Program-made: the position numbers and the translations under genes
Assembly: GCA_034411815.1 (NCBI GenBank)
Contig: DAOUMH010000006.1
Location: 1 to 49,049 of the forward strand
From: Dehalococcoidales bacterium
GTDB taxonomy: Bacteria > Chloroflexota > Dehalococcoidia > Dehalococcoidales > DAOWJC01
Direction of reading: 5' to 3'
DNA length: 49,049 bases
Part shown: positions 1 to 49,049 of the stretch, in pieces
Layout of the letters: each line of letters opens with the position of its first letter
Numbering within the stretch: position 1 is the first letter of the stretch
The notes under the pieces: generated by a model
Told to the model about the DNA's origin: nothing
What the model saw: only the letters and a program-made list of their open reading frames with translations
Databases searched by the model: none

Positions 1-530
1 GCAGGAAGGAGGTGCAAATACAGACGATTTACCGTCGCAGAGACTATAACCAAGGTCTCAGAGAGCTTGTTAATGCCGCCTGATCATGCCAATGTGTACG
101 GTTTAAAAAGTGTCCCATTGTGCTGATTGCCAACACACCAAAAGGGAAAAGGTTAAAAATATTTCATACCCCAAATATATTAGTTGCGAGAAACGGTTAT
201 GCGGGGACAATGACCTATGTAGCATCAGGGGAATATACTACCAATGACCATGCCTATGTACTCACAGTTAGGAAGGAATGGAAAGATAAGATAAACCTCG
301 AATGGTTCAAGTATGAATATCAAGAATTATTTTTCCGTATTGTAACTTCGAAAAGCGATAATGCCACTTTCAACAAAGAATATGCTGAAAAGCAAATAAT
401 ACGCATCCCACATATTGACTATCAGAATTCAATGGTAGCGAAGTTAAATGAAGTGAATACATTACTTGCCGAAGTATCTTCGACAAGTAAGCGTGTGGAG
501 CAATTGATAGAATGCGCTTTTGCTGTGTAA
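1..530 (+). pseudogene. Type I restriction-modification specificity subunit (HsdS)-like target-recognition domain, 3' part; reading frame apparently broken near 110-126
   Basis: ORF 120-530 (GTG start) has HsdS TRD-like sequence and the conserved C-terminal helix (RIPHIDYQNSMVAKLNEVNTLL). A frame-1 ORF enters from the left edge (..RRFTVAETITKVSESLLMPPDHANVYGLKSVPLC*) and stops at 124-126. It reads like the upstream continuation of the same domain, so a frame change is needed. Family call is from motif memory only. Confidence 0.45.
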
Positions 531-533
531 GAT

Positions 534-581
534 TTTTGATACAACTCACCGACTTTTGATACAGAAGGCACTTTTGATACA
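534..581 (+). repeat. Three direct copies of TTTTGATACA (534-543, 554-563, 572-581; spacing 20 and 18 bp) just upstream of the nrd promoter -35
   Basis: Read directly from the sequence. Copies 2 and 3 share an 11-mer, CTTTTGATACA. Confidence 0.9.
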
Positions 582-588
582 AAGCTTA

Positions 589-617
589 TTGACAACACTA
601 CATATGGTTTATATAAT
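589..617 (+). promoter_or_regulatory. Sigma70-type promoter, perfect consensus TTGACA-17 nt-TATAAT
   Basis: TTGACA at 589-594, a 17-nt spacer, and TATAAT at 612-617, placed directly upstream of the riboswitch leader of nrdDG. Confidence 0.7.
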
Positions 618-624
618 ACCGTAC

Positions 625-865
625 AGTTCTTTAAAATATTGAAAGATGCTTCGGGGTGCAGATAGCTGCATAACAGGGAAGGCGGTGTGATTCCGTCGCT
701 GTCCCCGCAACCGTAACCAGGAACGAAAGTGGTATTTTAGCCACTGGGCTAATTAATATCCGGGAAGGCACCATGAGTAGGCTGAACTGGAAGCCGGGAG
801 ACCTACCTCGAAGCCAACAATATGACAGACTCCTCGGGGGTTGGGAGTGGTTATAGAACAAGCCA
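625..865 (+). promoter_or_regulatory. Cobalamin (B12) riboswitch in the nrdDG leader
   Basis: The conserved core reads cagGGAAggcGGTGtgATTCCgtcGCTGtCCCCGCAACCGTAAcc (about 683-718). The B12-box-like element is gAAGCCGGGAGACCTACC (about 790-808). The ORF-track ORFs 631-879(-) and 841-930(+) overlap this element and are not coding. Confidence 0.8.
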
Positions 866-867
866 TC

Positions 868-909
868 TATAGCCCGCACCTCAACTCGAGGCGGGCTATT
901 TATTTTTTA
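868..909 (+). terminator. Rho-independent terminator, the expression platform of the B12 riboswitch
   Basis: The stem pairs tAGCCCGC (870-877) with GCGGGCTa (891-898) and is followed by TTTATTTTTT, which ends about 20 nt before the nrdD ATG. Confidence 0.75.
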
Positions 910-930
910 AAGAGAGGGGGGACGAGCAGA

Positions 931-3186
931 ATGACAAAGCAGATAGCAGAGAAGGAGCACAGTATGTTGCTGAATAAGATAGGACAAATCAGGAAGCGCG
1001 ATGGCCGCATTGCCACCTTTGATACTGAAAAAATCACCCAGGCGGTGTTCAAGGCCTGCCAGGCCGTGGGAGATAACGACTACGATAAAGCCGTTAAGGT
1101 CTCACAACAGGTCATAGACATCATGGAGATTACCTGCCGGGGTTTGAGGGTGCCGGATGTCGAGGAGGTGCAGGACCTCGTGGAAAAGTTACTCATTGAA
1201 AAGGAATACTCCGAGATTGCCAAGGCATACATCCTCTACCGGGAACAGCACGCCCAGTTACGGAGGATGCATGACCTTTTCAGCGGCGCCGTCGAGATGG
1301 TAGATAAATACCTGGGTGAGAATGACTGGCGCACCAAGGAGAACAGCAATATGAGCTACTCGCTCCAGGGGCTGAACAACTACGTCTCATCGGATATCAT
1401 AGCCCACTACTGGCTCAATCACATCTACTCCTCCGAAGCAAGGCAAGCTCACACTACGGGGGATTTCCACATTCATGACCTCGGCATCCTCGGCGCCTAC
1501 TGCTGCGGGTGGGACCTGAGGGACCTGTTGCTACAGGGATTCCGGGGGGCAGCCGGAAAAACCGAGAGCTCGCCCGCCCGCCATTTCCGCAGTGCCCTGG
1601 GGCAGGTTGTCAACTTCTTTTACACCCTGCAGGGAGAATCTGCTGGAGCTCAGGCGTTCTCCAACTTCGATACCCTACTGGCACCCTTCATCCGCTATGA
1701 CGGTCTGACATACAAAGAGACCAAGCAGGCACTGCAGGAGTTTATCTTTAACCTGAACGTGCCGACCAGAGTCGGCTTCCAGACACCATTTACCAACCTC
1801 TCCTTTGACCTGACCCCACCCTCCTATCTGCGCGATGAAGCGGTCTGCATCGGCGAGGAAATTAAAGGGGAGACCTATGGCGACTTTCAGGAGGAGATGG
1901 ACACCCTCACCCGCGCCTTTGCCGAGATAATGGGAGAGGGAGATGCCAAGAGCAGGGTCTTCACCTTCCCTATCCCCACCTACAACATCACCCCGGACTT
2001 TGACCCGAATAACCCCAAGTTGGATACCCTGTGGGAAATGACAGCCAAATACGGTATCCCCTACTTCGCCAACTTTTTGAATACCGATATGCGCCCGGAG
2101 GACGCCCGCAGTATGTGCTGCCGCCTCCGGCTGGACGTGCGGGAGATAAAGCGACGCGGCGGCGGGCTCTTCGGCTCCAACCCGCTTACCGGCAGCGTGG
2201 GGGTGGTAACCATCAATATGCCACGCATCGCCTTCCTGTCCGAGAGCGAGGAGGACTTCTTCAGCCGTCTGGATACACTGATGAACCTAGCAAAGGACAA
2301 CCTGGAGGTCAAGCGCAAGGCTCTGGAAAAACTCACCGAAGAAGGTCTCTTCCCCTACTCGCTCTTCTATCTCAAAGCCATCAAGTCACGCTTCAAGAGC
2401 TACTGGGCTAACCATTTCTCAACAATCGGACTCATCGGTATGAACGAGGCATGCCTGAATTTCCTGGGCACCGGCATCAATACGGAAGAAGGCCAATCCT
2501 TCTCGCTCCGTGCCCTCCAGCATATGAAGGGCAGGCTTGATGATTTCCAGGACGAGACCGGTAACCTCTATAACCTAGAGGCAACCCCCGGCGAGGGCAC
2601 CAGCTACCGCCTCGCCCTGCTGGATAAGGAACATCACCACGGGATAATAACGGCCGGCGACAAAGAGCCCTACTATACCAATTCCACGCAACTGCCAGTC
2701 AATGCAGAGCTCGACCTATTCGAGGCACTGTCTTCACAGGACAAATTGCAACAGCAGTATACCGGCGGCACCGTGTTTCACTGCTTTCTCGGCGAGAGCA
2801 TCGATGAACCGACCATGGCGCGCGACCTGATAATGAAGGTAGCCAAGAGCTTCGGACTCCCCTATTTTACGCTGACACCAACCTTCTCCATCTGTCCGGA
2901 GCACGGCTATATACGGGGGCAGACGAGTCAATGTCCAACATGCGGTGCGGAGACGGAGATTTACTCACGTATTGTCGGCTACTTCCGCCCCATCAACCAG
3001 TGGAACAAGGGTAAGCACGAAGAGTTCGGGGAAAGAAAACCCTTTGCACCGGAACTACGAGAAAAGGCTTCAGGAGCAGAAAATGATAGCAGGAATCAAG
3101 GGAACGTCACTGATAGATTACCAGGGAAAGGTAGCGGCAGTGCTCTACACGAGCCGATGCAACTTCCGATGTCCATTCTGTCATAA
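931..3186 (+). CDS. nrdD: Anaerobic (class III) ribonucleoside-triphosphate reductase
   Basis: ATG at 931 follows AGAGAGGGGGG. There is an N-terminal ATP-cone (RKRDGRIATFDTEKI), a C-terminal Zn-ribbon (CPEHG..CPTCG) and the glycyl-radical motif RIVGYFRP. The last ~35 codons overlap nrdG. Confidence 0.93.
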   Translation: MTKQIAEKEHSMLLNKIGQIRKRDGRIATFDTEKITQAVFKACQAVGDNDYDKAVKVSQQVIDIMEITCRGLRVPDVEEVQDLVEKLLIEKEYSEIAKAYILYREQHAQLRRMHDLFSGAVEMVDKYLGENDWRTKENSNMSYSLQGLNNYVSSDIIAHYWLNHIYSSEARQAHTTGDFHIHDLGILGAYCCGWDLRDLLLQGFRGAAGKTESSPARHFRSALGQVVNFFYTLQGESAGAQAFSNFDTLLAPFIRYDGLTYKETKQALQEFIFNLNVPTRVGFQTPFTNLSFDLTPPSYLRDEAVCIGEEIKGETYGDFQEEMDTLTRAFAEIMGEGDAKSRVFTFPIPTYNITPDFDPNNPKLDTLWEMTAKYGIPYFANFLNTDMRPEDARSMCCRLRLDVREIKRRGGGLFGSNPLTGSVGVVTINMPRIAFLSESEEDFFSRLDTLMNLAKDNLEVKRKALEKLTEEGLFPYSLFYLKAIKSRFKSYWANHFSTIGLIGMNEACLNFLGTGINTEEGQSFSLRALQHMKGRLDDFQDETGNLYNLEATPGEGTSYRLALLDKEHHHGIITAGDKEPYYTNSTQLPVNAELDLFEALSSQDKLQQQYTGGTVFHCFLGESIDEPTMARDLIMKVAKSFGLPYFTLTPTFSICPEHGYIRGQTSQCPTCGAETEIYSRIVGYFRPINQWNKGKHEEFGERKPFAPELREKASGAENDSRNQGNVTDRLPGKGSGSALHEPMQLPMSILS

Positions 3187-3844
3187 CCGTCAACTGGTGC
3201 TGGGAGAAACCATAGAAGCGGTATCTGAAGAAAAAGTACTTGAGATGCTGGCTTCCCGGCGTGATTTTATAGACGGGGTGGTTATCACCGGCGGCGAGCC
3301 GACGATTAGCCCCAAACTCCATGAACTGATAGCCACTATCAAGGAGTTGAAGCTTGCCGTGAAGCTGGACACCAATGGCTATAATCCGGAGGTACTTGAG
3401 ATGCTTCTTGCCACCGCAGAGGTTGATTTCGTGGCGATGGATATCAAAACTACCTGGCCAAAATATGACCAGGCGACCGGCATCGCTGTAGATACCAACC
3501 GGCTCAGGAAAAGCATGGCCCTAATCAAAGCATCCGGCGTTGATTACGAATTTCGCACCACCTGCGTGCCCCCACTGGTAGGCAGTGAAGACATCGAAGA
3601 AATAAGTAAGATGGTCGGAGCATCAGGGCAATTTACACTACAGCAGTTCCAACCGGAAAATACTCTTGACCCGAACTATGAAAGAGTTACCCCCTATCCG
3701 CTTGCAACCCTCGTGGATTTTCTGGAAATTGCCCGCCGAAACACGGCCTCCTGCCGGTTGACAGGTCTCCAGGAAGTGAATAACCCGACAACCAGTGACC
3801 ATACTACCCGATCTTTCCAACCATGGGGCTCAGCCCCAAAATAA
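3083..3844 (+). CDS. nrdG: Anaerobic RNR activating radical-SAM enzyme
   Basis: ATG at 3083 follows CAGGAGC. The protein starts MIAGIKGTSLIDYQGKVAAVLYTSRCNFRCPFCHN (CxxxCxxC). The ORF-track start at 2945 lies inside nrdD and is unlikely. Confidence 0.9.
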   Translation: MIAGIKGTSLIDYQGKVAAVLYTSRCNFRCPFCHNRQLVLGETIEAVSEEKVLEMLASRRDFIDGVVITGGEPTISPKLHELIATIKELKLAVKLDTNGYNPEVLEMLLATAEVDFVAMDIKTTWPKYDQATGIAVDTNRLRKSMALIKASGVDYEFRTTCVPPLVGSEDIEEISKMVGASGQFTLQQFQPENTLDPNYERVTPYPLATLVDFLEIARRNTASCRLTGLQEVNNPTTSDHTTRSFQPWGSAPK

Positions 3845-3918
3845 GTGCGATTGGTTGCCTGCATATTTTCCAAGCCTTAATAGTATAATAAATCAGAGGT
3901 TAAACGGCTTTAATCCAG

Positions 3919-5157
3919 ATGATTTCTATAATTATCCTGCTGATTGTATTTGTACTAATTGCTATTCGCCAGGTTGGCAATATCAAGCTCCAGATATGGC
4001 AGATAGTGCTGCTCGGTGCTCTGGGTGTTCTCTTATCAGGGCAGATATCCCCAAGTGCAGCCTTGAAATCAATAAATGTCGATGTAATGCTCTTCCTGTT
4101 AGGTGTTTTTATTATCGGGCAGGCTCTCGAAGATAGCGGTTATCTCTCACACCTTTCGTACAGGCTCTTCCGCAGGGCGAAGTCTGTTGACAGCCTTGTT
4201 CTTTTTATCCTGCTTGGAATGGGTATGCTATCGGCGCTTCTCATGAATGACACGCTAGCTATTATTGGCACCCCCGTCGTCTTGTCGCTGGCAAGGAAGG
4301 CCAACACCCAACCAAAAATACTAATGCTTTCTCTTGCTTTTGCAGTAACGATAGGCAGCGTTATGAGCCCGATAGGCAATCCTCAGAATTTGCTGATAGC
4401 CATCCACGGAAATGTAACCAACCCATTTGTCACCTTCCTGAGATACCTACTACTACCCACCCTGCTGAACCTGTTTCTGGCCTACCTACTGCTGCGACTA
4501 TTCTACAAGAAACAGTTTCACAACAAGCCACTAACTCACTCCCAAGAGGCTATCACAGATCCTAAACTGGCAATCCTTTCTAAGACCTCTCTAATTCTGC
4601 TAGCCACTTTAGTATTGGTAAAGATAGTAACGGTGTTTGCGAATCCAGGGATTGATTTCAAGCTGACCTATATTGCCCTCACCGCCGCACTACCCATAAT
4701 CGTCTTCATTCCTAAGAGACCTAGCATGCTTAAGAGAATTGACTGGTATACTCTGGTTTTCTTTGCCTCAATGTTCGTGCTGATGCAGAGTGTTTGGGAC
4801 TCCGGAGTTTTTGAAATGGCGATAGAGGCTGCCCGTTTAAATCTTGCCTCGACAGGAGTTATTTTTACTACGAGCGTTCTTCTTAGTCAACTCCTTTCAA
4901 ATGTGCCACTCGTAGCCCTTTATTTACCCATCCTAGTCCAGCTAGGCGTTTCGCCAAAAGGGATGATGGCACTCGCAGCAGGTAGCACCATAGCCGGTAA
5001 TCTTACCATACTTGGTGCGGCGAGTAATGTAATAATCATACAGAATGCGGAAAAAAGAAGCGGTGCCACCCTTACCTTTTGGGAATTTGCTCGGATCGGC
5101 GTACCGTTAACAGTGGTAAATGTAATAGTCTACTGGTTGTTCCTCAGAATATTCTAA
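3919..5157 (+). CDS. ArsB/NhaD (CitMHS/SLC13-like) superfamily anion permease
   Basis: This is a 412-aa polytopic membrane protein with duplicated halves. It carries motifs such as NDTLAIIGTPVV and SPIGNPQNLLI that are typical of this permease superfamily. Confidence 0.75.
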   Translation: MISIIILLIVFVLIAIRQVGNIKLQIWQIVLLGALGVLLSGQISPSAALKSINVDVMLFLLGVFIIGQALEDSGYLSHLSYRLFRRAKSVDSLVLFILLGMGMLSALLMNDTLAIIGTPVVLSLARKANTQPKILMLSLAFAVTIGSVMSPIGNPQNLLIAIHGNVTNPFVTFLRYLLLPTLLNLFLAYLLLRLFYKKQFHNKPLTHSQEAITDPKLAILSKTSLILLATLVLVKIVTVFANPGIDFKLTYIALTAALPIIVFIPKRPSMLKRIDWYTLVFFASMFVLMQSVWDSGVFEMAIEAARLNLASTGVIFTTSVLLSQLLSNVPLVALYLPILVQLGVSPKGMMALAAGSTIAGNLTILGAASNVIIIQNAEKRSGATLTFWEFARIGVPLTVVNVIVYWLFLRIF

Positions 5158-5226
5158 TTAATTACAGAGGGAAACGATAAATAATGGTACGAAGGGCAGT
5201 AAGAAGATATGGAGCCAGTTACACAC

Positions 5227-5745
5227 TCACGCCTTAGCCTTATCCTTCATTCTACTGGCACTATGCCTATTAAAGCTCTTCTGTAAAATAAGTTTATCAT
5301 CATTCGGTGCATAAAAGTCCGGAATGCGGCAGATTAATTCGTAACCGTGATTGACGTGAAAAAGCAGTGTTTTCTCATATGCTGGTGTCGAGGACGTCTC
5401 AATAATAGCCAGCCTTCCCTTAGCCGTCCTGATCTCCTTTTCAGCCGCTTCCATCAGGGCGCTACCAATGCCCTGTTTCCGCCTTTCCCGGGCGACGGCC
5501 ATCCAGTATATGTCCCAGGTACCACTGGTGAGAGGAGTCGGCCCGTAGCTGATATAGCCATCAACACCCGCGTCATCCTCGGATACCAGTGTAAAATACC
5601 CTGAATCAACTGGGTCTTTCAGGTAGCTGTCAATAACTTCCTCGGCAATCACCACTTCAAATGGCTTGAACTCGGGCGTAGCCTGCAGGATTCGCATGAG
5701 GGCCGGTTTGTCTTTCCTCAACATGGGGCGTACCTTTGTGGTCAT
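5227..5745 (-). CDS. GNAT family N-acetyltransferase
   Basis: ATG at 5745 follows GGAGAAGGG. The acetyl-CoA motif is RRKQGIGSALME. The start lies 89 nt inside the upstream ATP-grasp ORF. Confidence 0.8.
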   Translation of the reverse strand: MTTKVRPMLRKDKPALMRILQATPEFKPFEVVIAEEVIDSYLKDPVDSGYFTLVSEDDAGVDGYISYGPTPLTSGTWDIYWMAVARERRKQGIGSALMEAAEKEIRTAKGRLAIIETSSTPAYEKTLLFHVNHGYELICRIPDFYAPNDDKLILQKSFNRHSASRMKDKAKA

Positions 5746-6742
5746 AGCATCCCTTCTCCAACGCAGTTTGCACAATCTTCTTAATAAATTCTGTGTAGGT
5801 CATGTTGGCAGCTTTAGCTTGGCGAATAGTGCCAGCATCAGGGGATATATCTGGGTTAGGATTTACCTCTATAACATTCAGTCGTCCTGCTTTGTCCATC
5901 CGCATATCCACCCTGGCATAACCCTGGCAACCTAGGTGATAGAAGATTCCCAAGGTCATACTCTCAATGCGCTTTTGATATTCAGACCCGATTTCGGCAG
6001 GACAAATTACCCTTGTACCCTCAAAATACGGGCTGTCTGGCTGCCATTTGGCAGCAAAGGTCAGAATTTGGGGCATTCCCTCAGGCAGTGAATAGCTGAT
6101 TTCGGATACAGGCAACATGGTGTACCTTGTGTTCCCCATTATAGTAACATTAAACTCACGCCCCCCTATGAACTCCTCGACCAGTGCTTGTCCGCCATAA
6201 GTGCCACTTATCTGTCCTACCTTCTCCTTCAGCGAGGTAAAATCGCTGACCACACTACCCTCTGAAAGCCCGTGACTAGCATCCTCGCTACACGGTTTGA
6301 CAATGCATGGATATGCGAGTCGGAACTGCGGCACTGTCTCCGGGTTCAATAACTGGAAATCAGGAGTGGGAACACCAGCTGCTCTTAAAATCACTTTAGT
6401 CTTAGCTTTATCCAATGCAAGTCTTAGCGCCGCACTAGTACAGCCAGTAAAAGGTATCCCCATATCCGATAAAATGTCAGGGACTATGGCTTCCGTCTCA
6501 GGGTACCCTGGGAAACCCTCGAAGAGATTAAAAACCAAGTCCGCCTTCAGCCCATTGAGTTTTTCTCTGATCTGGATTGGTGGTGATAGGGGAATCCGAA
6601 TAACGTCGTAACCCAGTTCAAGCAGGGAACAGTATATGGCAGCTACAGCTTCCATAACACCCAAAACTGCCTTTTCTTCATCGGTAGCGTCGTAGCGTGA
6701 GGGAACTGGTTCGTTGTAGACAATGACTACACGCTCACACAC
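5657..6742 (-). CDS. D-alanine--D-alanine ligase family ATP-grasp enzyme (copy 2)
   Basis: The likely GTG start at 6742 follows GGAGAGG. The ORF-track start at 6928 lies inside the upstream gene. Ddl-like layout: N-terminal Rossmann-like region, then PCIVKPCSEDASHGL, then ARVDMRMD..NVIEVNPNP. Confidence 0.8.
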   Translation of the reverse strand: MCERVVIVYNEPVPSRYDATDEEKAVLGVMEAVAAIYCSLLELGYDVIRIPLSPPIQIREKLNGLKADLVFNLFEGFPGYPETEAIVPDILSDMGIPFTGCTSAALRLALDKAKTKVILRAAGVPTPDFQLLNPETVPQFRLAYPCIVKPCSEDASHGLSEGSVVSDFTSLKEKVGQISGTYGGQALVEEFIGGREFNVTIMGNTRYTMLPVSEISYSLPEGMPQILTFAAKWQPDSPYFEGTRVICPAEIGSEYQKRIESMTLGIFYHLGCQGYARVDMRMDKAGRLNVIEVNPNPDISPDAGTIRQAKAANMTYTEFIKKIVQTALEKGCYDHKGTPHVEERQTGPHANPAGYARVQAI

Positions 6743-7731
6743 TGCGGGTACCTCTCCAATGCAGCATCCAGCACAGCAACGATAAGTTCTGTGTGAGTCC
6801 AGCCCAACTTTAAGGCCATAATCACTAAGTCGCTGTATGTTCCCAGTCCAGGCAGGGGGTTCATCTCGATGAAGTAGGGCATTCCCTCCGGGCTGACCCG
6901 GAAGTCCAAACGGGCGAAGTCCCGGCACCCTAGAACCTTATAGACTCTGAGGCTGGCATCTGCTAACATATCCAGCACATCTTGTCCAAGGTCGGCAGGG
7001 CACCGATAATCAACCAAGCTAAGGTAATCACGTTTTACTTCGAGTGAATATATAAAGCACTCCTCTTTCTTTTTAGGCACTACACGCATCATACCTACTA
7101 CTTTGGGTGGGGTGTTACCAATAACACCCACAGTTACCTCGTCACCAGCGATAAACTTCTCAATCATTACCGGCTGGCGATAGTACCCCAATATTTTACC
7201 CGCCTCTTGCCGTGCCTGTTGCACGCTGTATATTAGAGAAGAGAGCCGAATGCCCTTACTTGAGCCTTCATACGCAGGTTTTATAATAGCCGGAAAGGGG
7301 AATCCATCCCAAGATGTTCGCTCCAATTCTTCCTTGCTCGCTATTACCAGCCACTGCGGAGTGATGATACTATCTGCCGCCACCAACTTCTTAGTGGTAG
7401 CCTTATCCAGACAGACTGCCAGACAAAGAGGGTCAGAACCGGTATAGGGTATGTCTAACATCTCCAAGATAGAAGGAACCTGGGCTTCTCGGCTGCGGCA
7501 ATTGCCTCTGCCCTCAGCGATGTTGAAGACGATATCAACCTTGTTTTGCCGGACATTGTCCAGAAATTGCATACCACCACCGAGCTTGATGACCGAGTGT
7601 CCTTTTGCCTCCAGAGCCAATGCTATAATCTCCACTGTCTCCAAGGAATCGTATTCCTCAAGGGCATCCTCTGGACTATTTTGCTGCAACGGCATTCCCT
7701 CTCTAAGATCGTACGATAACCCTATCCGCAT
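6727..7731 (-). CDS. D-alanine--D-alanine ligase family ATP-grasp enzyme (copy 1)
   Basis: ATG at 7731 follows GGAAGGAG. Motifs are PAIIKPAYEGSSKGI and ARLDFRV..YFIEMNPLPGL. It is a paralog of copy 2. Confidence 0.85.
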   Translation of the reverse strand: MRIGLSYDLREGMPLQQNSPEDALEEYDSLETVEIIALALEAKGHSVIKLGGGMQFLDNVRQNKVDIVFNIAEGRGNCRSREAQVPSILEMLDIPYTGSDPLCLAVCLDKATTKKLVAADSIITPQWLVIASKEELERTSWDGFPFPAIIKPAYEGSSKGIRLSSLIYSVQQARQEAGKILGYYRQPVMIEKFIAGDEVTVGVIGNTPPKVVGMMRVVPKKKEECFIYSLEVKRDYLSLVDYRCPADLGQDVLDMLADASLRVYKVLGCRDFARLDFRVSPEGMPYFIEMNPLPGLGTYSDLVIMALKLGWTHTELIVAVLDAALERYPQCVSV

Positions 7732-9097
7732 CTGTGGCTCCTTCCATTTCCAACTTCAGTCCTGTCTCAGCAAGCAGACTGTCCATGTCCCCGATAACCG
7801 GGGTTTCTACCCTAACTTTTCCTCGGATGGTCTGGGGATTGGGATTGCGATAGCGGTAGACATTGCCTTCGTAGTTCCTAAGCAGTAGCTCATCCTCCGT
7901 CTGAGATAGAACGTAGTTTGGCTGCAGCGGCACCTTGCCACCGCCATGAATCAGGTCTATTACAAAGGTGGGTACAGCCAGCCCTGACGTATGTCCACGC
8001 ATCCCTTCGATTATTTTCATGCCGGTCTCCACCGGCGTACGCAGGTGCTCAGTCCCCTGCACCTCATCACACTGGAATAGATAATAAGGACGCACCTTTA
8101 TCCTGAGCAGATCTTGGCAAAGTTTCAGCATTGCCCCAACAGTATCATTAATACCACGCAACAGAACTGTTTGGTTGTTTACGGGAATGCCGCTACGCAA
8201 CAATCGGTCGCACGCCCCAGCTGATTCCGGAGTTATCTCACGATGGTGATTAAAATGGGTGTTGAGCCATATGGGTCCATATTTCGATAACATATCACAT
8301 AGCTCATTATCAATACGCTGCGGCAGTACTACAGGAAACCTGGTGCCGATACGTATAATTTCAATATGTCTTATGGCTCTTATCCTAGAAAGAATATTGC
8401 CCAAGCGGCGGGTGGAGAGTGTCAGTGGGTCACCACCAGATATAATGACATCTCTAACAACTTCATTCCGGCGTAAATACTCCAGCATAGCTTCTATCTC
8501 ACTGTCAGTGCGCACCCAGCCTCCATGTCTCCATTCTCGCTTGCGGGTACAGTGGCGGCAAAGCATCGGACATATGTTGGTAAGCACCATCAGGACCCTA
8601 TCAGGGTAGCGATGAACCAGACCGGGAACCACGGAGTCCCTTTCCTCCGCCAGCGGGTCCTCTAGCCCCATTGACCCCATGGTAACTTCCAGAACAGAAG
8701 GAACAGCCTGTTTCCTTATCGGGTCATCAGGATCATCAGGGTTAATAAGCGAAAGATAATAGGGGGTTACCGATAAGGGATAGCGACTTGTAACTAGGCT
8801 AAGCTGTGACTGCTCCTCGCTTGATAAAGGAATAAATTCTCTTAGTCGGTTGACAGTTGTTATTCTATGGCGAAAGTGCCACTTCCAATCATTCCATATG
8901 CTGTCTGGAATACATCCTAAACATCTATGTCTACTATAAGCAGCAGATTTACCAGGGGGATCTTCCTCAAGCTTTACAATAACGCTAGACCCACCAGGAG
9001 GTTCCTCTCTGTCTTCCCTTCTAACCTGGCTTGCAGAGGAGCACTCCTCCAGTACGCTTACAGGTTTACTATTAGTAGCCACCGATGTTGTTTTCAC
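7703..9097 (-). CDS. KamA-family radical SAM/PLP amino acid 2,3-aminomutase (lysine 2,3-aminomutase-like)
   Basis: Contains CPMLCRHCTRKR (CxxxCxxC), the GGDPL motif, the FQCDEVQGTEH motif, and the PLP lysine in HGGGK. Starts with GTG at 9097. There is an N-terminal low-complexity extension of about 65 aa. Confidence 0.88.
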   Translation of the reverse strand: MKTTSVATNSKPVSVLEECSSASQVRREDREEPPGGSSVIVKLEEDPPGKSAAYSRHRCLGCIPDSIWNDWKWHFRHRITTVNRLREFIPLSSEEQSQLSLVTSRYPLSVTPYYLSLINPDDPDDPIRKQAVPSVLEVTMGSMGLEDPLAEERDSVVPGLVHRYPDRVLMVLTNICPMLCRHCTRKREWRHGGWVRTDSEIEAMLEYLRRNEVVRDVIISGGDPLTLSTRRLGNILSRIRAIRHIEIIRIGTRFPVVLPQRIDNELCDMLSKYGPIWLNTHFNHHREITPESAGACDRLLRSGIPVNNQTVLLRGINDTVGAMLKLCQDLLRIKVRPYYLFQCDEVQGTEHLRTPVETGMKIIEGMRGHTSGLAVPTFVIDLIHGGGKVPLQPNYVLSQTEDELLLRNYEGNVYRYRNPNPQTIRGKVRVETPVIGDMDSLLAETGLKLEMEGATDADRVIVRS

Positions 9098-9212
9098 CTT
9101 ATTACTTTTCCCGCTCCTTCCTTATAATTAAATAATTAATATTAAGCTACGTTACGTTAAAACATTCTAAGCTTGTACTTGTAATAACCAATTATTCCTG
9201 TTATAATATCAC

Positions 9213-9226
9213 GGAATTATAATTCC
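9213..9226. promoter_or_regulatory. Perfect 14-bp palindrome GGAATTATAATTCC in the kamA / wHTH divergent intergenic region; candidate operator
   Basis: Read directly from the sequence. It lies just downstream of an extended -10 element, TGtTATAAT (9199-9207), that faces the wHTH gene. Confidence 0.4.
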
Positions 9227-9321
9227 TAAATGCACATTATATATCACATACCCCAACTGTCAATAGGTCTTAAACAAAAAATAAAATATTTTTGAGGAAA
9301 ATTTCATAAGGAGTTATCAGT

Positions 9322-9621
9322 ATGGGAGGCTGGAAATTTCTGACCAATCATGCCCTAGTTTTATGTTTAATCGCCCAGCAGCCACGAATTACTGCCCGAG
9401 ATATTTCTTTAACGATAGGTATCACGGAAAAGGCAACGCGTAATATTATCAATGCTCTTGAAGATGATGGCTACGTCACCAAGAAAAAGGAGGGACGGCG
9501 CATCAGATACAGGGTTAATCCTGACTTGCCAATGCGTCATGAAATGCAACAGGATAAGGCTATAGGTGACCTTCTAGAGATTCTTGGTTGGAAGCCTAGA
9601 AAAAGGGGAAAGTCGACCTAA
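9322..9621 (+). CDS. Small winged-helix (MarR/ArsR-like) transcriptional regulator
   Basis: A 99-aa protein with an HTH-like segment ITARDISLTIGITEKATRNIINALEDDGYV followed by a wing (KKKEGRRIRYRV). RBS is AAGGAG. It is transcribed divergently from the kamA operon. Confidence 0.65.
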   Translation: MGGWKFLTNHALVLCLIAQQPRITARDISLTIGITEKATRNIINALEDDGYVTKKKEGRRIRYRVNPDLPMRHEMQQDKAIGDLLEILGWKPRKRGKST

Positions 9622-9755
9622 ACATTAGCTAATCCCTATTTCAATTATTGCAGGAAGCCCACTGATGCTGATAGTGCCTGCAAACATGTAGACATTCACA
9701 AATTGGCAAGAAAAGACTTGCAGAGTAAACTCGCTCTAAGCAACTTCTACTGGCA

Positions 9756-10394
9756 TCACCGTAGAAAATACATAGCTGGCTCGGTTCCTAGTTCTTCCAA
9801 CAGACGGAATGATGCTCTCGATCTTACCAGCTTTGAAACTTCACTGTCGGGATCGTTGAGATCCCCAAAGTGTCTGGCACGAGCCGGGCAACATTCTACA
9901 CACGCCGGTTCCAGCCCTTTATCCACCCTATGAAAACAAAGGGTGCACTTCTCAACCACACCCCGTTGGTGAGACTCTGCATCAGAGCTGCCGACAGGGA
10001 AAGGAGGTGCTTGCTGGGGGACGTCCTTACTAAAAACGCGCGCCCCATAGGGACAGGCCACCATACAGTATCTGCAACCGATACATTTATCCCAGTCTAT
10101 AAGCACCACCCCATCCTCGCGCTTATAGCTGGCACCGGTCGGACACACTTTCACACACGGGGGCTCTTCACAATGCTGACAACAATGCTGGCAAGATACA
10201 GGTATAAACTCCATTGAGAGGTGAGGATAGGTTCCCTTAGGCGTCTCCTTCCCCAAACCGCCATGGGTCAGCATTCTAAGCCAGCCCAGCCCCAAGGGTA
10301 CATTATTCTCCAATTTACAGGCAACAACGCAGGTGTTACAGCCTATGCACCTTTTCAGGTCTACTACGATTCCGTATCTCTTTGTATTTAACAT
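9756..10394 (-). CDS. 4Fe-4S ferredoxin-type electron-transfer subunit of a molybdopterin oxidoreductase (DmsB/PsrB/NrfC-like)
   Basis: Contains four Cys clusters (CIGCNTCVVAC, CQHCEEPPC, CIGCRYCMVAC, CTLC..). Its start codon abuts the stop of the catalytic subunit. Confidence 0.9.
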   Translation of the reverse strand: MLNTKRYGIVVDLKRCIGCNTCVVACKLENNVPLGLGWLRMLTHGGLGKETPKGTYPHLSMEFIPVSCQHCCQHCEEPPCVKVCPTGASYKREDGVVLIDWDKCIGCRYCMVACPYGARVFSKDVPQQAPPFPVGSSDAESHQRGVVEKCTLCFHRVDKGLEPACVECCPARARHFGDLNDPDSEVSKLVRSRASFRLLEELGTEPAMYFLR

Positions 10395-12623
10395 CTATAA
10401 TACCTTCCCTACCTGAACCCTTACATCATGGACGTTGAAGTTATCTAAAAGAGGATTCACCTTTCCATGGGTAAGCTCTTGATGATGACCATTCTTGTAG
10501 TGTCTTGGCCACCACCCCTGCTGAATATTGACCACGCCAGGTCTTAACGCCTCTGTAAGCTTCGCTTGCAGTACAAGCCTACCCCTGTCGTTAAAAACCT
10601 CCACTACATCACCTTCTTTAATATCCCTGGCTTGAGCATCAACCGGATTTATCTCGCATGTTGGCTCAGGATTGAGCTCCTGAATCCAAGGCATATTTGC
10701 AAACTGGGAATGGATTCGCCAACGACCATGCTGACTGTTCAGGATTAAGGGATAGGTTGCAGCCAGAGGATTATCCGGCCCGGCTTCCAAAGGCCACCTG
10801 TGGCGAGGTAACTCCCTACCAAACTGAGCCCATTTTTCAACGTAGAATTCCGCCCTGCCGGAAGACGTAGGGAACTTTTGGTAGGCTATATAGGGTTTGG
10901 GAAACAGTCGCGCCCCTCCAACCTCCTTCAGCCCTTCAAAAGTCACCCCTCGCTCCCTGTAGCGAGGGGCATCAAGAAACTGCTGAATTTGGTCTGCAGC
11001 AGTCCCCGCAAAGTATTGACCGAAACCTAAACGCTGGGCCAGCTCCTGCCAGATCTCAAAATCGGGCTTGCTCTCACCCATTGGCTCAATAACCTTACCT
11101 CTATAAAGAAGGTAAGGCATAGAGGCACTCATCACTACATCCTCCTCCTCAAACCAATGGGCAGCAGGAAGCACAATATCAGCATACTCCACAGTATTAG
11201 TCTGCATTAAGTCGGCTACCACAAACAACTCGATTTCAGGTAGCATCTGCTCTATCCACTTCCTACGGTTCGGTAATTGATTAAGCATATTGCTGCAAGT
11301 AACATATAGCGCCTTTAAATGATAAGGCTCTTTGCTGTCCGTGTCATATAGACGGGCTATACTGGTTTGTGTCGGCCGGTTACCGGTTGGGTACCGCCAA
11401 ACGGTATTCATTGGAACCGCACAGGAATACCCCTGCTGAATGGTTCCGGACTTACCCACATTCCCAGTGAGAGCAAGCAAGGTAGCCAGCGCTTGACCTA
11501 ATACAATACCTTCATAGTACCGATCAGGGCCGAATCCGGGCAGAATGCCCCCCGGCTTTATTGTAGCCAGATCAACAGCAAGCTTATGTATGGTCTCTGC
11601 AGGGATTTCGGTCAGTTGCTCGGCCGCCTGAAGGGGATACTCCCCTGCCACATCAGTGATAAGCTTGAAAGCAGTATCACACTCCATCCCCCCAACGCTA
11701 TGGGTACCAGTAAGCTCGGGGCAAACACCCGGCTCATCGTGGAAACGAGCACAATCAGTCACGGTATCCCATACTACATACCTCTCATCGGAGCTGTCCC
11801 CAGAAATATCCTTCCCACGGAGGAACATCTTGGTATCCCGCCTCACCAGAAATGGAGCAACAGTCTTATTGATTACAAACTCCTTATCAATCAGCTCCTC
11901 TTGAATAACCACATTAATCATCGCCAAGGCCAAGGCAATATCGCTGCAAGGTCTTAGGGGTACCCATGTGTCCGCCTTAGCGGCAATGGTAGTGAAGCGA
12001 GGATCAATTACGACTAGTTTCGCCCCTTTCTCCATCGCATCGAATATGAAGCGGATATCCTGAACCTTGGTCTCTCCAATACTTCCCCCCCATACAATGA
12101 TCATCCTCGCATTGACATAATCCAATGGCTCATTACCAACATTGGCCCAGAAATGTCTTCCACCAAAAACGGACAAATAACCTGAGGGGACAGCCATATC
12201 GAACGGCTGGAACACGCTAACGCTGCCAAACAGCCCGCTAAATTTGTCTGCGATGGGCACGCCGTTCAGGACCCCGTAGTTCCCACTACCAGCAAAGATG
12301 CCAACATGCTGGGAGCCGAATTTCTCCTTAATCTCCTGGAACCGCCCGGCTATGGTGTCCAACGCCTCATCCCAAGTGATACGCTGCCACTTCCCTTCAC
12401 CACGTTGTCCCGCTCTCTTCATCGGGTACTGCAATCTGAAAGGGGAATATACCGACTGTACATGAGTCAGCCCCTTCATACAAACTCTATTACTATACTC
12501 CGGGTCCGGCAGAGGTGCCGGTGCTACCTTAACCAACTTACCATCACGTACTGTCGCTAAGAGAGAGCATGTTTGGAAACAATTTGGCGAACACGCCGTT
12601 CTAACCACCTTCTCTTCAGCCAT
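10395..12623 (-). CDS. Molybdopterin (bis-MGD) oxidoreductase catalytic subunit, DMSO reductase superfamily, no Tat signal
   Basis: A 742-aa protein. The N-terminus MAEEKVVRTACSPNCFQTCS goes straight into the FS0-type Cys motif with no RR leader. Confidence 0.88.
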   Translation of the reverse strand: MAEEKVVRTACSPNCFQTCSLLATVRDGKLVKVAPAPLPDPEYSNRVCMKGLTHVQSVYSPFRLQYPMKRAGQRGEGKWQRITWDEALDTIAGRFQEIKEKFGSQHVGIFAGSGNYGVLNGVPIADKFSGLFGSVSVFQPFDMAVPSGYLSVFGGRHFWANVGNEPLDYVNARMIIVWGGSIGETKVQDIRFIFDAMEKGAKLVVIDPRFTTIAAKADTWVPLRPCSDIALALAMINVVIQEELIDKEFVINKTVAPFLVRRDTKMFLRGKDISGDSSDERYVVWDTVTDCARFHDEPGVCPELTGTHSVGGMECDTAFKLITDVAGEYPLQAAEQLTEIPAETIHKLAVDLATIKPGGILPGFGPDRYYEGIVLGQALATLLALTGNVGKSGTIQQGYSCAVPMNTVWRYPTGNRPTQTSIARLYDTDSKEPYHLKALYVTCSNMLNQLPNRRKWIEQMLPEIELFVVADLMQTNTVEYADIVLPAAHWFEEEDVVMSASMPYLLYRGKVIEPMGESKPDFEIWQELAQRLGFGQYFAGTAADQIQQFLDAPRYRERGVTFEGLKEVGGARLFPKPYIAYQKFPTSSGRAEFYVEKWAQFGRELPRHRWPLEAGPDNPLAATYPLILNSQHGRWRIHSQFANMPWIQELNPEPTCEINPVDAQARDIKEGDVVEVFNDRGRLVLQAKLTEALRPGVVNIQQGWWPRHYKNGHHQELTHGKVNPLLDNFNVHDVRVQVGKVL

Positions 12624-12681
12624 GTAATACTATCCCCCTCACTCGGAATCCTTCTTCGTCACTCAAAATTATCAAAGCACA

Positions 12682-13623
12682 CTATAAATAACTATCTACC
12701 AGCGACTCTCCCGGTAGCGGTTTTCGCAGTCCGGCAACTAAGAAGGTATAACGCAGGAAAAATGTCCCTACCAACACCAAAAAAGCTGAGACAAAAGACA
12801 TCACCTGGCCAAAGCTCGTAAGGGAAAAGATGAGTGGTAAGGCTAACCCAAACCCTATCAAGCCAAGCCAGAAGGCAAGACTGAGCTTACCCGCCACCAG
12901 CAGGCGGACTGACTCCGTCATCAACGGGACTGAACTATGCATAATCGCCAGATAGAAACCGATCATCACCAACTCAATCACCAGCAGGTATACCTCGATT
13001 TGTCTAATAAGCCCTGCCTGAGCAGGTCCTACATCAACCCCAAAAAGCCCTCCGATAAGAGTAGTCGCCGCAATACCTGCCGAAAGTGAGGAGATAACCC
13101 AAAGAATCGGTAGTAAAGGCGTGTTCCAAAATGGCCTAGCTTTTACCACACCCATGAGGAGCCCGGTATAAGCAGCCGTGGCAAAAGCGAAAATTACCCC
13201 CAGCACCCCCACCACATGACTAGCCATGGAAACCCCATACCAAGGGGAAAAACTCACGTTAAAAGAAATATAGGCTGCTCCCAGTAGTAAAAATAGTGTC
13301 AGGATTACAACACCAACAGATATCATTGAGGTTGTATTAGAGACCAATCGCCAGGCTCGCCAGGGAACCCCGAGGTCAGCTAGTAGCAAGAGCGACCCCA
13401 GCCCGACACTCAATAAACCAACCCAAGCCCCCACATTGGACAATTCGGCATATTGCCCTTTGCTAACAAGATTCAGAAAGACAGGCAATCCGAATGATCC
13501 GGCACCAATCCCACCCAAGAAAAGGTACAAAGCAATCTTAAGCCCCCAAGCCGGCTCTTTTTTCTCTAAGGCAGGTCTTACCCCGTTAAGGTCTGCTCTA
13601 TTCCTATGTCCTATATTTACCAT
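12682..13623 (-). CDS. NrfD/PsrC/DmsC-type polytopic membrane anchor subunit
   Basis: A 313-aa protein with about 8 TM segments. Its N-terminal motif WGLKIALYLFLGGIGAGS is typical of the NrfD family. Confidence 0.82.
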   Translation of the reverse strand: MVNIGHRNRADLNGVRPALEKKEPAWGLKIALYLFLGGIGAGSFGLPVFLNLVSKGQYAELSNVGAWVGLLSVGLGSLLLLADLGVPWRAWRLVSNTTSMISVGVVILTLFLLLGAAYISFNVSFSPWYGVSMASHVVGVLGVIFAFATAAYTGLLMGVVKARPFWNTPLLPILWVISSLSAGIAATTLIGGLFGVDVGPAQAGLIRQIEVYLLVIELVMIGFYLAIMHSSVPLMTESVRLLVAGKLSLAFWLGLIGFGLALPLIFSLTSFGQVMSFVSAFLVLVGTFFLRYTFLVAGLRKPLPGESLVDSYL

Positions 13624-13626
13624 GTC

Positions 13627-14124
13627 TCACAACCTAAGCAGAGAAACGGTTTCGGCTCCAGGCTCTGGAACCTCCTGTTCCACATACCTCAAAAATGCTC
13701 TTACCAGCTCACTGCGAACCACCACCAGATTATTCAGTGACGACTTCCAAGCCAAGGACACTGCTGGCATAAGCCCTCGGCCAAATAACTCTAAGTATCC
13801 CACTTCATCAATGACCACAAACTCACACGCCTTCCCCACCGCCCTTTCAATAGCATCAATGCCAAATGCTATACCCTCCCAGCTAATAACATAAGCACCA
13901 ACTCGCTCCCCATCAAGACAACCGTCACCCGCCAAGCGTGCAAAAGGCATTTCTTCACATGTTAGAAGATCAACTACATCATAACCTATCCGCCTGGTAT
14001 CCAAGCGCACCTCCGGTGAGAGGATGCCGCCAACACTACAACCACATTCTCTTAAATAACTAATATATTCACTACACCAAGTTGTCTTGCCCGAGCCTGG
14101 TCCCCCCGCAACCAGAACATTCAT
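13627..14124 (-). CDS. P-loop NTPase, THEP1/DUF2478-like
   Basis: Walker A is GGPGSGKTT. Walker B is FVVIDEVGYLELFG, which compares with the THEP1-type IIDEIGKMELF. 165 aa. Confidence 0.65.
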   Translation of the reverse strand: MNVLVAGGPGSGKTTWCSEYISYLRECGCSVGGILSPEVRLDTRRIGYDVVDLLTCEEMPFARLAGDGCLDGERVGAYVISWEGIAFGIDAIERAVGKACEFVVIDEVGYLELFGRGLMPAVSLAWKSSLNNLVVVRSELVRAFLRYVEQEVPEPGAETVSLLRL

Positions 14125-14838
14125 TCAGAAGCCCCCTGCATAAGTGACTCCCGCAATAGCCCAACATAAGACCACAACAGCCGCAGCACCTACATAATAG
14201 AGTTTAGGCTGTCTGTTCCTAAGCTCTGAAAACCTAGGCCGGAGCCGGCTACCCACCACGTACCCTGCGAGAACTAACAGCGTTCCTACTACAGCCACAC
14301 CTGTGCCATCAACTAAAGCTTGATAGACCCTTTCCTGAAACCCTATCCCAGCCCAATTCCCCATACCCGCTATAGACGCCACGATGGCGTAAAGTATTAT
14401 GCTTAGATATCCAGCCATAACTCCTGCCATAACACGAGCTCTGACACTATACCGGAAACTTCTAAACAGGGGGACAGCTATAAGGCCGAAAGCCACTGCC
14501 TCCAGCATAATCGCCGTAGCCGGGTTAACCACGAACTGAGAAAAAATAGAAGCCTTAAGGATAATGGCATCTAACAGTTTGAAAAGAGCCGCAACCAAGC
14601 CAACTCCCACCAATAGAGTTGCCCGCCCACCAACAGCCACAAATGTTGTCATTATTGACAAGCCAATGCCACCCATAATAGCTCCCTTATAAGGGAAATG
14701 GACGAAGTGCAGAAAGCCACCCAGAGTTGCTTCTAAAAAACCCCAAATCGAGCCAAAAATGACCACAAAAATGATCATATCAACCAGAGTATTTCCCTTT
14801 CTCTCCGACTCCCCGAACCTATAAAACATAAAGCACAA
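14125..14838 (-). CDS. Polytopic membrane protein of unknown function (about 6 TM)
   Basis: The protein is hydrophobic throughout. A more likely start is the internal Met at 14778 (MIIFVVIFGSIWGFLEATLGG). No family was recognised. Its stop abuts the start of the NTPase gene. Confidence 0.55.
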   Translation of the reverse strand: MCFMFYRFGESERKGNTLVDMIIFVVIFGSIWGFLEATLGGFLHFVHFPYKGAIMGGIGLSIMTTFVAVGGRATLLVGVGLVAALFKLLDAIILKASIFSQFVVNPATAIMLEAVAFGLIAVPLFRSFRYSVRARVMAGVMAGYLSIILYAIVASIAGMGNWAGIGFQERVYQALVDGTGVAVVGTLLVLAGYVVGSRLRPRFSELRNRQPKLYYVGAAAVVVLCWAIAGVTYAGGF

Positions 14839-14983
14839 ACCTCCTGCAGTTGTGTTTACTAATCAATAATTTAATTTACAGCACACCCCTTGACAGGCCC
14901 TCCCCTCACCAGAACCACAAGTTCAAATAAGCAACCCCGCTATCCTGAGCTAAATAGCCCCCCAGGTAATTATCTACCGAGCT

Positions 14984-17206
14984 TCACACCTTGCTTATTT
15001 TGCACTGGACGGCTCGCATTGTAACACCACCCTGGAAATCACAAGTCTCAGGCTCATCAGGAAAGAGCTGCCCCACGCCTGACTCCCACACCCCGAATAG
15101 GTATGGGTCCTCCCCGGACCTTTCCGGGAACCACCAGCCATGCTCTGCATGAACTACCTTCGGGTGAATCCCGTCAGTCAGCTCAGCCCTCTGCTTTATC
15201 TTCCCCTTGGGCGTCTCTATGTAAACCCAATCACCACTACTAATGCCATGTTCCTTTGCCGTATCAGGATGCAGCTGCATAATAGGGTCTGGATGGCGCT
15301 CCCGCAGCCTCGGCTGCTCCCTAAGACACGAGTGGTTGAATGTCCTGACTCGACCTCCAGCAATCAATATCAGGGGATAATCCTCCGGGCTGCCGGTAAC
15401 CCCGGGGATTTGAGGAAGGTCGCTATAGTGAGGTAATAGCTTATATCCAAGCTCCTTTAATATACTTGGCAGTAACTCAACCTTTCCTGACAGGGTTGCG
15501 AAACCGCTCTCCTCATACTGCTTATATTTACGAGGTGGGCGCAGGCTCCTCTGATCCCCAACCCACCTGACCGTCCTGACAGTTTCCTGGAAGCTAAGAC
15601 CTGTCGGTTCTAAATACTTGCTGTAGAAAGCTTCAAGGGTCTCAGGCCAATATGCTTCCTGTCCCAGGCGTATCCCCAAGCCTCGGCACAGGTCATAATC
15701 ATTCCTCCGCTCATACTTTGGCTTGACTGCCTGCTCACCAATCGACCTGTAGTACCCTTCAGGATCCATGTAGGGCTTCTCAAACATGTCAGTGATTGGA
15801 AACACATAGTCAGAAAGCATCGCACTAGGGGTCAGGTAGTGGTCAGCAGTAATGTGCAGCGCCAGCTTGTCGCTCTTCAATGCTTGGTAGACCCTCTTAT
15901 AGTTAGTTCGAGTAACCAAGACATTCATACCGAAATTCAACAGTGCTTTCACCGGGTAAGGCTCCTCGTTAATGATAGCATCCCATAGAGGACGGGGGCT
16001 AACATTGGGGTACAATGCCATTGGTTTACTATAGCCATTCTCACCATATACCTTATGCAAAGCCTTATGAAATAGCTTCAACGCCCTTAAGGACATGATT
16101 GGAAATATATCAGCATCAACCTTATCCCTAGTTCTCAGGGGGTGCTCAAATATCTTGTCAAAGTGCATATTCTGGTCATGGGCATAGTTTAAAGGTGAAA
16201 CCAGCACGTCACCACCCTTAACATCCAGATTGCCAGTAATGGCGCGCATGATACATTTAGCCAAATTTACCGATAGGGTTCGCCCCCTTCCCAACTGAGA
16301 ATGGGTCACCCCCCAACAGGTGGCCATACTCGCAGGAGCGCTGGTAGCGTAAATCCTAGCAACCTCGGCAATCTTCTCCGCCGGCACCCAGGTAATATCC
16401 TCTACCACCCGAGGTGGATAAGCCTTGATGAATTCCCTGACCTCATCAAAGCCCAGACACCACTTATCCACAAACTCCTTATCATAGAGCCCCTCTTCAA
16501 TGATCACATTTAACATCCCGTAGGCCAGAGCACCGTCGGTCCCCGGTTTTAGCTGCAACCATATATCTGCTTGCTCCGCTGTTTTGGTTCTTCTAGGGTC
16601 AATAACTATAATCTTTGCCCCCCCCCTCTTAAGCTCTAAAAAGTGGCTCCACGCTGAGGGAAAGGCAGCGAACGGATTTGCCCCGAAAACCACGGCACAC
16701 TTCGTTACACCGGGTCGCCCCATTTCAGGAACTGTGTCACCACCATAGACGGCAACCTCTGTTACAATCTGAGGTTGGTAACAATTCTTGGTTGAATCAA
16801 AAATGTTTGGTGTGCCAAAGAGGTTAGCCCACCGGACCATCGCATCACACTGCCGCGTACCACCGATACCGACCAACATAGCCGCCGCCTCCGGCCCATA
16901 ATCACTCCTTATATCTGCCAGCTTCCCCGCCACCTCGTCCAGGGCCTGTTCCCAAGATACCCTCTGCCACTTACCCTCTCCCCTTGCTCCAGCCCTCTTT
17001 AATGGATAGTTGAGACGGTTTGGGTGGTCATGGTAATCCAGAGATGCCAGGACATTCTTCTCGCAGCGAAACCCTGGTCCCGGACTGCGGAAGTTCTTGT
17101 CAGATTCTACCTTGACTACCTCCCCATCCTTGACCTGCACCTGGATGCCACACACTGACACGCAAAACATACAAACTGACCTCTTGAGTTCAACATCGTC
17201 TGACAC
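14984..17206 (-). CDS. Second molybdopterin oxidoreductase catalytic subunit (paralog of 10395-12623), no Tat signal
   Basis: GTG at 17206 follows GTGAGGT. The N-terminus is MSDDVELKRSVCMFCVSVCG. Shared blocks with the paralog include YPLKRAGARGEGKWQRVSWEQALD versus YPMKRAGQRGEGKWQRITWDEALD. Confidence 0.88.
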   Translation of the reverse strand: MSDDVELKRSVCMFCVSVCGIQVQVKDGEVVKVESDKNFRSPGPGFRCEKNVLASLDYHDHPNRLNYPLKRAGARGEGKWQRVSWEQALDEVAGKLADIRSDYGPEAAAMLVGIGGTRQCDAMVRWANLFGTPNIFDSTKNCYQPQIVTEVAVYGGDTVPEMGRPGVTKCAVVFGANPFAAFPSAWSHFLELKRGGAKIIVIDPRRTKTAEQADIWLQLKPGTDGALAYGMLNVIIEEGLYDKEFVDKWCLGFDEVREFIKAYPPRVVEDITWVPAEKIAEVARIYATSAPASMATCWGVTHSQLGRGRTLSVNLAKCIMRAITGNLDVKGGDVLVSPLNYAHDQNMHFDKIFEHPLRTRDKVDADIFPIMSLRALKLFHKALHKVYGENGYSKPMALYPNVSPRPLWDAIINEEPYPVKALLNFGMNVLVTRTNYKRVYQALKSDKLALHITADHYLTPSAMLSDYVFPITDMFEKPYMDPEGYYRSIGEQAVKPKYERRNDYDLCRGLGIRLGQEAYWPETLEAFYSKYLEPTGLSFQETVRTVRWVGDQRSLRPPRKYKQYEESGFATLSGKVELLPSILKELGYKLLPHYSDLPQIPGVTGSPEDYPLILIAGGRVRTFNHSCLREQPRLRERHPDPIMQLHPDTAKEHGISSGDWVYIETPKGKIKQRAELTDGIHPKVVHAEHGWWFPERSGEDPYLFGVWESGVGQLFPDEPETCDFQGGVTMRAVQCKISKV

Positions 17207-17241
17207 GTCTTACCTCACTTCACACCATTAGTTAAACGGAG

Positions 17242-17271
17242 ATTATAATATTATATCCCACTGAAAGTCAA
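17242..17271 (-). promoter_or_regulatory. Candidate promoter of the molybdoenzyme operon (TTGACT-18 nt-TATAAT on the minus strand)
   Basis: The reverse complement of 17266-17271 is TTGACT and the reverse complement of 17242-17247 is TATAAT. The element lies about 35 nt upstream of the GTG at 17206. Confidence 0.4.
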
Positions 17272-17383
17272 CCACACGCTCCGGTATGCTTAAACCCAAG
17301 CAAAACAGACCAGTATAATACCGCACCTAATGCTTAGCCTATATTAAAAGTAGGCGAGTATACCCTCACAGCACGGATACTAT

Positions 17384-17412
17384 CTGGGAGGTGATTAGAT
17401 GCTACCTCCCAG
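17384..17412 (+). other. 9-bp-stem hairpin CTGGGAGGT-(11 nt)-ACCTCCCAG at the left side of the AT-rich islet
   Basis: Read directly from the sequence. Its function is unknown. Confidence 0.5.
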
Positions 17413-17518
17413 TGTATTTGATATAATTGATGTATTCCCACGACTCCCATTATATCAGCTATATGATACAATAAATCAAGAAGACATCTATAGGCATGGA
17501 GTGGAGGATAAAATAGAT

Positions 17519-18268
17519 ATGAGTATCATTATGGGGCTTATTGGTAACGATGGAATAGTATTGGCTACTGATAGTCGTACCACATGGCAAAAAGCAGATG
17601 GATTCACCTATCATAATGATAACTCTCATAAGCTATATCAATTGACTAGTAATATAGGACTAATGACTTGTGGCTATAATAGTGGTTTTCAGCATTTTTT
17701 AGTTGACTATTTTTGCGGAGTATATATGCGAGACATGAAATCTAACATTGCGAAGTTTAAGAGTGATAAAACGTTGGCTGATGATTTTGAACTGAGTTAC
17801 TTGGAGGTAGTCAATAGTTTTGCTAAAGCAATGCGGGAGGAAATTAAGCCATTTGTAGAAAGCTATAACATCTTGAAGAGGGCTGGCGGTATGGACTTTG
17901 TGTTAGCAGGATATGATAAAAATGCTGCTAAAATGTTCTCTGTAGATGTCATGGACTTAGCTACTCCATTCGCACCAAGAGAGTGCGAGAGGTATTATAT
18001 CAGTGGCGTAAATGAAGTCGGTGTGTATTGGACACGTAAATTAAACATGAATGACTTAGACCTACCGATTGAGTTTCTAAAAAGGTTTGCTGTAATGGTC
18101 ATATTAGAAACTATTAAAACAGATGATATGGTTGGCGAACCTATACAGTTGGCAGTTGTGGATAAGAAAGGCTACCATGATATTACTAGTGAGGTTGATA
18201 GCATCAAGCCTAATTTAGATTCAGAACACAAATGGCTGTTTGATTACATGAAACAATGGGAGAAATGA
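17519..18268 (+). CDS. Proteasome beta-subunit/HslV-like Ntn-hydrolase fold protein, predicted Ser1 nucleophile
   Basis: ATG at 17519 follows GGAGG; the ORF-track start at 17399 is less likely. MSIIMGLIGNDGIVLATDSRTT aligns with HslV [21 protein letters not shown], placing Ser2 on Thr1 and Asp18 on Asp17. SHKLYQL..GLMTCGYNSG resembles the Lys33 and aG.aaD blocks. The gene is AT-rich. Confidence 0.55.
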   Translation: MSIIMGLIGNDGIVLATDSRTTWQKADGFTYHNDNSHKLYQLTSNIGLMTCGYNSGFQHFLVDYFCGVYMRDMKSNIAKFKSDKTLADDFELSYLEVVNSFAKAMREEIKPFVESYNILKRAGGMDFVLAGYDKNAAKMFSVDVMDLATPFAPRECERYYISGVNEVGVYWTRKLNMNDLDLPIEFLKRFAVMVILETIKTDDMVGEPIQLAVVDKKGYHDITSEVDSIKPNLDSEHKWLFDYMKQWEK

Positions 18269-18269
18269 A

Positions 18270-18458
18270 ATGTCTAAATCAAAGCCACAAAAACCATTAA
18301 CCAAGAAGCGTTTTGAGGGATTACTCAGGAGAGCGGCACGGCCTGTTTCTGAGTGGAAACACCAACAAGAAGAGACAGAAACATCGGAGTCTCATCCTTC
18401 CGATGGTTGTAACGATACACATAAGAATCAAGATAAGACTGAAGGTAAAGAGGACTAA
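18270..18458 (+). pseudogene. Short ORF translationally coupled to the Ntn hydrolase; only about the first 17-20 codons look native, the rest is antisense of the IS transposase
   Basis: The junction reads TGAaATG and the RBS is GGGAG. The ORF starts MSKSKPQKPLTKKRFEGLL, then runs into the 3' end of the transposase gene (transposase stop at 18325-18327). Confidence 0.3.
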
Positions 18459-19270
18459 CCGAGTGATTAACACCATCAATACCACGCTTGATATTGCTCC
18501 AGAGAGACTCAACAGTGTTGACATGAGCAATACCAGAGACATATTGCTTGGCGGAATGCTGTACAAATTGGTGGGCGTATCCAAGCCTTTCAATTTGGCT
18601 GTAGCTACGAAGCTCATCGGTAAAGACGATGGTCTTATCTTCTCTGGCAACCCTTTCCGCAATCATCGGAAGCAAGGTTCTGGCTTTGACATTGGGAATT
18701 ACCTTTGCGATGGCATTTCCGTTGCGTTCTACCATTCCCATGACAACCGTTTTGCCCTCTGCACCACGACCACGCTTCCCTGTTCTTTTCCCGCCAATGT
18801 AAGTTTCGTCAACTTCAACCTGTCCGATAAGCGGGTTGACATCTTCAGCCATGAGCTTGCGGATTTGCCCGAACATACGCCAAGCCGTCTTGTAGGTGAC
18901 ACCCAATTCCCTTTGAAGTTGCTTGGCGGAAATGCCTGTTTTGGTGGAAGCCATCAGGAATATAGCGTGAAACCAGGAGCGAAGCGGAGTATCGGACTTG
19001 TGAAAGATAGTGCCAGCAGTAGGCGACACGTGAGAACCGCAGAACTTGCAGGAATAGACCTTGCGATTAGCGATTCTGTAGTGGGTAGTAACCTTCTGGC
19101 ACTTCTGGCAGTAAACGCCCTTTGGATAGCGAGCCTTGAAAAGAAACTCAAGGCAGGTATCGTCATTCGGAAACTGTTTTTCAAAATCCTTGATACTGTA
19201 GGTCTTCATGGCAACTCTCCTAATCTCATTTTATACCTACAGTATAGCATAAAACCTCCGTGTTGTCAAG
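18290..19270 (-). mobile_element. IS1595-family insertion sequence (boundaries approximate)
   Basis: Contains the transposase CDS 18325-19209. I could not identify the terminal inverted repeats or the target duplication by eye. Confidence 0.5.
18325..19209 (-). CDS. IS1595-family (ISXO2-like DDE) transposase with N-terminal zinc ribbon
   Basis: The N-terminal zinc ribbon is CQKCQ..CKFCG. An HTH-like segment follows (ISAKQLQRELGVTYKTAWRM), then VEVDETYIGG and TDELRSY, typical of ISXO2-like/IS1595 transposases. Confidence 0.88.
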   Translation of the reverse strand: MKTYSIKDFEKQFPNDDTCLEFLFKARYPKGVYCQKCQKVTTHYRIANRKVYSCKFCGSHVSPTAGTIFHKSDTPLRSWFHAIFLMASTKTGISAKQLQRELGVTYKTAWRMFGQIRKLMAEDVNPLIGQVEVDETYIGGKRTGKRGRGAEGKTVVMGMVERNGNAIAKVIPNVKARTLLPMIAERVAREDKTIVFTDELRSYSQIERLGYAHQFVQHSAKQYVSGIAHVNTVESLWSNIKRGIDGVNHSVSPLYLQSYLDSYVYRYNHRKDETPMFLSLLVGVSTQKQAVPLS

Positions 19271-19283
19271 GGATAATTGCCTA

Positions 19284-19314
19284 AAAGTATGATATAATAT
19301 ACTAATCATACTTT
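19284..19314. promoter_or_regulatory. 10-bp inverted repeat AAAGTATGAT-(11 nt)-ATCATACTTT upstream of abrB; candidate operator overlapping an AT-rich -10-like loop
   Basis: Read directly from the sequence. It ends 16 nt before the abrB ATG. Confidence 0.35.
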
Positions 19315-19330
19315 AGGGAGGGGAAGTGAA

Positions 19331-19612
19331 ATGCAAGCCAATGCCTTCAAGCACAACACCCCTAAATTCTACGGGTCAACGACTGTAGGCGAGCGAGGTC
19401 AGGTGGTTATACCTGCTGAAGCGCGGAGAGATTTTGAGATAACACCGGCTACCAAGCTACTCGTCTTCGGCAACCAGGGCCACGGTGGGCTTATGCTCAC
19501 CAGGGCTGAAACCGTCTCGGAACTTATCAATACGGCTAACGGAATGATTGAAAAACTTGAGACACTGAGAAGGTCGCTAGCAGAAGAAGGTGAAATGAAT
19601 GGAAGTGATTAA
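19331..19612 (+). CDS. AbrB/MazE/SpoVT-family DNA-binding protein
   Basis: Carries the SpoVT-AbrB motif TVGERGQVVIPAEARRDFEI. It overlaps the following ABC ATPase gene by 14 nt. Confidence 0.8.
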   Translation: MQANAFKHNTPKFYGSTTVGERGQVVIPAEARRDFEITPATKLLVFGNQGHGGLMLTRAETVSELINTANGMIEKLETLRRSLAEEGEMNGSD

Positions 19613-20570
19613 AGTCAAAAACCTGGTGAAAAAGTTCGGCAAGTTAGAGGCAGTGAAGGGTGTTTCCTTTGGGGTTCAGGAGGGTGAGATATTCGGTTTC
19701 CTGGGCCCCAATGGCGCGGGTAAAACAACCACCATTAACATGCTCTGCACACTGCTCGCCCCCACCGAAGGGGAGGCGATAGTCAACGGTTTCAATATAA
19801 TTAAAGAGCGCGACCGGGTAAGGGGCTCAATCGGCCTGGTCTTTCAGGAACCGACTCTTGACGACTATCTGACAGCGGAACAAAACCTGCGTTTTCATGC
19901 CTATGCTTACAGCATCCCCAAGGAAACCATGGAGCCGCGAATGAAGGAGCTACTCGAAATGGTAGAACTATGGGACAGAAGGAAGGAGAAGATTGACACC
20001 TATTCGGGGGGTATGAAACGCCGCTTGGAGATTGCCCGCGGTCTGCTGCACCACCCGAAGGTGTTATTCCTGGATGAACCTACATTAGGGCTCGACCCGC
20101 AGACCAGAAACCGGATATGGAACCACATACGGGAATTACGGGAAAGGGAAAATCTAGCCATATTTATGACCACACATTATATGGAAGAGGCTGAGAACTG
20201 CGACCGCATTGCTGTTATTGACTACGGTGAGATTGTGGCCCTGGACACACCGGATAAGCTCAAGGATGCTGTTGGCGGCGACGTGGTAACAATAAAGACA
20301 GAGGATAACGAAAAAGCGGCACGCCTGCTGAAGAACCAGTATAATCTCCAGCCGAGCCAGGAGAACGGAACGATAAGATTTACCGTGCCCCATGGCGAGG
20401 AATTCCTACCTGGCTTTGTCTCCGGCTTCCCGGTACGGCTTATTTCTATAGGTCTCCACCGGCCGACGCTGGAAGATGTCTTCCTGAAACTTACCGGTCA
20501 CGCCATCAGGGAGCAAGAAGCAGACCAGATGCAGAATATCAAAAGAAGAATGAGAATGAGAGGTCATTAA
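19599..20570 (+). CDS. ABC transporter ATP-binding protein (ABC-2/DrrA-like exporter)
   Basis: Walker A is GPNGAGKTT, the signature motif is YSGGMKRRL, and Walker B is LFLDEPTLGLD. Confidence 0.92.
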   Translation: MEVIKVKNLVKKFGKLEAVKGVSFGVQEGEIFGFLGPNGAGKTTTINMLCTLLAPTEGEAIVNGFNIIKERDRVRGSIGLVFQEPTLDDYLTAEQNLRFHAYAYSIPKETMEPRMKELLEMVELWDRRKEKIDTYSGGMKRRLEIARGLLHHPKVLFLDEPTLGLDPQTRNRIWNHIRELRERENLAIFMTTHYMEEAENCDRIAVIDYGEIVALDTPDKLKDAVGGDVVTIKTEDNEKAARLLKNQYNLQPSQENGTIRFTVPHGEEFLPGFVSGFPVRLISIGLHRPTLEDVFLKLTGHAIREQEADQMQNIKRRMRMRGH

Positions 20571-20576
20571 GCAGAA

Positions 20577-21359
20577 ATGAGAAGGTTTTTTCATTCAATA
20601 CAGGTAATAGCCCATCGAGAGTTCCTACGTTTTATACAGGACCGTGCGCGTATGCTATCCTCTTTTACCATGCCGGTTATATTCCTGACAATATTCGGTG
20701 CCGGGTTCGGCAAGCTTATCGGCCAGATGATGCCGGGGGTAGACTACCTCCAGTTCATGTATCCGGGTATTGTAGCCATGACGGTACTTATGACCTCCGT
20801 GATGTCCGGCGTATCCATTGTATGGGACAGGGAGTTCGGTTTCCTCAAGGAGGTATTGGTTTCACCCTTAAGCCGCAGTGGAATACTTCTGGGCAAAGCT
20901 ACAGGTGCCGCTGGCATTGCCATCATGCAAGGGGCCATCATGCTGGTGATTGCCCCTATTGTGGGCGTCTCTCTTAACTGGGGAACGGTGCTCGGATTGA
21001 TACCACTGATAATAATCCTCTCTACCACTCTATCGGCGCTGGGTCTTCTAATCGGCGCCCGTATGCGCTCCCAACAGGGGTTCCAGCTTATTATGCAGCT
21101 GGTGATATTCCCCATGATGTTCCTCTCCGGTATCTTTTTCCCGTTGACTGGCGTAGCTACCTGGCTTGAGGTGCTCTCCAAAATCAACCCGGTTACCTAT
21201 GGTATTGACGCTATCCGCCAGGTCTTCTTAGGCAGCGAGGTTGCCGGGGTAACAATATTTGGCCATACAATGAGCATTGTGGAGTCGGCGCTACTGGTTC
21301 TTGGCGTGGGCATAATATTACTTGCCGGAGCCATCTGGTCGTTCAACAAGCAGGAGTAG
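20577..21359 (+). CDS. ABC-2 type transporter permease
   Basis: A 260-aa protein with about 6 TM segments, located immediately after the ATPase gene. Confidence 0.85.
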   Translation: MRRFFHSIQVIAHREFLRFIQDRARMLSSFTMPVIFLTIFGAGFGKLIGQMMPGVDYLQFMYPGIVAMTVLMTSVMSGVSIVWDREFGFLKEVLVSPLSRSGILLGKATGAAGIAIMQGAIMLVIAPIVGVSLNWGTVLGLIPLIIILSTTLSALGLLIGARMRSQQGFQLIMQLVIFPMMFLSGIFFPLTGVATWLEVLSKINPVTYGIDAIRQVFLGSEVAGVTIFGHTMSIVESALLVLGVGIILLAGAIWSFNKQE

Positions 21360-21427
21360 CAGAACCCCCTACGAAGACCAGAGGGTCTGCCCAGATAGCA
21401 CAAGACTCGAAGGCTTTTACTAGTTGT

Positions 21428-21456
21428 TTGCAAACCGCGCCTTGTCTGTGTATAAT
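21428..21456 (+). promoter_or_regulatory. Candidate promoter TTGCAA-17 nt-TATAAT with an extended -10 (TGtg)
   Basis: TTGCAA at 21428-21433 and TATAAT at 21451-21456. This gives a leader of about 105 nt before the Zn-ribbon gene. Confidence 0.5.
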
Positions 21457-21570
21457 GAAAAGTAGTTTAAGTTTAGGGCATTACATACTTTAATAGATAT
21501 TACCCCAAGTTTAACCAAGTATCGGATGACCCAGACTCTAACTAGAATTTAAAAGAGAGGAGGTCATCCA

Positions 21571-21870
21571 ATGAGTTTTCAGGACAAGTCTCTCCAGTGT
21601 TCCGATTGTGGGGCTACCTTCACCTTCAGTGCTGAGGAACAAGAGTTCTTCCAATCCAAAGGCTATGTTAATGAGCCAAAGCGCTGTCCCTCATGCCGCC
21701 AAACGAGGAAGTCAGAGCGCTACGGAAGCAGCAACTACGGGTCCAGACGCCAGATGTTTCCCGCTATATGCGCCGAGTGCGGCAAGGAAACCGAAGTTCC
21801 CTTTGAGCCTCGCGGCGACAAGCCGGTCTACTGTAGCGATTGCTACCGTAAAGTCAGACTGAGCAGGTAA
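21571..21870 (+). CDS. CxxC-x17-CxxC zinc-ribbon protein (two repeats)
   Basis: Contains two copies of C..C(x17)C..C: CSDCG..CPSCR and CAECG..CSDCY. Confidence 0.75.
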   Translation: MSFQDKSLQCSDCGATFTFSAEEQEFFQSKGYVNEPKRCPSCRQTRKSERYGSSNYGSRRQMFPAICAECGKETEVPFEPRGDKPVYCSDCYRKVRLSR

Positions 21871-21888
21871 TACTGGGGTTTGACACGG

Positions 21889-21928
21889 AGACATACATGG
21901 GCTGAGTAAAATTGGCCCGTGTATGTCC
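21889..21928 (+). other. Long imperfect hairpin (about 13 bp plus one G-U pair) right after the Zn-ribbon gene stop, with no U-tract
   Basis: GACATACATGGGC (21890-21902) pairs with GCCCGTGTATGTC (21915-21927). It could be an RNA processing or stability element, or part of the RRM gene leader. Confidence 0.4.
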
Positions 21929-22051
21929 CTCGAAGGCACAGCTACAGACAAAGCGAAAAGCAACCAGCGAGCTAACGCTTCAGTCCGAACTCAGCACAGG
22001 TAGTCAAGGCAGTCAGCTGGGTTACGGAACCAAGCAAGAGGAGTACTAAAT

Positions 22052-22342
22052 ATGAAAATCTATGTAGGTAACCTACCCTACGACGTAACCGAGGAAGAAT
22101 TACGGCAGGAATTTGAGGCTTTTGGTGAAGTGACGTCTGTTGACATCATAACAGACAAGTACAGTGGGCGACCTAGAGGATTCGGATTTGTTGAGATGGC
22201 ATCCGAGTCTGAAGGTCAGGCCGCAATTACTAGTCTCAACGGGAAAACCTTAAAGGACCGGACGCTGAACATTAACACGGCTCGACCCCGCTCAGATAAC
22301 AGGGGCAGTGGATTCGGCGTAGGCAGACAGAGAAGATACTAG
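22052..22342 (+). CDS. RRM-type RNA-binding protein
   Basis: RNP2 is IYVGNL and RNP1 is RGFGFVEM. There is a Gly/Arg-rich tail. Confidence 0.9.
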   Translation: MKIYVGNLPYDVTEEELRQEFEAFGEVTSVDIITDKYSGRPRGFGFVEMASESEGQAAITSLNGKTLKDRTLNINTARPRSDNRGSGFGVGRQRRY

Positions 22343-22412
22343 ACTGCCGGTCATAACCTATATCCTCGAGAAGTATAACAACCAGTCAAAGGGCCAGCCT
22401 CATCAGAACGGC

Positions 22413-23003
22413 TCACTGGGGTAGCTTCACTTCTCCAAGCATCATATCCTCCAGAGCCAGACGCGGTCTGGGTGGAGGATCCTCATCAGGATAGCCCACC
22501 AGCAATAACGTACAAACAACAATGTGTCTGGGCCAACCCAGCATCTTGGCAATCTGCCCACATCTGATTCTCTGCACCCAGCAGGTACCCAGACCCAGGG
22601 CAGTACCAGCCAGCACCATATGCTCAACAGCAATGGCCGTATTAAATTGGGCTTCAGGGATAAGCTGTTTAATGTCATCCCGGTCCTCGCTACCCATACC
22701 GAAAGACCCGGCACCGGCGGGAGCAAGCTGATGCCCTTCGGCAAAAGCGAGAGTTTCGGAGCCACAGACAATGACTACCGGCGCCTCGAGGACATGCTCA
22801 GCACCAAAGACCGTATCCTTAAAAACCTTTTCCTTCAGTGCCGGGTCTTTAACTACCTGGAATCGCCAGGGCTGCCGGTTGCGAGCCGATGGTGCCAGAC
22901 GAGCTGCCTCCAGCATCTGGTCAATCACCTCGTCGGGTACCGGCTCAGGCTTGAATTTCCTGATGCTTCTCCGGCTCTGGATAGCCTCCATCACTGTAAG
23001 CAT
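22413..23003 (-). CDS. Nitroreductase family protein
   Basis: The motif RRSIRKFKPEPVPDEVIDQMLEAARLAPSARNRQPWRF is typical of the family. Confidence 0.88.
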   Translation of the reverse strand: MLTVMEAIQSRRSIRKFKPEPVPDEVIDQMLEAARLAPSARNRQPWRFQVVKDPALKEKVFKDTVFGAEHVLEAPVVIVCGSETLAFAEGHQLAPAGAGSFGMGSEDRDDIKQLIPEAQFNTAIAVEHMVLAGTALGLGTCWVQRIRCGQIAKMLGWPRHIVVCTLLLVGYPDEDPPPRPRLALEDMMLGEVKLPQ

Positions 23004-23274
23004 ATGATGACACCTCCTAAAATACCATGAACGAGAATCCTTAACCCCCTAGCCAGCCATGATCTTCTACTTGGTAGTTCTCGCAGTCGTGCCTGCCATA
23101 TTAGCACAACAGCAGGCATACCACAAAGTATGATTCAGGGTAAGACTCCGGCAAAACCCGACACAAGCCGGGGTTATTGACAAATAATGCCAACCTCTCA
23201 AATCCCACCAGGGATAACAGGTATGACAGATAGCAAAAAGTCCGGAAACCTCTATCTACCTATAAGGGTGAGGG

Positions 23275-23730
23275 ATGAGTAGAACAACCGGCAGAAGCTG
23301 GCTTTTAGCCATTATCCTTTTACTCCTGCCCCTGTATGGCTGTGGCTCACCACCGGATACGGGAAGGGTTACCCAGGTTATTGATGGCGATACCATTACC
23401 ATTGAGGGTGGTTACCGGGTAAGGTATATCGGAATTGATGCCCCGGAGACCTACCCCGAAGGGGAACCCTTCGGCACCGAGGCGCGGCAGGCTAACCGCA
23501 GCCTGGTAGAAGGCAGAGAGGTCTATTTAGAACGAGATGTGTCCGAGACAGATGAATACGGCCGTCTGCTGCGCTATGTATATGTGGACGGGGTGCTGAT
23601 CAATGCCGAGCTGATAAGGCAGGGGCTGGCCCGGGCTATAGCCTACCCCCCTGACACCAAACACCAAGACTACCTGGAGCAAATGGAGACCGAGGCAAGA
23701 GAATCCGGCAGGGGGATGTGGGCAAAGTAG
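23275..23730 (+). CDS. Thermonuclease (SNase-like) lipoprotein
   Basis: The signal peptide has a lipobox (LPLYGC). SNase motifs include DGDTI, VRYIGIDAPE and GRLLRYVY. Confidence 0.85.
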   Translation: MSRTTGRSWLLAIILLLLPLYGCGSPPDTGRVTQVIDGDTITIEGGYRVRYIGIDAPETYPEGEPFGTEARQANRSLVEGREVYLERDVSETDEYGRLLRYVYVDGVLINAELIRQGLARAIAYPPDTKHQDYLEQMETEARESGRGMWAK

Positions 23731-23815
23731 ATATTTCAAATATTAATACCCAGACTATATATTGAAAGTAGGTGGGTGATATAATTAGGCTGATAGGGTA
23801 ACAGGTGATAAGACG

Positions 23816-24859
23816 ATGCGCGAGGCGATGCTCTACGAAAAGCTCCCGAACTCCAGGGTGCAATGCAACACCTGCCAGTGGCGCTGCACCATAGAGCCCG
23901 ATAAGCTTGGTGTTTGCCGAATGTACCAGAACAAAAATGGCACCCTGTACAACCTGAACTACGCTCAGGCATCATCAATAAACGCCGACCCTATCGAAAA
24001 GAAGCCCCTGTTCCACTTCTTCCCGAACAGTCTGGCTTTCTCCCTAGGCACCTGGGGCTGCAACTTTCACTGCCAGCACTGCCAGAACTGGGAAATTTCT
24101 TCTGCTGAGACCGGGGAGCCATGGCGCAACTCTCAGGAGATTCAACCCCAAGCGGCAATAGACCTTGCCAAACACCACCACTGCGAGGGCATCGCCTGGA
24201 CATACAACGAGCCCGGTATCTGGTTTGAATATACCCTCGACTCAGCCAAGCTGGCCAAGGAGAATAACCTGTATACTGTCTATGTGACCAATGGCTACCT
24301 GACCCCCGAGGCACTGGATACCATTGGACCCTACCTGGATGCCTGGCGTGTCGATATTAAGGGTTTCTCCGACTCCTTCTACCAAAGGCTGGCAAGGGTC
24401 AGCCGCTGGCGAGGAATACTTGAGGTCACCAAGCAGGCCCAAGATAAGTGGAACATGCATATCGAGGTTATTACCAATATCATACCCACCATGAATGATG
24501 ATGACCAGCAACTTGAAGGCATTGCTAACTGGATACGAGCCGAGCTTGGTGAGCTAACCCCGTGGCATGTAACCAGATTCTACCCCAACCACCATATGAT
24601 GCATTTGCCCCCGACCCCTATATCCACCCTTGAGCATGCCTATGACATCGGGAGAAAAGCCGGTCTCAGGTTTATCTATGCCGGTAATGTCCCCGGCCAC
24701 CAGAGCGAAAACACCATCTGCTACTCCTGCGGTAAGCCCATCGTAGAGAGGTTTGGCTATCAAACCAAGGTCGTGGGTCTGGATGGGTCAAGGTGCAAGT
24801 TCTGCGGGGCAGAGCTTAACTTCAGGACACCCGAGACAAAAGGGGGGAGTCATGGTTAG
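23816..24859 (+). CDS. amrS: AmmeMemoRadiSam system radical SAM enzyme
   Basis: Has an N-terminal Cys cluster (CNTCQWRC..C) and the radical SAM motif [11 protein letters not shown]. The genomic context with MEMO1/AMMECR1 supports the call. Confidence 0.82.
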
Positions 24860-26159
24860 GAATCCGGTTGCATCGGGGCAATTCTATCCAGGCTCACCCT
24901 CCCAACTAAAGGCGATGATTAAAGGCCTTGTTGATGAGGAGGCAGTAAAAGAGGAGGTAATCGGCCTGATTTCACCCCACGCCGGGTATGCCTACTCGGG
25001 ACTGGTAGCCGCTGCCGCCATATCCAGAATCAGGTTTAAGGACACCTTTATCATTATGGGGCCTAACCACACCGGGGAGGGAAAACCGCTCAGTATTATG
25101 ACACAGGGGACATGGAAAACACCCCTGGGGAGGGTGAAGATTGATTCAGAGCTGGGCAAGCAGATTCTAGCCAACTCCAGCCACCTACAGGAAGACTATG
25201 AGGCCCACCAGCATGAGCACTCCATAGAGGTTCAACTCCCGTTTCTGCAATATTTCAAGCCGGATATCAAGCTAGTGCCCATCATACTCAGCTACTCCAG
25301 CGATACCACATATAAAGAAATCGGCAGGGAGCTTGCCCAAGCCATCAAGGATTTGAACAGAGAAGTGGTAATCATAGCCTCAAGCGACATGACCCACTAC
25401 GAATCACAGGAGTCAGCCAAGAGGAAGGATACCCAGGCTATAGACGCCATTCTGGCCCTAGATGAGGATGAGCTACTAAAACGCGTCAGGGAACTAAACA
25501 TATCAATGTGCGGCTACGCCCCGGCAGTCAGCCTCATATCTGCGGCCAGAGAGCTAGGGGCAACCGGAGCCGAGCTGGTCGGATACCAGACCAGTGGCGA
25601 CACCACCGGCGATTATACCAGCGTAGTCGGCTATGCCGGGGTAATAATAAAAGGGATGTCCCCACTGGTAAAATTAGCCAAGACAGCGGTGGAAAGCTCC
25701 ATAAGGGGAGCCAGGGCCCCCCAGCCAGAAGAGCTTACCCCTGAGATGAAACTTAAGGCCGGGGTCTTCGTCTCCATTCACAAGCTCGGCGAGCTGCGAG
25801 GCTGCATCGGCACCTTCGAGCCTACCAGAGATAATGTGGCTGAAGAAATCACCGCCAACGCCATAAGCTCAGCCACCAGAGACCCCCGCTTCCCACCCGT
25901 CGCTTCCAGCGAGCTTGAAGACCTTACCTACAGCGTGGATGTCCTGACCAAGCCTGAGCCGGTAGAGAGCCAGGATCAGCTGGACCCCAGAAAGTACGGG
26001 GTTATAGTAGAGTGCGGGGGCAGGCGGGGTCTGCTCCTACCTGACCTCGAGGGGGTAGATACGGTAGACTACCAGATTGACATCTGCCGCCAGAAAGCCG
26101 GCATAGAACCCGATGAACCAGTAAAGCTGTACAGATTTGAGGTGAGGAGATATAAGTAG
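24852..26159 (+). CDS. MEMO1-family (AmrB) and AMMECR1 (AmrA) fusion protein
   Basis: ATG at 24852 overlaps the amrS stop by 8 nt. The N-terminal part has [16 protein letters not shown] (MEMO1). The C-terminal part has [21 protein letters not shown] (AMMECR1). Confidence 0.82.
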
Positions 26160-26195
26160 GGGGGATTAGTATAAGGAAAAAGAATCTAGGAGGGT

Positions 26196-27665
26196 ATGAT
26201 GATTACTCTGCAAGGCATGCAATTAAAACAAAAGGGGTATACCCTATATCTGACTAGTGCCACAGTGGAAGAAATTAAGAAGTGGTTTGATGCTGGTAAT
26301 GTCTATGCCGATATTTGGAAGAGAGAAAAAGAAGAAGGTTATCAAAGGGAGCCCAATAAGACAAGGTTCAAAGAAATCGCGGAATATCTAGAGGGGAAAT
26401 TGGAGATTGAAGAAACCCTGTTCCCTAGTTCTGTAATCCTAAACATACGGCAAAAAGGAACTATAGAATTCAAAGCCTTCGAAAAATCCCAGAGCAAGAA
26501 ACCTATAGAATCGGGCGAGATTCTAATTGATGACGAAGCCTTGCCTTTTTGTGAAGTTGACGGACAGCACCGTGTACGAGGGTTGATTGAAGCATATAAA
26601 GAACTCAAAGAAAAACAACTAGACGATTTCGAAGAGATTAAATCTTACCCGGTCCCGCTTACAATTATTGAAGGGCTAGACCGCCCCACAGAAGCAATTC
26701 AATTTGTTGTAATAAATAGCACTCAGAGAAAAGTTGACCCTGCTTTAGCGCTGAGAATTCTTTATAAACGTTGGAGGGATAAGGGTGAAAAATTAGAGTT
26801 CTTTTTAAGGAGGGGAAAAGCTTGGCGGCTTTATGCAGTGGACATATGTAACCATCTTAATTCTGCCGTAGATTCACCTTGGTGTGACAAAATTATTGCA
26901 CCGGGGGACGAACGCAAGGGCCGAGTAATAAGTGAACAAAATTTTGTAAACACATTGGAAACAGTTTATTCCAAAATGGAACGTGACGAAATAAAGAGTT
27001 ACTTACCTCTGTACTGGAAAGCTATTGCAAGCGCAAGTCTATGGCAAGAATGTGTGGGTGAAAATGCTAAGAAGTATTCCTTGCAACGCACAAACGGAAC
27101 TAGCGTTCTTCATTGGTTGTTTCCTTTTGTCTACTTCAAAAGCAAAAGTCTCGGCGGTGTTAAGCTTAAAACATTTATAGAAACCCTTAAACCTATAAGA
27201 AAAAAGTGGCTCCCATTATTCTGGGAAAGAGGCGGGCAAGCAAAATTATATACCAGTAGAGGCAGCCAACAAGAACTTGTAGATAAGATGATTGCATCCA
27301 CTCTCCCCGGTAAAGAACTTAAGCTAGCGAAATTTAAAGGTCTAGAGGGTAGTAAGGAAGCAAAAATCTGGGATACTGCTTCCAAGCTCCTCTCGCTACG
27401 GCTATACCATTTATTTACTAGTGAAAAATTAAGTAGCATTGATGCTGTAGCTACAGGAGTTTATGTTTTCTATTCGTTTACAAAGCAGAAATTCTATGTG
27501 GGGCGCTCAGAGAAAGCCGACCTAAAATCACGACTACAGAATCATTTTCAGAATAAAGAGAATGAGTATCATATTTTTAACTACCGTTTATGCAAAGAGC
27601 CTAAAGAAGCACATGATTTCGAGTGTGCACTATATCACTTATTACCTAATCACCCCTACTCTTGA
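26196..27665 (+). CDS. DGQHR-domain (DndB/ParB-Srx-like) protein fused to a C-terminal GIY-YIG nuclease domain
   Basis: DGQHR-domain motifs are EGYQREPNKTR, FCEVDGQHRVRGL and FVVINSTQRKV. GIY-YIG motifs are GVYVFY, FYVGRS, RLQNH and FECALYH. RBS is AGGAGGG. The gene is AT-rich compared with its flanks. Confidence 0.72.
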   Translation: MMITLQGMQLKQKGYTLYLTSATVEEIKKWFDAGNVYADIWKREKEEGYQREPNKTRFKEIAEYLEGKLEIEETLFPSSVILNIRQKGTIEFKAFEKSQSKKPIESGEILIDDEALPFCEVDGQHRVRGLIEAYKELKEKQLDDFEEIKSYPVPLTIIEGLDRPTEAIQFVVINSTQRKVDPALALRILYKRWRDKGEKLEFFLRRGKAWRLYAVDICNHLNSAVDSPWCDKIIAPGDERKGRVISEQNFVNTLETVYSKMERDEIKSYLPLYWKAIASASLWQECVGENAKKYSLQRTNGTSVLHWLFPFVYFKSKSLGGVKLKTFIETLKPIRKKWLPLFWERGGQAKLYTSRGSQQELVDKMIASTLPGKELKLAKFKGLEGSKEAKIWDTASKLLSLRLYHLFTSEKLSSIDAVATGVYVFYSFTKQKFYVGRSEKADLKSRLQNHFQNKENEYHIFNYRLCKEPKEAHDFECALYHLLPNHPYS

Positions 27666-27807
27666 ATAAAGACCATCCTAGCGCTTTCGTTGACAGGAAG
27701 TGCCCATTTTGTTCAACTTCAGAATCATCTTAGCACAAAGAAAAGGGGAGAGAGCGACGTTACCATAAGTCTGACGAGGTTCCCAAATAATCTCCACGGT
27801 AAAACTA

Positions 27808-27854
27808 TTGACAAAGAGGCAATTTTAGTATATTATAAATGATAATAATTTTCA
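27808..27854 (+). promoter_or_regulatory. fur-family gene promoter (TTGACA-17 nt-TATTAT) with a 7-1-7 Fur-type box TGATAATaATTTTCA (27840-27854)
   Basis: Read directly from the sequence. The box sits just downstream of the -10 and 13 nt before the ATG. Confidence 0.6.
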
Positions 27855-27867
27855 TTTAGAGCTTGAG

Positions 27868-28293
27868 ATGAGACTTACCGAGAGAAAGGTAGCCACCAGA
27901 CTAAGGCAGCACGGCTATAAGCTTACCCAACAGCGGCGGGCGGTGATTCAAACCATCATTAACAGCCAGGACCACCTGACCCCGGCTGCCATATACGAGA
28001 AGGTTCAACAGGACCACGCTGATATTGGGCTGGCAACCGTCTACCGCACCCTTGACATACTTGCCAGGCTAGAACTCATCTGTGAACTGCACACCGGGGA
28101 CAGCTGCCGTAGCTACACGGTTGGCGCCCTGGGCCATCACCACCACCTGATTTGCTCCGGCTGTGGCAGGGTGGTTGACTTCCTAGGCTTCGACCTGGAG
28201 GAAGTGGAGCAAGACCTATCCAGAGAGACCGGCTTCAGAATAGATAGCCACCTGCTTGAGTTCACCGGCCTCTGTCAAGCCTGTCAGAAATAG
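27868..28293 (+). CDS. Fur-family metalloregulator (Fur/Zur/PerR type not resolved)
   Basis: Carries a winged helix (LTQQRRAVIQ..ATVYRTLD), a HHHH.C..C motif and a C-terminal C..C. Confidence 0.9.
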   Translation: MRLTERKVATRLRQHGYKLTQQRRAVIQTIINSQDHLTPAAIYEKVQQDHADIGLATVYRTLDILARLELICELHTGDSCRSYTVGALGHHHHLICSGCGRVVDFLGFDLEEVEQDLSRETGFRIDSHLLEFTGLCQACQK

Positions 28294-28312
28294 GCGACAT
28301 ATGACCTCATCA

Positions 28313-28340
28313 AACACTGTAGTTAGGCAGTGTTATTTTT
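28313..28340 (+). terminator. Rho-independent terminator after the fur-family gene
   Basis: AACACTG, an 8-nt loop, then CAGTGTT, followed by ATTTTT. Confidence 0.5.
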
Positions 28341-28350
28341 ATACTCTTAA

Positions 28351-28365
28351 TGAAAATAGTTTTCA
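28351..28365 (+). promoter_or_regulatory. Second 7-1-7 Fur-type box TGAAAATaGTTTTCA upstream of the membrane-protein gene
   Basis: Read directly from the sequence. It lies 17 nt upstream of the ATG at 28383. Confidence 0.55.
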
Positions 28366-28382
28366 ATTAGCACAGGGGGAAA

Positions 28383-29006
28383 ATGTTCAGACGAATAGCC
28401 AGTGAACTTGCCAGACACATCCCGTTCACCACCTTCGGGGCCATTACCGGGATTATAATCATGGTTATAATAATCTTCGCTAATGTTCTACCCCAGGTTT
28501 CCCAGGTTTCTCAAACCGTCTTTTATACCCTGCACCCACTTCATGTTCTACTGAGTGCTATGGTGACCACAGCCATGTATAAAAAATATAGTGCTGGCAA
28601 GCTCTGGATAGCGATTCTGGTCGGTTACCTCGGCTCCATCGGCATAGCCACCATAAGCGATTCTATAATTCCCTACCTGGGGGAAACGCTAATGGTGCTA
28701 CCAAACAGGGAAATTCACATCGGCTTCATTGAAGAGTGGTGGATAGTGAACCCTGCAGCACTGGTCGGTATTATTATTGGCTACTTAAAACCCACCACGA
28801 AATTCCCACATTACGGGCATGTGTTGATAAGCACCTGGGCATCCCTATTCCACATCATTATGGCATTGGGTACAGCGACAAACTGGCTCACAATGCTTGG
28901 CATATTCCTGTTCCTATTCCTCGCTGTTTGGCTGCCCTGCTGTCTGAGTGATATAATCTTCCCTCTTCTGTTCGTAAAGAAGAGATTGCCCCCGCAGAAT
29001 ATATAG
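28383..29006 (+). CDS. Polytopic His-containing membrane protein, possible metal transporter under Fur-family control
   Basis: A 207-aa protein with about 6 TM segments. His-containing motifs are TLHPLH, HIGFIEEWW and HYGHVLISTWASLFH. No family was recognised; the functional suggestion comes only from the operator box. Confidence 0.5.
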   Translation: MFRRIASELARHIPFTTFGAITGIIIMVIIIFANVLPQVSQVSQTVFYTLHPLHVLLSAMVTTAMYKKYSAGKLWIAILVGYLGSIGIATISDSIIPYLGETLMVLPNREIHIGFIEEWWIVNPAALVGIIIGYLKPTTKFPHYGHVLISTWASLFHIIMALGTATNWLTMLGIFLFLFLAVWLPCCLSDIIFPLLFVKKRLPPQNI

Positions 29007-29027
29007 CATATAATCAACACTTGGAAG

Positions 29028-29873
29028 GTGGATAAAGTGAAGCTTCGCATTACCACCCTGAGTGAAAACACAGCCGCTGGCAGCGACCTGCTGGCTGAGT
29101 GGGGGCTGAGTGTCCTGGTAGAAACAGATAATGCCAACATCCTGCTTGATACCGGACAAAGCATATCAGCCAGCTACAATGCCGACATCCTCGGCATTGA
29201 CCTGAATAAAATTGATAAGATTGTCCTGAGTCACGGCCACTACGACCACACCGGCGGTCTGCGCCAAGTCCTGCGCAAGATGAATAAAGGGGTAGAGATA
29301 GTAGCCCACCCCGATATATGGGCAGCCAAGTATGCCCGCCAGCAGAACCGAGCCGAGAGGTATATAGGCATACCATTCTGCCGTCAGGAGCTGGAGAGCC
29401 TTGGTGCCGCCTTCAACCTGACCACAGAGCCAACAAAAATAACCGACCGCATAATGACTACTGGTGAGATTCCGATGGTAACCGAGTTCGAGGAGATAGA
29501 CCCCCCCCTGCTGGTAAAAGACGATGGCGGCTGGCAACCTGACGAGCTTCTAGACGACCAGGCACTCATCATCAGCACTGAGGCGGGGCTGGTTGTCATC
29601 TCAGGCTGTGCCCACCGCGGCATCATCAACACCCTCTATTACGCCCAGCAGCTTACCGGGATAAAACAGATACACACGGTAGTGGGCGGCTCCCATCTCA
29701 CCGGTGCCTCCGAAGAGCGCGTCTGGCAGACAATCACCGCCCTGAGAGAGCTTGATGTCCAGAGGCTAGGATTGTGCCACTGCACCGGGCTACCAGCAAT
29801 GGAGTTAGTATCTCAGGAACTCGGCGACAGATTTTTCTTTAATAACGCCGGTACCAGAATCGACCTGTCATAA
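29028..29873 (+). CDS. MBL-fold metallo-hydrolase (COG1237-like)
   Basis: Carries the motif [11 protein letters not shown]. Starts with GTG. Confidence 0.8.
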
Positions 29874-29880
29874 GGAGACG

Positions 29881-30804
29881 ATGACGAATCTTTCAGTCCA
29901 ACTAGCCCCCAAGAATAAACAGGGGTTATCGCTAACCAACCCGGTGATGACGGCTTCAGGCACCTTTGGCTACGGCACGGAGCACAGCCAGCTGCTTGAT
30001 ATCCAGAAGCTGGGGGCTATCGTGTGCAAGGGGACCACCCTTGAACCCAGAGAGGGTAACCCCCAGCCCAGACTCGCCGAGACAGCCTATGGCCTGCTTA
30101 ATTCGATTGGCTTGCAGAACATCGGCGTTGAAGCCTTAATCAGGGAAAAGGCACCAATCTGGGCAGGCTGGCAGGTGCCGGTCATCGTTAACATCGCCGG
30201 TGAAAAGGTTAACGATTACGCCCGGCTAGCCGATAGGCTGGATGGGGTAGCCGGAGTCAGCGCTATTGAAGTAAATATCAGTTGCCCCAATATTAGAGCC
30301 GGAGGGGCCGAGTTTGGTGCCAGCCCCAAATCAGCCGCCGCGGTAACCACCGCTGTCAGGAGAGCAACCTCTCAGCCGGTACTGGTCAAGCTCACCCCGA
30401 ACACCAGTAACATAGTCGAGGTAGCTATGGCCGTGGCTGAAGCCGGAGCCGATGCCATCTCCCTCATCAATACCCTAAAGGGAATAGCCATAGATATCAC
30501 CAGGCGCAGACCCCTGTTGGGTAATATAATCGGCGGGCTATCCGGACCGGCAATAAAACCGGTGGCACTATGTATGGTATATGAGGTAGCCAGAGCAGTA
30601 GAACTGCCAATTATCGGCTGTGGTGGTATTACTACTGCCAGCGATGCTATAGAATTCATTATGGCTGGAGCCAGTGCTATCCAAGTAGGCACTGCCAGCT
30701 TTACCAACCCCCGGGCTCCGCTTGATGTCCTTGAGGGAATAGAGCAATTTATGAGCAAGGAGAGGATAAACAACCTAGCCGAACTCATCGGCTCTGCCGT
30801 GTAG
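29881..30804 (+). CDS. pyrD: Dihydroorotate dehydrogenase catalytic subunit (class 1B type)
   Basis: Motifs are [13 protein letters not shown], the catalytic-Cys region EVNISCPN, and GGI..DA.EF..AGA. Confidence 0.92.
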
Positions 30805-30880
30805 ACAAGGTTGCAATGACCTGCTCAAAATGGTATAATACTGGAAACAGTTAAGCAAAGTAACAAATCTGAACCTTTAA

Positions 30881-32519
<1,639 letters not shown>

Positions 32520-32523
<4 letters not shown>

Positions 32524-33839
32524 AGCCCTTACTTATCCAAGACGGTCATATAATTGACCCCAGCCAGGGGATAGACGAGACTGGCAGTTTGCTCATCACC
32601 CAGAGCAAAATCTCATGGCTGGGCAAAGGAGAAGCAACCCCACCCCCCTCAGATTATGACATCCTCCCTGCCCGAGGGCTGATAGTCTGCCCCGGGTTTA
32701 TTGACCTCCACTGCCATCTCAGGCAGCCCGGCTTCGAGGAGAAGGAAACTATCGCTACCGGAACCCGGGCCGGAGCCAGAGGTGGCTTTACCACCATCTG
32801 CTGTATGCCCAATACCACCCCCCCCCTGGATAACCAGCCTGCCATAGAATATGTAAAATCAAAGGCGGCTGCAGAAGGCGTGATTCGCGTCCTGCCCATA
32901 GGCTGCGTCTCCAAGAGCAGGAAGGGGGAGGAGCTAGCCGAGATAGGTGAAATGGCCTCAGCCGGTGTGGTGGGTCTCAGCGATGATGGCGAGCCGGTAG
33001 CAAACCCCCACCTTATGCGCCAGGCACTGGACTACAGCCGTGCCTTCAACCTGCCCGTTATCAACCACTGCGAGGATACAGCCCTCACCGAGGGGGGACA
33101 GATGAACGAGGGCATAATATCAACCAGGCTCGGCCTCCACGGGATACCTGCCGCCGCCGAGGAGATTATGGTCGCCCGTGACCTGGCCCTCGCCCAGCTT
33201 ACCGGGGCCTGGTTGCATATCGCCCATGTCAGCAGTGAAGGTTCAGTTGAGCTTATTCGCCGCGCCAAGGAAAAGGGCGTTCAAGTTACTGCCGAGGTTA
33301 CGCCGCACCACCTGACCCTGACCGAGGAAAAGGTCTTTGGCTACGATACCAATGCCAAGGTAAACCCGCCCCTGAGAACCGGGAGGGATATTCAGGCCCT
33401 GATTCAGGGGCTCAGGGAAAACGTGATTGACATTATTGCTACCGACCATGCCCCCCACACCGAGGCCGAAAAGCTGTGTGAGTTTGCCCTCGCCCCCTCC
33501 GGCATCAGCGGTTTGGAAACCGCCCTGGGCAGCCTTATGAGCCTGGTGCACAACGGGCAACTAACCCTGCTGGCTCTTGTCTCCAAGCTTACCCAAGAGC
33601 CAGCCAGGATTATCGGCGGTAAATATGGGAAGCTGGGGACACTGGCTATTGGAGCCACGGCTGATATTACCATATTCGACCCCAATCTGGAGTGGGTGGT
33701 AGATACCAGGGCTTTTGCCTCTAAAGGCAAGAACACCCCACTGGCCGGCTCCCTACTCAAAGGCAAGGTAATAGCAACCATATTTCAGGGAACGCCGGCC
33801 TACAAAGATGAGTCCATCAAGCTTGGAGCAAAGAGGTGA
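32520..33839 (+). CDS. pyrC: Dihydroorotase
   Basis: Motifs are [10 protein letters not shown] and ATDHAPH. There is a 4-nt overlap with pyrB. Confidence 0.93.
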
Positions 33840-33842
33840 ATC

Positions 33843-34937
33843 GTGGCTGAAAAAGCAATCCTAGCTCTGGAAGACGGCTCGGTTTATGAAGGCTACTCCT
33901 TTGGCGCCGGGGCTGGTGCCCACGGTGAGGTGGTATTTAACACCAGCATGACCGGCTATCAGGAGATGCTAACCGACCCCTCCTATGCCGGACAGATTGT
34001 AGTCCCCACCTACCCCCTTATTGGTAACTACGGGGTAAATGAGCAGGACTTTGAGTCAGCCAGAATTCAGGTTCGCGGCTTCGTGGTCAGGGAGGAGTGC
34101 CTGGAGCCCAATCACTATCTCAGCAAAAGAACCCTCCACCGGTATCTGGCCGAAAGCGGCATAACCGGGATTTACGGCGTGGATACCCGGGCTATTACCC
34201 GCAAACTGCGCTCGGCAGGGGTGATGACGGGTATTATTACCAGCGATAAAACCCCGCAGCAGGCTTTAGAGGAATTAAAGAACCTGCCTGATTACGGCTC
34301 AACCGATTTCGCCAGGCAGGTAACCACCGACGCCCCCTATCAATGGGAGCCGGACCTTGATAATGCCGATTCTCTGTTCAACATAGTTGTCCTGGACTGC
34401 GGGCTGAAATACACCATCCTGCGCATGATGCGCCGGATGGGGTGCCGGGTAACGGCTGTCCCCTGCACCATGCCTGCTGAAGAAATCCTCAGGCTAAAAC
34501 CGGACGGCATTATTCTCTCCCCCGGCCCGGGTAACCCTGAGATGCTGGATTACATAGTGGATACGGTCAAGCTTATCATCGGCAAGAAGCCAATTATGGG
34601 CATATGTATGGGGAACCAGATTATCGCCCGCGCCTTCGGCGCCAGGACATTCAAGCTGAAGTTCGGGCACCGCGGGGCGAACCACCCCGTCCGCGACCTC
34701 TCCGATGGACGAATCCATATCACCGCCCAGAACCACGGTTACGCCACCGACCCCGACACCCTTCCCAATGAGCTGGAGGTCAGCCATGTAAACCTGAATG
34801 ACGGCACGGTAGAGGGCCTGCGACATAAAGAGCTACCAATCTTCTCCATCCAGTACCACTCGGAAGCCTCCCCCGGCCCCCTGGACAACACCTACCTGTT
34901 TGAGAGGTTCCTAGAGATGGTGAGGGAGGATAAGTGA
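33843..34937 (+). CDS. carA: Carbamoyl-phosphate synthase small (glutaminase) subunit
   Basis: Starts with GTG. The catalytic Cys is in GICMGNQ. The protein ends with the QYHSEASPGP motif. Confidence 0.95.
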   Translation: MAEKAILALEDGSVYEGYSFGAGAGAHGEVVFNTSMTGYQEMLTDPSYAGQIVVPTYPLIGNYGVNEQDFESARIQVRGFVVREECLEPNHYLSKRTLHRYLAESGITGIYGVDTRAITRKLRSAGVMTGIITSDKTPQQALEELKNLPDYGSTDFARQVTTDAPYQWEPDLDNADSLFNIVVLDCGLKYTILRMMRRMGCRVTAVPCTMPAEEILRLKPDGIILSPGPGNPEMLDYIVDTVKLIIGKKPIMGICMGNQIIARAFGARTFKLKFGHRGANHPVRDLSDGRIHITAQNHGYATDPDTLPNELEVSHVNLNDGTVEGLRHKELPIFSIQYHSEASPGPLDNTYLFERFLEMVREDK

Positions 34938-35025
34938 GCAATGAAAAAGGAATACTGTCACAGCTTTCCCCCTTTATAAAAGGGGGATTGAGGGGGATTT
35001 AACAGGTATGAAGGGGGTGAAGTAG

Positions 35026-35460
35026 ATGGAAAGCGAAGAGAAATTTATTAACATTTTAAGGGAGAACTTGCTCCACCTTAGACATCAAGAAACCCAGAGG
35101 ATGTGGTCCGCAAATGTATTTGTAGCAATTTTTGTCGGGGCATCAGCTTATTTAGGCAAAGAAGGGCTAACGGGGCTTCCATTAGCTATTCCCGTCGTTT
35201 TCCTTATAATCTCGCTTCTCTGTCTTTTGATCACCCTAAAGGTGAATTACGTATTCGCCAAAACTAAAGATGCAATTATAAAAATTTTTGACGACGGGAA
35301 AATATCTCTAGGAGAGCAACAAGATTGGGAGAAATATTTATTACTGCTGAAATCAACAGGTGGATGGGAATGCCTGAGAGTAAGGTTCTTATATATTGCT
35401 CTTTATGCTCTAGCTATAATGGCATCGCTCATTCTTATAGGGGTAGTACTAGCTAGTTAA
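35026..35460 (+). CDS. AT-rich 144-aa membrane protein (about 3 TM), unknown function, inserted between carA and carB
   Basis: RBS is GAAGGGGGTG. Predicted TM segments are WSANVFVAIFVGASAYL, LAIPVVFLIISLLCLLITL and FLYIALYALAIMASLILIGVVLA. No family was recognised. Confidence 0.55.
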   Translation: MESEEKFINILRENLLHLRHQETQRMWSANVFVAIFVGASAYLGKEGLTGLPLAIPVVFLIISLLCLLITLKVNYVFAKTKDAIIKIFDDGKISLGEQQDWEKYLLLLKSTGGWECLRVRFLYIALYALAIMASLILIGVVLAS

Positions 35461-35472
35461 GAGGAGTAAAGT

Positions 35473-38400
35473 TTGAAACCATCTAAAGTCTTAATTATCG
35501 GCTCGGGGCCCATCATCATCGGGCAGGCAGCGGAGTTTGACTACGCCGGCACGCAGGCGTGCAAGGCGATGCGGGAGGAGGGGGTAACCTCGGTGCTGGT
35601 CAACTCCAACCCGGCGACCATCATGACCGATGAGGGCATTGCCGATATCGTCTATATAGAGCCGCTCACCGTGGATATGGTTGCCCGCATCATCGAGCGC
35701 GAGCGCCCTGACGGGCTGTTGCCCACCCTCGGCGGTCAGACCGGGCTTAACCTTGCCGTCGACCTGGCTGATGCCGGCGTCCTAGATAAATACAATGTGA
35801 GGTCGCTGGGGACGCCGATACAGACGATAAGAAAGGCCGAAGACCGGGAGCTGTTCAAGCAGATGCTGATTGACATCGGCGAGCCGGTGCCACCGAGCGC
35901 CACCGTCAACACCCTGAAGCAAGCCAGGGGGATAGCCAGGAAGCTCGGGCTGCCACTGATAATCCGCCCCGCCTATACCCTGGGGGGAACGGGGGGGGGT
36001 GTAGCCACTACCCTGAAGGAGCTGGATAAAGCGGTAGCTACAGGACTGGCAGCCAGCCCTATTCACCAGGTGCTGCTGGAAAGCTCAGTAATCGGCTGGA
36101 AGGAGATTGAATACGAGGTGATGCGTGACGGCGCCGATAACTGCATCACCGTCTGTAATATGGAAAACCTTGACCCGATGGGGGTGCATACCGGCGACAG
36201 CATCGTAGTCGCTCCCAGCCAGACTATGACTAATAAAGAGTATCAGTTGCTAAGGACTGCCAGCCTCAAGATTATCCGCGCCCTCGGCGTTGAGGGCGGC
36301 TGTAATATACAATTTGCCCTTGACCCCTATAGCAATAACTACTACGTAATTGAGGTCAACCCCCGCGTCAGCCGCAGCTCAGCCCTGGCCAGTAAAGCCA
36401 CCGGCTATCCCATAGCCCGGGTAGCCGCCAAGATAGCGGTGGGCAAAAGGCTTGATGAAATCCCCAACGCAGTAACCGGCAAGACAATGGCTTCATTTGA
36501 GCCGGCACTGGACTATCTGGTGGTCAAGATCCCCCGCTGGCCTTTTGATAAATTCGCTTCGGGGGACCGGATCATTGGCACGCAGATGAAGGCCACCGGC
36601 GAGGTAATGGCTATTGACAGGTGCTTTGAGGCAGCCTTGCAGAAGGCGATACGCTCCCTGGAGTTTGGCAAGAGGTCGCTGCTATGGGAAGACCGAAAAT
36701 GGGAGATGGGAACAGATATCAACTCCTACCCGCTGGAACCCAGCGACCTGAGGTTATGGGTAATTATGGCTGCCCTCAGAAGGGGAATAAGCCCTGAAGA
36801 AATAACCGGGCGCACCAGGATTGACCTGTGGTTTTTGGATAAACTACGGAACATTGTAGATATGGAAAAACAATTGCTGTCTCAGACACTGACGCCGGAG
36901 CTTCTATGGCAGGCAAAACGGATGGGCTTCTCCGACGAGCAGATCGGAACCCTGGCCGACAGGCTCCCCGAGCAGGTAAGGCAGCTGCGCCATGGATGGA
37001 ACATCCGCCCGGTCTATAAGATGGTGGATACCTGCGCCGCCGAGTTTGATGCCGGCACCCCGTACTTCTACAGCTCCTACGAGCAGGAGAACGAGGCCGA
37101 GCCCATCCAGGGAAACAAAGCGGTGGTTATTGGCAGCGGCCCCATCCGCATCGGTCAGGGCATTGAATTTGACTACTGCAGTGTCCACTCCGCCTGGGCA
37201 TTACAGGAATCCGGATTCTCAAGCATCATGGTCAACTCCAATCCGGAAACGGTTTCCACCGACTTTGATACCAGTAACCGCCTCTACTTTGAAGCCCTGG
37301 ATGAAGAAAGCCTGCGCGATATTCTAGAAAACGAGGGAGGGCAAAATACCCCCCCACCATCCATAGTCCAGTTTGGTGGCCAGACCGCCATAAATCTGGC
37401 TGAGCCGCTATCTCACAGCGGGATGCCCCTCCTCGGTTCCAGTGCCGAGGCCATCGACCTGGCTGAAGACAGGCGAAGATTCGAGAACTTTCTTAACCAG
37501 ATGGGCATCCCCGAACCGCCGGGAGCCGGGGTAACCTCAACCGATGAAGCCCTCAGGGTGGCCAAGCTTATCGGCTACCCGGTATTGGTCCGCCCGAGCT
37601 ATGTCCTCGGCGGTAGAGCTATGGAGATAGTCCACAACGCCAGTGAGCTAATCCGCTATATGAGCCTGGCTATAGAGCTGGATACGAAACACCCTGTCCT
37701 CATTGACAAATATCTGGAAGGGAAAGAGGTAGAGGTCGATGCCGTGGGTGACGGGGAAAGTGTGCTCATTCCGGGAATAATGGAGCATATTGAACGGGCA
37801 GGGGTGCACAGTGGAGACTCGATGGCAGTCTATCCCGGGGTCAACCTGACCAAGCCAGAGGTAGAGACCATCGTGGACTATACAGTCCGAATAGGGCTGG
37901 GGCTTAAAATCAAGGGCTTAATGAATATCCAGTTCGTTATTATGCCCGATGGCGCCAATCAAGGGTCATCGGTTTATGTACTGGAGGTAAACCCCCGGGC
38001 CAGCCGTACCATACCGTTTATCTCCAAGGTGACCGGAGTACCGATAGTAAATGTGGCGACCAAGGTTATGCTGGGGACAAGCCTCAAGGAGCAGGGCTAT
38101 ACCACCGGGCTATGGCCAGAACAAAGGCTGGTCGGAATCAAAGCCCCGGTATTCTCCATGTCAAAATTGCTTGGCGTTGATACCCACCTCGGGCCCGAAA
38201 TGAAGTCCACCGGCGAGGTAATGGGGATTGACTATACCTTTGATGCCGCCCTGGCCAAGGCACTGCTAGCCGCCGGGATGATGCTATCGCCCCAGGGAGC
38301 CATCCTCTTCAGCATAGCCGACCGGGATAAGCCCGAAGCCCTGCCCATAATCAGGAAGTTCAATGAAGCCGGCTATAAACTCTATGCTACTGAAGGCACG

Positions 38401-38703
38401 GCGGCTATGATTAAGGCAATCGGTCTCCCGGTAAAGATGATAAGCAAGAAATTAAGCGAGGGGCATCCCAATATTATCGACCACATCACCGATGGGACGA
38501 TAAATGGCGTAGTCAACACCATAACCGGAGGTCGCATTCCACTAAGAGACGGCTTCCAGATCCGCCGGGCGGCGGCTGAGAAACGCATCCCATGCTTCAC
38601 CTCCCTTGACACCGCTAAAGCTACCGTGGAGGCTCTGGTCAATGGCACACAGATTTACAGCTCCCAACCCCTACCGAACTATCGGGCAAAGGAGTCAGCT
38701 TGA
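35473..38703 (+). CDS. carB: Carbamoyl-phosphate synthase large subunit
   Basis: TTG start follows GAGGAG. The 1076-aa protein has duplicated ATP-grasp halves and a C-terminal MGS-like domain. Confidence 0.97.
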
Positions 38704-39500
38704 ATCGAGGCAAGGCACCTATCATTGCCAACACCGAGGTCATGCCAAGGGCTTACCTCATCTGGCTGGAATCACCCCAGATAGCCTCTGAAGCCAAGCC
38801 GGGACAATTTGTCATGGTGAACTGCGGGAAAGAAAGTGTCCTTCCCCGTCCCCTCAGCATCTACAAAACAAACGAGCAAGGAATAGAACTGCTATACAAG
38901 CTGGTCGGTAAAGGTACCCGATGGCTATCACGGCGTCAAGAAGGCGAGACGGTGGAGCTGTTCGGCCCACTCGGCAATAGCTTTACTATCCACCCCCCCT
39001 CAAAAAACCTGCTTCTGGTAGCCGGAGGTATCGGCATCGCCCCGCTGAGATTTCTGGCCGATGAAGCCATCAAGCAGGGGAGGAATATTACATTAGCCCT
39101 GGGACACACACAGGGAGCCTCGTTAAACTTACTGTTACAGCAAATAACGGAAGTAAAAGCTGAAGCTAGTAAAAATAAAGTAGCGGCAAGAATCGTCCCT
39201 GTCTCTGAAGACGGCACTCTCGGTATAAAGGGTCTGGTCACCAATACCCTTGAAAATTTATGCCCTGACGCAGACCAAGTCTTCGCCTGCGGGCCACTGC
39301 CGATGTACCAGGAGATGGCACGGCTGCCCGAGCTACAAAACAAGTCGGTTCAGATTTCTCTGGAGGTAAGGATGGGGTGCGGGCGCGGGGTCTGCTACGG
39401 GTGCACGGTGAAGACAAGAAACGGGCCAAAGCAGGTATGTAAGGACGGCCCGGTATTTGACCTGGATAATATCCTCTGGAATGAGCTAGACTACCTATAA
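38700..39500 (+). CDS. pyrK: Dihydroorotate dehydrogenase electron-transfer (FAD/2Fe-2S) subunit
   Basis: TTG start overlaps the carB stop (TTGA). The C-terminal cluster motif is [10 protein letters not shown]. Confidence 0.88.
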
Positions 39501-39543
39501 CAGAAGTTTAAGGGGGGCTTCTTCCCTCCTCAGGAGGTGCATC

Positions 39544-39960
39544 ATGGTAATCACCAAGAGGATTAGCCTTCAAAGTAACGGGAACTGTGACATTATCGAT
39601 ATTACGCCTCAGGTAGAGCAGCAGGTAGCTGAGGCAAACATAACCAGCGGGACGGCTACCCTGTTTGTGGCCGGCTCAACTGCGGGAATATCTACCATTG
39701 AATTTGAGTCCGGCTTGCTCTCAGACTTCCAGAATATGTGGGAGCGTAATATCCCCAAAAACATCCCCTATAACCACGACCGCCGCTGGGGTGATGGCAA
39801 CGGACACTCCCATGTCCGCGCCTCACTGCTAGGAGCCTCGCTAGTAATCCCCTTCAATGACAAAAAATTAACCCTGGGCACCTGGCAGCAGATAGTCCTG
39901 GTTGATTTCGATAACCGCCCCAGGTTGAGAGAGATAGTATTGCAAATTATGGGCGAGTAG
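39544..39960 (+). CDS. yjbQ: YjbQ/UPF0047 family protein (secondary thiamine-phosphate synthase-like)
   Basis: Motifs HSHVRASLLG and LGTWQQI are typical of UPF0047. Confidence 0.82.
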   Translation: MVITKRISLQSNGNCDIIDITPQVEQQVAEANITSGTATLFVAGSTAGISTIEFESGLLSDFQNMWERNIPKNIPYNHDRRWGDGNGHSHVRASLLGASLVIPFNDKKLTLGTWQQIVLVDFDNRPRLREIVLQIMGE

Positions 39961-39966
39961 GCAATC

Positions 39967-39996
39967 TTGACTTCGGTTTAAAGCAAGGCTTATAAT
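39967..39996 (+). promoter_or_regulatory. Candidate promoter TTGACT-18 nt-TATAAT for the desulforedoxin-like genes
   Basis: TTGACT at 39967-39972 and TATAAT at 39991-39996. Confidence 0.5.
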
Positions 39997-40063
39997 CATA
40001 CTGATTCTAAGCGGCACTAGAGGGTAATAGGGTTAAAGGACCTCTCTAGAAAGGTGGTATAAA

Positions 40064-40183
40064 ACGGCAAATCAGATAGGAAAGAGGTATCGCTGCCCCA
40101 AGTGTGGCTCTGAGTTCATAGTTACCAAGGGGGGTGACGGTACAATTAACTGCTGTGGCCAGCCCATGGAGCTAAAGAAATAA
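40064..40183 (+). CDS. Desulforedoxin-like mini-protein (about 39 aa), copy 1; ACG sits where copy 2 has ATG
   Basis: Below the ORF-track size cutoff. The translation is TANQIGKRYRCPKCGSEFIVTKGGDGTINCCGQPMELKK*. It has the C-x2-C...C-C pattern of D. gigas desulforedoxin (YKCELCGQVV..GGGTLVCCGEDM). An RBS, AAGGTGG, lies 6 nt upstream of the ACG. There is no in-frame ATG, GTG or TTG after the stop at 40034. Confidence 0.5.
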   Translation, partial: TANQIGKRYRCPKCGSEFIVTKGGDGTINCCGQPMELKK

Positions 40184-40212
40184 AGCAAAACCTCAAGGAC
40201 TGCAATTATTTG

Positions 40213-40356
40213 ATGTCCAATCAACTAGGTAAGAGATATCGCTGTCAGACCTGTGGTAGTGAAACACTATGCACCAAAGCCGGCGAGGGCACGGTCACCT
40301 GTTGTGGTAAGAAAATGGAAATCCAAGAACCAAGGCGAATCCCTTCCTCAGACTAG
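40213..40356 (+). CDS. Desulforedoxin-like mini-protein (47 aa), copy 2
   Basis: The translation is MSNQLGKRYRCQTCGSETLCTKAGEGTVTCCGKKMEIQEPRRIPSSD*. It is a paralog of copy 1. Confidence 0.65.
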   Translation: MSNQLGKRYRCQTCGSETLCTKAGEGTVTCCGKKMEIQEPRRIPSSD

Positions 40357-40500
40357 GCAAGATACCAGTAACAAGGTGTTCTATCCCCCAGCGGCAATCC
40401 CTCTGTAGCATCTAACTTCATCAAGCACCCATCCCCACTTAGTAATTGATGCCGCTTATATAATTGGAGCTAAGCATCAAGAGGGCACCCCGATAATAGC

Positions 40501-41067
40501 CTATTTACCCTGCAGCAGTGAGAAGAACTCGGTTCTGGTTTCTGTTTTGTTGCGAAAGGCTCCCCTGATAGCCGAGGTGATTATGTTGCTCCCTGGTTTT
40601 TTGACGCCGCGCATAATCATACACAGGTGCTCAGCCTGCAAAACCACGGCTACCCCGGAAGGCTTAAGCCCCTCCATAATGGCATCAGCAATGTCAGAGG
40701 TCATCCTCTCCTGAATCTGGGGGCGCTTGGCCACAATCTCCACCACACGAGCCAGCTTGCTAAGCCCTACCACCCGCCCACTGACATCAGGAATATAACC
40801 TATATGAACCACACCATAAAAAGGCAAAAGGTGATGCTCACACATGGAATAAAAGGGGATGTCTCTCACTATTACCATTTCCCGGTGTCCCAACTCATAG
40901 CCCACCGCCAGTTCTTCCCTAGGGTCAATATCCAGCCCCCTGAAAAGCTCGGCATACATCTCAGCCACACGCCTCGGCGTATCCACCAAGCCTTCCCTTT
41001 CAGGGTCCTCCCCGATGGCCTTGATGATAGCAACTACTGCTTTTCTAACCTCTGCCTCGTCAATCAA
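40501..41067 (-). CDS. folE: GTP cyclohydrolase I
   Basis: Motifs are FYSMCEHHLLPFYG and QERMT. Confidence 0.95.
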   Translation of the reverse strand: MIDEAEVRKAVVAIIKAIGEDPEREGLVDTPRRVAEMYAELFRGLDIDPREELAVGYELGHREMVIVRDIPFYSMCEHHLLPFYGVVHIGYIPDVSGRVVGLSKLARVVEIVAKRPQIQERMTSDIADAIMEGLKPSGVAVVLQAEHLCMIMRGVKKPGSNIITSAIRGAFRNKTETRTEFFSLLQGK

Positions 41068-41078
41068 TCTGGTCCTCC

Positions 41079-41657
41079 TTAACTCTTGCCATAGACCTCA
41101 CGGTCAAGGCTCCTCATTGCATCCTTGTCTGTGGTAACATAAAGCTCGTGCCCCAGATACAGTATAGGGTCAACCCTGCTCAAATCCAGCGTTCCCTCCG
41201 GGGTAAAGGCTTCCCTCAGCATATGCACTGCTACAATCTCCCCCACCAACCACCTGTGGTCGCCATAAGCCCTGTCATCAACCAACCTGCACTCATAGGC
41301 AGCATAGGCAGCTTGCAGGATTGGCACGGCCGTCTTCACCGGCTCTTCTCTGGCAATATTATACCGATGAAACTTATCCGCCTCGCTACCGCTGCTGCCA
41401 CCTACAGCGGCAACCATCTCAGCCTCAGTAAAGGGCAAAAAATTAATCCCGAACTCCTTACTGTCAGCAATAAGCTGATAGGTAAACCTCTTGGGAGAGA
41501 CAGACACCCCGTAAAGAGGCGGTTTAAAGGAGATAGACGCATGCCAAGCTACTGCCATAGCGTTGTCCTTCCCCTTAGCCTGAGCGGTAACCACGACAGC
41601 TAATCTGGGGAGATGCTGATAGAATTCCCCTATACCCTCGCTAATCACCTTGGTCAT
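41079..41657 (-). CDS. Flavin reductase-like (FMN-binding split-barrel) protein
   Basis: MAVAWHASISFKPPLYGVSV is typical of the flavin reductase-like domain. Confidence 0.82.
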   Translation of the reverse strand: MTKVISEGIGEFYQHLPRLAVVVTAQAKGKDNAMAVAWHASISFKPPLYGVSVSPKRFTYQLIADSKEFGINFLPFTEAEMVAAVGGSSGSEADKFHRYNIAREEPVKTAVPILQAAYAAYECRLVDDRAYGDHRWLVGEIVAVHMLREAFTPEGTLDLSRVDPILYLGHELYVTTDKDAMRSLDREVYGKS

Positions 41658-41714
41658 TGACTAGCCCTCCTTAACCTCGCTGAGAATTCCTGATAGTCTT
41701 CAGCCCTGCGGGTG

Positions 41715-42767
41715 TCAACCCCACCCCAAAGCCTGCTCTACAGCTACTAAATCAGCCGGCAACTCCAGGAAGGGTTCAACGCTTTTCAGGGCGGTATCGG
41801 TATCCTTCAGTCCGGTACCCGTAACCACGCAAACCACCCTCTTCTGTGAGAAGTCCATCCCCTGCTGGGAAAGTTTAAAAAGCCCGGCCAGAGAAGCCGC
41901 CGAAGCTGGCTCACCAAAGATCCCTCCCTTGACAGCCATCTGCTTCTGGGCAGCTAGAATTTCTTCATCGCTAACCATATCAATAAGACCGCCGGACTCA
42001 TCACGGGCAGCCACCGCCCTCCGCCAGCTAGCTGGATTACCTATCCGTATCGCTGAGGCAACAGTCTCCGGTTCCTTAACAACACTGCCCCGAACAATGG
42101 GGGCCGCCCCCTCGGCTTGAAACCCCATCATCCTGGGTTTATTCCCCGCCCTGCCTGCCTGACAATACTCCACAAAGCCCTTCCAATAGGCAGTAATATT
42201 ACCGGCATTACCTACCGGAATAAACAGATAATCAGGAGCCTCTCCTAAGACATCGATAATCTCAAAGGCTGCCGTCTTCTGCCCCTCTATCCGGTAGGGA
42301 TTAAGGGAGTTCACCAGGGTAACAGGGTGCTTCTCGGTTAACTCCCGCACTATGCTCAGGGCCTGGTCAAAGTTTCCGTCTATGGCGACTATCTTGGCTC
42401 CGTAGATAATAGCCTGAGCCAGCTTACCCAGAGCAATCTTCCCTTCAGGCACAACAATGATGGCGGTAAGCCCGCAGTAAGCGGCATAGGCAGCGGCTGA
42501 AGCACTGGTGTTACCGGTTGAAGCACACATTACAGCCTTACTGCCCGCCTCCAATACCTTGGCTACAGCAACCACCATCCCCCTGTCCTTAAAGGAACCG
42601 GTAGGATTACACCCCTCCAGCTTAAAGTACAGCTCGCCACAACCAATCCCTTTCTCCAGCCCCTTACACCTGACCAGAGGGGTATCCCCCTCCCCCAGAG
42701 AGAATAAAGGCGTATCAGGTGTAACCGGAAGAAAATCTTTATATTTAGCCAGAACCCCTGTTTTCAT
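41715..42767 (-). CDS. thrC: Threonine synthase
   Basis: The PLP lysine motif is NPTGSFKDRG. The glycine loop is the VTGTG region. Confidence 0.94.
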   Translation of the reverse strand: MKTGVLAKYKDFLPVTPDTPLFSLGEGDTPLVRCKGLEKGIGCGELYFKLEGCNPTGSFKDRGMVVAVAKVLEAGSKAVMCASTGNTSASAAAYAAYCGLTAIIVVPEGKIALGKLAQAIIYGAKIVAIDGNFDQALSIVRELTEKHPVTLVNSLNPYRIEGQKTAAFEIIDVLGEAPDYLFIPVGNAGNITAYWKGFVEYCQAGRAGNKPRMMGFQAEGAAPIVRGSVVKEPETVASAIRIGNPASWRRAVAARDESGGLIDMVSDEEILAAQKQMAVKGGIFGEPASAASLAGLFKLSQQGMDFSQKRVVCVVTGTGLKDTDTALKSVEPFLELPADLVAVEQALGWG

Positions 42768-42815
42768 CTTCCCCCTTCCCGCAAATTATTGCCACCACCT
42801 CGATGCCCGGTCCGG

Positions 42816-44081
42816 TTACCAACCCCCCACAGCCTTCTCTACCGCCCACAACTTCTTCTCGTCATCCAGGTAGCTATCATCAATCTCGTTTTCAGGGTCC
42901 TCCCACAACGAGGCGACCCAATCATTCAAAGCCGCGGTCTTCAACAAATCCCTGTCCTCCTCTGAAAGCTCCCTGTTACCATCCTCATCCAAAACCTTTA
43001 ATAGCCAGCAGCCCCCTGTGGTCGTAACGGTATCATCACGAATAGGCTCACTCAGTGTCTCCAGCTCGGCGCTAAAAATAAAGTCGTCAACGGCTGAGCC
43101 CAGCATCCCGTTGGCCACCCAACCCAAATCCCCCCCGCTACCCGAGGCACCATACTGGGAAAGCTCATCAGCCAGAGTGGCAAAATCCTCGCCAGCCTCC
43201 AGCCGGACCCTTACTGCCTGCGCCTGCTGTTCACTACCCAACAATATGGCTTGAATATGAGCTGTCCCTGCATCGTCGTCCCTCTCCAAGACCTCCACCA
43301 GCCAGTAGCCCACTTCCTTGGTTACCGTTTCATCATATACCGGCTGGCTTAATACCCCCACCCCAGAGTTGAAGGCATAATCACCGGGTACGGAGGTAGC
43401 CAGTAGCTCAGCCAAGGCATCCTCGGGGTGCCAGCCAAGGTCACCCCCCTCTGACTTGGAAAGGCTCTCCAGTGAAAGCTCGCCCGCCAGATTGCCAAAA
43501 TCCTCGCCACTATCCAGTCCAGCTCTAACCTCGGTTGCCTGGCTTCCATCCTCCAGTAACATTGCCATCATATGCCTCTGCTCAGCGGATACCGGTACCT
43601 CCTGGTCAAAGTACTCCTCAAGCAGCCTGTCTGCCAGCAACTCTACCCTCACCACATCCCTATAGTCATCACTCAAGGGCGGGTCATGGCTTTTCAGCTT
43701 TTCCTCAACCTCCGCGCTACTGACACTAACCCCTAACCCCAGAGCCCCCTGTCTTACCAACTCATTTTGTTCGATATTCTTTACCACACCATCAACTATG
43801 CCATACATATAGTAGCTAGACTGACCACCCCCGTATACCCTGAGCATCTTTATGTAATAATTCATATCGAACTTGGTATCATTTACCTTGATTACCGCCT
43901 GGTGCAGTGGCTGATATTGATTAACATACCACCCCACCCCCACAAGCCCTAGAACAACCACAACGATGCAAATCCCTATGCCCTGAATGAGACGCTGCCT
44001 CTTCTTCTGTTGCTGCCACCGGGAAAGCTGGCGCTTGGTAAACTCGGGCCTAGGTTTCTCTACCTTCTTCTTTTTAGCCAA
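42816..44081 (-). CDS. Membrane-anchored parvulin-type peptidyl-prolyl isomerase (two PpiC domains)
   Basis: Has an N-terminal TM segment (GIGICIVVVVLGLVGVGWYV) and two GGDLGW motifs. Confidence 0.8.
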   Translation of the reverse strand: MAKKKKVEKPRPEFTKRQLSRWQQQKKRQRLIQGIGICIVVVVLGLVGVGWYVNQYQPLHQAVIKVNDTKFDMNYYIKMLRVYGGGQSSYYMYGIVDGVVKNIEQNELVRQGALGLGVSVSSAEVEEKLKSHDPPLSDDYRDVVRVELLADRLLEEYFDQEVPVSAEQRHMMAMLLEDGSQATEVRAGLDSGEDFGNLAGELSLESLSKSEGGDLGWHPEDALAELLATSVPGDYAFNSGVGVLSQPVYDETVTKEVGYWLVEVLERDDDAGTAHIQAILLGSEQQAQAVRVRLEAGEDFATLADELSQYGASGSGGDLGWVANGMLGSAVDDFIFSAELETLSEPIRDDTVTTTGGCWLLKVLDEDGNRELSEEDRDLLKTAALNDWVASLWEDPENEIDDSYLDDEKKLWAVEKAVGGW

Positions 44082-44185
44082 ACCTAATCCCCCTCCCTAG
44101 TAAAATAGTCCTCCCCTGATACCCAACTTCACACCATATTTATAACGCAAAACTACAACCTTTTCAAACATAGCCCCCGCCACAA

Positions 44186-44210
44186 ATAAAAAAGGCGAGC
44201 CTTTCTCGCC
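44186..44210 (-). terminator. Rho-independent terminator downstream of mazG
   Basis: On the minus strand the sequence is GGCGAG-aaaggc-CTCGCC followed by TTTTTTTATTT. Confidence 0.65.
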
Positions 44211-44233
44211 CTGGCTCATCCATAGCCCCCGTC

Positions 44234-45013
44234 CTACCCCTTCACACTCTTCGCTTCCTCCCACAGGGTGTTCTGCTCATCAAAGGACAGCTTGCTCAGT
44301 TCCAGCCCGCGCTGGCGGCAGAGCTCTTCCATATATGCGAAGCGGCGATAAAACCGTTGGTTAGTCTGTCTCAACGCTGCCTCTAGGTCAATCCCCAGTC
44401 GGCGGGCAATGTTAGCCAAGGTAAAAAGCATGTCACCAAACTCCTGTGTCTTCTGCCGCTGACTACCGGCTTGCCTAAACTCGATAACCTCCTCGGCCAG
44501 CCTGTCTATAATGCCATCAACCTCCTCCCAGTCGAAGCCGACCTGCGCCACCCGGTGCTGAATCTCCTGACTGTAACCCAGGGCAGGCATTTGCTTGGGC
44601 ACACCAGCCAGCATAGAAGTACCGGACTCCCTCTCCTCCTTCTTGAGAACCTCCCAGTTATGTGCCACCTCGTCAGCATCCTTTACCTTTAATGTGCCAA
44701 AGATGTGGGGGTGGCGATGAATCAGCTTGGTGTTGATACCGTTGATTACATCCCCCACCTCAAATTCCCCGGCTTCAGCGGCAATCTGCGCCTGGAGAAC
44801 GACCTGCATCAGCAGGTCTCCCAACTCACCACAAAGCCTCTCGGCATCCCCCTCGTCCAGAGCCTCCAGCACCTCATAGCACTCCTGAAGCAGGCTCTGA
44901 CGGAGAGAGGTATGGGTCTGCTCCCGGTCCCAGGGGCAACCATCGGGGGCTCGCAACTTGGCAATAATGCCCACCAAAGAGGCGAAGCGATTGAGGTCTT
45001 GAGGTAGAGTCAA
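44234..45013 (-). CDS. mazG: MazG nucleoside triphosphate pyrophosphohydrolase
   Basis: The likely TTG start at 45013 is 5 nt after GGAGG. Motifs are CPWDREQTH and the duplicated EExxE regions. The ORF-track start is at 45067. Confidence 0.88.
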   Translation of the reverse strand: MTLPQDLNRFASLVGIIAKLRAPDGCPWDREQTHTSLRQSLLQECYEVLEALDEGDAERLCGELGDLLMQVVLQAQIAAEAGEFEVGDVINGINTKLIHRHPHIFGTLKVKDADEVAHNWEVLKKEERESGTSMLAGVPKQMPALGYSQEIQHRVAQVGFDWEEVDGIIDRLAEEVIEFRQAGSQRQKTQEFGDMLFTLANIARRLGIDLEAALRQTNQRFYRRFAYMEELCRQRGLELSKLSFDEQNTLWEEAKSVKG

Positions 45014-45110
45014 TGTATCCTCCTTAAACCACCACAGATTATAACAAGCCAGCCCAGAACCAGGCAATACAAGAAAACATCGCCAGGGAGGACATTAACT
45101 CAGGAGGTTA

Positions 45111-45806
45111 TTACCTCCGCCCTAAACCCACCGCCAGAAGCACAAAGTAGAAAAGCTGGGCTACCGCCTGGAGCAAAGCCGCCACATAGGTCAGAGCCGC
45201 CGCCGACAGAACAGCGCTGGCACCCTCGTATTCACGCGCTGAAACCAGCCCGCTAGCCTGCAGCATCTGCCGAGCGCGATTTGAGGCATCATACTCCACT
45301 GGCAGGGTAACCAGGGCGAAAAGGACTGCTGCCGCAAACAGGTATACCCCTACCCAGGTAACCGTCAGCCCGAAGCCAGCACCAAACATATAGAGTATCA
45401 GACCAAGGATGACACAGATAAAACCAAACCGGCTTCCCAGGCTGGCTACCGGAACCAGCGCGCTCCGCACCCTCATCGGGGCATAGCCCCTGCTATCCTG
45501 AACAGCATGCCCCACCTCATGAGCAACGATACCCAATGCCGCCACCGAGGGGATTCTGGCTACCCCGGACGACAACCGTAGTACCTTCCGCCTCGGGTCG
45601 TAGTGGTCGGTCAGCTGCCCCTTGGTGCCCTCAATCCCGACTTGCTTGAGGCCACTATAAGCCAACAGGGTCTGCGCTGCTTGAAACCCGTTCACGCCAC
45701 CCATATTGGGCACCCTAGAATACTTCTTATAGGCCGACGTTACCCTTGACTGCGCCCAAATCATAAAGACTAGCGGAGGTAACATAAAAAGTAGATACAA
45801 TAACAT
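45111..45806 (-). CDS. Membrane zinc metallopeptidase (YugP-like)
   Basis: Has the HEVGHAVQ (HExxH) motif plus flanking TM segments. Confidence 0.8.
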   Translation of the reverse strand: MLLYLLFMLPPLVFMIWAQSRVTSAYKKYSRVPNMGGVNGFQAAQTLLAYSGLKQVGIEGTKGQLTDHYDPRRKVLRLSSGVARIPSVAALGIVAHEVGHAVQDSRGYAPMRVRSALVPVASLGSRFGFICVILGLILYMFGAGFGLTVTWVGVYLFAAAVLFALVTLPVEYDASNRARQMLQASGLVSAREYEGASAVLSAAALTYVAALLQAVAQLFYFVLLAVGLGRR

Positions 45807-45856
45807 CTTTACTCCCCACCCCCAAAACTAGGTATAATTTTAACACAAGCCCCGCA

Positions 45857-46798
45857 TCACCTCAAAGGCAACACCGCCCCGACGAACTGCCGCTGCCCCC
45901 GCAAAAACTCGGTGGCAGACATAGCCCGCTTCCCTTGCAGCTGAACCTGACGAACCCCTAAAAGCCCATCTCCGGTACCGATGCCAAAAGCCACCTCCGG
46001 CCTCCCCGTGGCGACCACCCGCCCCGCCTCAAGGTCTGCCTCCCCAAGCAGAGGCACCGCCTCAATAACCTTGAGTTGCCTCCCCTGCCAACTGGTATAG
46101 CATCCCGGCCAGGGATAGAAGGCGCGCACCCGCCGCCATATATCCACAGCTGGCAGATGCCAGTCAATCTCTCCCTCCTCCTTGGCAACCGAGCCAGAGT
46201 AGGTAGCTTTAGCCTCATCCTGGGGTTGAAGAGTAAGCTCTCCCCCGGACCAACGGGGCAGAACCTCCCGAAGCAACTGAGCTCCTATCCGCGACAGCTT
46301 GACCGTAAGTGAGCCAGTGGTGTCCGACGCCAAAACGGGAATCTGCGCCCTGGCTAACACAGGGCCGGTATCTAAGCCTCTGTCCATCAGCATAACGCTG
46401 ACCCCGGTAAATTCATCGCCAGCCAGAATAGCTGATGCCACCGGCGAGATCCCCCGAAATCTGGGTAGCAGGGAGGGGTGAATGTTAATGCACCCGCGGC
46501 TAGGGATATCTAAAACCGCCTGAGGCAGAATCTGACCAAAGGCAGCCACCACGATAACATCAGGGTGAAGATCAGCCAGCTGCGCCACCGCCTCCGGCCT
46601 CCTCAGGCTGGCTGGTTGCACCACCGGTAGCTTCCAACCCAAGGCCGCTCTTTTCAGCGGCGGGGCAACCAGAGAACGCCCTCTGCCTGCAGGTTTATCA
46701 GGCTGGGTATAAACGGCCACTACCTGATATTGATTAAGAATTAGTTGCTCCAGAGGGGGGATGGCAAACTCAGGGGTCCCCATAAAAACGACTCGCAA
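45857..46798 (-). CDS. fmt: Methionyl-tRNA formyltransferase
   Basis: The likely TTG start at 46798 follows GGAGGGAGG, giving LRVVFMGTPEFA. Motifs are HPSLLPRFRG and VMLMD.GLDTG. The ORF-track start at 46951 extends into AT-rich non-coding sequence. Confidence 0.92.
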   Translation of the reverse strand: MRVVFMGTPEFAIPPLEQLILNQYQVVAVYTQPDKPAGRGRSLVAPPLKRAALGWKLPVVQPASLRRPEAVAQLADLHPDVIVVAAFGQILPQAVLDIPSRGCINIHPSLLPRFRGISPVASAILAGDEFTGVSVMLMDRGLDTGPVLARAQIPVLASDTTGSLTVKLSRIGAQLLREVLPRWSGGELTLQPQDEAKATYSGSVAKEEGEIDWHLPAVDIWRRVRAFYPWPGCYTSWQGRQLKVIEAVPLLGEADLEAGRVVATGRPEVAFGIGTGDGLLGVRQVQLQGKRAMSATEFLRGQRQFVGAVLPLR

Positions 46799-47139
46799 CT
46801 CAAGCCTCCCTCCACTAAATTTTAACATCAAAAAATTTTTAAAACAACCAACCCTCTTTATATCTATCAAGCAGATATTAGGTAAAAAAGCAACCCTGAC
46901 AGACCTAGCAAGGGAAAACAGGGACAAGAAATGGCCAGCAATCAGCGCCAAAACCCTTGCCAGCGGGGAGGACTGGTATTATTCTAAGGACTCGCGCTCA
47001 ACCCCCACCATCCTCCCTCAACCCCCAGCGAGTCCTCTACCACCCCAAACCACCTGACCTAAAATGGCGCTTTAACTTATAAAACTAAGATTGTGAACCT
47101 TAAGAGGAAAAGGGGGTCAAATATTGGGGGAGAAATTGA

Positions 47140-48495
47140 ATGGAATCTAGGTCGGCACAGGAAATATGGGAAGCTGCTCTCGGTGAGCTGCAAATCCAGG
47201 TCAGTAGGCCAAACTACCGGACTTGGCTGGCAAAGACTCTAGGGCTGAGTTACCAGAATAATGAATTTATCATCGGCGTCCCCAACACCTTTGTCGCCGA
47301 GTATCTAGAGCAGAACCAGCGTTCCTTGATCGAAAAAACCCTTATGGGGATTACCCGGCGTGATATTAAAATCGTTTTCAGCACGGATGCTATCCCTCAA
47401 GACCCTCTAACCAGCCGCCGGGGACAGAGGAAAACACCAGTTCAGGAAACTACCCTCCCCCTGTTCAACCCCGACTATATCTTCGAGTCCTTCATCGTCG
47501 GTAGCTGCAATAACCTGGCCTGTGCCGCGGCTCTGAAGGTAGCTGAAGACCCGGGACACAGCTACAACCCGCTATTCATATGCGGGGGGGCGGGTCTAGG
47601 TAAGACTCACCTGCTCCAGGCCATCGGGCATACCGCCCTAGCCCACAATATGAGGGTTATCTATGTCAGCGCCGAGCAATTCACCAATGAGTTTACAACC
47701 GCCATCAGGGGAAGGCTGACCCAGGAATTCCGCAACAAATATAGAAACGCCGACATGCTGTTAATTGATGACATCCAGTTCCTCAGCGGCAAGCCGCAGA
47801 CGGAGGAGAACTTCTTCCACACCTTTAACGAACTGCATAACGCCAACCGTCAGATTGCGGTCACCAGCGACCGTTCGCCTAAGTCCCTGCCCTTACTGCA
47901 AGACCGACTGCGCTCCCGCTTCGAATGGGGGTTGGTCGCCGATGTTCAACCCCCGGACCTTGAAACCCGCCTGGCTATTCTGCAAGCTAAGGCCGAGCAT
48001 AAGGGAACTAACATCTCTCCCGACGTCCTGGAGTTCATTGCCCAGCGGATTCACCAGAACATAAGGGAATTGGAGGGCTCGCTTAACCGGGTTATTGCCT
48101 ACGCTAACCTGCTTAGAGCCCTGATTACCCCCGAGCTAGCCGCTCAAGCCCTTGAGGATATAGCCGTCAAGGAGCCTAAGAGCGACTCATCTACACCGCA
48201 CCTCATAATGGAGGCCGTAGTCGACTGCTTCCAGCTAACCCTCCAAGACCTGAAAGGCCGGAAACGAGATAAAGAGACCGCCCTAGCCCGACAGATAGCA
48301 ATGTATCTCCTCAAGCAGGAAGCCGGCTGGTCACTGACCCAGATCGGCAGAGAGCTGGGCGGGAGAGAGCCGGCTACTGTCAGCCACGCTTACGAAAAGA
48401 TAGCCGCTGCCATCAATGACAGCCCTTACCTGGGTCACAAGGTCTCAAACATCCAACAGCAAGTGTCACTAAAACAAAAGGGCCAGAACTGTTAA
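47140..48495 (+). CDS. dnaA: Chromosomal replication initiator protein DnaA
   Basis: Walker A is GGAGLGKTHLL, Walker B is LLIDDIQF, and the C-terminal DNA-binding helix region is LTQIGRELGGREPATVSHA. Confidence 0.97.
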   Translation: MESRSAQEIWEAALGELQIQVSRPNYRTWLAKTLGLSYQNNEFIIGVPNTFVAEYLEQNQRSLIEKTLMGITRRDIKIVFSTDAIPQDPLTSRRGQRKTPVQETTLPLFNPDYIFESFIVGSCNNLACAAALKVAEDPGHSYNPLFICGGAGLGKTHLLQAIGHTALAHNMRVIYVSAEQFTNEFTTAIRGRLTQEFRNKYRNADMLLIDDIQFLSGKPQTEENFFHTFNELHNANRQIAVTSDRSPKSLPLLQDRLRSRFEWGLVADVQPPDLETRLAILQAKAEHKGTNISPDVLEFIAQRIHQNIRELEGSLNRVIAYANLLRALITPELAAQALEDIAVKEPKSDSSTPHLIMEAVVDCFQLTLQDLKGRKRDKETALARQIAMYLLKQEAGWSLTQIGRELGGREPATVSHAYEKIAAAINDSPYLGHKVSNIQQQVSLKQKGQNC

Positions 48496-48706
48496 TAACT
48501 CCCCAATAAAATGCCCCCCTTTGTTAATAAGTCTCGGAATTTTTTAATAACTCCTGCCAAGGTCTGCTTGGATTTCCGTCAGGGTTCTTGGTTCTTGCTA
48601 AAGTCCTCTCTCAAGCTACGGCAATAGTTTTTTAGATAACTGTTATTATTAATGCTGTTAAACTATACTAGATTAGCTGCATTGATTAGTTTATTATTTA
48701 TATATC
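48490..48706. other. Candidate oriC segment: repeated TTAATAA[C/G]T motifs followed by an AT-rich tract
   Basis: TTAATAACTCC occurs at 48492-48502 and 48544-48554, and TTAATAAGTC at 48524-48533. TGTTAATAA (48490, 48522) is two mismatches from the DnaA-box complement TGTGGATAA. The stretch at about 48630-48706 is very AT-rich. Confidence 0.35.
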
Positions 48707-49049
48707 ATGTTTGATAAAGCTGAAATAGTGGTAAGGGGGGGAGATGGTGGCAGCGGTTTGATAAGCTTCAGGCGGGAGAAGTTTGTTCCCTTCGGTGGAC
48801 CTGATGGTGGTGATGGTGGCAGTGGTGGCAGTGTTATTGTTATGGCAGATTCAGGTGTTACCAGCCTGCGTATATTTAAGCGAGGGAGGCTTTACAGGGC
48901 CGGTGATGGTGGGGATGGTGGGGGTAGCAAGAGGCACGGCAGGAAGGGGGAGGATCTAATCCTGAGGGTGCCTTTGGGAAGCGCCGTGTCATATAAGGTG
49001 CCGGGTGGTGATGCCCTTGTAGCCGATTTGGAGGAGTCTGGTCGACGGG
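48707..49049 (+). CDS. obg: GTPase Obg/CgtA, N-terminal part (runs off the window)
   Basis: MFDKAEIVVRGGDGGSGLISFRREKFVPFGGPDGGDGGSGGSVIV is the characteristic Obg fold N-terminus. The gene is absent from the ORF track because there is no stop codon in the window. Confidence 0.9.
   Translation, partial: MFDKAEIVVRGGDGGSGLISFRREKFVPFGGPDGGDGGSGGSVIVMADSGVTSLRIFKRGRLYRAGDGGDGGGSKRHGRKGEDLILRVPLGSAVSYKVPGGDALVADLEESGRR

Follow-up and report, generated by a model that had tools for sequence, protein, structure and literature searches.

The window analysed here, a 49,049-nt stretch of DNA from a Dehalococcoidales bacterium, contains four overlapping minus-strand genes between positions 9097 and 5227. 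They encode a KamA-family radical-SAM/PLP aminomutase (KamA; 7703..9097, 464 aa), an ATP-grasp ligase with a Ddl fold (AG1; 6727..7731, 334 aa), its paralogue (AG2; 5657..6742, 361 aa) and a GNAT N-acetyltransferase (5227..5745, 172 aa). KamA begins with a GTG codon at 9097. The ATG of AG1 at 7731 is preceded by GGAAGGAG and gives a 29-nt overlap with the KamA stop; the GTG of AG2 at 6742, 8 nt past GGAGAGG, gives a 16-nt overlap with the AG1 stop. We set the AG2 start by homologues, the mechanical ORF extending to 6928. The GNAT ATG at 5745 is preceded by GGAGAAGGG and overlaps the tail of AG2 by 89 nt, and an alternative ATG at 5750 hits a stop after two codons. All four ORFs and their overlaps were found where the original prediction had placed them. 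It had noted no mur genes adjacent to the cluster, and none were found in the window. On the plus strand lie a winged-helix regulator resembling MarR/ArsR (9322..9621, 99 aa), divergent from the operon, and a CitMHS / ArsB-NhaD-type permease (3919..5157; PF03600, 1.7e-56) that is convergent with it.

Upstream of KamA we identified a minus-strand sigma-70 promoter (9236..9263) in which TTGACA and TATAAT, separated by 16 nt, match the consensus at 12/12 positions; when 40 HTH-KamA intergenic regions are aligned, ctaTTGACAa...TGTATAATt proves conserved. Directly downstream of the -10 box are operator-like repeats (9194..9226), consisting of a palindrome, GGAATTATAATTCC, at 9226-9213 and a second repeat, ATTATAACAGGAAT, at 9207-9194; TATAACAGGA occurs in 24 of the 40 intergenic regions. 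The repeat region has no match in Rfam, and because the variation in it is not compensatory, it reads as a DNA site rather than an RNA structure. The regulator matches HTH_24 and MarR_2, and most of the 80 Dehalococcoidia loci have a counterpart, 70-87% identical, that is likewise divergent from the operon. This divergent winged-helix protein is the probable repressor of the operon.

KamA aligns without gaps to the lysine 2,3-aminomutase (LAM) of C. subterminale (PDB 2A5H; E 1.6e-133). The four motifs named in the original prediction (CPMLCRHC, HGGGK, FQCDE and FVIDL) are all present and align to C125/C129/C132, K337, D293 and D330 of 2A5H. Every substrate and cofactor residue of lysine 2,3-aminomutase that we checked is retained, glutamate-type residues are absent, and C125/C129/C132, R134, D293, D330 and K337 are invariant among 78 cluster-linked orthologues, some of them only 43-51% identical. 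The argument that D293 and D330 indicate a basic substrate is thus upheld. The Zn-site cysteines are absent from KamA in the same alignment. Against NCBIfam profiles, KamA scores 328 bits with the KamA family model, over its cut-off of 199, and falls under the curated cut-off of every equivalog model: AblA, the best match (488.7 bits; cut-off 525.4), glutamate-type aminomutase (439.7; 650), arginine-type aminomutase (411.7; 600) and EpmB (231.7; 369.3). The LAM-type model gave the top score in all three cluster versions tested. We rejected an assignment to EpmB, a possibility that had been raised beforehand, given its score and the lack of efp and epmA among the neighbouring genes. KamA is most likely a lysine 2,3-aminomutase predicted from its sequence to make beta-lysine; its place below all equivalog cut-offs leaves some probability for another basic substrate, for instance arginine or ornithine.

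The protein also carries an N-terminal extension (8945..9097, minus strand). An in-frame TAA at 9124-9122 and the lack of a later in-frame ATG, GTG or TTG before the conserved core indicate that it is real. It had been described as a low-complexity segment of about 65 aa; its existence stands, its length is ~51 aa beyond the LAM start, and it is not without features, since it contains a conserved EEPPG motif twice (EEPPG, aa 31-35; EEDPPG, aa 44-49). Both copies are conserved across Dehalococcoidia KamAs, and orthologues from Desulfovibrio, Woeseia and elsewhere retain a single EPP[G/S/D] copy. HRCLGC is not conserved.

Both ligases match PF07478 (AG1, 1.3e-33; AG2, 2.9e-27) and have only Ddl-type Pfam domains, with no RimK-type domain. 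AG1 aligns to E. coli DdlB with 99.8% probability in hhalign, and Foldseek returned only Ddl structures for it. Against the Ddl subfamily HMM, AG1 (175 bits) and AG2 (152 bits) remain under the cut-off of 243; BL00235 (3VOT) is a weak match to AG2. AG1 retains the ATP and catalytic residues K97, K144, E180, E187, K215, R255, D257, E270 and N272, as does AG2 its counterparts, and the D-Ala-D-Ala substrate residues are kept in neither protein. All 91 AG1 sequences compared carry H63E and L282D. AG2, with 28.5% identity to AG1, has a different pocket: among 86 sequences, H63E and Y216W are invariant, S150A occurs in 83 and L282G in 85, and position 276 is D or C. This comparison is a sequence alignment, in which the E15 loop of Ddl (GGxSxExxVS) could not be placed. 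The AlphaFold model was poor (pLDDT 62.8). Judged from these sequences, AG1 and AG2 have the Ddl fold but are not D-Ala-D-Ala ligases, their D-Ala pockets having been rebuilt in a conserved manner. Automated annotation labels both D-alanine--D-alanine ligase.

The GNAT matches PF13508 and PF00583, with no match to the AblB model among NCBIfam profiles. It aligns to PDB 2R7H (E 1.7e-27), deposited under the title 'putative D-alanine N-acetyltransferase' from Desulfovibrio G20. The 2R7H protein is itself the fourth gene of a KamA-AG1-AG2-GNAT cluster (loci L085 and L086), and by sequence the operon GNAT is an orthologue of this PDB orphan. The G20 cluster genes are probably Dde_3041-3044. Many non-Chloroflexi clusters add an acetylpolyamine-amidohydrolase (APAH)-like deacetylase, in which a GNAT-like domain accompanies the APAH-like domain (match to 9gkz, E 4e-66).

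We examined 80 GTDB species-representative loci out of >578 matches. In 79 of them the genes run KamA-AG1-AG2-GNAT, contig room permitting. The exception, L009 (Syntrophales), has an AG1-AG2-GNAT block that is the operon's own (63-67% identity), followed by a different, 42%-identical KamA that retains both aspartates and lacks the N-terminal extension. The full KamA-AG1-AG2-GNAT order recurs at 29-50% identity in Desulfovibrio, in Woeseia and further Gammaproteobacteria, and on many metagenome contigs. AG1 precedes AG2 at 29-40% identity in these and other groups, and likewise in the 80 metagenome loci examined out of >580 matches. Among the best 150 50%-cluster representatives, we found fusions of AG1-AG2 (n=17), AG2-AG1 (n=1), KamA-AG1 (n=2) and AG1-KamA (n=1); P0080 is a further KamA-AG1 fusion. 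Given the order kept in 79/80 loci and its presence in distant phyla, the arrangement is far beyond chance. Gene order is thus conserved elsewhere, across hundreds of species in several phyla, and the fusions strengthen this.

No further biosynthetic enzyme recurs in the cluster neighbourhoods, and a LysA-like gene lies downstream of the cluster in one clade. A CitMHS-type permease of 66-75% identity is found just downstream of the GNAT, co-directional with it, in ~10 Dehalococcoidia loci; its association with the operon is weak. In L089 the cluster is flanked by a CitMHS-TrkA_C permease and two amino-acid permeases, and MFS transporters adjoin it in L083 and L087. As transporters often adjoin the cluster, an exported product would fit too.

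Several known systems share parts of this organization. AblA and AblB make N-epsilon-acetyl-beta-lysine, which methanogens and certain bacteria use as a compatible solute; there, as here, a radical-SAM lysine 2,3-aminomutase and a GNAT share one operon, AblA is the best equivalog for KamA and the lysine side-chain-binding residues are those of LAM. Unlike that system, the operon has two conserved ATP-grasp ligases between the two genes, a KamA under the AblA cut-off with the EEPPG extension and without Zn-site cysteines, and a GNAT of the 2R7H family. The Sinorhizobium and Pseudomonas osmolyte NAGGN (N-acetylglutaminylglutamine amide) is made by Ngg, a single GNAT/ATP-grasp fusion, working with the amidotransferase AsnO. 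It resembles our case in that a GNAT and an ATP-grasp peptide bond yield, with neither ribosome nor NRPS, a small peptide solute that is N-acetylated, but here there are two Ddl-type ligases, a separate GNAT and a beta-amino-acid-forming enzyme, and no amidotransferase recurs in the cluster neighbourhoods. AG1 and AG2 share their fold, and the machinery that handles ATP, Mg and the acyl-phosphate, with Ddl and VanA (EC 6.3.2.4), but they have replaced pocket residues, score under the family cut-offs and lack a mur context. Their hosts, the class Dehalococcoidia, are in general reported to have no peptidoglycan. In EpmA/EpmB, too, a KamA-family enzyme feeds beta-lysine into a later ligation step, but that ligase is a LysRS paralogue rather than an ATP-grasp enzyme, and our operon has its own inducible regulator. 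BacD/YwfE, BL00235, TabS and MysD, which are L-amino-acid ligases and further ATP-grasp enzymes from natural-product pathways, likewise stand alone and create the dipeptide or pseudopeptide bonds of small molecules. By comparison, AG1 and AG2 resemble Ddl far more and always form a fixed pair with KamA and the GNAT.

We consider it somewhat more probable than the alternatives combined that this self-contained, regulated four-enzyme operon makes a small beta-lysine-containing peptide or pseudopeptide that is N-acetylated. The original interpretation is thereby supported, and none of the sequence- or literature-based outcomes set beforehand as refuting it was observed. In its first step, well supported by homology, KamA would use its [4Fe-4S]/SAM radical and PLP to shift the alpha-amino group of L-lysine onto C3, which yields beta-lysine (3,6-diaminohexanoate). 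AG1 and AG2 may then each form a single amide bond, with an acyl-phosphate as intermediate. Their pockets are more acidic than that of Ddl (E63 in both, D282 in AG1, D/C276 in AG2), so a diamino substrate would fit, and because they differ from each other while each is conserved, two different bonds are most likely, for example one at the carboxyl of beta-lysine and the other at one of its amino groups, with common amino acids or a second beta-lysine as partners. The GNAT would finally acetylate a leftover free alkyl-amine, most simply the epsilon-amine, like AblB. In many clusters outside the Chloroflexi, the APAH-like deacetylase could strip that acetyl group, which would make the acetyl a transient protecting group or a turnover switch.

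That the ligases merely adjoin an ordinary AblA/AblB pathway by chance, as cell-wall D-Ala-D-Ala ligases, is very improbable: KamA and the GNAT do form an AblAB-like enzyme pair, and the automated labels agree, but the ligases lie between the two genes, overlap both and hold that place across phyla, fuse with each other and with KamA, lack Ddl substrate residues, score under Ddl cut-offs and have no mur genes nearby, and the GNAT does not match AblB. Their position, the fusions and the altered pockets effectively refute this reading. It is unlikely that KamA acts on another basic amino acid (arginine, as BlsG does, ornithine or a D-amino acid) to give a beta-arginine or beta-ornithine conjugate. 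Its score under the LAM equivalog cut-off, the 411.7 bits still reached with the arginine 2,3-aminomutase model and the ability of two aspartates to suit a guanidinium or a shorter amine would allow this; against it stand the top LAM-type score in each cluster version tested, the gap-free LAM alignment with all lysine-contacting residues identical, and the linkage, in one clade, of a LysA-like decarboxylase, which makes lysine.

Two further readings concern the fate of the product. ATP-grasp enzymes can modify proteins, and EpmA/EpmB attaches beta-lysine to EF-P, so the ligases might, in the style of RimK, LysX or EpmA, add beta-lysine, singly or as a growing chain, to a protein (for instance EF-P, or a ribosomal or carrier protein), with the GNAT capping it and the acidic EEPPG extension as a possible docking or acceptor element. 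We regard this as quite unlikely, since ~170 loci show no recurrent gene for a target or carrier around the cluster, the ligases are of Ddl rather than RimK type, KamA is not EpmB, and L009 keeps the rest of the cluster with a KamA lacking the extension; moreover, the accessory deacetylase is closest to small-molecule acetylpolyamine amidohydrolases, and housekeeping modification seldom has dedicated inducible regulators. It seems rather unlikely that the same chemistry yields an exported product, whether a cationic beta-lysine peptide that works like an antibiotic (streptothricin, with its beta-lysine chains, is a parallel) or a compound that binds metal, with the GNAT and deacetylase serving self-protection and activation. 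Permeases adjoin many loci, including the window and ~10 relatives, a TonB-dependent receptor lies near the L087 cluster and an ExbBD-TonB set near that of L090, and streptothricin resistance works by acetylation of the beta-amino group of beta-lysine. However, no transporter family is conserved over the range of the cluster, transporters are missing from the surroundings of most loci, neither a hydroxylase nor any other chelator-forming enzyme was found, TonB genes are plentiful in the phyla concerned, and Dehalococcoidia lack an outer membrane. The cluster also behaves as a trait that is inherited vertically and is close to core in the small genomes of Dehalococcoidales, with >578 species matches and a conserved flanking regulator, whereas specialised antibiotic clusters are usually patchier.

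For the N-acetylated beta-lysine peptide that we favor, expression in Dehalococcoidia would run from the consensus promoter, gated by the divergent winged-helix protein on the operator repeats at the transcription start; a sigma-54 activator would take that role in Desulfovibrio-type clusters. We found no account of this exact cluster in the full-text literature searched, and the operon, conserved in hundreds of anaerobic bacteria, is apparently undescribed there. The cluster is common in organisms from freshwater, groundwater and sludge, which makes a purely osmotic role less likely. The simplest guess for the product is an inducible solute of the cytoplasm, which could be a compatible solute or a cation of the polyamine kind.

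Four genes on the minus strand of the window (9097-5227) are packed with zero intergenic space. The gene for the aminomutase KamA (9097 to 7703, 464 aa) opens with a GTG that has an in-frame TAA just upstream, and no alternative start was found between this GTG and the conserved core. The first Ddl-fold ATP-grasp ligase, AG1 (7731 to 6727, 334 aa), starts at an ATG behind GGAAGGAG and shares 29 nt with the end of KamA; the second, AG2 (6742 to 5657, 361 aa), starts at a GTG 8 nt past GGAGAGG and shares 16 nt with the end of AG1. An acetyltransferase, hereafter GNAT (5745 to 5227, 172 aa), has its ATG behind GGAGAAGGG and shares 89 nt with the AG2 tail. These re-derived coordinates, starts and overlaps confirm the unit described in the original prediction. 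The final ~30 codons of AG2 (5657-5745) lie outside the Ddl-homologous domain and, over 89 nt, out of frame with the overlapping GNAT start. Such AG2/GNAT overlaps, of 76-89 nt, are found in approximately half of the Dehalococcoidia loci, and in the others AG2 ends at the GNAT start or ahead of it.

A perfect sigma-70 promoter (TTGACA-16-TATAAT; 9263 to 9236, minus strand) lies upstream of the operon. It is followed, immediately past the -10 box, by the palindrome GGAATTATAATTCC (9226-9213) and then by a related element, ATTATAACAGGAAT (9207-9194). A 99-aa winged-helix protein (wHTH) is encoded divergently from the operon at 9322 to 9621. Across 40 intergenic regions, the promoter and operator repeats are kept at the DNA level. 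A riboswitch or attenuator in the 130-nt leader was considered and is out: an Rfam search of the leader gave zero matches, and the repeats vary without compensation. For the same two reasons, we read the repeats as a DNA operator and putative binding site of the wHTH repressor.

KamA aligned without gaps to 365 residues of Clostridium subterminale lysine 2,3-aminomutase (LAM; 2A5H, whose numbering we use; E 1.6e-133). Its CPMLCRHC motif corresponds to C125/C129/C132, the radical-SAM [4Fe-4S] CxxxCxxC, and is invariant in 78/78 cluster-linked KamAs. The PLP lysine K337 and R134, which binds the substrate carboxylate, are likewise present and invariant in this set, and positions 293 and 330 are Asp/Asp in every member, distant ones included. 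We take these two aspartates, from the LAM structure literature, to be the residues that hold the epsilon-ammonium of lysine. The cluster motif, PLP lysine and aspartate pair to which the original prediction had pointed thus all align to 2A5H and are invariant in the 78 orthologues. All four cysteines of the LAM structural Zn site (C268, C375, C377, C380) are missing; position 268 holds T, S, N or D instead, and there is no C-terminal CxCxxC. An HRCLGC motif considered as a substitute Zn site was dropped, as it is not conserved.

Against curated models, KamA scored 488.7 bits with the AblA-type LAM equivalog TIGR03820 (cut-off 525.4), 439.7 bits with the glutamate 2,3-aminomutase model TIGR04368 (cut-off 650), 411.7 bits with the arginine-type model (below its curated cut-off) and 231.7 bits with the EpmB model TIGR03821 (cut-off 369.3). 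The sole model that it passed was the broad KamA-family model (328.2 bits vs a cut-off of 199.2). KamAs from Desulfovibrio and Syntrophales ranked the models in the same order, AblA-type LAM > glutamate > arginine > EpmB. Glutamate 2,3-aminomutase reportedly has a Lys/Asn signature in place of D293/D330, as Ruzicka and Frey are said to have described in 2007; the Asp/Asp pair and the low TIGR04368 score reject this identity for KamA. EpmB, the aminomutase of EF-P beta-lysylation, is rejected by its score and by the lack of epmA or efp among annotated genes near the cluster, both in the window and in related loci, as the original prediction requires. Because the pocket residues are kept and all equivalog cut-offs are missed, we assign KamA, at the level of sequence, to a distinct KamA subfamily with a predicted lysine-type pocket. 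Its product is most likely beta-lysine, and another basic amino acid is a possible substrate.

The original prediction also gave KamA an N-terminal extension of about 65 aa. The extension is present (8945-9097), but it is ~51 aa long when measured against the enzyme of known structure. It carries the acidic motif EEPPG twice in Dehalococcoidia and a single EPP[G/S/D] in other phyla. We know of no function for this element, which could be a docking site for the ligases.

Both ligases have the Ddl ATP-grasp fold (PF07478; 99.8% by hhalign to Escherichia coli DdlB), and Foldseek returned Ddl entries only. In the numbering of DdlB, the reference sequence of which was verified against 2DLN/1IOV, AG1 and AG2 both retain K97, K144, E180, E187, K215, R255, D257, E270 and N272. 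For K215 of AG1, HMMER and hhalign agree on the conserved K of EVKRD; a MAFFT placement opposite a Glu two residues off was dropped in their favor. The pocket of AG1 has H63E and L282D in 91/91 sequences, with position 216 changed from Y to R, E or A, and with S150 (S or T) and S281 retained. That of AG2 has H63E and Y216W in 86/86 sequences, S150A in 83/86 and L282G in 85/86; its position 276 is changed from G to D or C, and position 281 is S, T or A (A in the window). The E15-bearing N-terminal loop of Ddl could be aligned in neither. The Ddl family HMM gave 175.2 bits for AG1 and 151.8 bits for AG2 against a cut-off of 243, and the two ligases share 28.5% identity. An AlphaFold model of AG1, built from 16 close homologues, was of low quality (pLDDT 62.8), and our pocket arguments therefore rest on sequence alignment.

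From these comparisons, AG1 and AG2 are predicted to be two active amide-forming enzymes. In the alignments, their pockets are unlike each other and each deeply conserved; both have gained acidic residues, and neither is suited to D-Ala-D-Ala. The pair had been assigned to a beta-lysine product rather than to the cell wall, with no mur genes adjacent. Our search found no mur genes within the window, and in the DdlB alignments neither ligase keeps the D-Ala-D-Ala substrate residues while both keep the catalytic ones.

KamA and AG1 have their nearest homologues, 70-79% identical, in MAGs of Dehalococcoidales and other Chloroflexota. A scan with the AG1 alignment of one genome per GTDB species found relatives in >578 genomes. 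Among the 80 best loci of these, tblastn recovered the order KamA-AG1-AG2-GNAT in 79, where the contig leaves room, and most have a divergent wHTH gene. The exception is a Syntrophales locus on a 1.8-Mb contig (L009), in which AG1-AG2-GNAT, at 63-67% identity, is followed by a different KamA (42%, without the extension). It follows that an aminomutase has joined the ligase-GNAT block on more than one occasion. An ORF that we assigned by eye as an IS200/RayT-like transposase lies directly upstream of AG1 in this locus (L009 7237-7908), and its position, together with the exchange of KamA for a downstream one, suggests that the block was gained by horizontal transfer.

GNAT gave a good match to one solved structure, 2R7H, a "putative D-alanine N-acetyltransferase" of Desulfovibrio G20 (E 1.7e-27). 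2R7H homologues belong to clusters of the same four genes in G20-like contigs, in D. mangrovi and Woeseia, and also in a gammaproteobacterium and four further lineages, with the taxonomy of several distant loci taken from record names. Identities of these distant clusters to the window are 46-50% for KamA, 33-40% for AG1, 29-34% for AG2 and 31-38% for GNAT, and an AG1-type ligase comes first in every one. In the locus L085, a SpoIIE gene lies three genes past GNAT, matching Dde_3047, which a published listing gives as a Ser/Thr phosphatase. From this match we infer that in G20 Dde_3040 is the sigma-54 activator, Dde_3041 KamA, Dde_3042 AG1, Dde_3043 AG2 and Dde_3044 GNAT. With the distant AG1 sequences as queries, a metagenome scan returned >580 further matches.

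We screened for fusions in the best 150 of 853 representatives of AG1-related 50%-identity clusters (E<1e-30). This set held 17 single-chain AG1-AG2 fusions, in operon order, as well as one AG2-AG1, two KamA-AG1 and one AG1-KamA fusion; the protein P0080 is an additional KamA-AG1 fusion. That such fusions exist independently and in either order argues strongly for one pathway shared by the aminomutase and the two ligases. Gene order is conserved elsewhere, in 79 of the 80 best loci, the distant clusters and the fusions, and we regard the feature as genuine, conserved and coherent in function. Nineteen representatives of 580-720 aa (P0362-P0374 and others) have tandem ligases, both halves of which are nearer to AG1 than to AG2; they may form a separate double ATP-grasp family.

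Clustering of neighbor genes at 59 loci of at least 6 kb left KamA, the two ligases and GNAT as the only core. Recurrent accessories were a sigma-54 activator (12 loci), a ~580-aa protein (8 loci) and a small membrane protein (7 loci). The C-terminal domain of the ~580-aa protein is closest to acetylpolyamine amidohydrolases (9gkz, E 4e-66), and its N-terminal domain is weakly GNAT-like. A LysA-like decarboxylase lies downstream in one clade (297.4 bits vs a cut-off of 297.9). Across the 59 loci there was no recurrent amidotransferase, racemase, NRPS, carrier protein or precursor peptide, and neither a small acidic carrier protein nor a conserved target gene recurred in the neighborhoods. Transporter neighbors are frequent and inconsistent. 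Other neighbors were set aside: TonB/ExbBD and TonB-receptor genes, a potential siderophore clue, occur at two loci only (L087 and L090); Fpg, PhoU-like and Pit genes reflect synteny inside one clade; and neighbor families c4 and c10 are antisense ORF artefacts of high-GC loci.

These features set the cluster apart from the systems that it most resembles. RimK/LysX systems have a RimK-type domain with a linked S6 or LysW, whereas Pfam finds only Ddl-type and generic ATP-grasp domains here. The NAGGN dipeptide osmolyte pathway combines Ngg, a GNAT/ATP-grasp fusion, with an Asn-synthetase-like amidotransferase; here GNAT is separate, and no amidotransferase recurs. In the N-epsilon-acetyl-beta-lysine pathway, AblB is encoded directly after ablA, whereas here two ligase genes separate KamA and GNAT; an NCBIfam search of GNAT for the AblB model, presumably TIGR03827, gave only weak RimI and PRK03624 matches at E<=1e-3. 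Ddl shares its fold and catalytic residues with AG1 and AG2, but the D-Ala pocket, a score above the cut-off and a mur context are missing. Lysine fermentation was rejected, with no kamDE, kdd, kce or kal near the cluster. The cluster is not EpmB, Ddl or lysine fermentation, and it is not RimK/LysX by any tested feature. By analogy, it would work like a cross of the AblA/AblB route and ATP-grasp peptide-solute pathways such as NAGGN, while belonging to neither, and we regard it as an uncharacterised variant within known biosynthetic logic. No description of the cluster was found in the searchable full-text literature, outside of which most subscription journals lie; the likeliest earlier mention would be in "Amidoligases with ATP-grasp..." by Iyer et al., 2009. 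None of the refuting conditions set with the original prediction that sequence or literature could address was found to apply.

Several other features of the window are noted. A 489-aa protein with DndB-like and GIY-YIG nuclease domains (26196-27665) lies in a stretch of ~41% GC at 26-28 kb, compared to ~50% elsewhere in the window, which may be a small acquired defence island. A second low-GC stretch at 17-19 kb (17399-19284; ~40-44% GC) encodes a 289-aa ORF with a weak proteasome-subunit match and then a 323-aa ORF without a Pfam match. At 23816-26159, a radical-SAM protein and, behind it, a Memo-like/AMMECR1 fusion make up the AmmeMemoRadiSam trio, for which we know of no function yet. Reading of the sequences at 9756-17206 identified two molybdopterin oxidoreductase catalytic subunits (742 and 740 aa), the first flanked by 4Fe-4S and NrfD-like membrane subunits, as in Psr/Phs-type complexes. 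Near the window end, dnaA (47140-48495) and a cumulative GC skew minimum at ~47-48 kb probably mark a replication origin.

We propose a pathway in which KamA would convert lysine to beta-lysine, as residue-level homology supports, and AG1 and AG2 would each form one amide bond via an acyl-phosphate intermediate. GNAT would acetylate an alkyl-amine that is left free, and the deacetylase, where present, would take the acetyl group off again. The ligation partners would have to be common metabolites or beta-lysine itself, as no other dedicated enzyme recurs. Expression is probably inducible: in Dehalococcoidia by way of the repressor and operator, elsewhere by way of the sigma-54 activator. In the simplest reading, the product is a cytoplasmic stress solute or a polyamine-like cation; an exported product is possible, given the frequent though inconsistent transporter neighbors. 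That many hosts come from freshwater and groundwater speaks against a purely osmotic role.

We consider the chances evenly balanced that the cluster makes a new metabolite class, with a beta-lysine core, two further amides formed by paired ex-Ddl ligases and a reversible N-acetyl group. Such a class would be a near-universal trait of Dehalococcoidales, common to many sediment Desulfobacterota and Gammaproteobacteria, and would add a widespread beta-lysine route to acetylation, EF-P lysylation and NRPS antibiotics. The structural-genomics orphan 2R7H would gain a function, as would hundreds of genes now labelled 'D-alanine--D-alanine ligase', an annotation that misleads metagenomic inference on cell walls and D-amino-acid metabolism. 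Members of the class Dehalococcoidia are generally reported to have no peptidoglycan, and the pathway, if confirmed, would explain why they carry two such genes. D. alaskensis G20, with the inferred Dde_3040-3044, would then be a genetically tractable host. The product itself could be a new compatible solute or polyamine-like molecule in the stress physiology of organohalide-respiring and sediment anaerobes.

Follow-up and report, generated by a model that had tools for sequence, protein, structure and literature searches.

The window analysed here, a stretch of 49,049 nucleotides from a Dehalococcoidales bacterium (contig DAOUMH010000006.1), carries in a housekeeping context an open reading frame that joins a DGQHR domain to a GIY-YIG nuclease domain. 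A preliminary description of this DNA had placed the frame at 26196–27665, had quoted a series of motifs from it and had called it solitary; the frame and all quoted motifs are present in the translation, and within the window the gene does stand alone. It begins 36 nt past the stop of a Memo-AMMECR1 fusion gene (26159) and is followed by a fur-family gene (27868–28293). The features of the locus are the following.

24852–26159, + strand: Memo-AMMECR1 fusion gene (AmmeMemoRadiSam proteins B and A), an open reading frame matching Pfam Memo and AMMECR1
26155–26169, no strand: inverted repeat, 5' arm AGTAGGGGGGATTAG, 15 nt, with its partner CTAATCACCCCTACT at 27646–27660
26160–26195, + strand: 36-nt spacer, with a Shine-Dalgarno-like AGGAGGG at 26188–26194
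26196–27665, + strand: DGQHR-GIY-YIG open reading frame in its window form, 489 aa, cut short by a frameshift
26223–27098, + strand: DGQHR domain (DndB/DpdB-type ParB/Srx fold), aa 10–301
27099–27428, + strand: C-terminal part of an all-helical middle region, and linker, as placed by the model of the homolog P0002
27429–27665, + strand: in-frame part of the GIY-YIG domain, with G-V-Y (Y423), F-Y-V-G (Y434), R446, H450 and E476
27650–27733, + strand: out-of-frame remnant of the C-terminal tail, with Asn at 27665–27667, His-Pro, CPFC at 27701–27712 and a stop at 27731–27733
27653–27656, + strand: frameshift site, CCCC against CC in five orthologs, a +2 insertion (DNA alignment A3)
27808–27836, + strand: sigma-70-like promoter of the fur-family gene, TTGACA, 17 nt, TATTAT, 11 of 12 matches

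Translation probably begins at the second ATG (26199), because MITLQG opens most homologs, and the spacer shows partial homology to the spacer of locus L002. The two arms of the inverted repeat are complementary at 14 of 15 positions, lie 1476 nt apart and bracket the frame, the 3' arm including the frameshift insertion; the significance of the repeat is uncertain, with an estimated chance expectation of about 0.1 per 2.3 kb. Downstream, where a promoter of the fur-family gene had been supposed, a strong sigma-70-like site is found, which in this genome bounds the insert on its downstream side. No tRNA or structured-RNA features were found at the locus. The AT-richness that had been counted by hand proved exact, with GC fractions of 0.350 at 26221–26280 and 0.567 at 26041–26100. 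Over its length the gene has a GC content of 0.397 against a mean of 0.507 for the window (standard deviation 0.038 in 1470-nt windows), which makes it the second-lowest stretch of that size, and the drop falls mainly on synonymous sites, GC3 being 0.359 against 0.63–0.68 in three neighbouring genes.

The Memo-AMMECR1 gene, itself preceded by a radical-SAM activase gene (23816–24859), is the conserved upstream boundary of a variable slot. The pair directly precedes the DGQHR-GIY-YIG gene in the window and at loci L001, L002/L003, L006 and L220/L221, and in four of four equally related genomes the same pair is followed by other genes. Memo-AMMECR1 forms more than 120 clusters at 78–82% identity, as against about 45 clusters of the gene studied here, which is accessory cargo in the slot. 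A functional link to the AmmeMemoRadiSam genes was considered and rejected; the association is absent at L005, L085 and L086 and at all archaeal loci, and with other cargo in the four relatives it is best described as shared synteny. Within its clade the gene keeps its synteny and evolves under purifying selection, with dN/dS of 0.07–0.24 (neighbours 0.07–0.12) at dS from 0.7 to saturation. Two observations sit uneasily with the reading preferred below: between the window and L001 both dN and dS of the gene come to about 0.55 of the values for its flanks, and the low GC3 (about 0.35) persists in every host. As regards the earlier suggestion of horizontal acquisition, a recent arrival is contradicted by the synteny, by the purifying selection over that range of dS and by the GC3 that is low in every host.

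Profile searches bear out the assignment of the N-terminal half, with scores above the curated cut-offs for TIGR03187 DGQHR (109.9 bits, cut-off 58.85, aa 10–301) and PF14072 DndB (55.5 bits, cut-off 29.1). The motifs of the domain, G48 Y49 Q50 R51, DGQHR at D122–R126 (26559–26573) and QFxxIN at Q169 F170 ... N174 (26700–26717), are all invariant in the homolog alignment A1, and an equivalence of the motifs QR, DGQ(Q/H)R and FxxxN has been described (PMC4619093). The domain is predicted to be the NTP-binding and DNA-sensing part of the protein. An AlphaFold model of the intact homolog P0002 (pLDDT 90.3, pTM 0.83) supports both domains; with this model Foldseek retrieves ParB N-terminal domains (6t1f, probability 0.95) and, in BFVD, viral GmrSD-N/DndB-like proteins as top neighbours, down to an E value of 5e-9, while a sequence search of the PDB with the family profile gave nothing meaningful. 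The whole helical region of the model covers approximately aa 200–410 (helices H209–H410, high pLDDT), so that its beginning coincides with the last part of the TIGR03187 match, and stand-alone DGQHR proteins match the profile at positions 1–367. [quoted passage not shown]

The GIY-YIG assignment of the preliminary description likewise holds. PF01541 scores 27.7 bits (cut-off 22.6) over aa 421–471, covering profile positions 3–43 of 78, and the nuclease part of the intact homolog model is structurally closest to the UvrC GIY-YIG domain (1yd6, probability 0.98, rmsd 3.0 Å). The catalytic positions are conserved across 24 clusters, all canonical NTP-motif and GIY-YIG catalytic positions are kept in about 25 divergent clusters, and the family as a whole is invariant or nearly so at GYQR, DGQHR, QFxxIN, the catalytic Y, Y, R, H, E and N, HP and CxxC. 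All full-length homologs are 503–513 aa long and end in ...HLxxNKEHPSAxEGxKCPFC, in which the HP...CxxC tail is family-specific and lies outside PF01541. The tail holds the last Asn of the catalytic site and, judged from conservation, a putative His/His/Cys/Cys metal site.

What the preliminary description overlooked is that the frame in the window has been shortened. Since the +2 insertion at 27653–27656 puts the tail out of frame, the GIY-YIG domain ends soon after the E476 codon (27621–27623) and short of the conserved Asn; Y423, Y434, R446, H450 and E476 are in frame, the active-site Asn is not, and the catalytic set is incomplete. Deleting 2 nt restores a tail ending in ...HLLLNKDHPSAFVDRKCPFCSTSESS*, in a frame of roughly 510 aa that closes at 27733. 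The earlier account had named a truncated and inactive GIY-YIG module among the outcomes on which its idea would fail, and the module in the window is indeed truncated, with the nearly invariant Asn, His-Pro and CxxC lost. Provided that no assembly error lies behind the insertion, the window copy is most likely nuclease-dead and recently pseudogenised, the recency being suggested by the good conservation of the out-of-frame tail. That the copy is in fact intact or functional, the insertion being a homopolymer assembly or sequencing artefact or the truncated protein retaining activity, we consider unlikely. Consistent with such a reading, the insertion falls within a run of C, the tail, though out of frame, retains 70–90% conservation with respect to orthologs and keeps the Asn, the His-Pro and the CPFC, and the remaining 485 codons show no damage and evolve under purifying selection. 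However, a 2-nt homopolymer expansion is atypical of short-read assembly errors, the lost Asn is conserved in fused and split GIY-YIG modules alike, and two further lineages carry independent frameshifts (L006 and L220/L221, the latter supported by contigs of two or more samples), which shows that genuine inactivation has happened repeatedly in the family. With three independent frameshifts, the gene is evidently dispensable.

The combination of the two modules is found in two forms. Of 3,324 DGQHR matches, only about 25 full-length clusters (50% identity) represent the fused protein, which among these matches is confined to Chloroflexota of the Dehalococcoidales type and archaea of the DPANN type and is rare. 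More commonly the two modules make up a translationally coupled two-gene operon, in which a DGQHR gene (protein of about 370 aa) is directly followed by a GIY-YIG gene of about 113 aa; it was seen in 41 of 75 species-representative loci spread across many bacterial phyla, and a conjugative plasmid of Sinorhizobium and six IMG/VR contigs carry it as well. The operon shares with the fused protein both modules, their order and a self-contained character, and differs in that its GIY-YIG protein is without the terminal His-Pro...CxxC extension and its DGQHR protein belongs to a separate clade. The fused proteins make up one exclusive DGQHR clade, and a second exclusive clade always has the separate small GIY-YIG gene downstream, which argues that the modules are stably coupled as a self-contained unit. 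No third conserved partner gene was found in the two-gene operons, whose proteins carry only generic annotation. For a solo DGQHR sister clade no nuclease partner was found; its conserved neighbours, mutS and ribonucleotide reductase, look like synteny, and the nearest solo DGQHR genes in Dehalococcoidia adjoin mutS.

The gene neighbourhoods of the family are diverse. At least five unrelated settings are represented among its members, which are of housekeeping type in the window and at L085 and L086, and among restriction or defence genes for the archaeal fused members (about 30% identity). Neighbours in this archaeal subgroup include GmrSD, MjaI, BsobI, ThaI with a methyltransferase, SNF2 with a DUF1156 methyltransferase, HNH, HerA-like and SMC-like proteins. 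The idea of a one-gene system fits the rare fused form but not the common one, which takes two genes, and some archaeal members adjoin SMC-like or HerA-like ATPases. The archaeal SMC-like ATPase and its accompanying small ORFs were examined as possible DndD and DndE and rejected as such, since the best PADLOC matches were LmuB and mad3, none was DndD or DndE, and the small ORFs matched nothing; nor is the ATPase assigned to MADS, as the MADS paper mentions no ParB/DUF262 component, and a generic ATPase similarity remains. As the preliminary description had stated, no dnd, dpd, ssp or methyltransferase genes are present among the approximately 40 large ORFs scanned in the 49-kb window, and, where its refuting case had homologs always embedded in dnd- or dpd-type clusters, no dndACDE, dpdA or ssp genes were found in any sampled fused locus. 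Metagenome and viral contig scans for the family used full-length alignments, and no fused form was found in phages or plasmids (50,697 phage records; no full-length member in IMG/VR). Enrichment of homologs in defence islands had also been proposed as a check; when the 147 genes directly beside the two-gene operons were roughly tallied by Pfam, only three ResIII/DEAD helicases and two IS21 IstB turned up, which is no clear signal. That neither the clade of the window nor the two-gene operons lie clearly in defence islands counts against a defence reading.

Several functions other than defence must be weighed as well. In one of them the gene would be a selfish, homing-type element, whose GIY-YIG domain cuts a chromosomal site into which the gene then copies itself, with the ParB-like domain serving for targeting and not as an immune sensor. 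Weak best matches to models of homing or group I intron endonucleases (TIGR01453, 21.6 bits; PADLOC HEase, 23 bits) point in this direction, as do the inverted repeat around the frame, the persistently foreign-looking GC3, the dN and dS between window and L001 that are reduced as if the gene had moved more recently than its flanks, and the occurrence of the gene in several lineages at the same position, from the Memo-AMMECR1 stop to a conserved hairpin element, where equally related genomes are empty or otherwise filled. L219 exemplifies the empty site, with the Memo-AMMECR1 stop and the hairpin element. We nevertheless regard it as improbable, for no intron, intein or duplicated target site is seen, the family is spread over unrelated contexts and is missing from the phage records and, at full length, from IMG/VR, and the two-gene form is stable across many phyla. 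Homing endonucleases decay quickly once fixed, and strong purifying selection over the whole 500-aa protein, NTPase motifs included, at saturating dS would be unusual for one of them.

A housekeeping role, as a lineage-specific nuclease of DNA repair or maintenance comparable to UvrC, Cho or Slx1, equipped with a ParB-like loader and outside any conflict system, would agree with a dN/dS as low as that of the housekeeping neighbours, with the conserved synteny within the clade, with UvrC as closest structural match, with the context of the window, L085 and L086 and with the mutS neighbours of the nearest solo Dehalococcoidia genes. It is hard to reconcile with the patchy distribution (the excess of Memo-AMMECR1 clusters over those of the gene, and the site without the gene in all four sampled relatives), the three independent frameshifts, the foreign codon composition and the restriction enzymes around the archaeal members, and we hold it to be quite improbable. 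Least credible, at a very low probability, is that the gene is a remnant or regulator of a dnd, dpd or ssp DNA-modification system, the modification genes lying elsewhere or having been lost. The DGQHR family is indeed best known from DndB and DpdB, the protein gives weak matches to models of these, and the SMC-like ABC ATPase with small ORFs beside some archaeal members is reminiscent of DndD/DndE. Against this, the equivalog scores are far under the cut-offs (TIGR03233 DndB, 20.6 of 328 bits; NF041060 DpdB, 44.9 of 300; TIGR04172 DGQHR_dnd_1, 47.3 of 450), the modification genes are missing from the window and from the sampled fused loci, the SMC-like neighbour and its small ORFs have the assignments given above, and a fused nuclease conserved throughout the clade would be needless for a mere regulator.

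On balance we lean towards the gene encoding a single-chain protein of the type ParB-fold NTPase plus nuclease, NTP-gated and restricting phage or plasmid DNA, of which the window holds a frameshifted copy. Its architecture is an N-terminal DGQHR domain of the DndB/DpdB clade, a helical middle and a C-terminal GIY-YIG endonuclease ending in the Asn...His-Pro...CxxC tail. By analogy with DpdB and with GmrSD, SspE and BrxU, the DGQHR domain would bind ATP or GTP, dimerise and clamp DNA through the helical domain, and recognition of a feature of foreign DNA would couple NTP turnover to activation of the nuclease. As the gene comes without a methyltransferase, the recognised feature would most simply be a modification, although modification dependence is a guess. 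Each GIY-YIG site would nick one strand, so that a dimer would make a double-strand break and thereby restrict phage or plasmid DNA.

The DGQHR and GIY-YIG combination is, by this analogy, probably an anti-foreign-DNA nuclease. A wider hypothesis, which we put forward tentatively, is that it constitutes an unnamed stand-alone family of type IV-like restriction or defence, NTP-gated and parallel to GmrSD/SspE with both domains replaced, in whose fused clade the tail is a zinc site that couples sensor to nuclease. The module is found as two genes in at least 41 bacterial species of many phyla and on plasmids and proviruses, and in fused form in Dehalococcoidales-type Chloroflexota and DPANN-type archaea. 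Should the inferred mechanism hold, the DndB/DpdB-type DGQHR domain, familiar from its association with enzymes that modify DNA, would have found a second use as sensor in a nuclease that stands alone. [quoted passage not shown] For this genome, the outcome is that the AmmeMemoRadiSam genes are followed by a slot of variable cargo, occupied by what is probably a recent pseudogene.

The statement that this is not a described system agrees with our searches, in which the module has no name in PADLOC or NCBIfam and no description in the searchable literature. PADLOC v2.0.0 returned only partial or weak matches (DpdB, 40.6 bits; HEase, 23; UzuA, about 16; PDC-S14, about 13) and no full-length match to a system-specific model, those of MADS, Lamassu, PDC-S14 and Uzume included. 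The nuclease has the same fold and the same residues (Tyr, Tyr, Arg, His, Glu, Asn) as UvrC/Cho, homing endonucleases of the I-TevI type, the restriction enzymes Eco29kI/Cfr42I/Hpy188I and SNIPE, and GIY-YIG domains have already been used in restriction and defence (PMC1564403; bioRxiv 10.1101/2025.11.03.685801). None of these proteins combines the nuclease with a ParB/DGQHR domain, and a 2006 survey of GIY-YIG architectures lists no fusion of this type, although ParB-like cores are often fused to nucleases (PMC3632139). As to homing endonucleases, the score for TIGR01453 is well under the cut-off of 56.05 bits, and the gene is a free-standing chromosomal one, unlike the location in an intron, intein or phage and the NUMOD/IENR-type DNA-binding modules that mark this class. 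With DndB and DpdB the protein shares the domain family, the helical C-domain and the invariant DGQHR motif, and DpdB, a DNA-stimulated ATPase (PMC10164549), offers the best guide to what the N-terminal half may do. DndB and DpdB, however, are without a nuclease and act inside multi-gene modification clusters, whereas here the nuclease is fused or adjacent and no cluster is near.

A close parallel in design is with GmrSD, BrxU and SspE, type IV modification-sensing restriction enzymes made of a DUF262 ParB-like NTPase and a DUF1524 His-Me nuclease, in which the DUF262 sensor-NTPase licenses the fused nuclease (PMC12065111, PMC4619093). The differences lie in both domains, the N-terminal one belonging here to the DGQHR/DndB family (PF14072, TIGR03187) and the nuclease being GIY-YIG and not DUF1524 (PF07510) or HNH-like. 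No Pfam match of the window protein to PF03235 GmrSD_N (DUF262) was found at E <= 1, and in an hhalign comparison with one genuine GmrSD sequence the DGQxR motif alone was aligned, at a probability of 2%. As the protein is not GmrSD_N/DUF262 by sequence, it is fold and architecture that carry the mechanistic analogy. The likeness proposed in the preliminary description, to one-protein modification-dependent (type IV-like) nucleases, is reasonable, and the archaeal members do lie among restriction and defence genes. Like those enzymes, the protein is a single chain with an N-terminal ParB/Srx fold (QR, DGQ(Q/H)R, FxxxN), a helical middle and a C-terminal nuclease; like them it can stand alone without a methyltransferase, and GmrSD too is found split or fused (PMC4619093). 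If our reading is correct, it would add a new branch to the theme of a ParB-fold NTPase driving a nuclease, of which GmrSD, BrxU and SspE have so far been the experimental cases.

The gene is an open reading frame of 489 aa at 26196-27665 on the forward strand, starting 36 nt past the stop codon of the Memo-AMMECR1 fusion, with a fur-family gene (27868) after it, and its translation contains every peptide motif quoted in the preliminary description. Both domains named there exceed the curated cut-offs in profile searches: TIGR03187 (DGQHR) matches aa 10-301 with 109.9 bits (cut-off 58.85), PF14072 (DndB) matches with 55.5 bits (cut-off 29.1), and PF01541 (GIY-YIG) matches aa 421-471 with 27.7 bits (cut-off 22.6). 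By sequence, the protein belongs to both the DGQHR domain family and the GIY-YIG superfamily. An AlphaFold2 model was made for P0002, an intact homolog that is 88% identical, from an alignment of 61 sequences, and it is confident (pLDDT 90.3, pTM 0.83). Foldseek matches the model to ParB N-domains in the PDB (6t1f, probability 0.95), to viral GmrSD-N/DUF262 and DndB-like proteins (down to E 5e-9) and, at its C-terminus, to the UvrC GIY-YIG domain 1yd6 (probability 0.98, rmsd 3.0 A over 82 columns). At the sequence level the N-domain falls outside DUF262, with no PF03235 match in the profile search; hhalign against a genuine GmrSD aligned only the DGQxR motif, and a PDB sequence search with the family profile returned no relative.

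The preliminary description missed that the copy in the window is frameshifted; its GIY-YIG match spans only the first half of the PF01541 profile. Close homologs are nearly all 503-513 aa long and end in ...ECALYHLLPxHLxxNKEHPSAxEGxKCPFC, a tail that the window keeps out of frame at 27650-27733 (LLLNKDHPSAFVDRKCPFCSTSESS, then a stop). Aligning the window DNA with five orthologous loci traces this to a +2 insertion, CCCC at 27653-27656 in place of the CC of the orthologs, and deleting two bases in silico restores the full-length protein. Across ~24 divergent clusters there is little or no variation at GxY, YxG, an Arg, a His, a Glu, an Asn, a His-Pro and a terminal CxxC; the window protein retains the tyrosines, Arg, His and Glu and has lost the Asn, which we take to be part of the GIY-YIG active site as in UvrC and I-TevI, together with His-Pro and CxxC. 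The window copy is therefore probably dead, and its tail is still so well conserved that the frameshift must be recent, if it is not an assembly error. Other members of the family are inactivated too: L006, an orthologous locus, has a separate 1-nt deletion in the tail (DNA alignment), and L220/L221, from contigs of at least two samples, carry a frameshift within the QFVVIN-TQKKV motif. A 15-nt inverted repeat (26155-26169 / 27646-27660, 14/15 complementary) exactly flanks the reading frame in the window; its 3' arm includes the CC insertion, and complementarity would be weaker without it. The repeat could be due to chance (~0.1 expected per 2.3 kb, as estimated) or could reflect a template-switch origin of the frameshift.

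A word-indexed search found ~55 clusters at 50-88% identity, the few source-named members of which come from Chloroflexi, Dehalococcoidia or Dehalococcoidales MAGs, and a second subgroup of ~485 aa shares the architecture at 29-32% identity by BLASTP (30-35% in the homolog alignment). When 1.84 billion representatives were searched exhaustively with a profile, 3,324 DGQHR-type matches came up, and only ~25 clusters (at 50% identity) cover the profile through the nuclease; below these, scores fall to stand-alone DGQHR proteins of ~365 aa that match positions 1-367. No full-length member was found in IMG/VR, 50,697 phage records or 72,556 plasmids.

The two domains also occur as neighbouring genes. 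On a conjugative plasmid of Sinorhizobium mexicanum a DGQHR gene has a 4-nt overlap with a separate 112-aa gene annotated 'GIY-YIG nuclease family protein', and when HMMs built from the module were run on all fetched loci, a conserved GIY-YIG reading frame of ~113 aa was found immediately 3' of the DGQHR gene and in the same orientation, mostly overlapping or adjoining it, at 41 of the 75 DGQHR-only loci from species-representative genomes, and the same arrangement at 6 IMG/VR loci. The hosts of this split form include Bacteroidota, Pseudomonadota, Acidobacteriota, Planctomycetota, Verrucomicrobiota, Gemmatimonadota, Nitrospirota, Melainabacteria, Parcubacteria and others, with cultured strains among them. 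PADLOC and NCBIfam return only generic domain matches for the pair, and no third gene is conserved beside it (the largest cluster among 371 neighbours covers 3 loci). Neighbour-joining on the DGQHR part groups the 25 fused proteins in one exclusive clade and the 41 two-gene proteins in another, and places the partner-less proteins outside both; the coupling is therefore a stable, clade-wide trait of two lineages. Among solo DGQHR proteins, those nearest the fused clade come from five related Dehalococcoidia genomes (L016, L018, L023, L028, L072) and lie divergently from an adjoining mutS, an adjacency that bears on a rival role in DNA repair and is probably synteny. On a Providencia plasmid (L223, NZ_CP120529.1, 30364-32234) umuD and umuC are separated by genes for a 327-aa DGQHR protein and for a 294-aa hypothetical protein, a pairing that is found across a family of such plasmids and is without a GIY-YIG gene.

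The AT-richness of the gene is borne out, and the hand counts first made on it are exact on recount (0.350 and 0.567): its GC of 0.397 compares with a mean of 0.507 over the window (sd 0.038 in windows of its length), and the shortfall lies mostly in third codon positions (GC3 0.359, whereas the radical-SAM, Memo-AMMECR1 and fur genes have 0.63-0.68). Across all hosts the gene has a GC of 0.36-0.42 where the flanks have 0.49-0.57, and its GC3 (0.33-0.43 in the window, L001, L002, L005 and L006) stays below the ~0.65 of neighbouring genes despite a dS between orthologs of 0.7 to saturation (dN/dS 0.07-0.24, neighbours 0.07-0.12). The gene was thus not recently acquired, and the "islet" first proposed holds up as accessory cargo in a variable slot. 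Between the window and L001, dN and dS of the gene are only ~0.55x those of the flanking genes; these low values and the absent amelioration could reflect codon-usage selection, or gene flow by lateral exchange within the clade.

The gene lies directly 3' of the radical-SAM and Memo-AMMECR1 genes in the window, L001, L002/3 and L006, and behind two further small genes in L220/1. A functional tie to AmmeMemoRadiSam was considered and rejected, as the pairing is missing in relatives at 71% (L005), 60% (L086) and 51% (L085) identity, Memo-AMMECR1 occurs in >120 clusters (78-82% identity) against ~45 for the DGQHR-GIY-YIG gene, and all four long contigs from equally related genomes hold other cargo there: four tandem nitroreductases, a Schlafen/AlbA_2 protein, PAS-HD with transporters, or unrelated genes. 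MgsA is frequently found further on, and the slot between Memo-AMMECR1 and MgsA/RarA is hypervariable in the Dehalococcoidales-type lineage (L216-L219, L001, L220), with glyoxalase or the DGQHR-GIY-YIG gene itself also among its cargo. Just 3' of the gene in L002/L003 are a ParE toxin gene and a 77-aa reading frame, with a MazE/PIN pair ~7.5 kb beyond, and toxin-antitoxin-like cargo seems to share the slots of the fused gene. A conserved ~80-nt double-hairpin element stands 3' of the gene in L001 and L002 and, at the empty site L219, directly after the Memo-AMMECR1 stop; the window lacks it.

Double-hairpin element, ...GAGGGGC..GCCCCTC...CCCCC..GGGGGAYACAGGGGGTGAGG
L001:3970-4050
L002:9530-9615 (also in L003 and L004)
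L219:7308-7415
L220:6978-7010, remnant

Its position in occupied and empty sites marks the gene as a discrete cassette, and the element itself may terminate the operon or serve as a recombination or REP-like site.

The remaining window is ordinary chromosomal DNA (nrdD, molybdopterin oxidoreductases, an ABC transporter, the pyr operon, dnaA) without a tRNA. As first described, no dnd, dpd, ssp or methyltransferase gene is near; none was found among the ~40 large reading frames scanned in the 49-kb window. A cobalamin riboswitch (RF00174, 107.7 bits, 637-824) lies directly 5' of the anaerobic ribonucleotide reductase gene at 841-3186, the product of which is NrdD with an ATP-cone. Since dnaA (47140-48495) is close to the contig end, the window may be origin-proximal. 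Just 5' of the fur-family gene, a near-consensus sigma-70-like promoter (TTGACA, 17 nt, TATTAT, within 27808-27860) is followed by an AT-rich Fur-box-like sequence, AATGATAATAATTTTCATT, which suggests autoregulation. The stretch of lowest GC in the window is 16500-18300 (0.394 for 17151-18620), which may be a second foreign islet; it takes in intergenic DNA (17207-17398), a 289-aa reading frame with a weak proteasome-subunit match, and part of a 323-aa one without a Pfam match.

Loci of the subgroup at ~30% identity appear archaeal, one belonging to a Woesearchaeota MAG and others bearing genes for archaeal primase or for NurA/HerA, and they are rich in restriction and defence genes.

Neighbours of the fused gene in the distant subgroup
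L009: GmrSD
L098: SNF2 helicase and DUF1156 methylase
L095: Rad50/SMC-like ATPase, NurA, fused gene, HerA-like DUF87 and MjaI, in that order
L105: BsobI and a Schlafen/AlbA_2 protein
L091: ThaI and a methyltransferase
L090: HNH protein, 305 bits on a PADLOC model

Among the immediate neighbours of the split form no enrichment of defence genes is obvious. The SMC-like ATPase with small reading frames beside some members resembles DndD/DndE, but the ATPase matches LmuB and mad3 best and is not always present; a link to MADS was also set aside, the description of MADS having no ParB-like component. The layout of L095 (6173-13845, a DPANN-type archaeal contig) may represent a version of the system with several genes, or the fused gene may have inserted into an end-resection operon; a HerA-like gene also adjoins the fused gene in L088, L090 and L094. 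A small DUF5678 gene lies just 3' of the fused gene in a bacterial locus at 60% identity (L086:9971-10150), in an archaeal one at ~30% (L091:11657-11851), and in L087, L092 and L093.

DpdB, a DGQHR/DGQQR protein, is a DNA-stimulated ATPase with helical domains modelled as encircling DNA (PMC10164549), and in GmrSD and SspE a ParB-like DUF262 domain senses modified DNA, its NTPase activity licensing the fused nuclease (PMC12065111). By analogy, the DGQHR and helical domains would dimerise and clamp DNA in an NTP-dependent manner and sense a feature of foreign DNA, for which a modification is the simplest guess because there is no cognate methyltransferase; this would in turn license nicking of both strands by the GIY-YIG sites. 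The invariant His...His-Pro...CxxC pattern suggests a putative zinc site anchoring the tail.

The protein is not DndB or DpdB proper, as its equivalog scores lie far under the cut-offs and it has no such cluster. Fusions of ParB-like COG1479/DGQHR cores to HNH, PD-(D/E)xK and HEPN nucleases are known (PMC3632139). In keeping with the first impression that this is not a described system, no description of a DGQHR/ParB-GIY-YIG architecture was found in the literature searched (which included the survey of the GIY-YIG superfamily and recent ones of ParB-fold, Dnd, BREX and Menshen systems), though it may be mentioned in supplementary material or elsewhere. The principle is familiar, yet the module occurs widely, has no name and can be tested in cultured bacteria. 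We propose that it would work much as GmrSD, SspE and BrxU do, the first of which likewise occurs split or fused (PMC4619093), while it is not a member of that group because both defining Pfam domains are absent.
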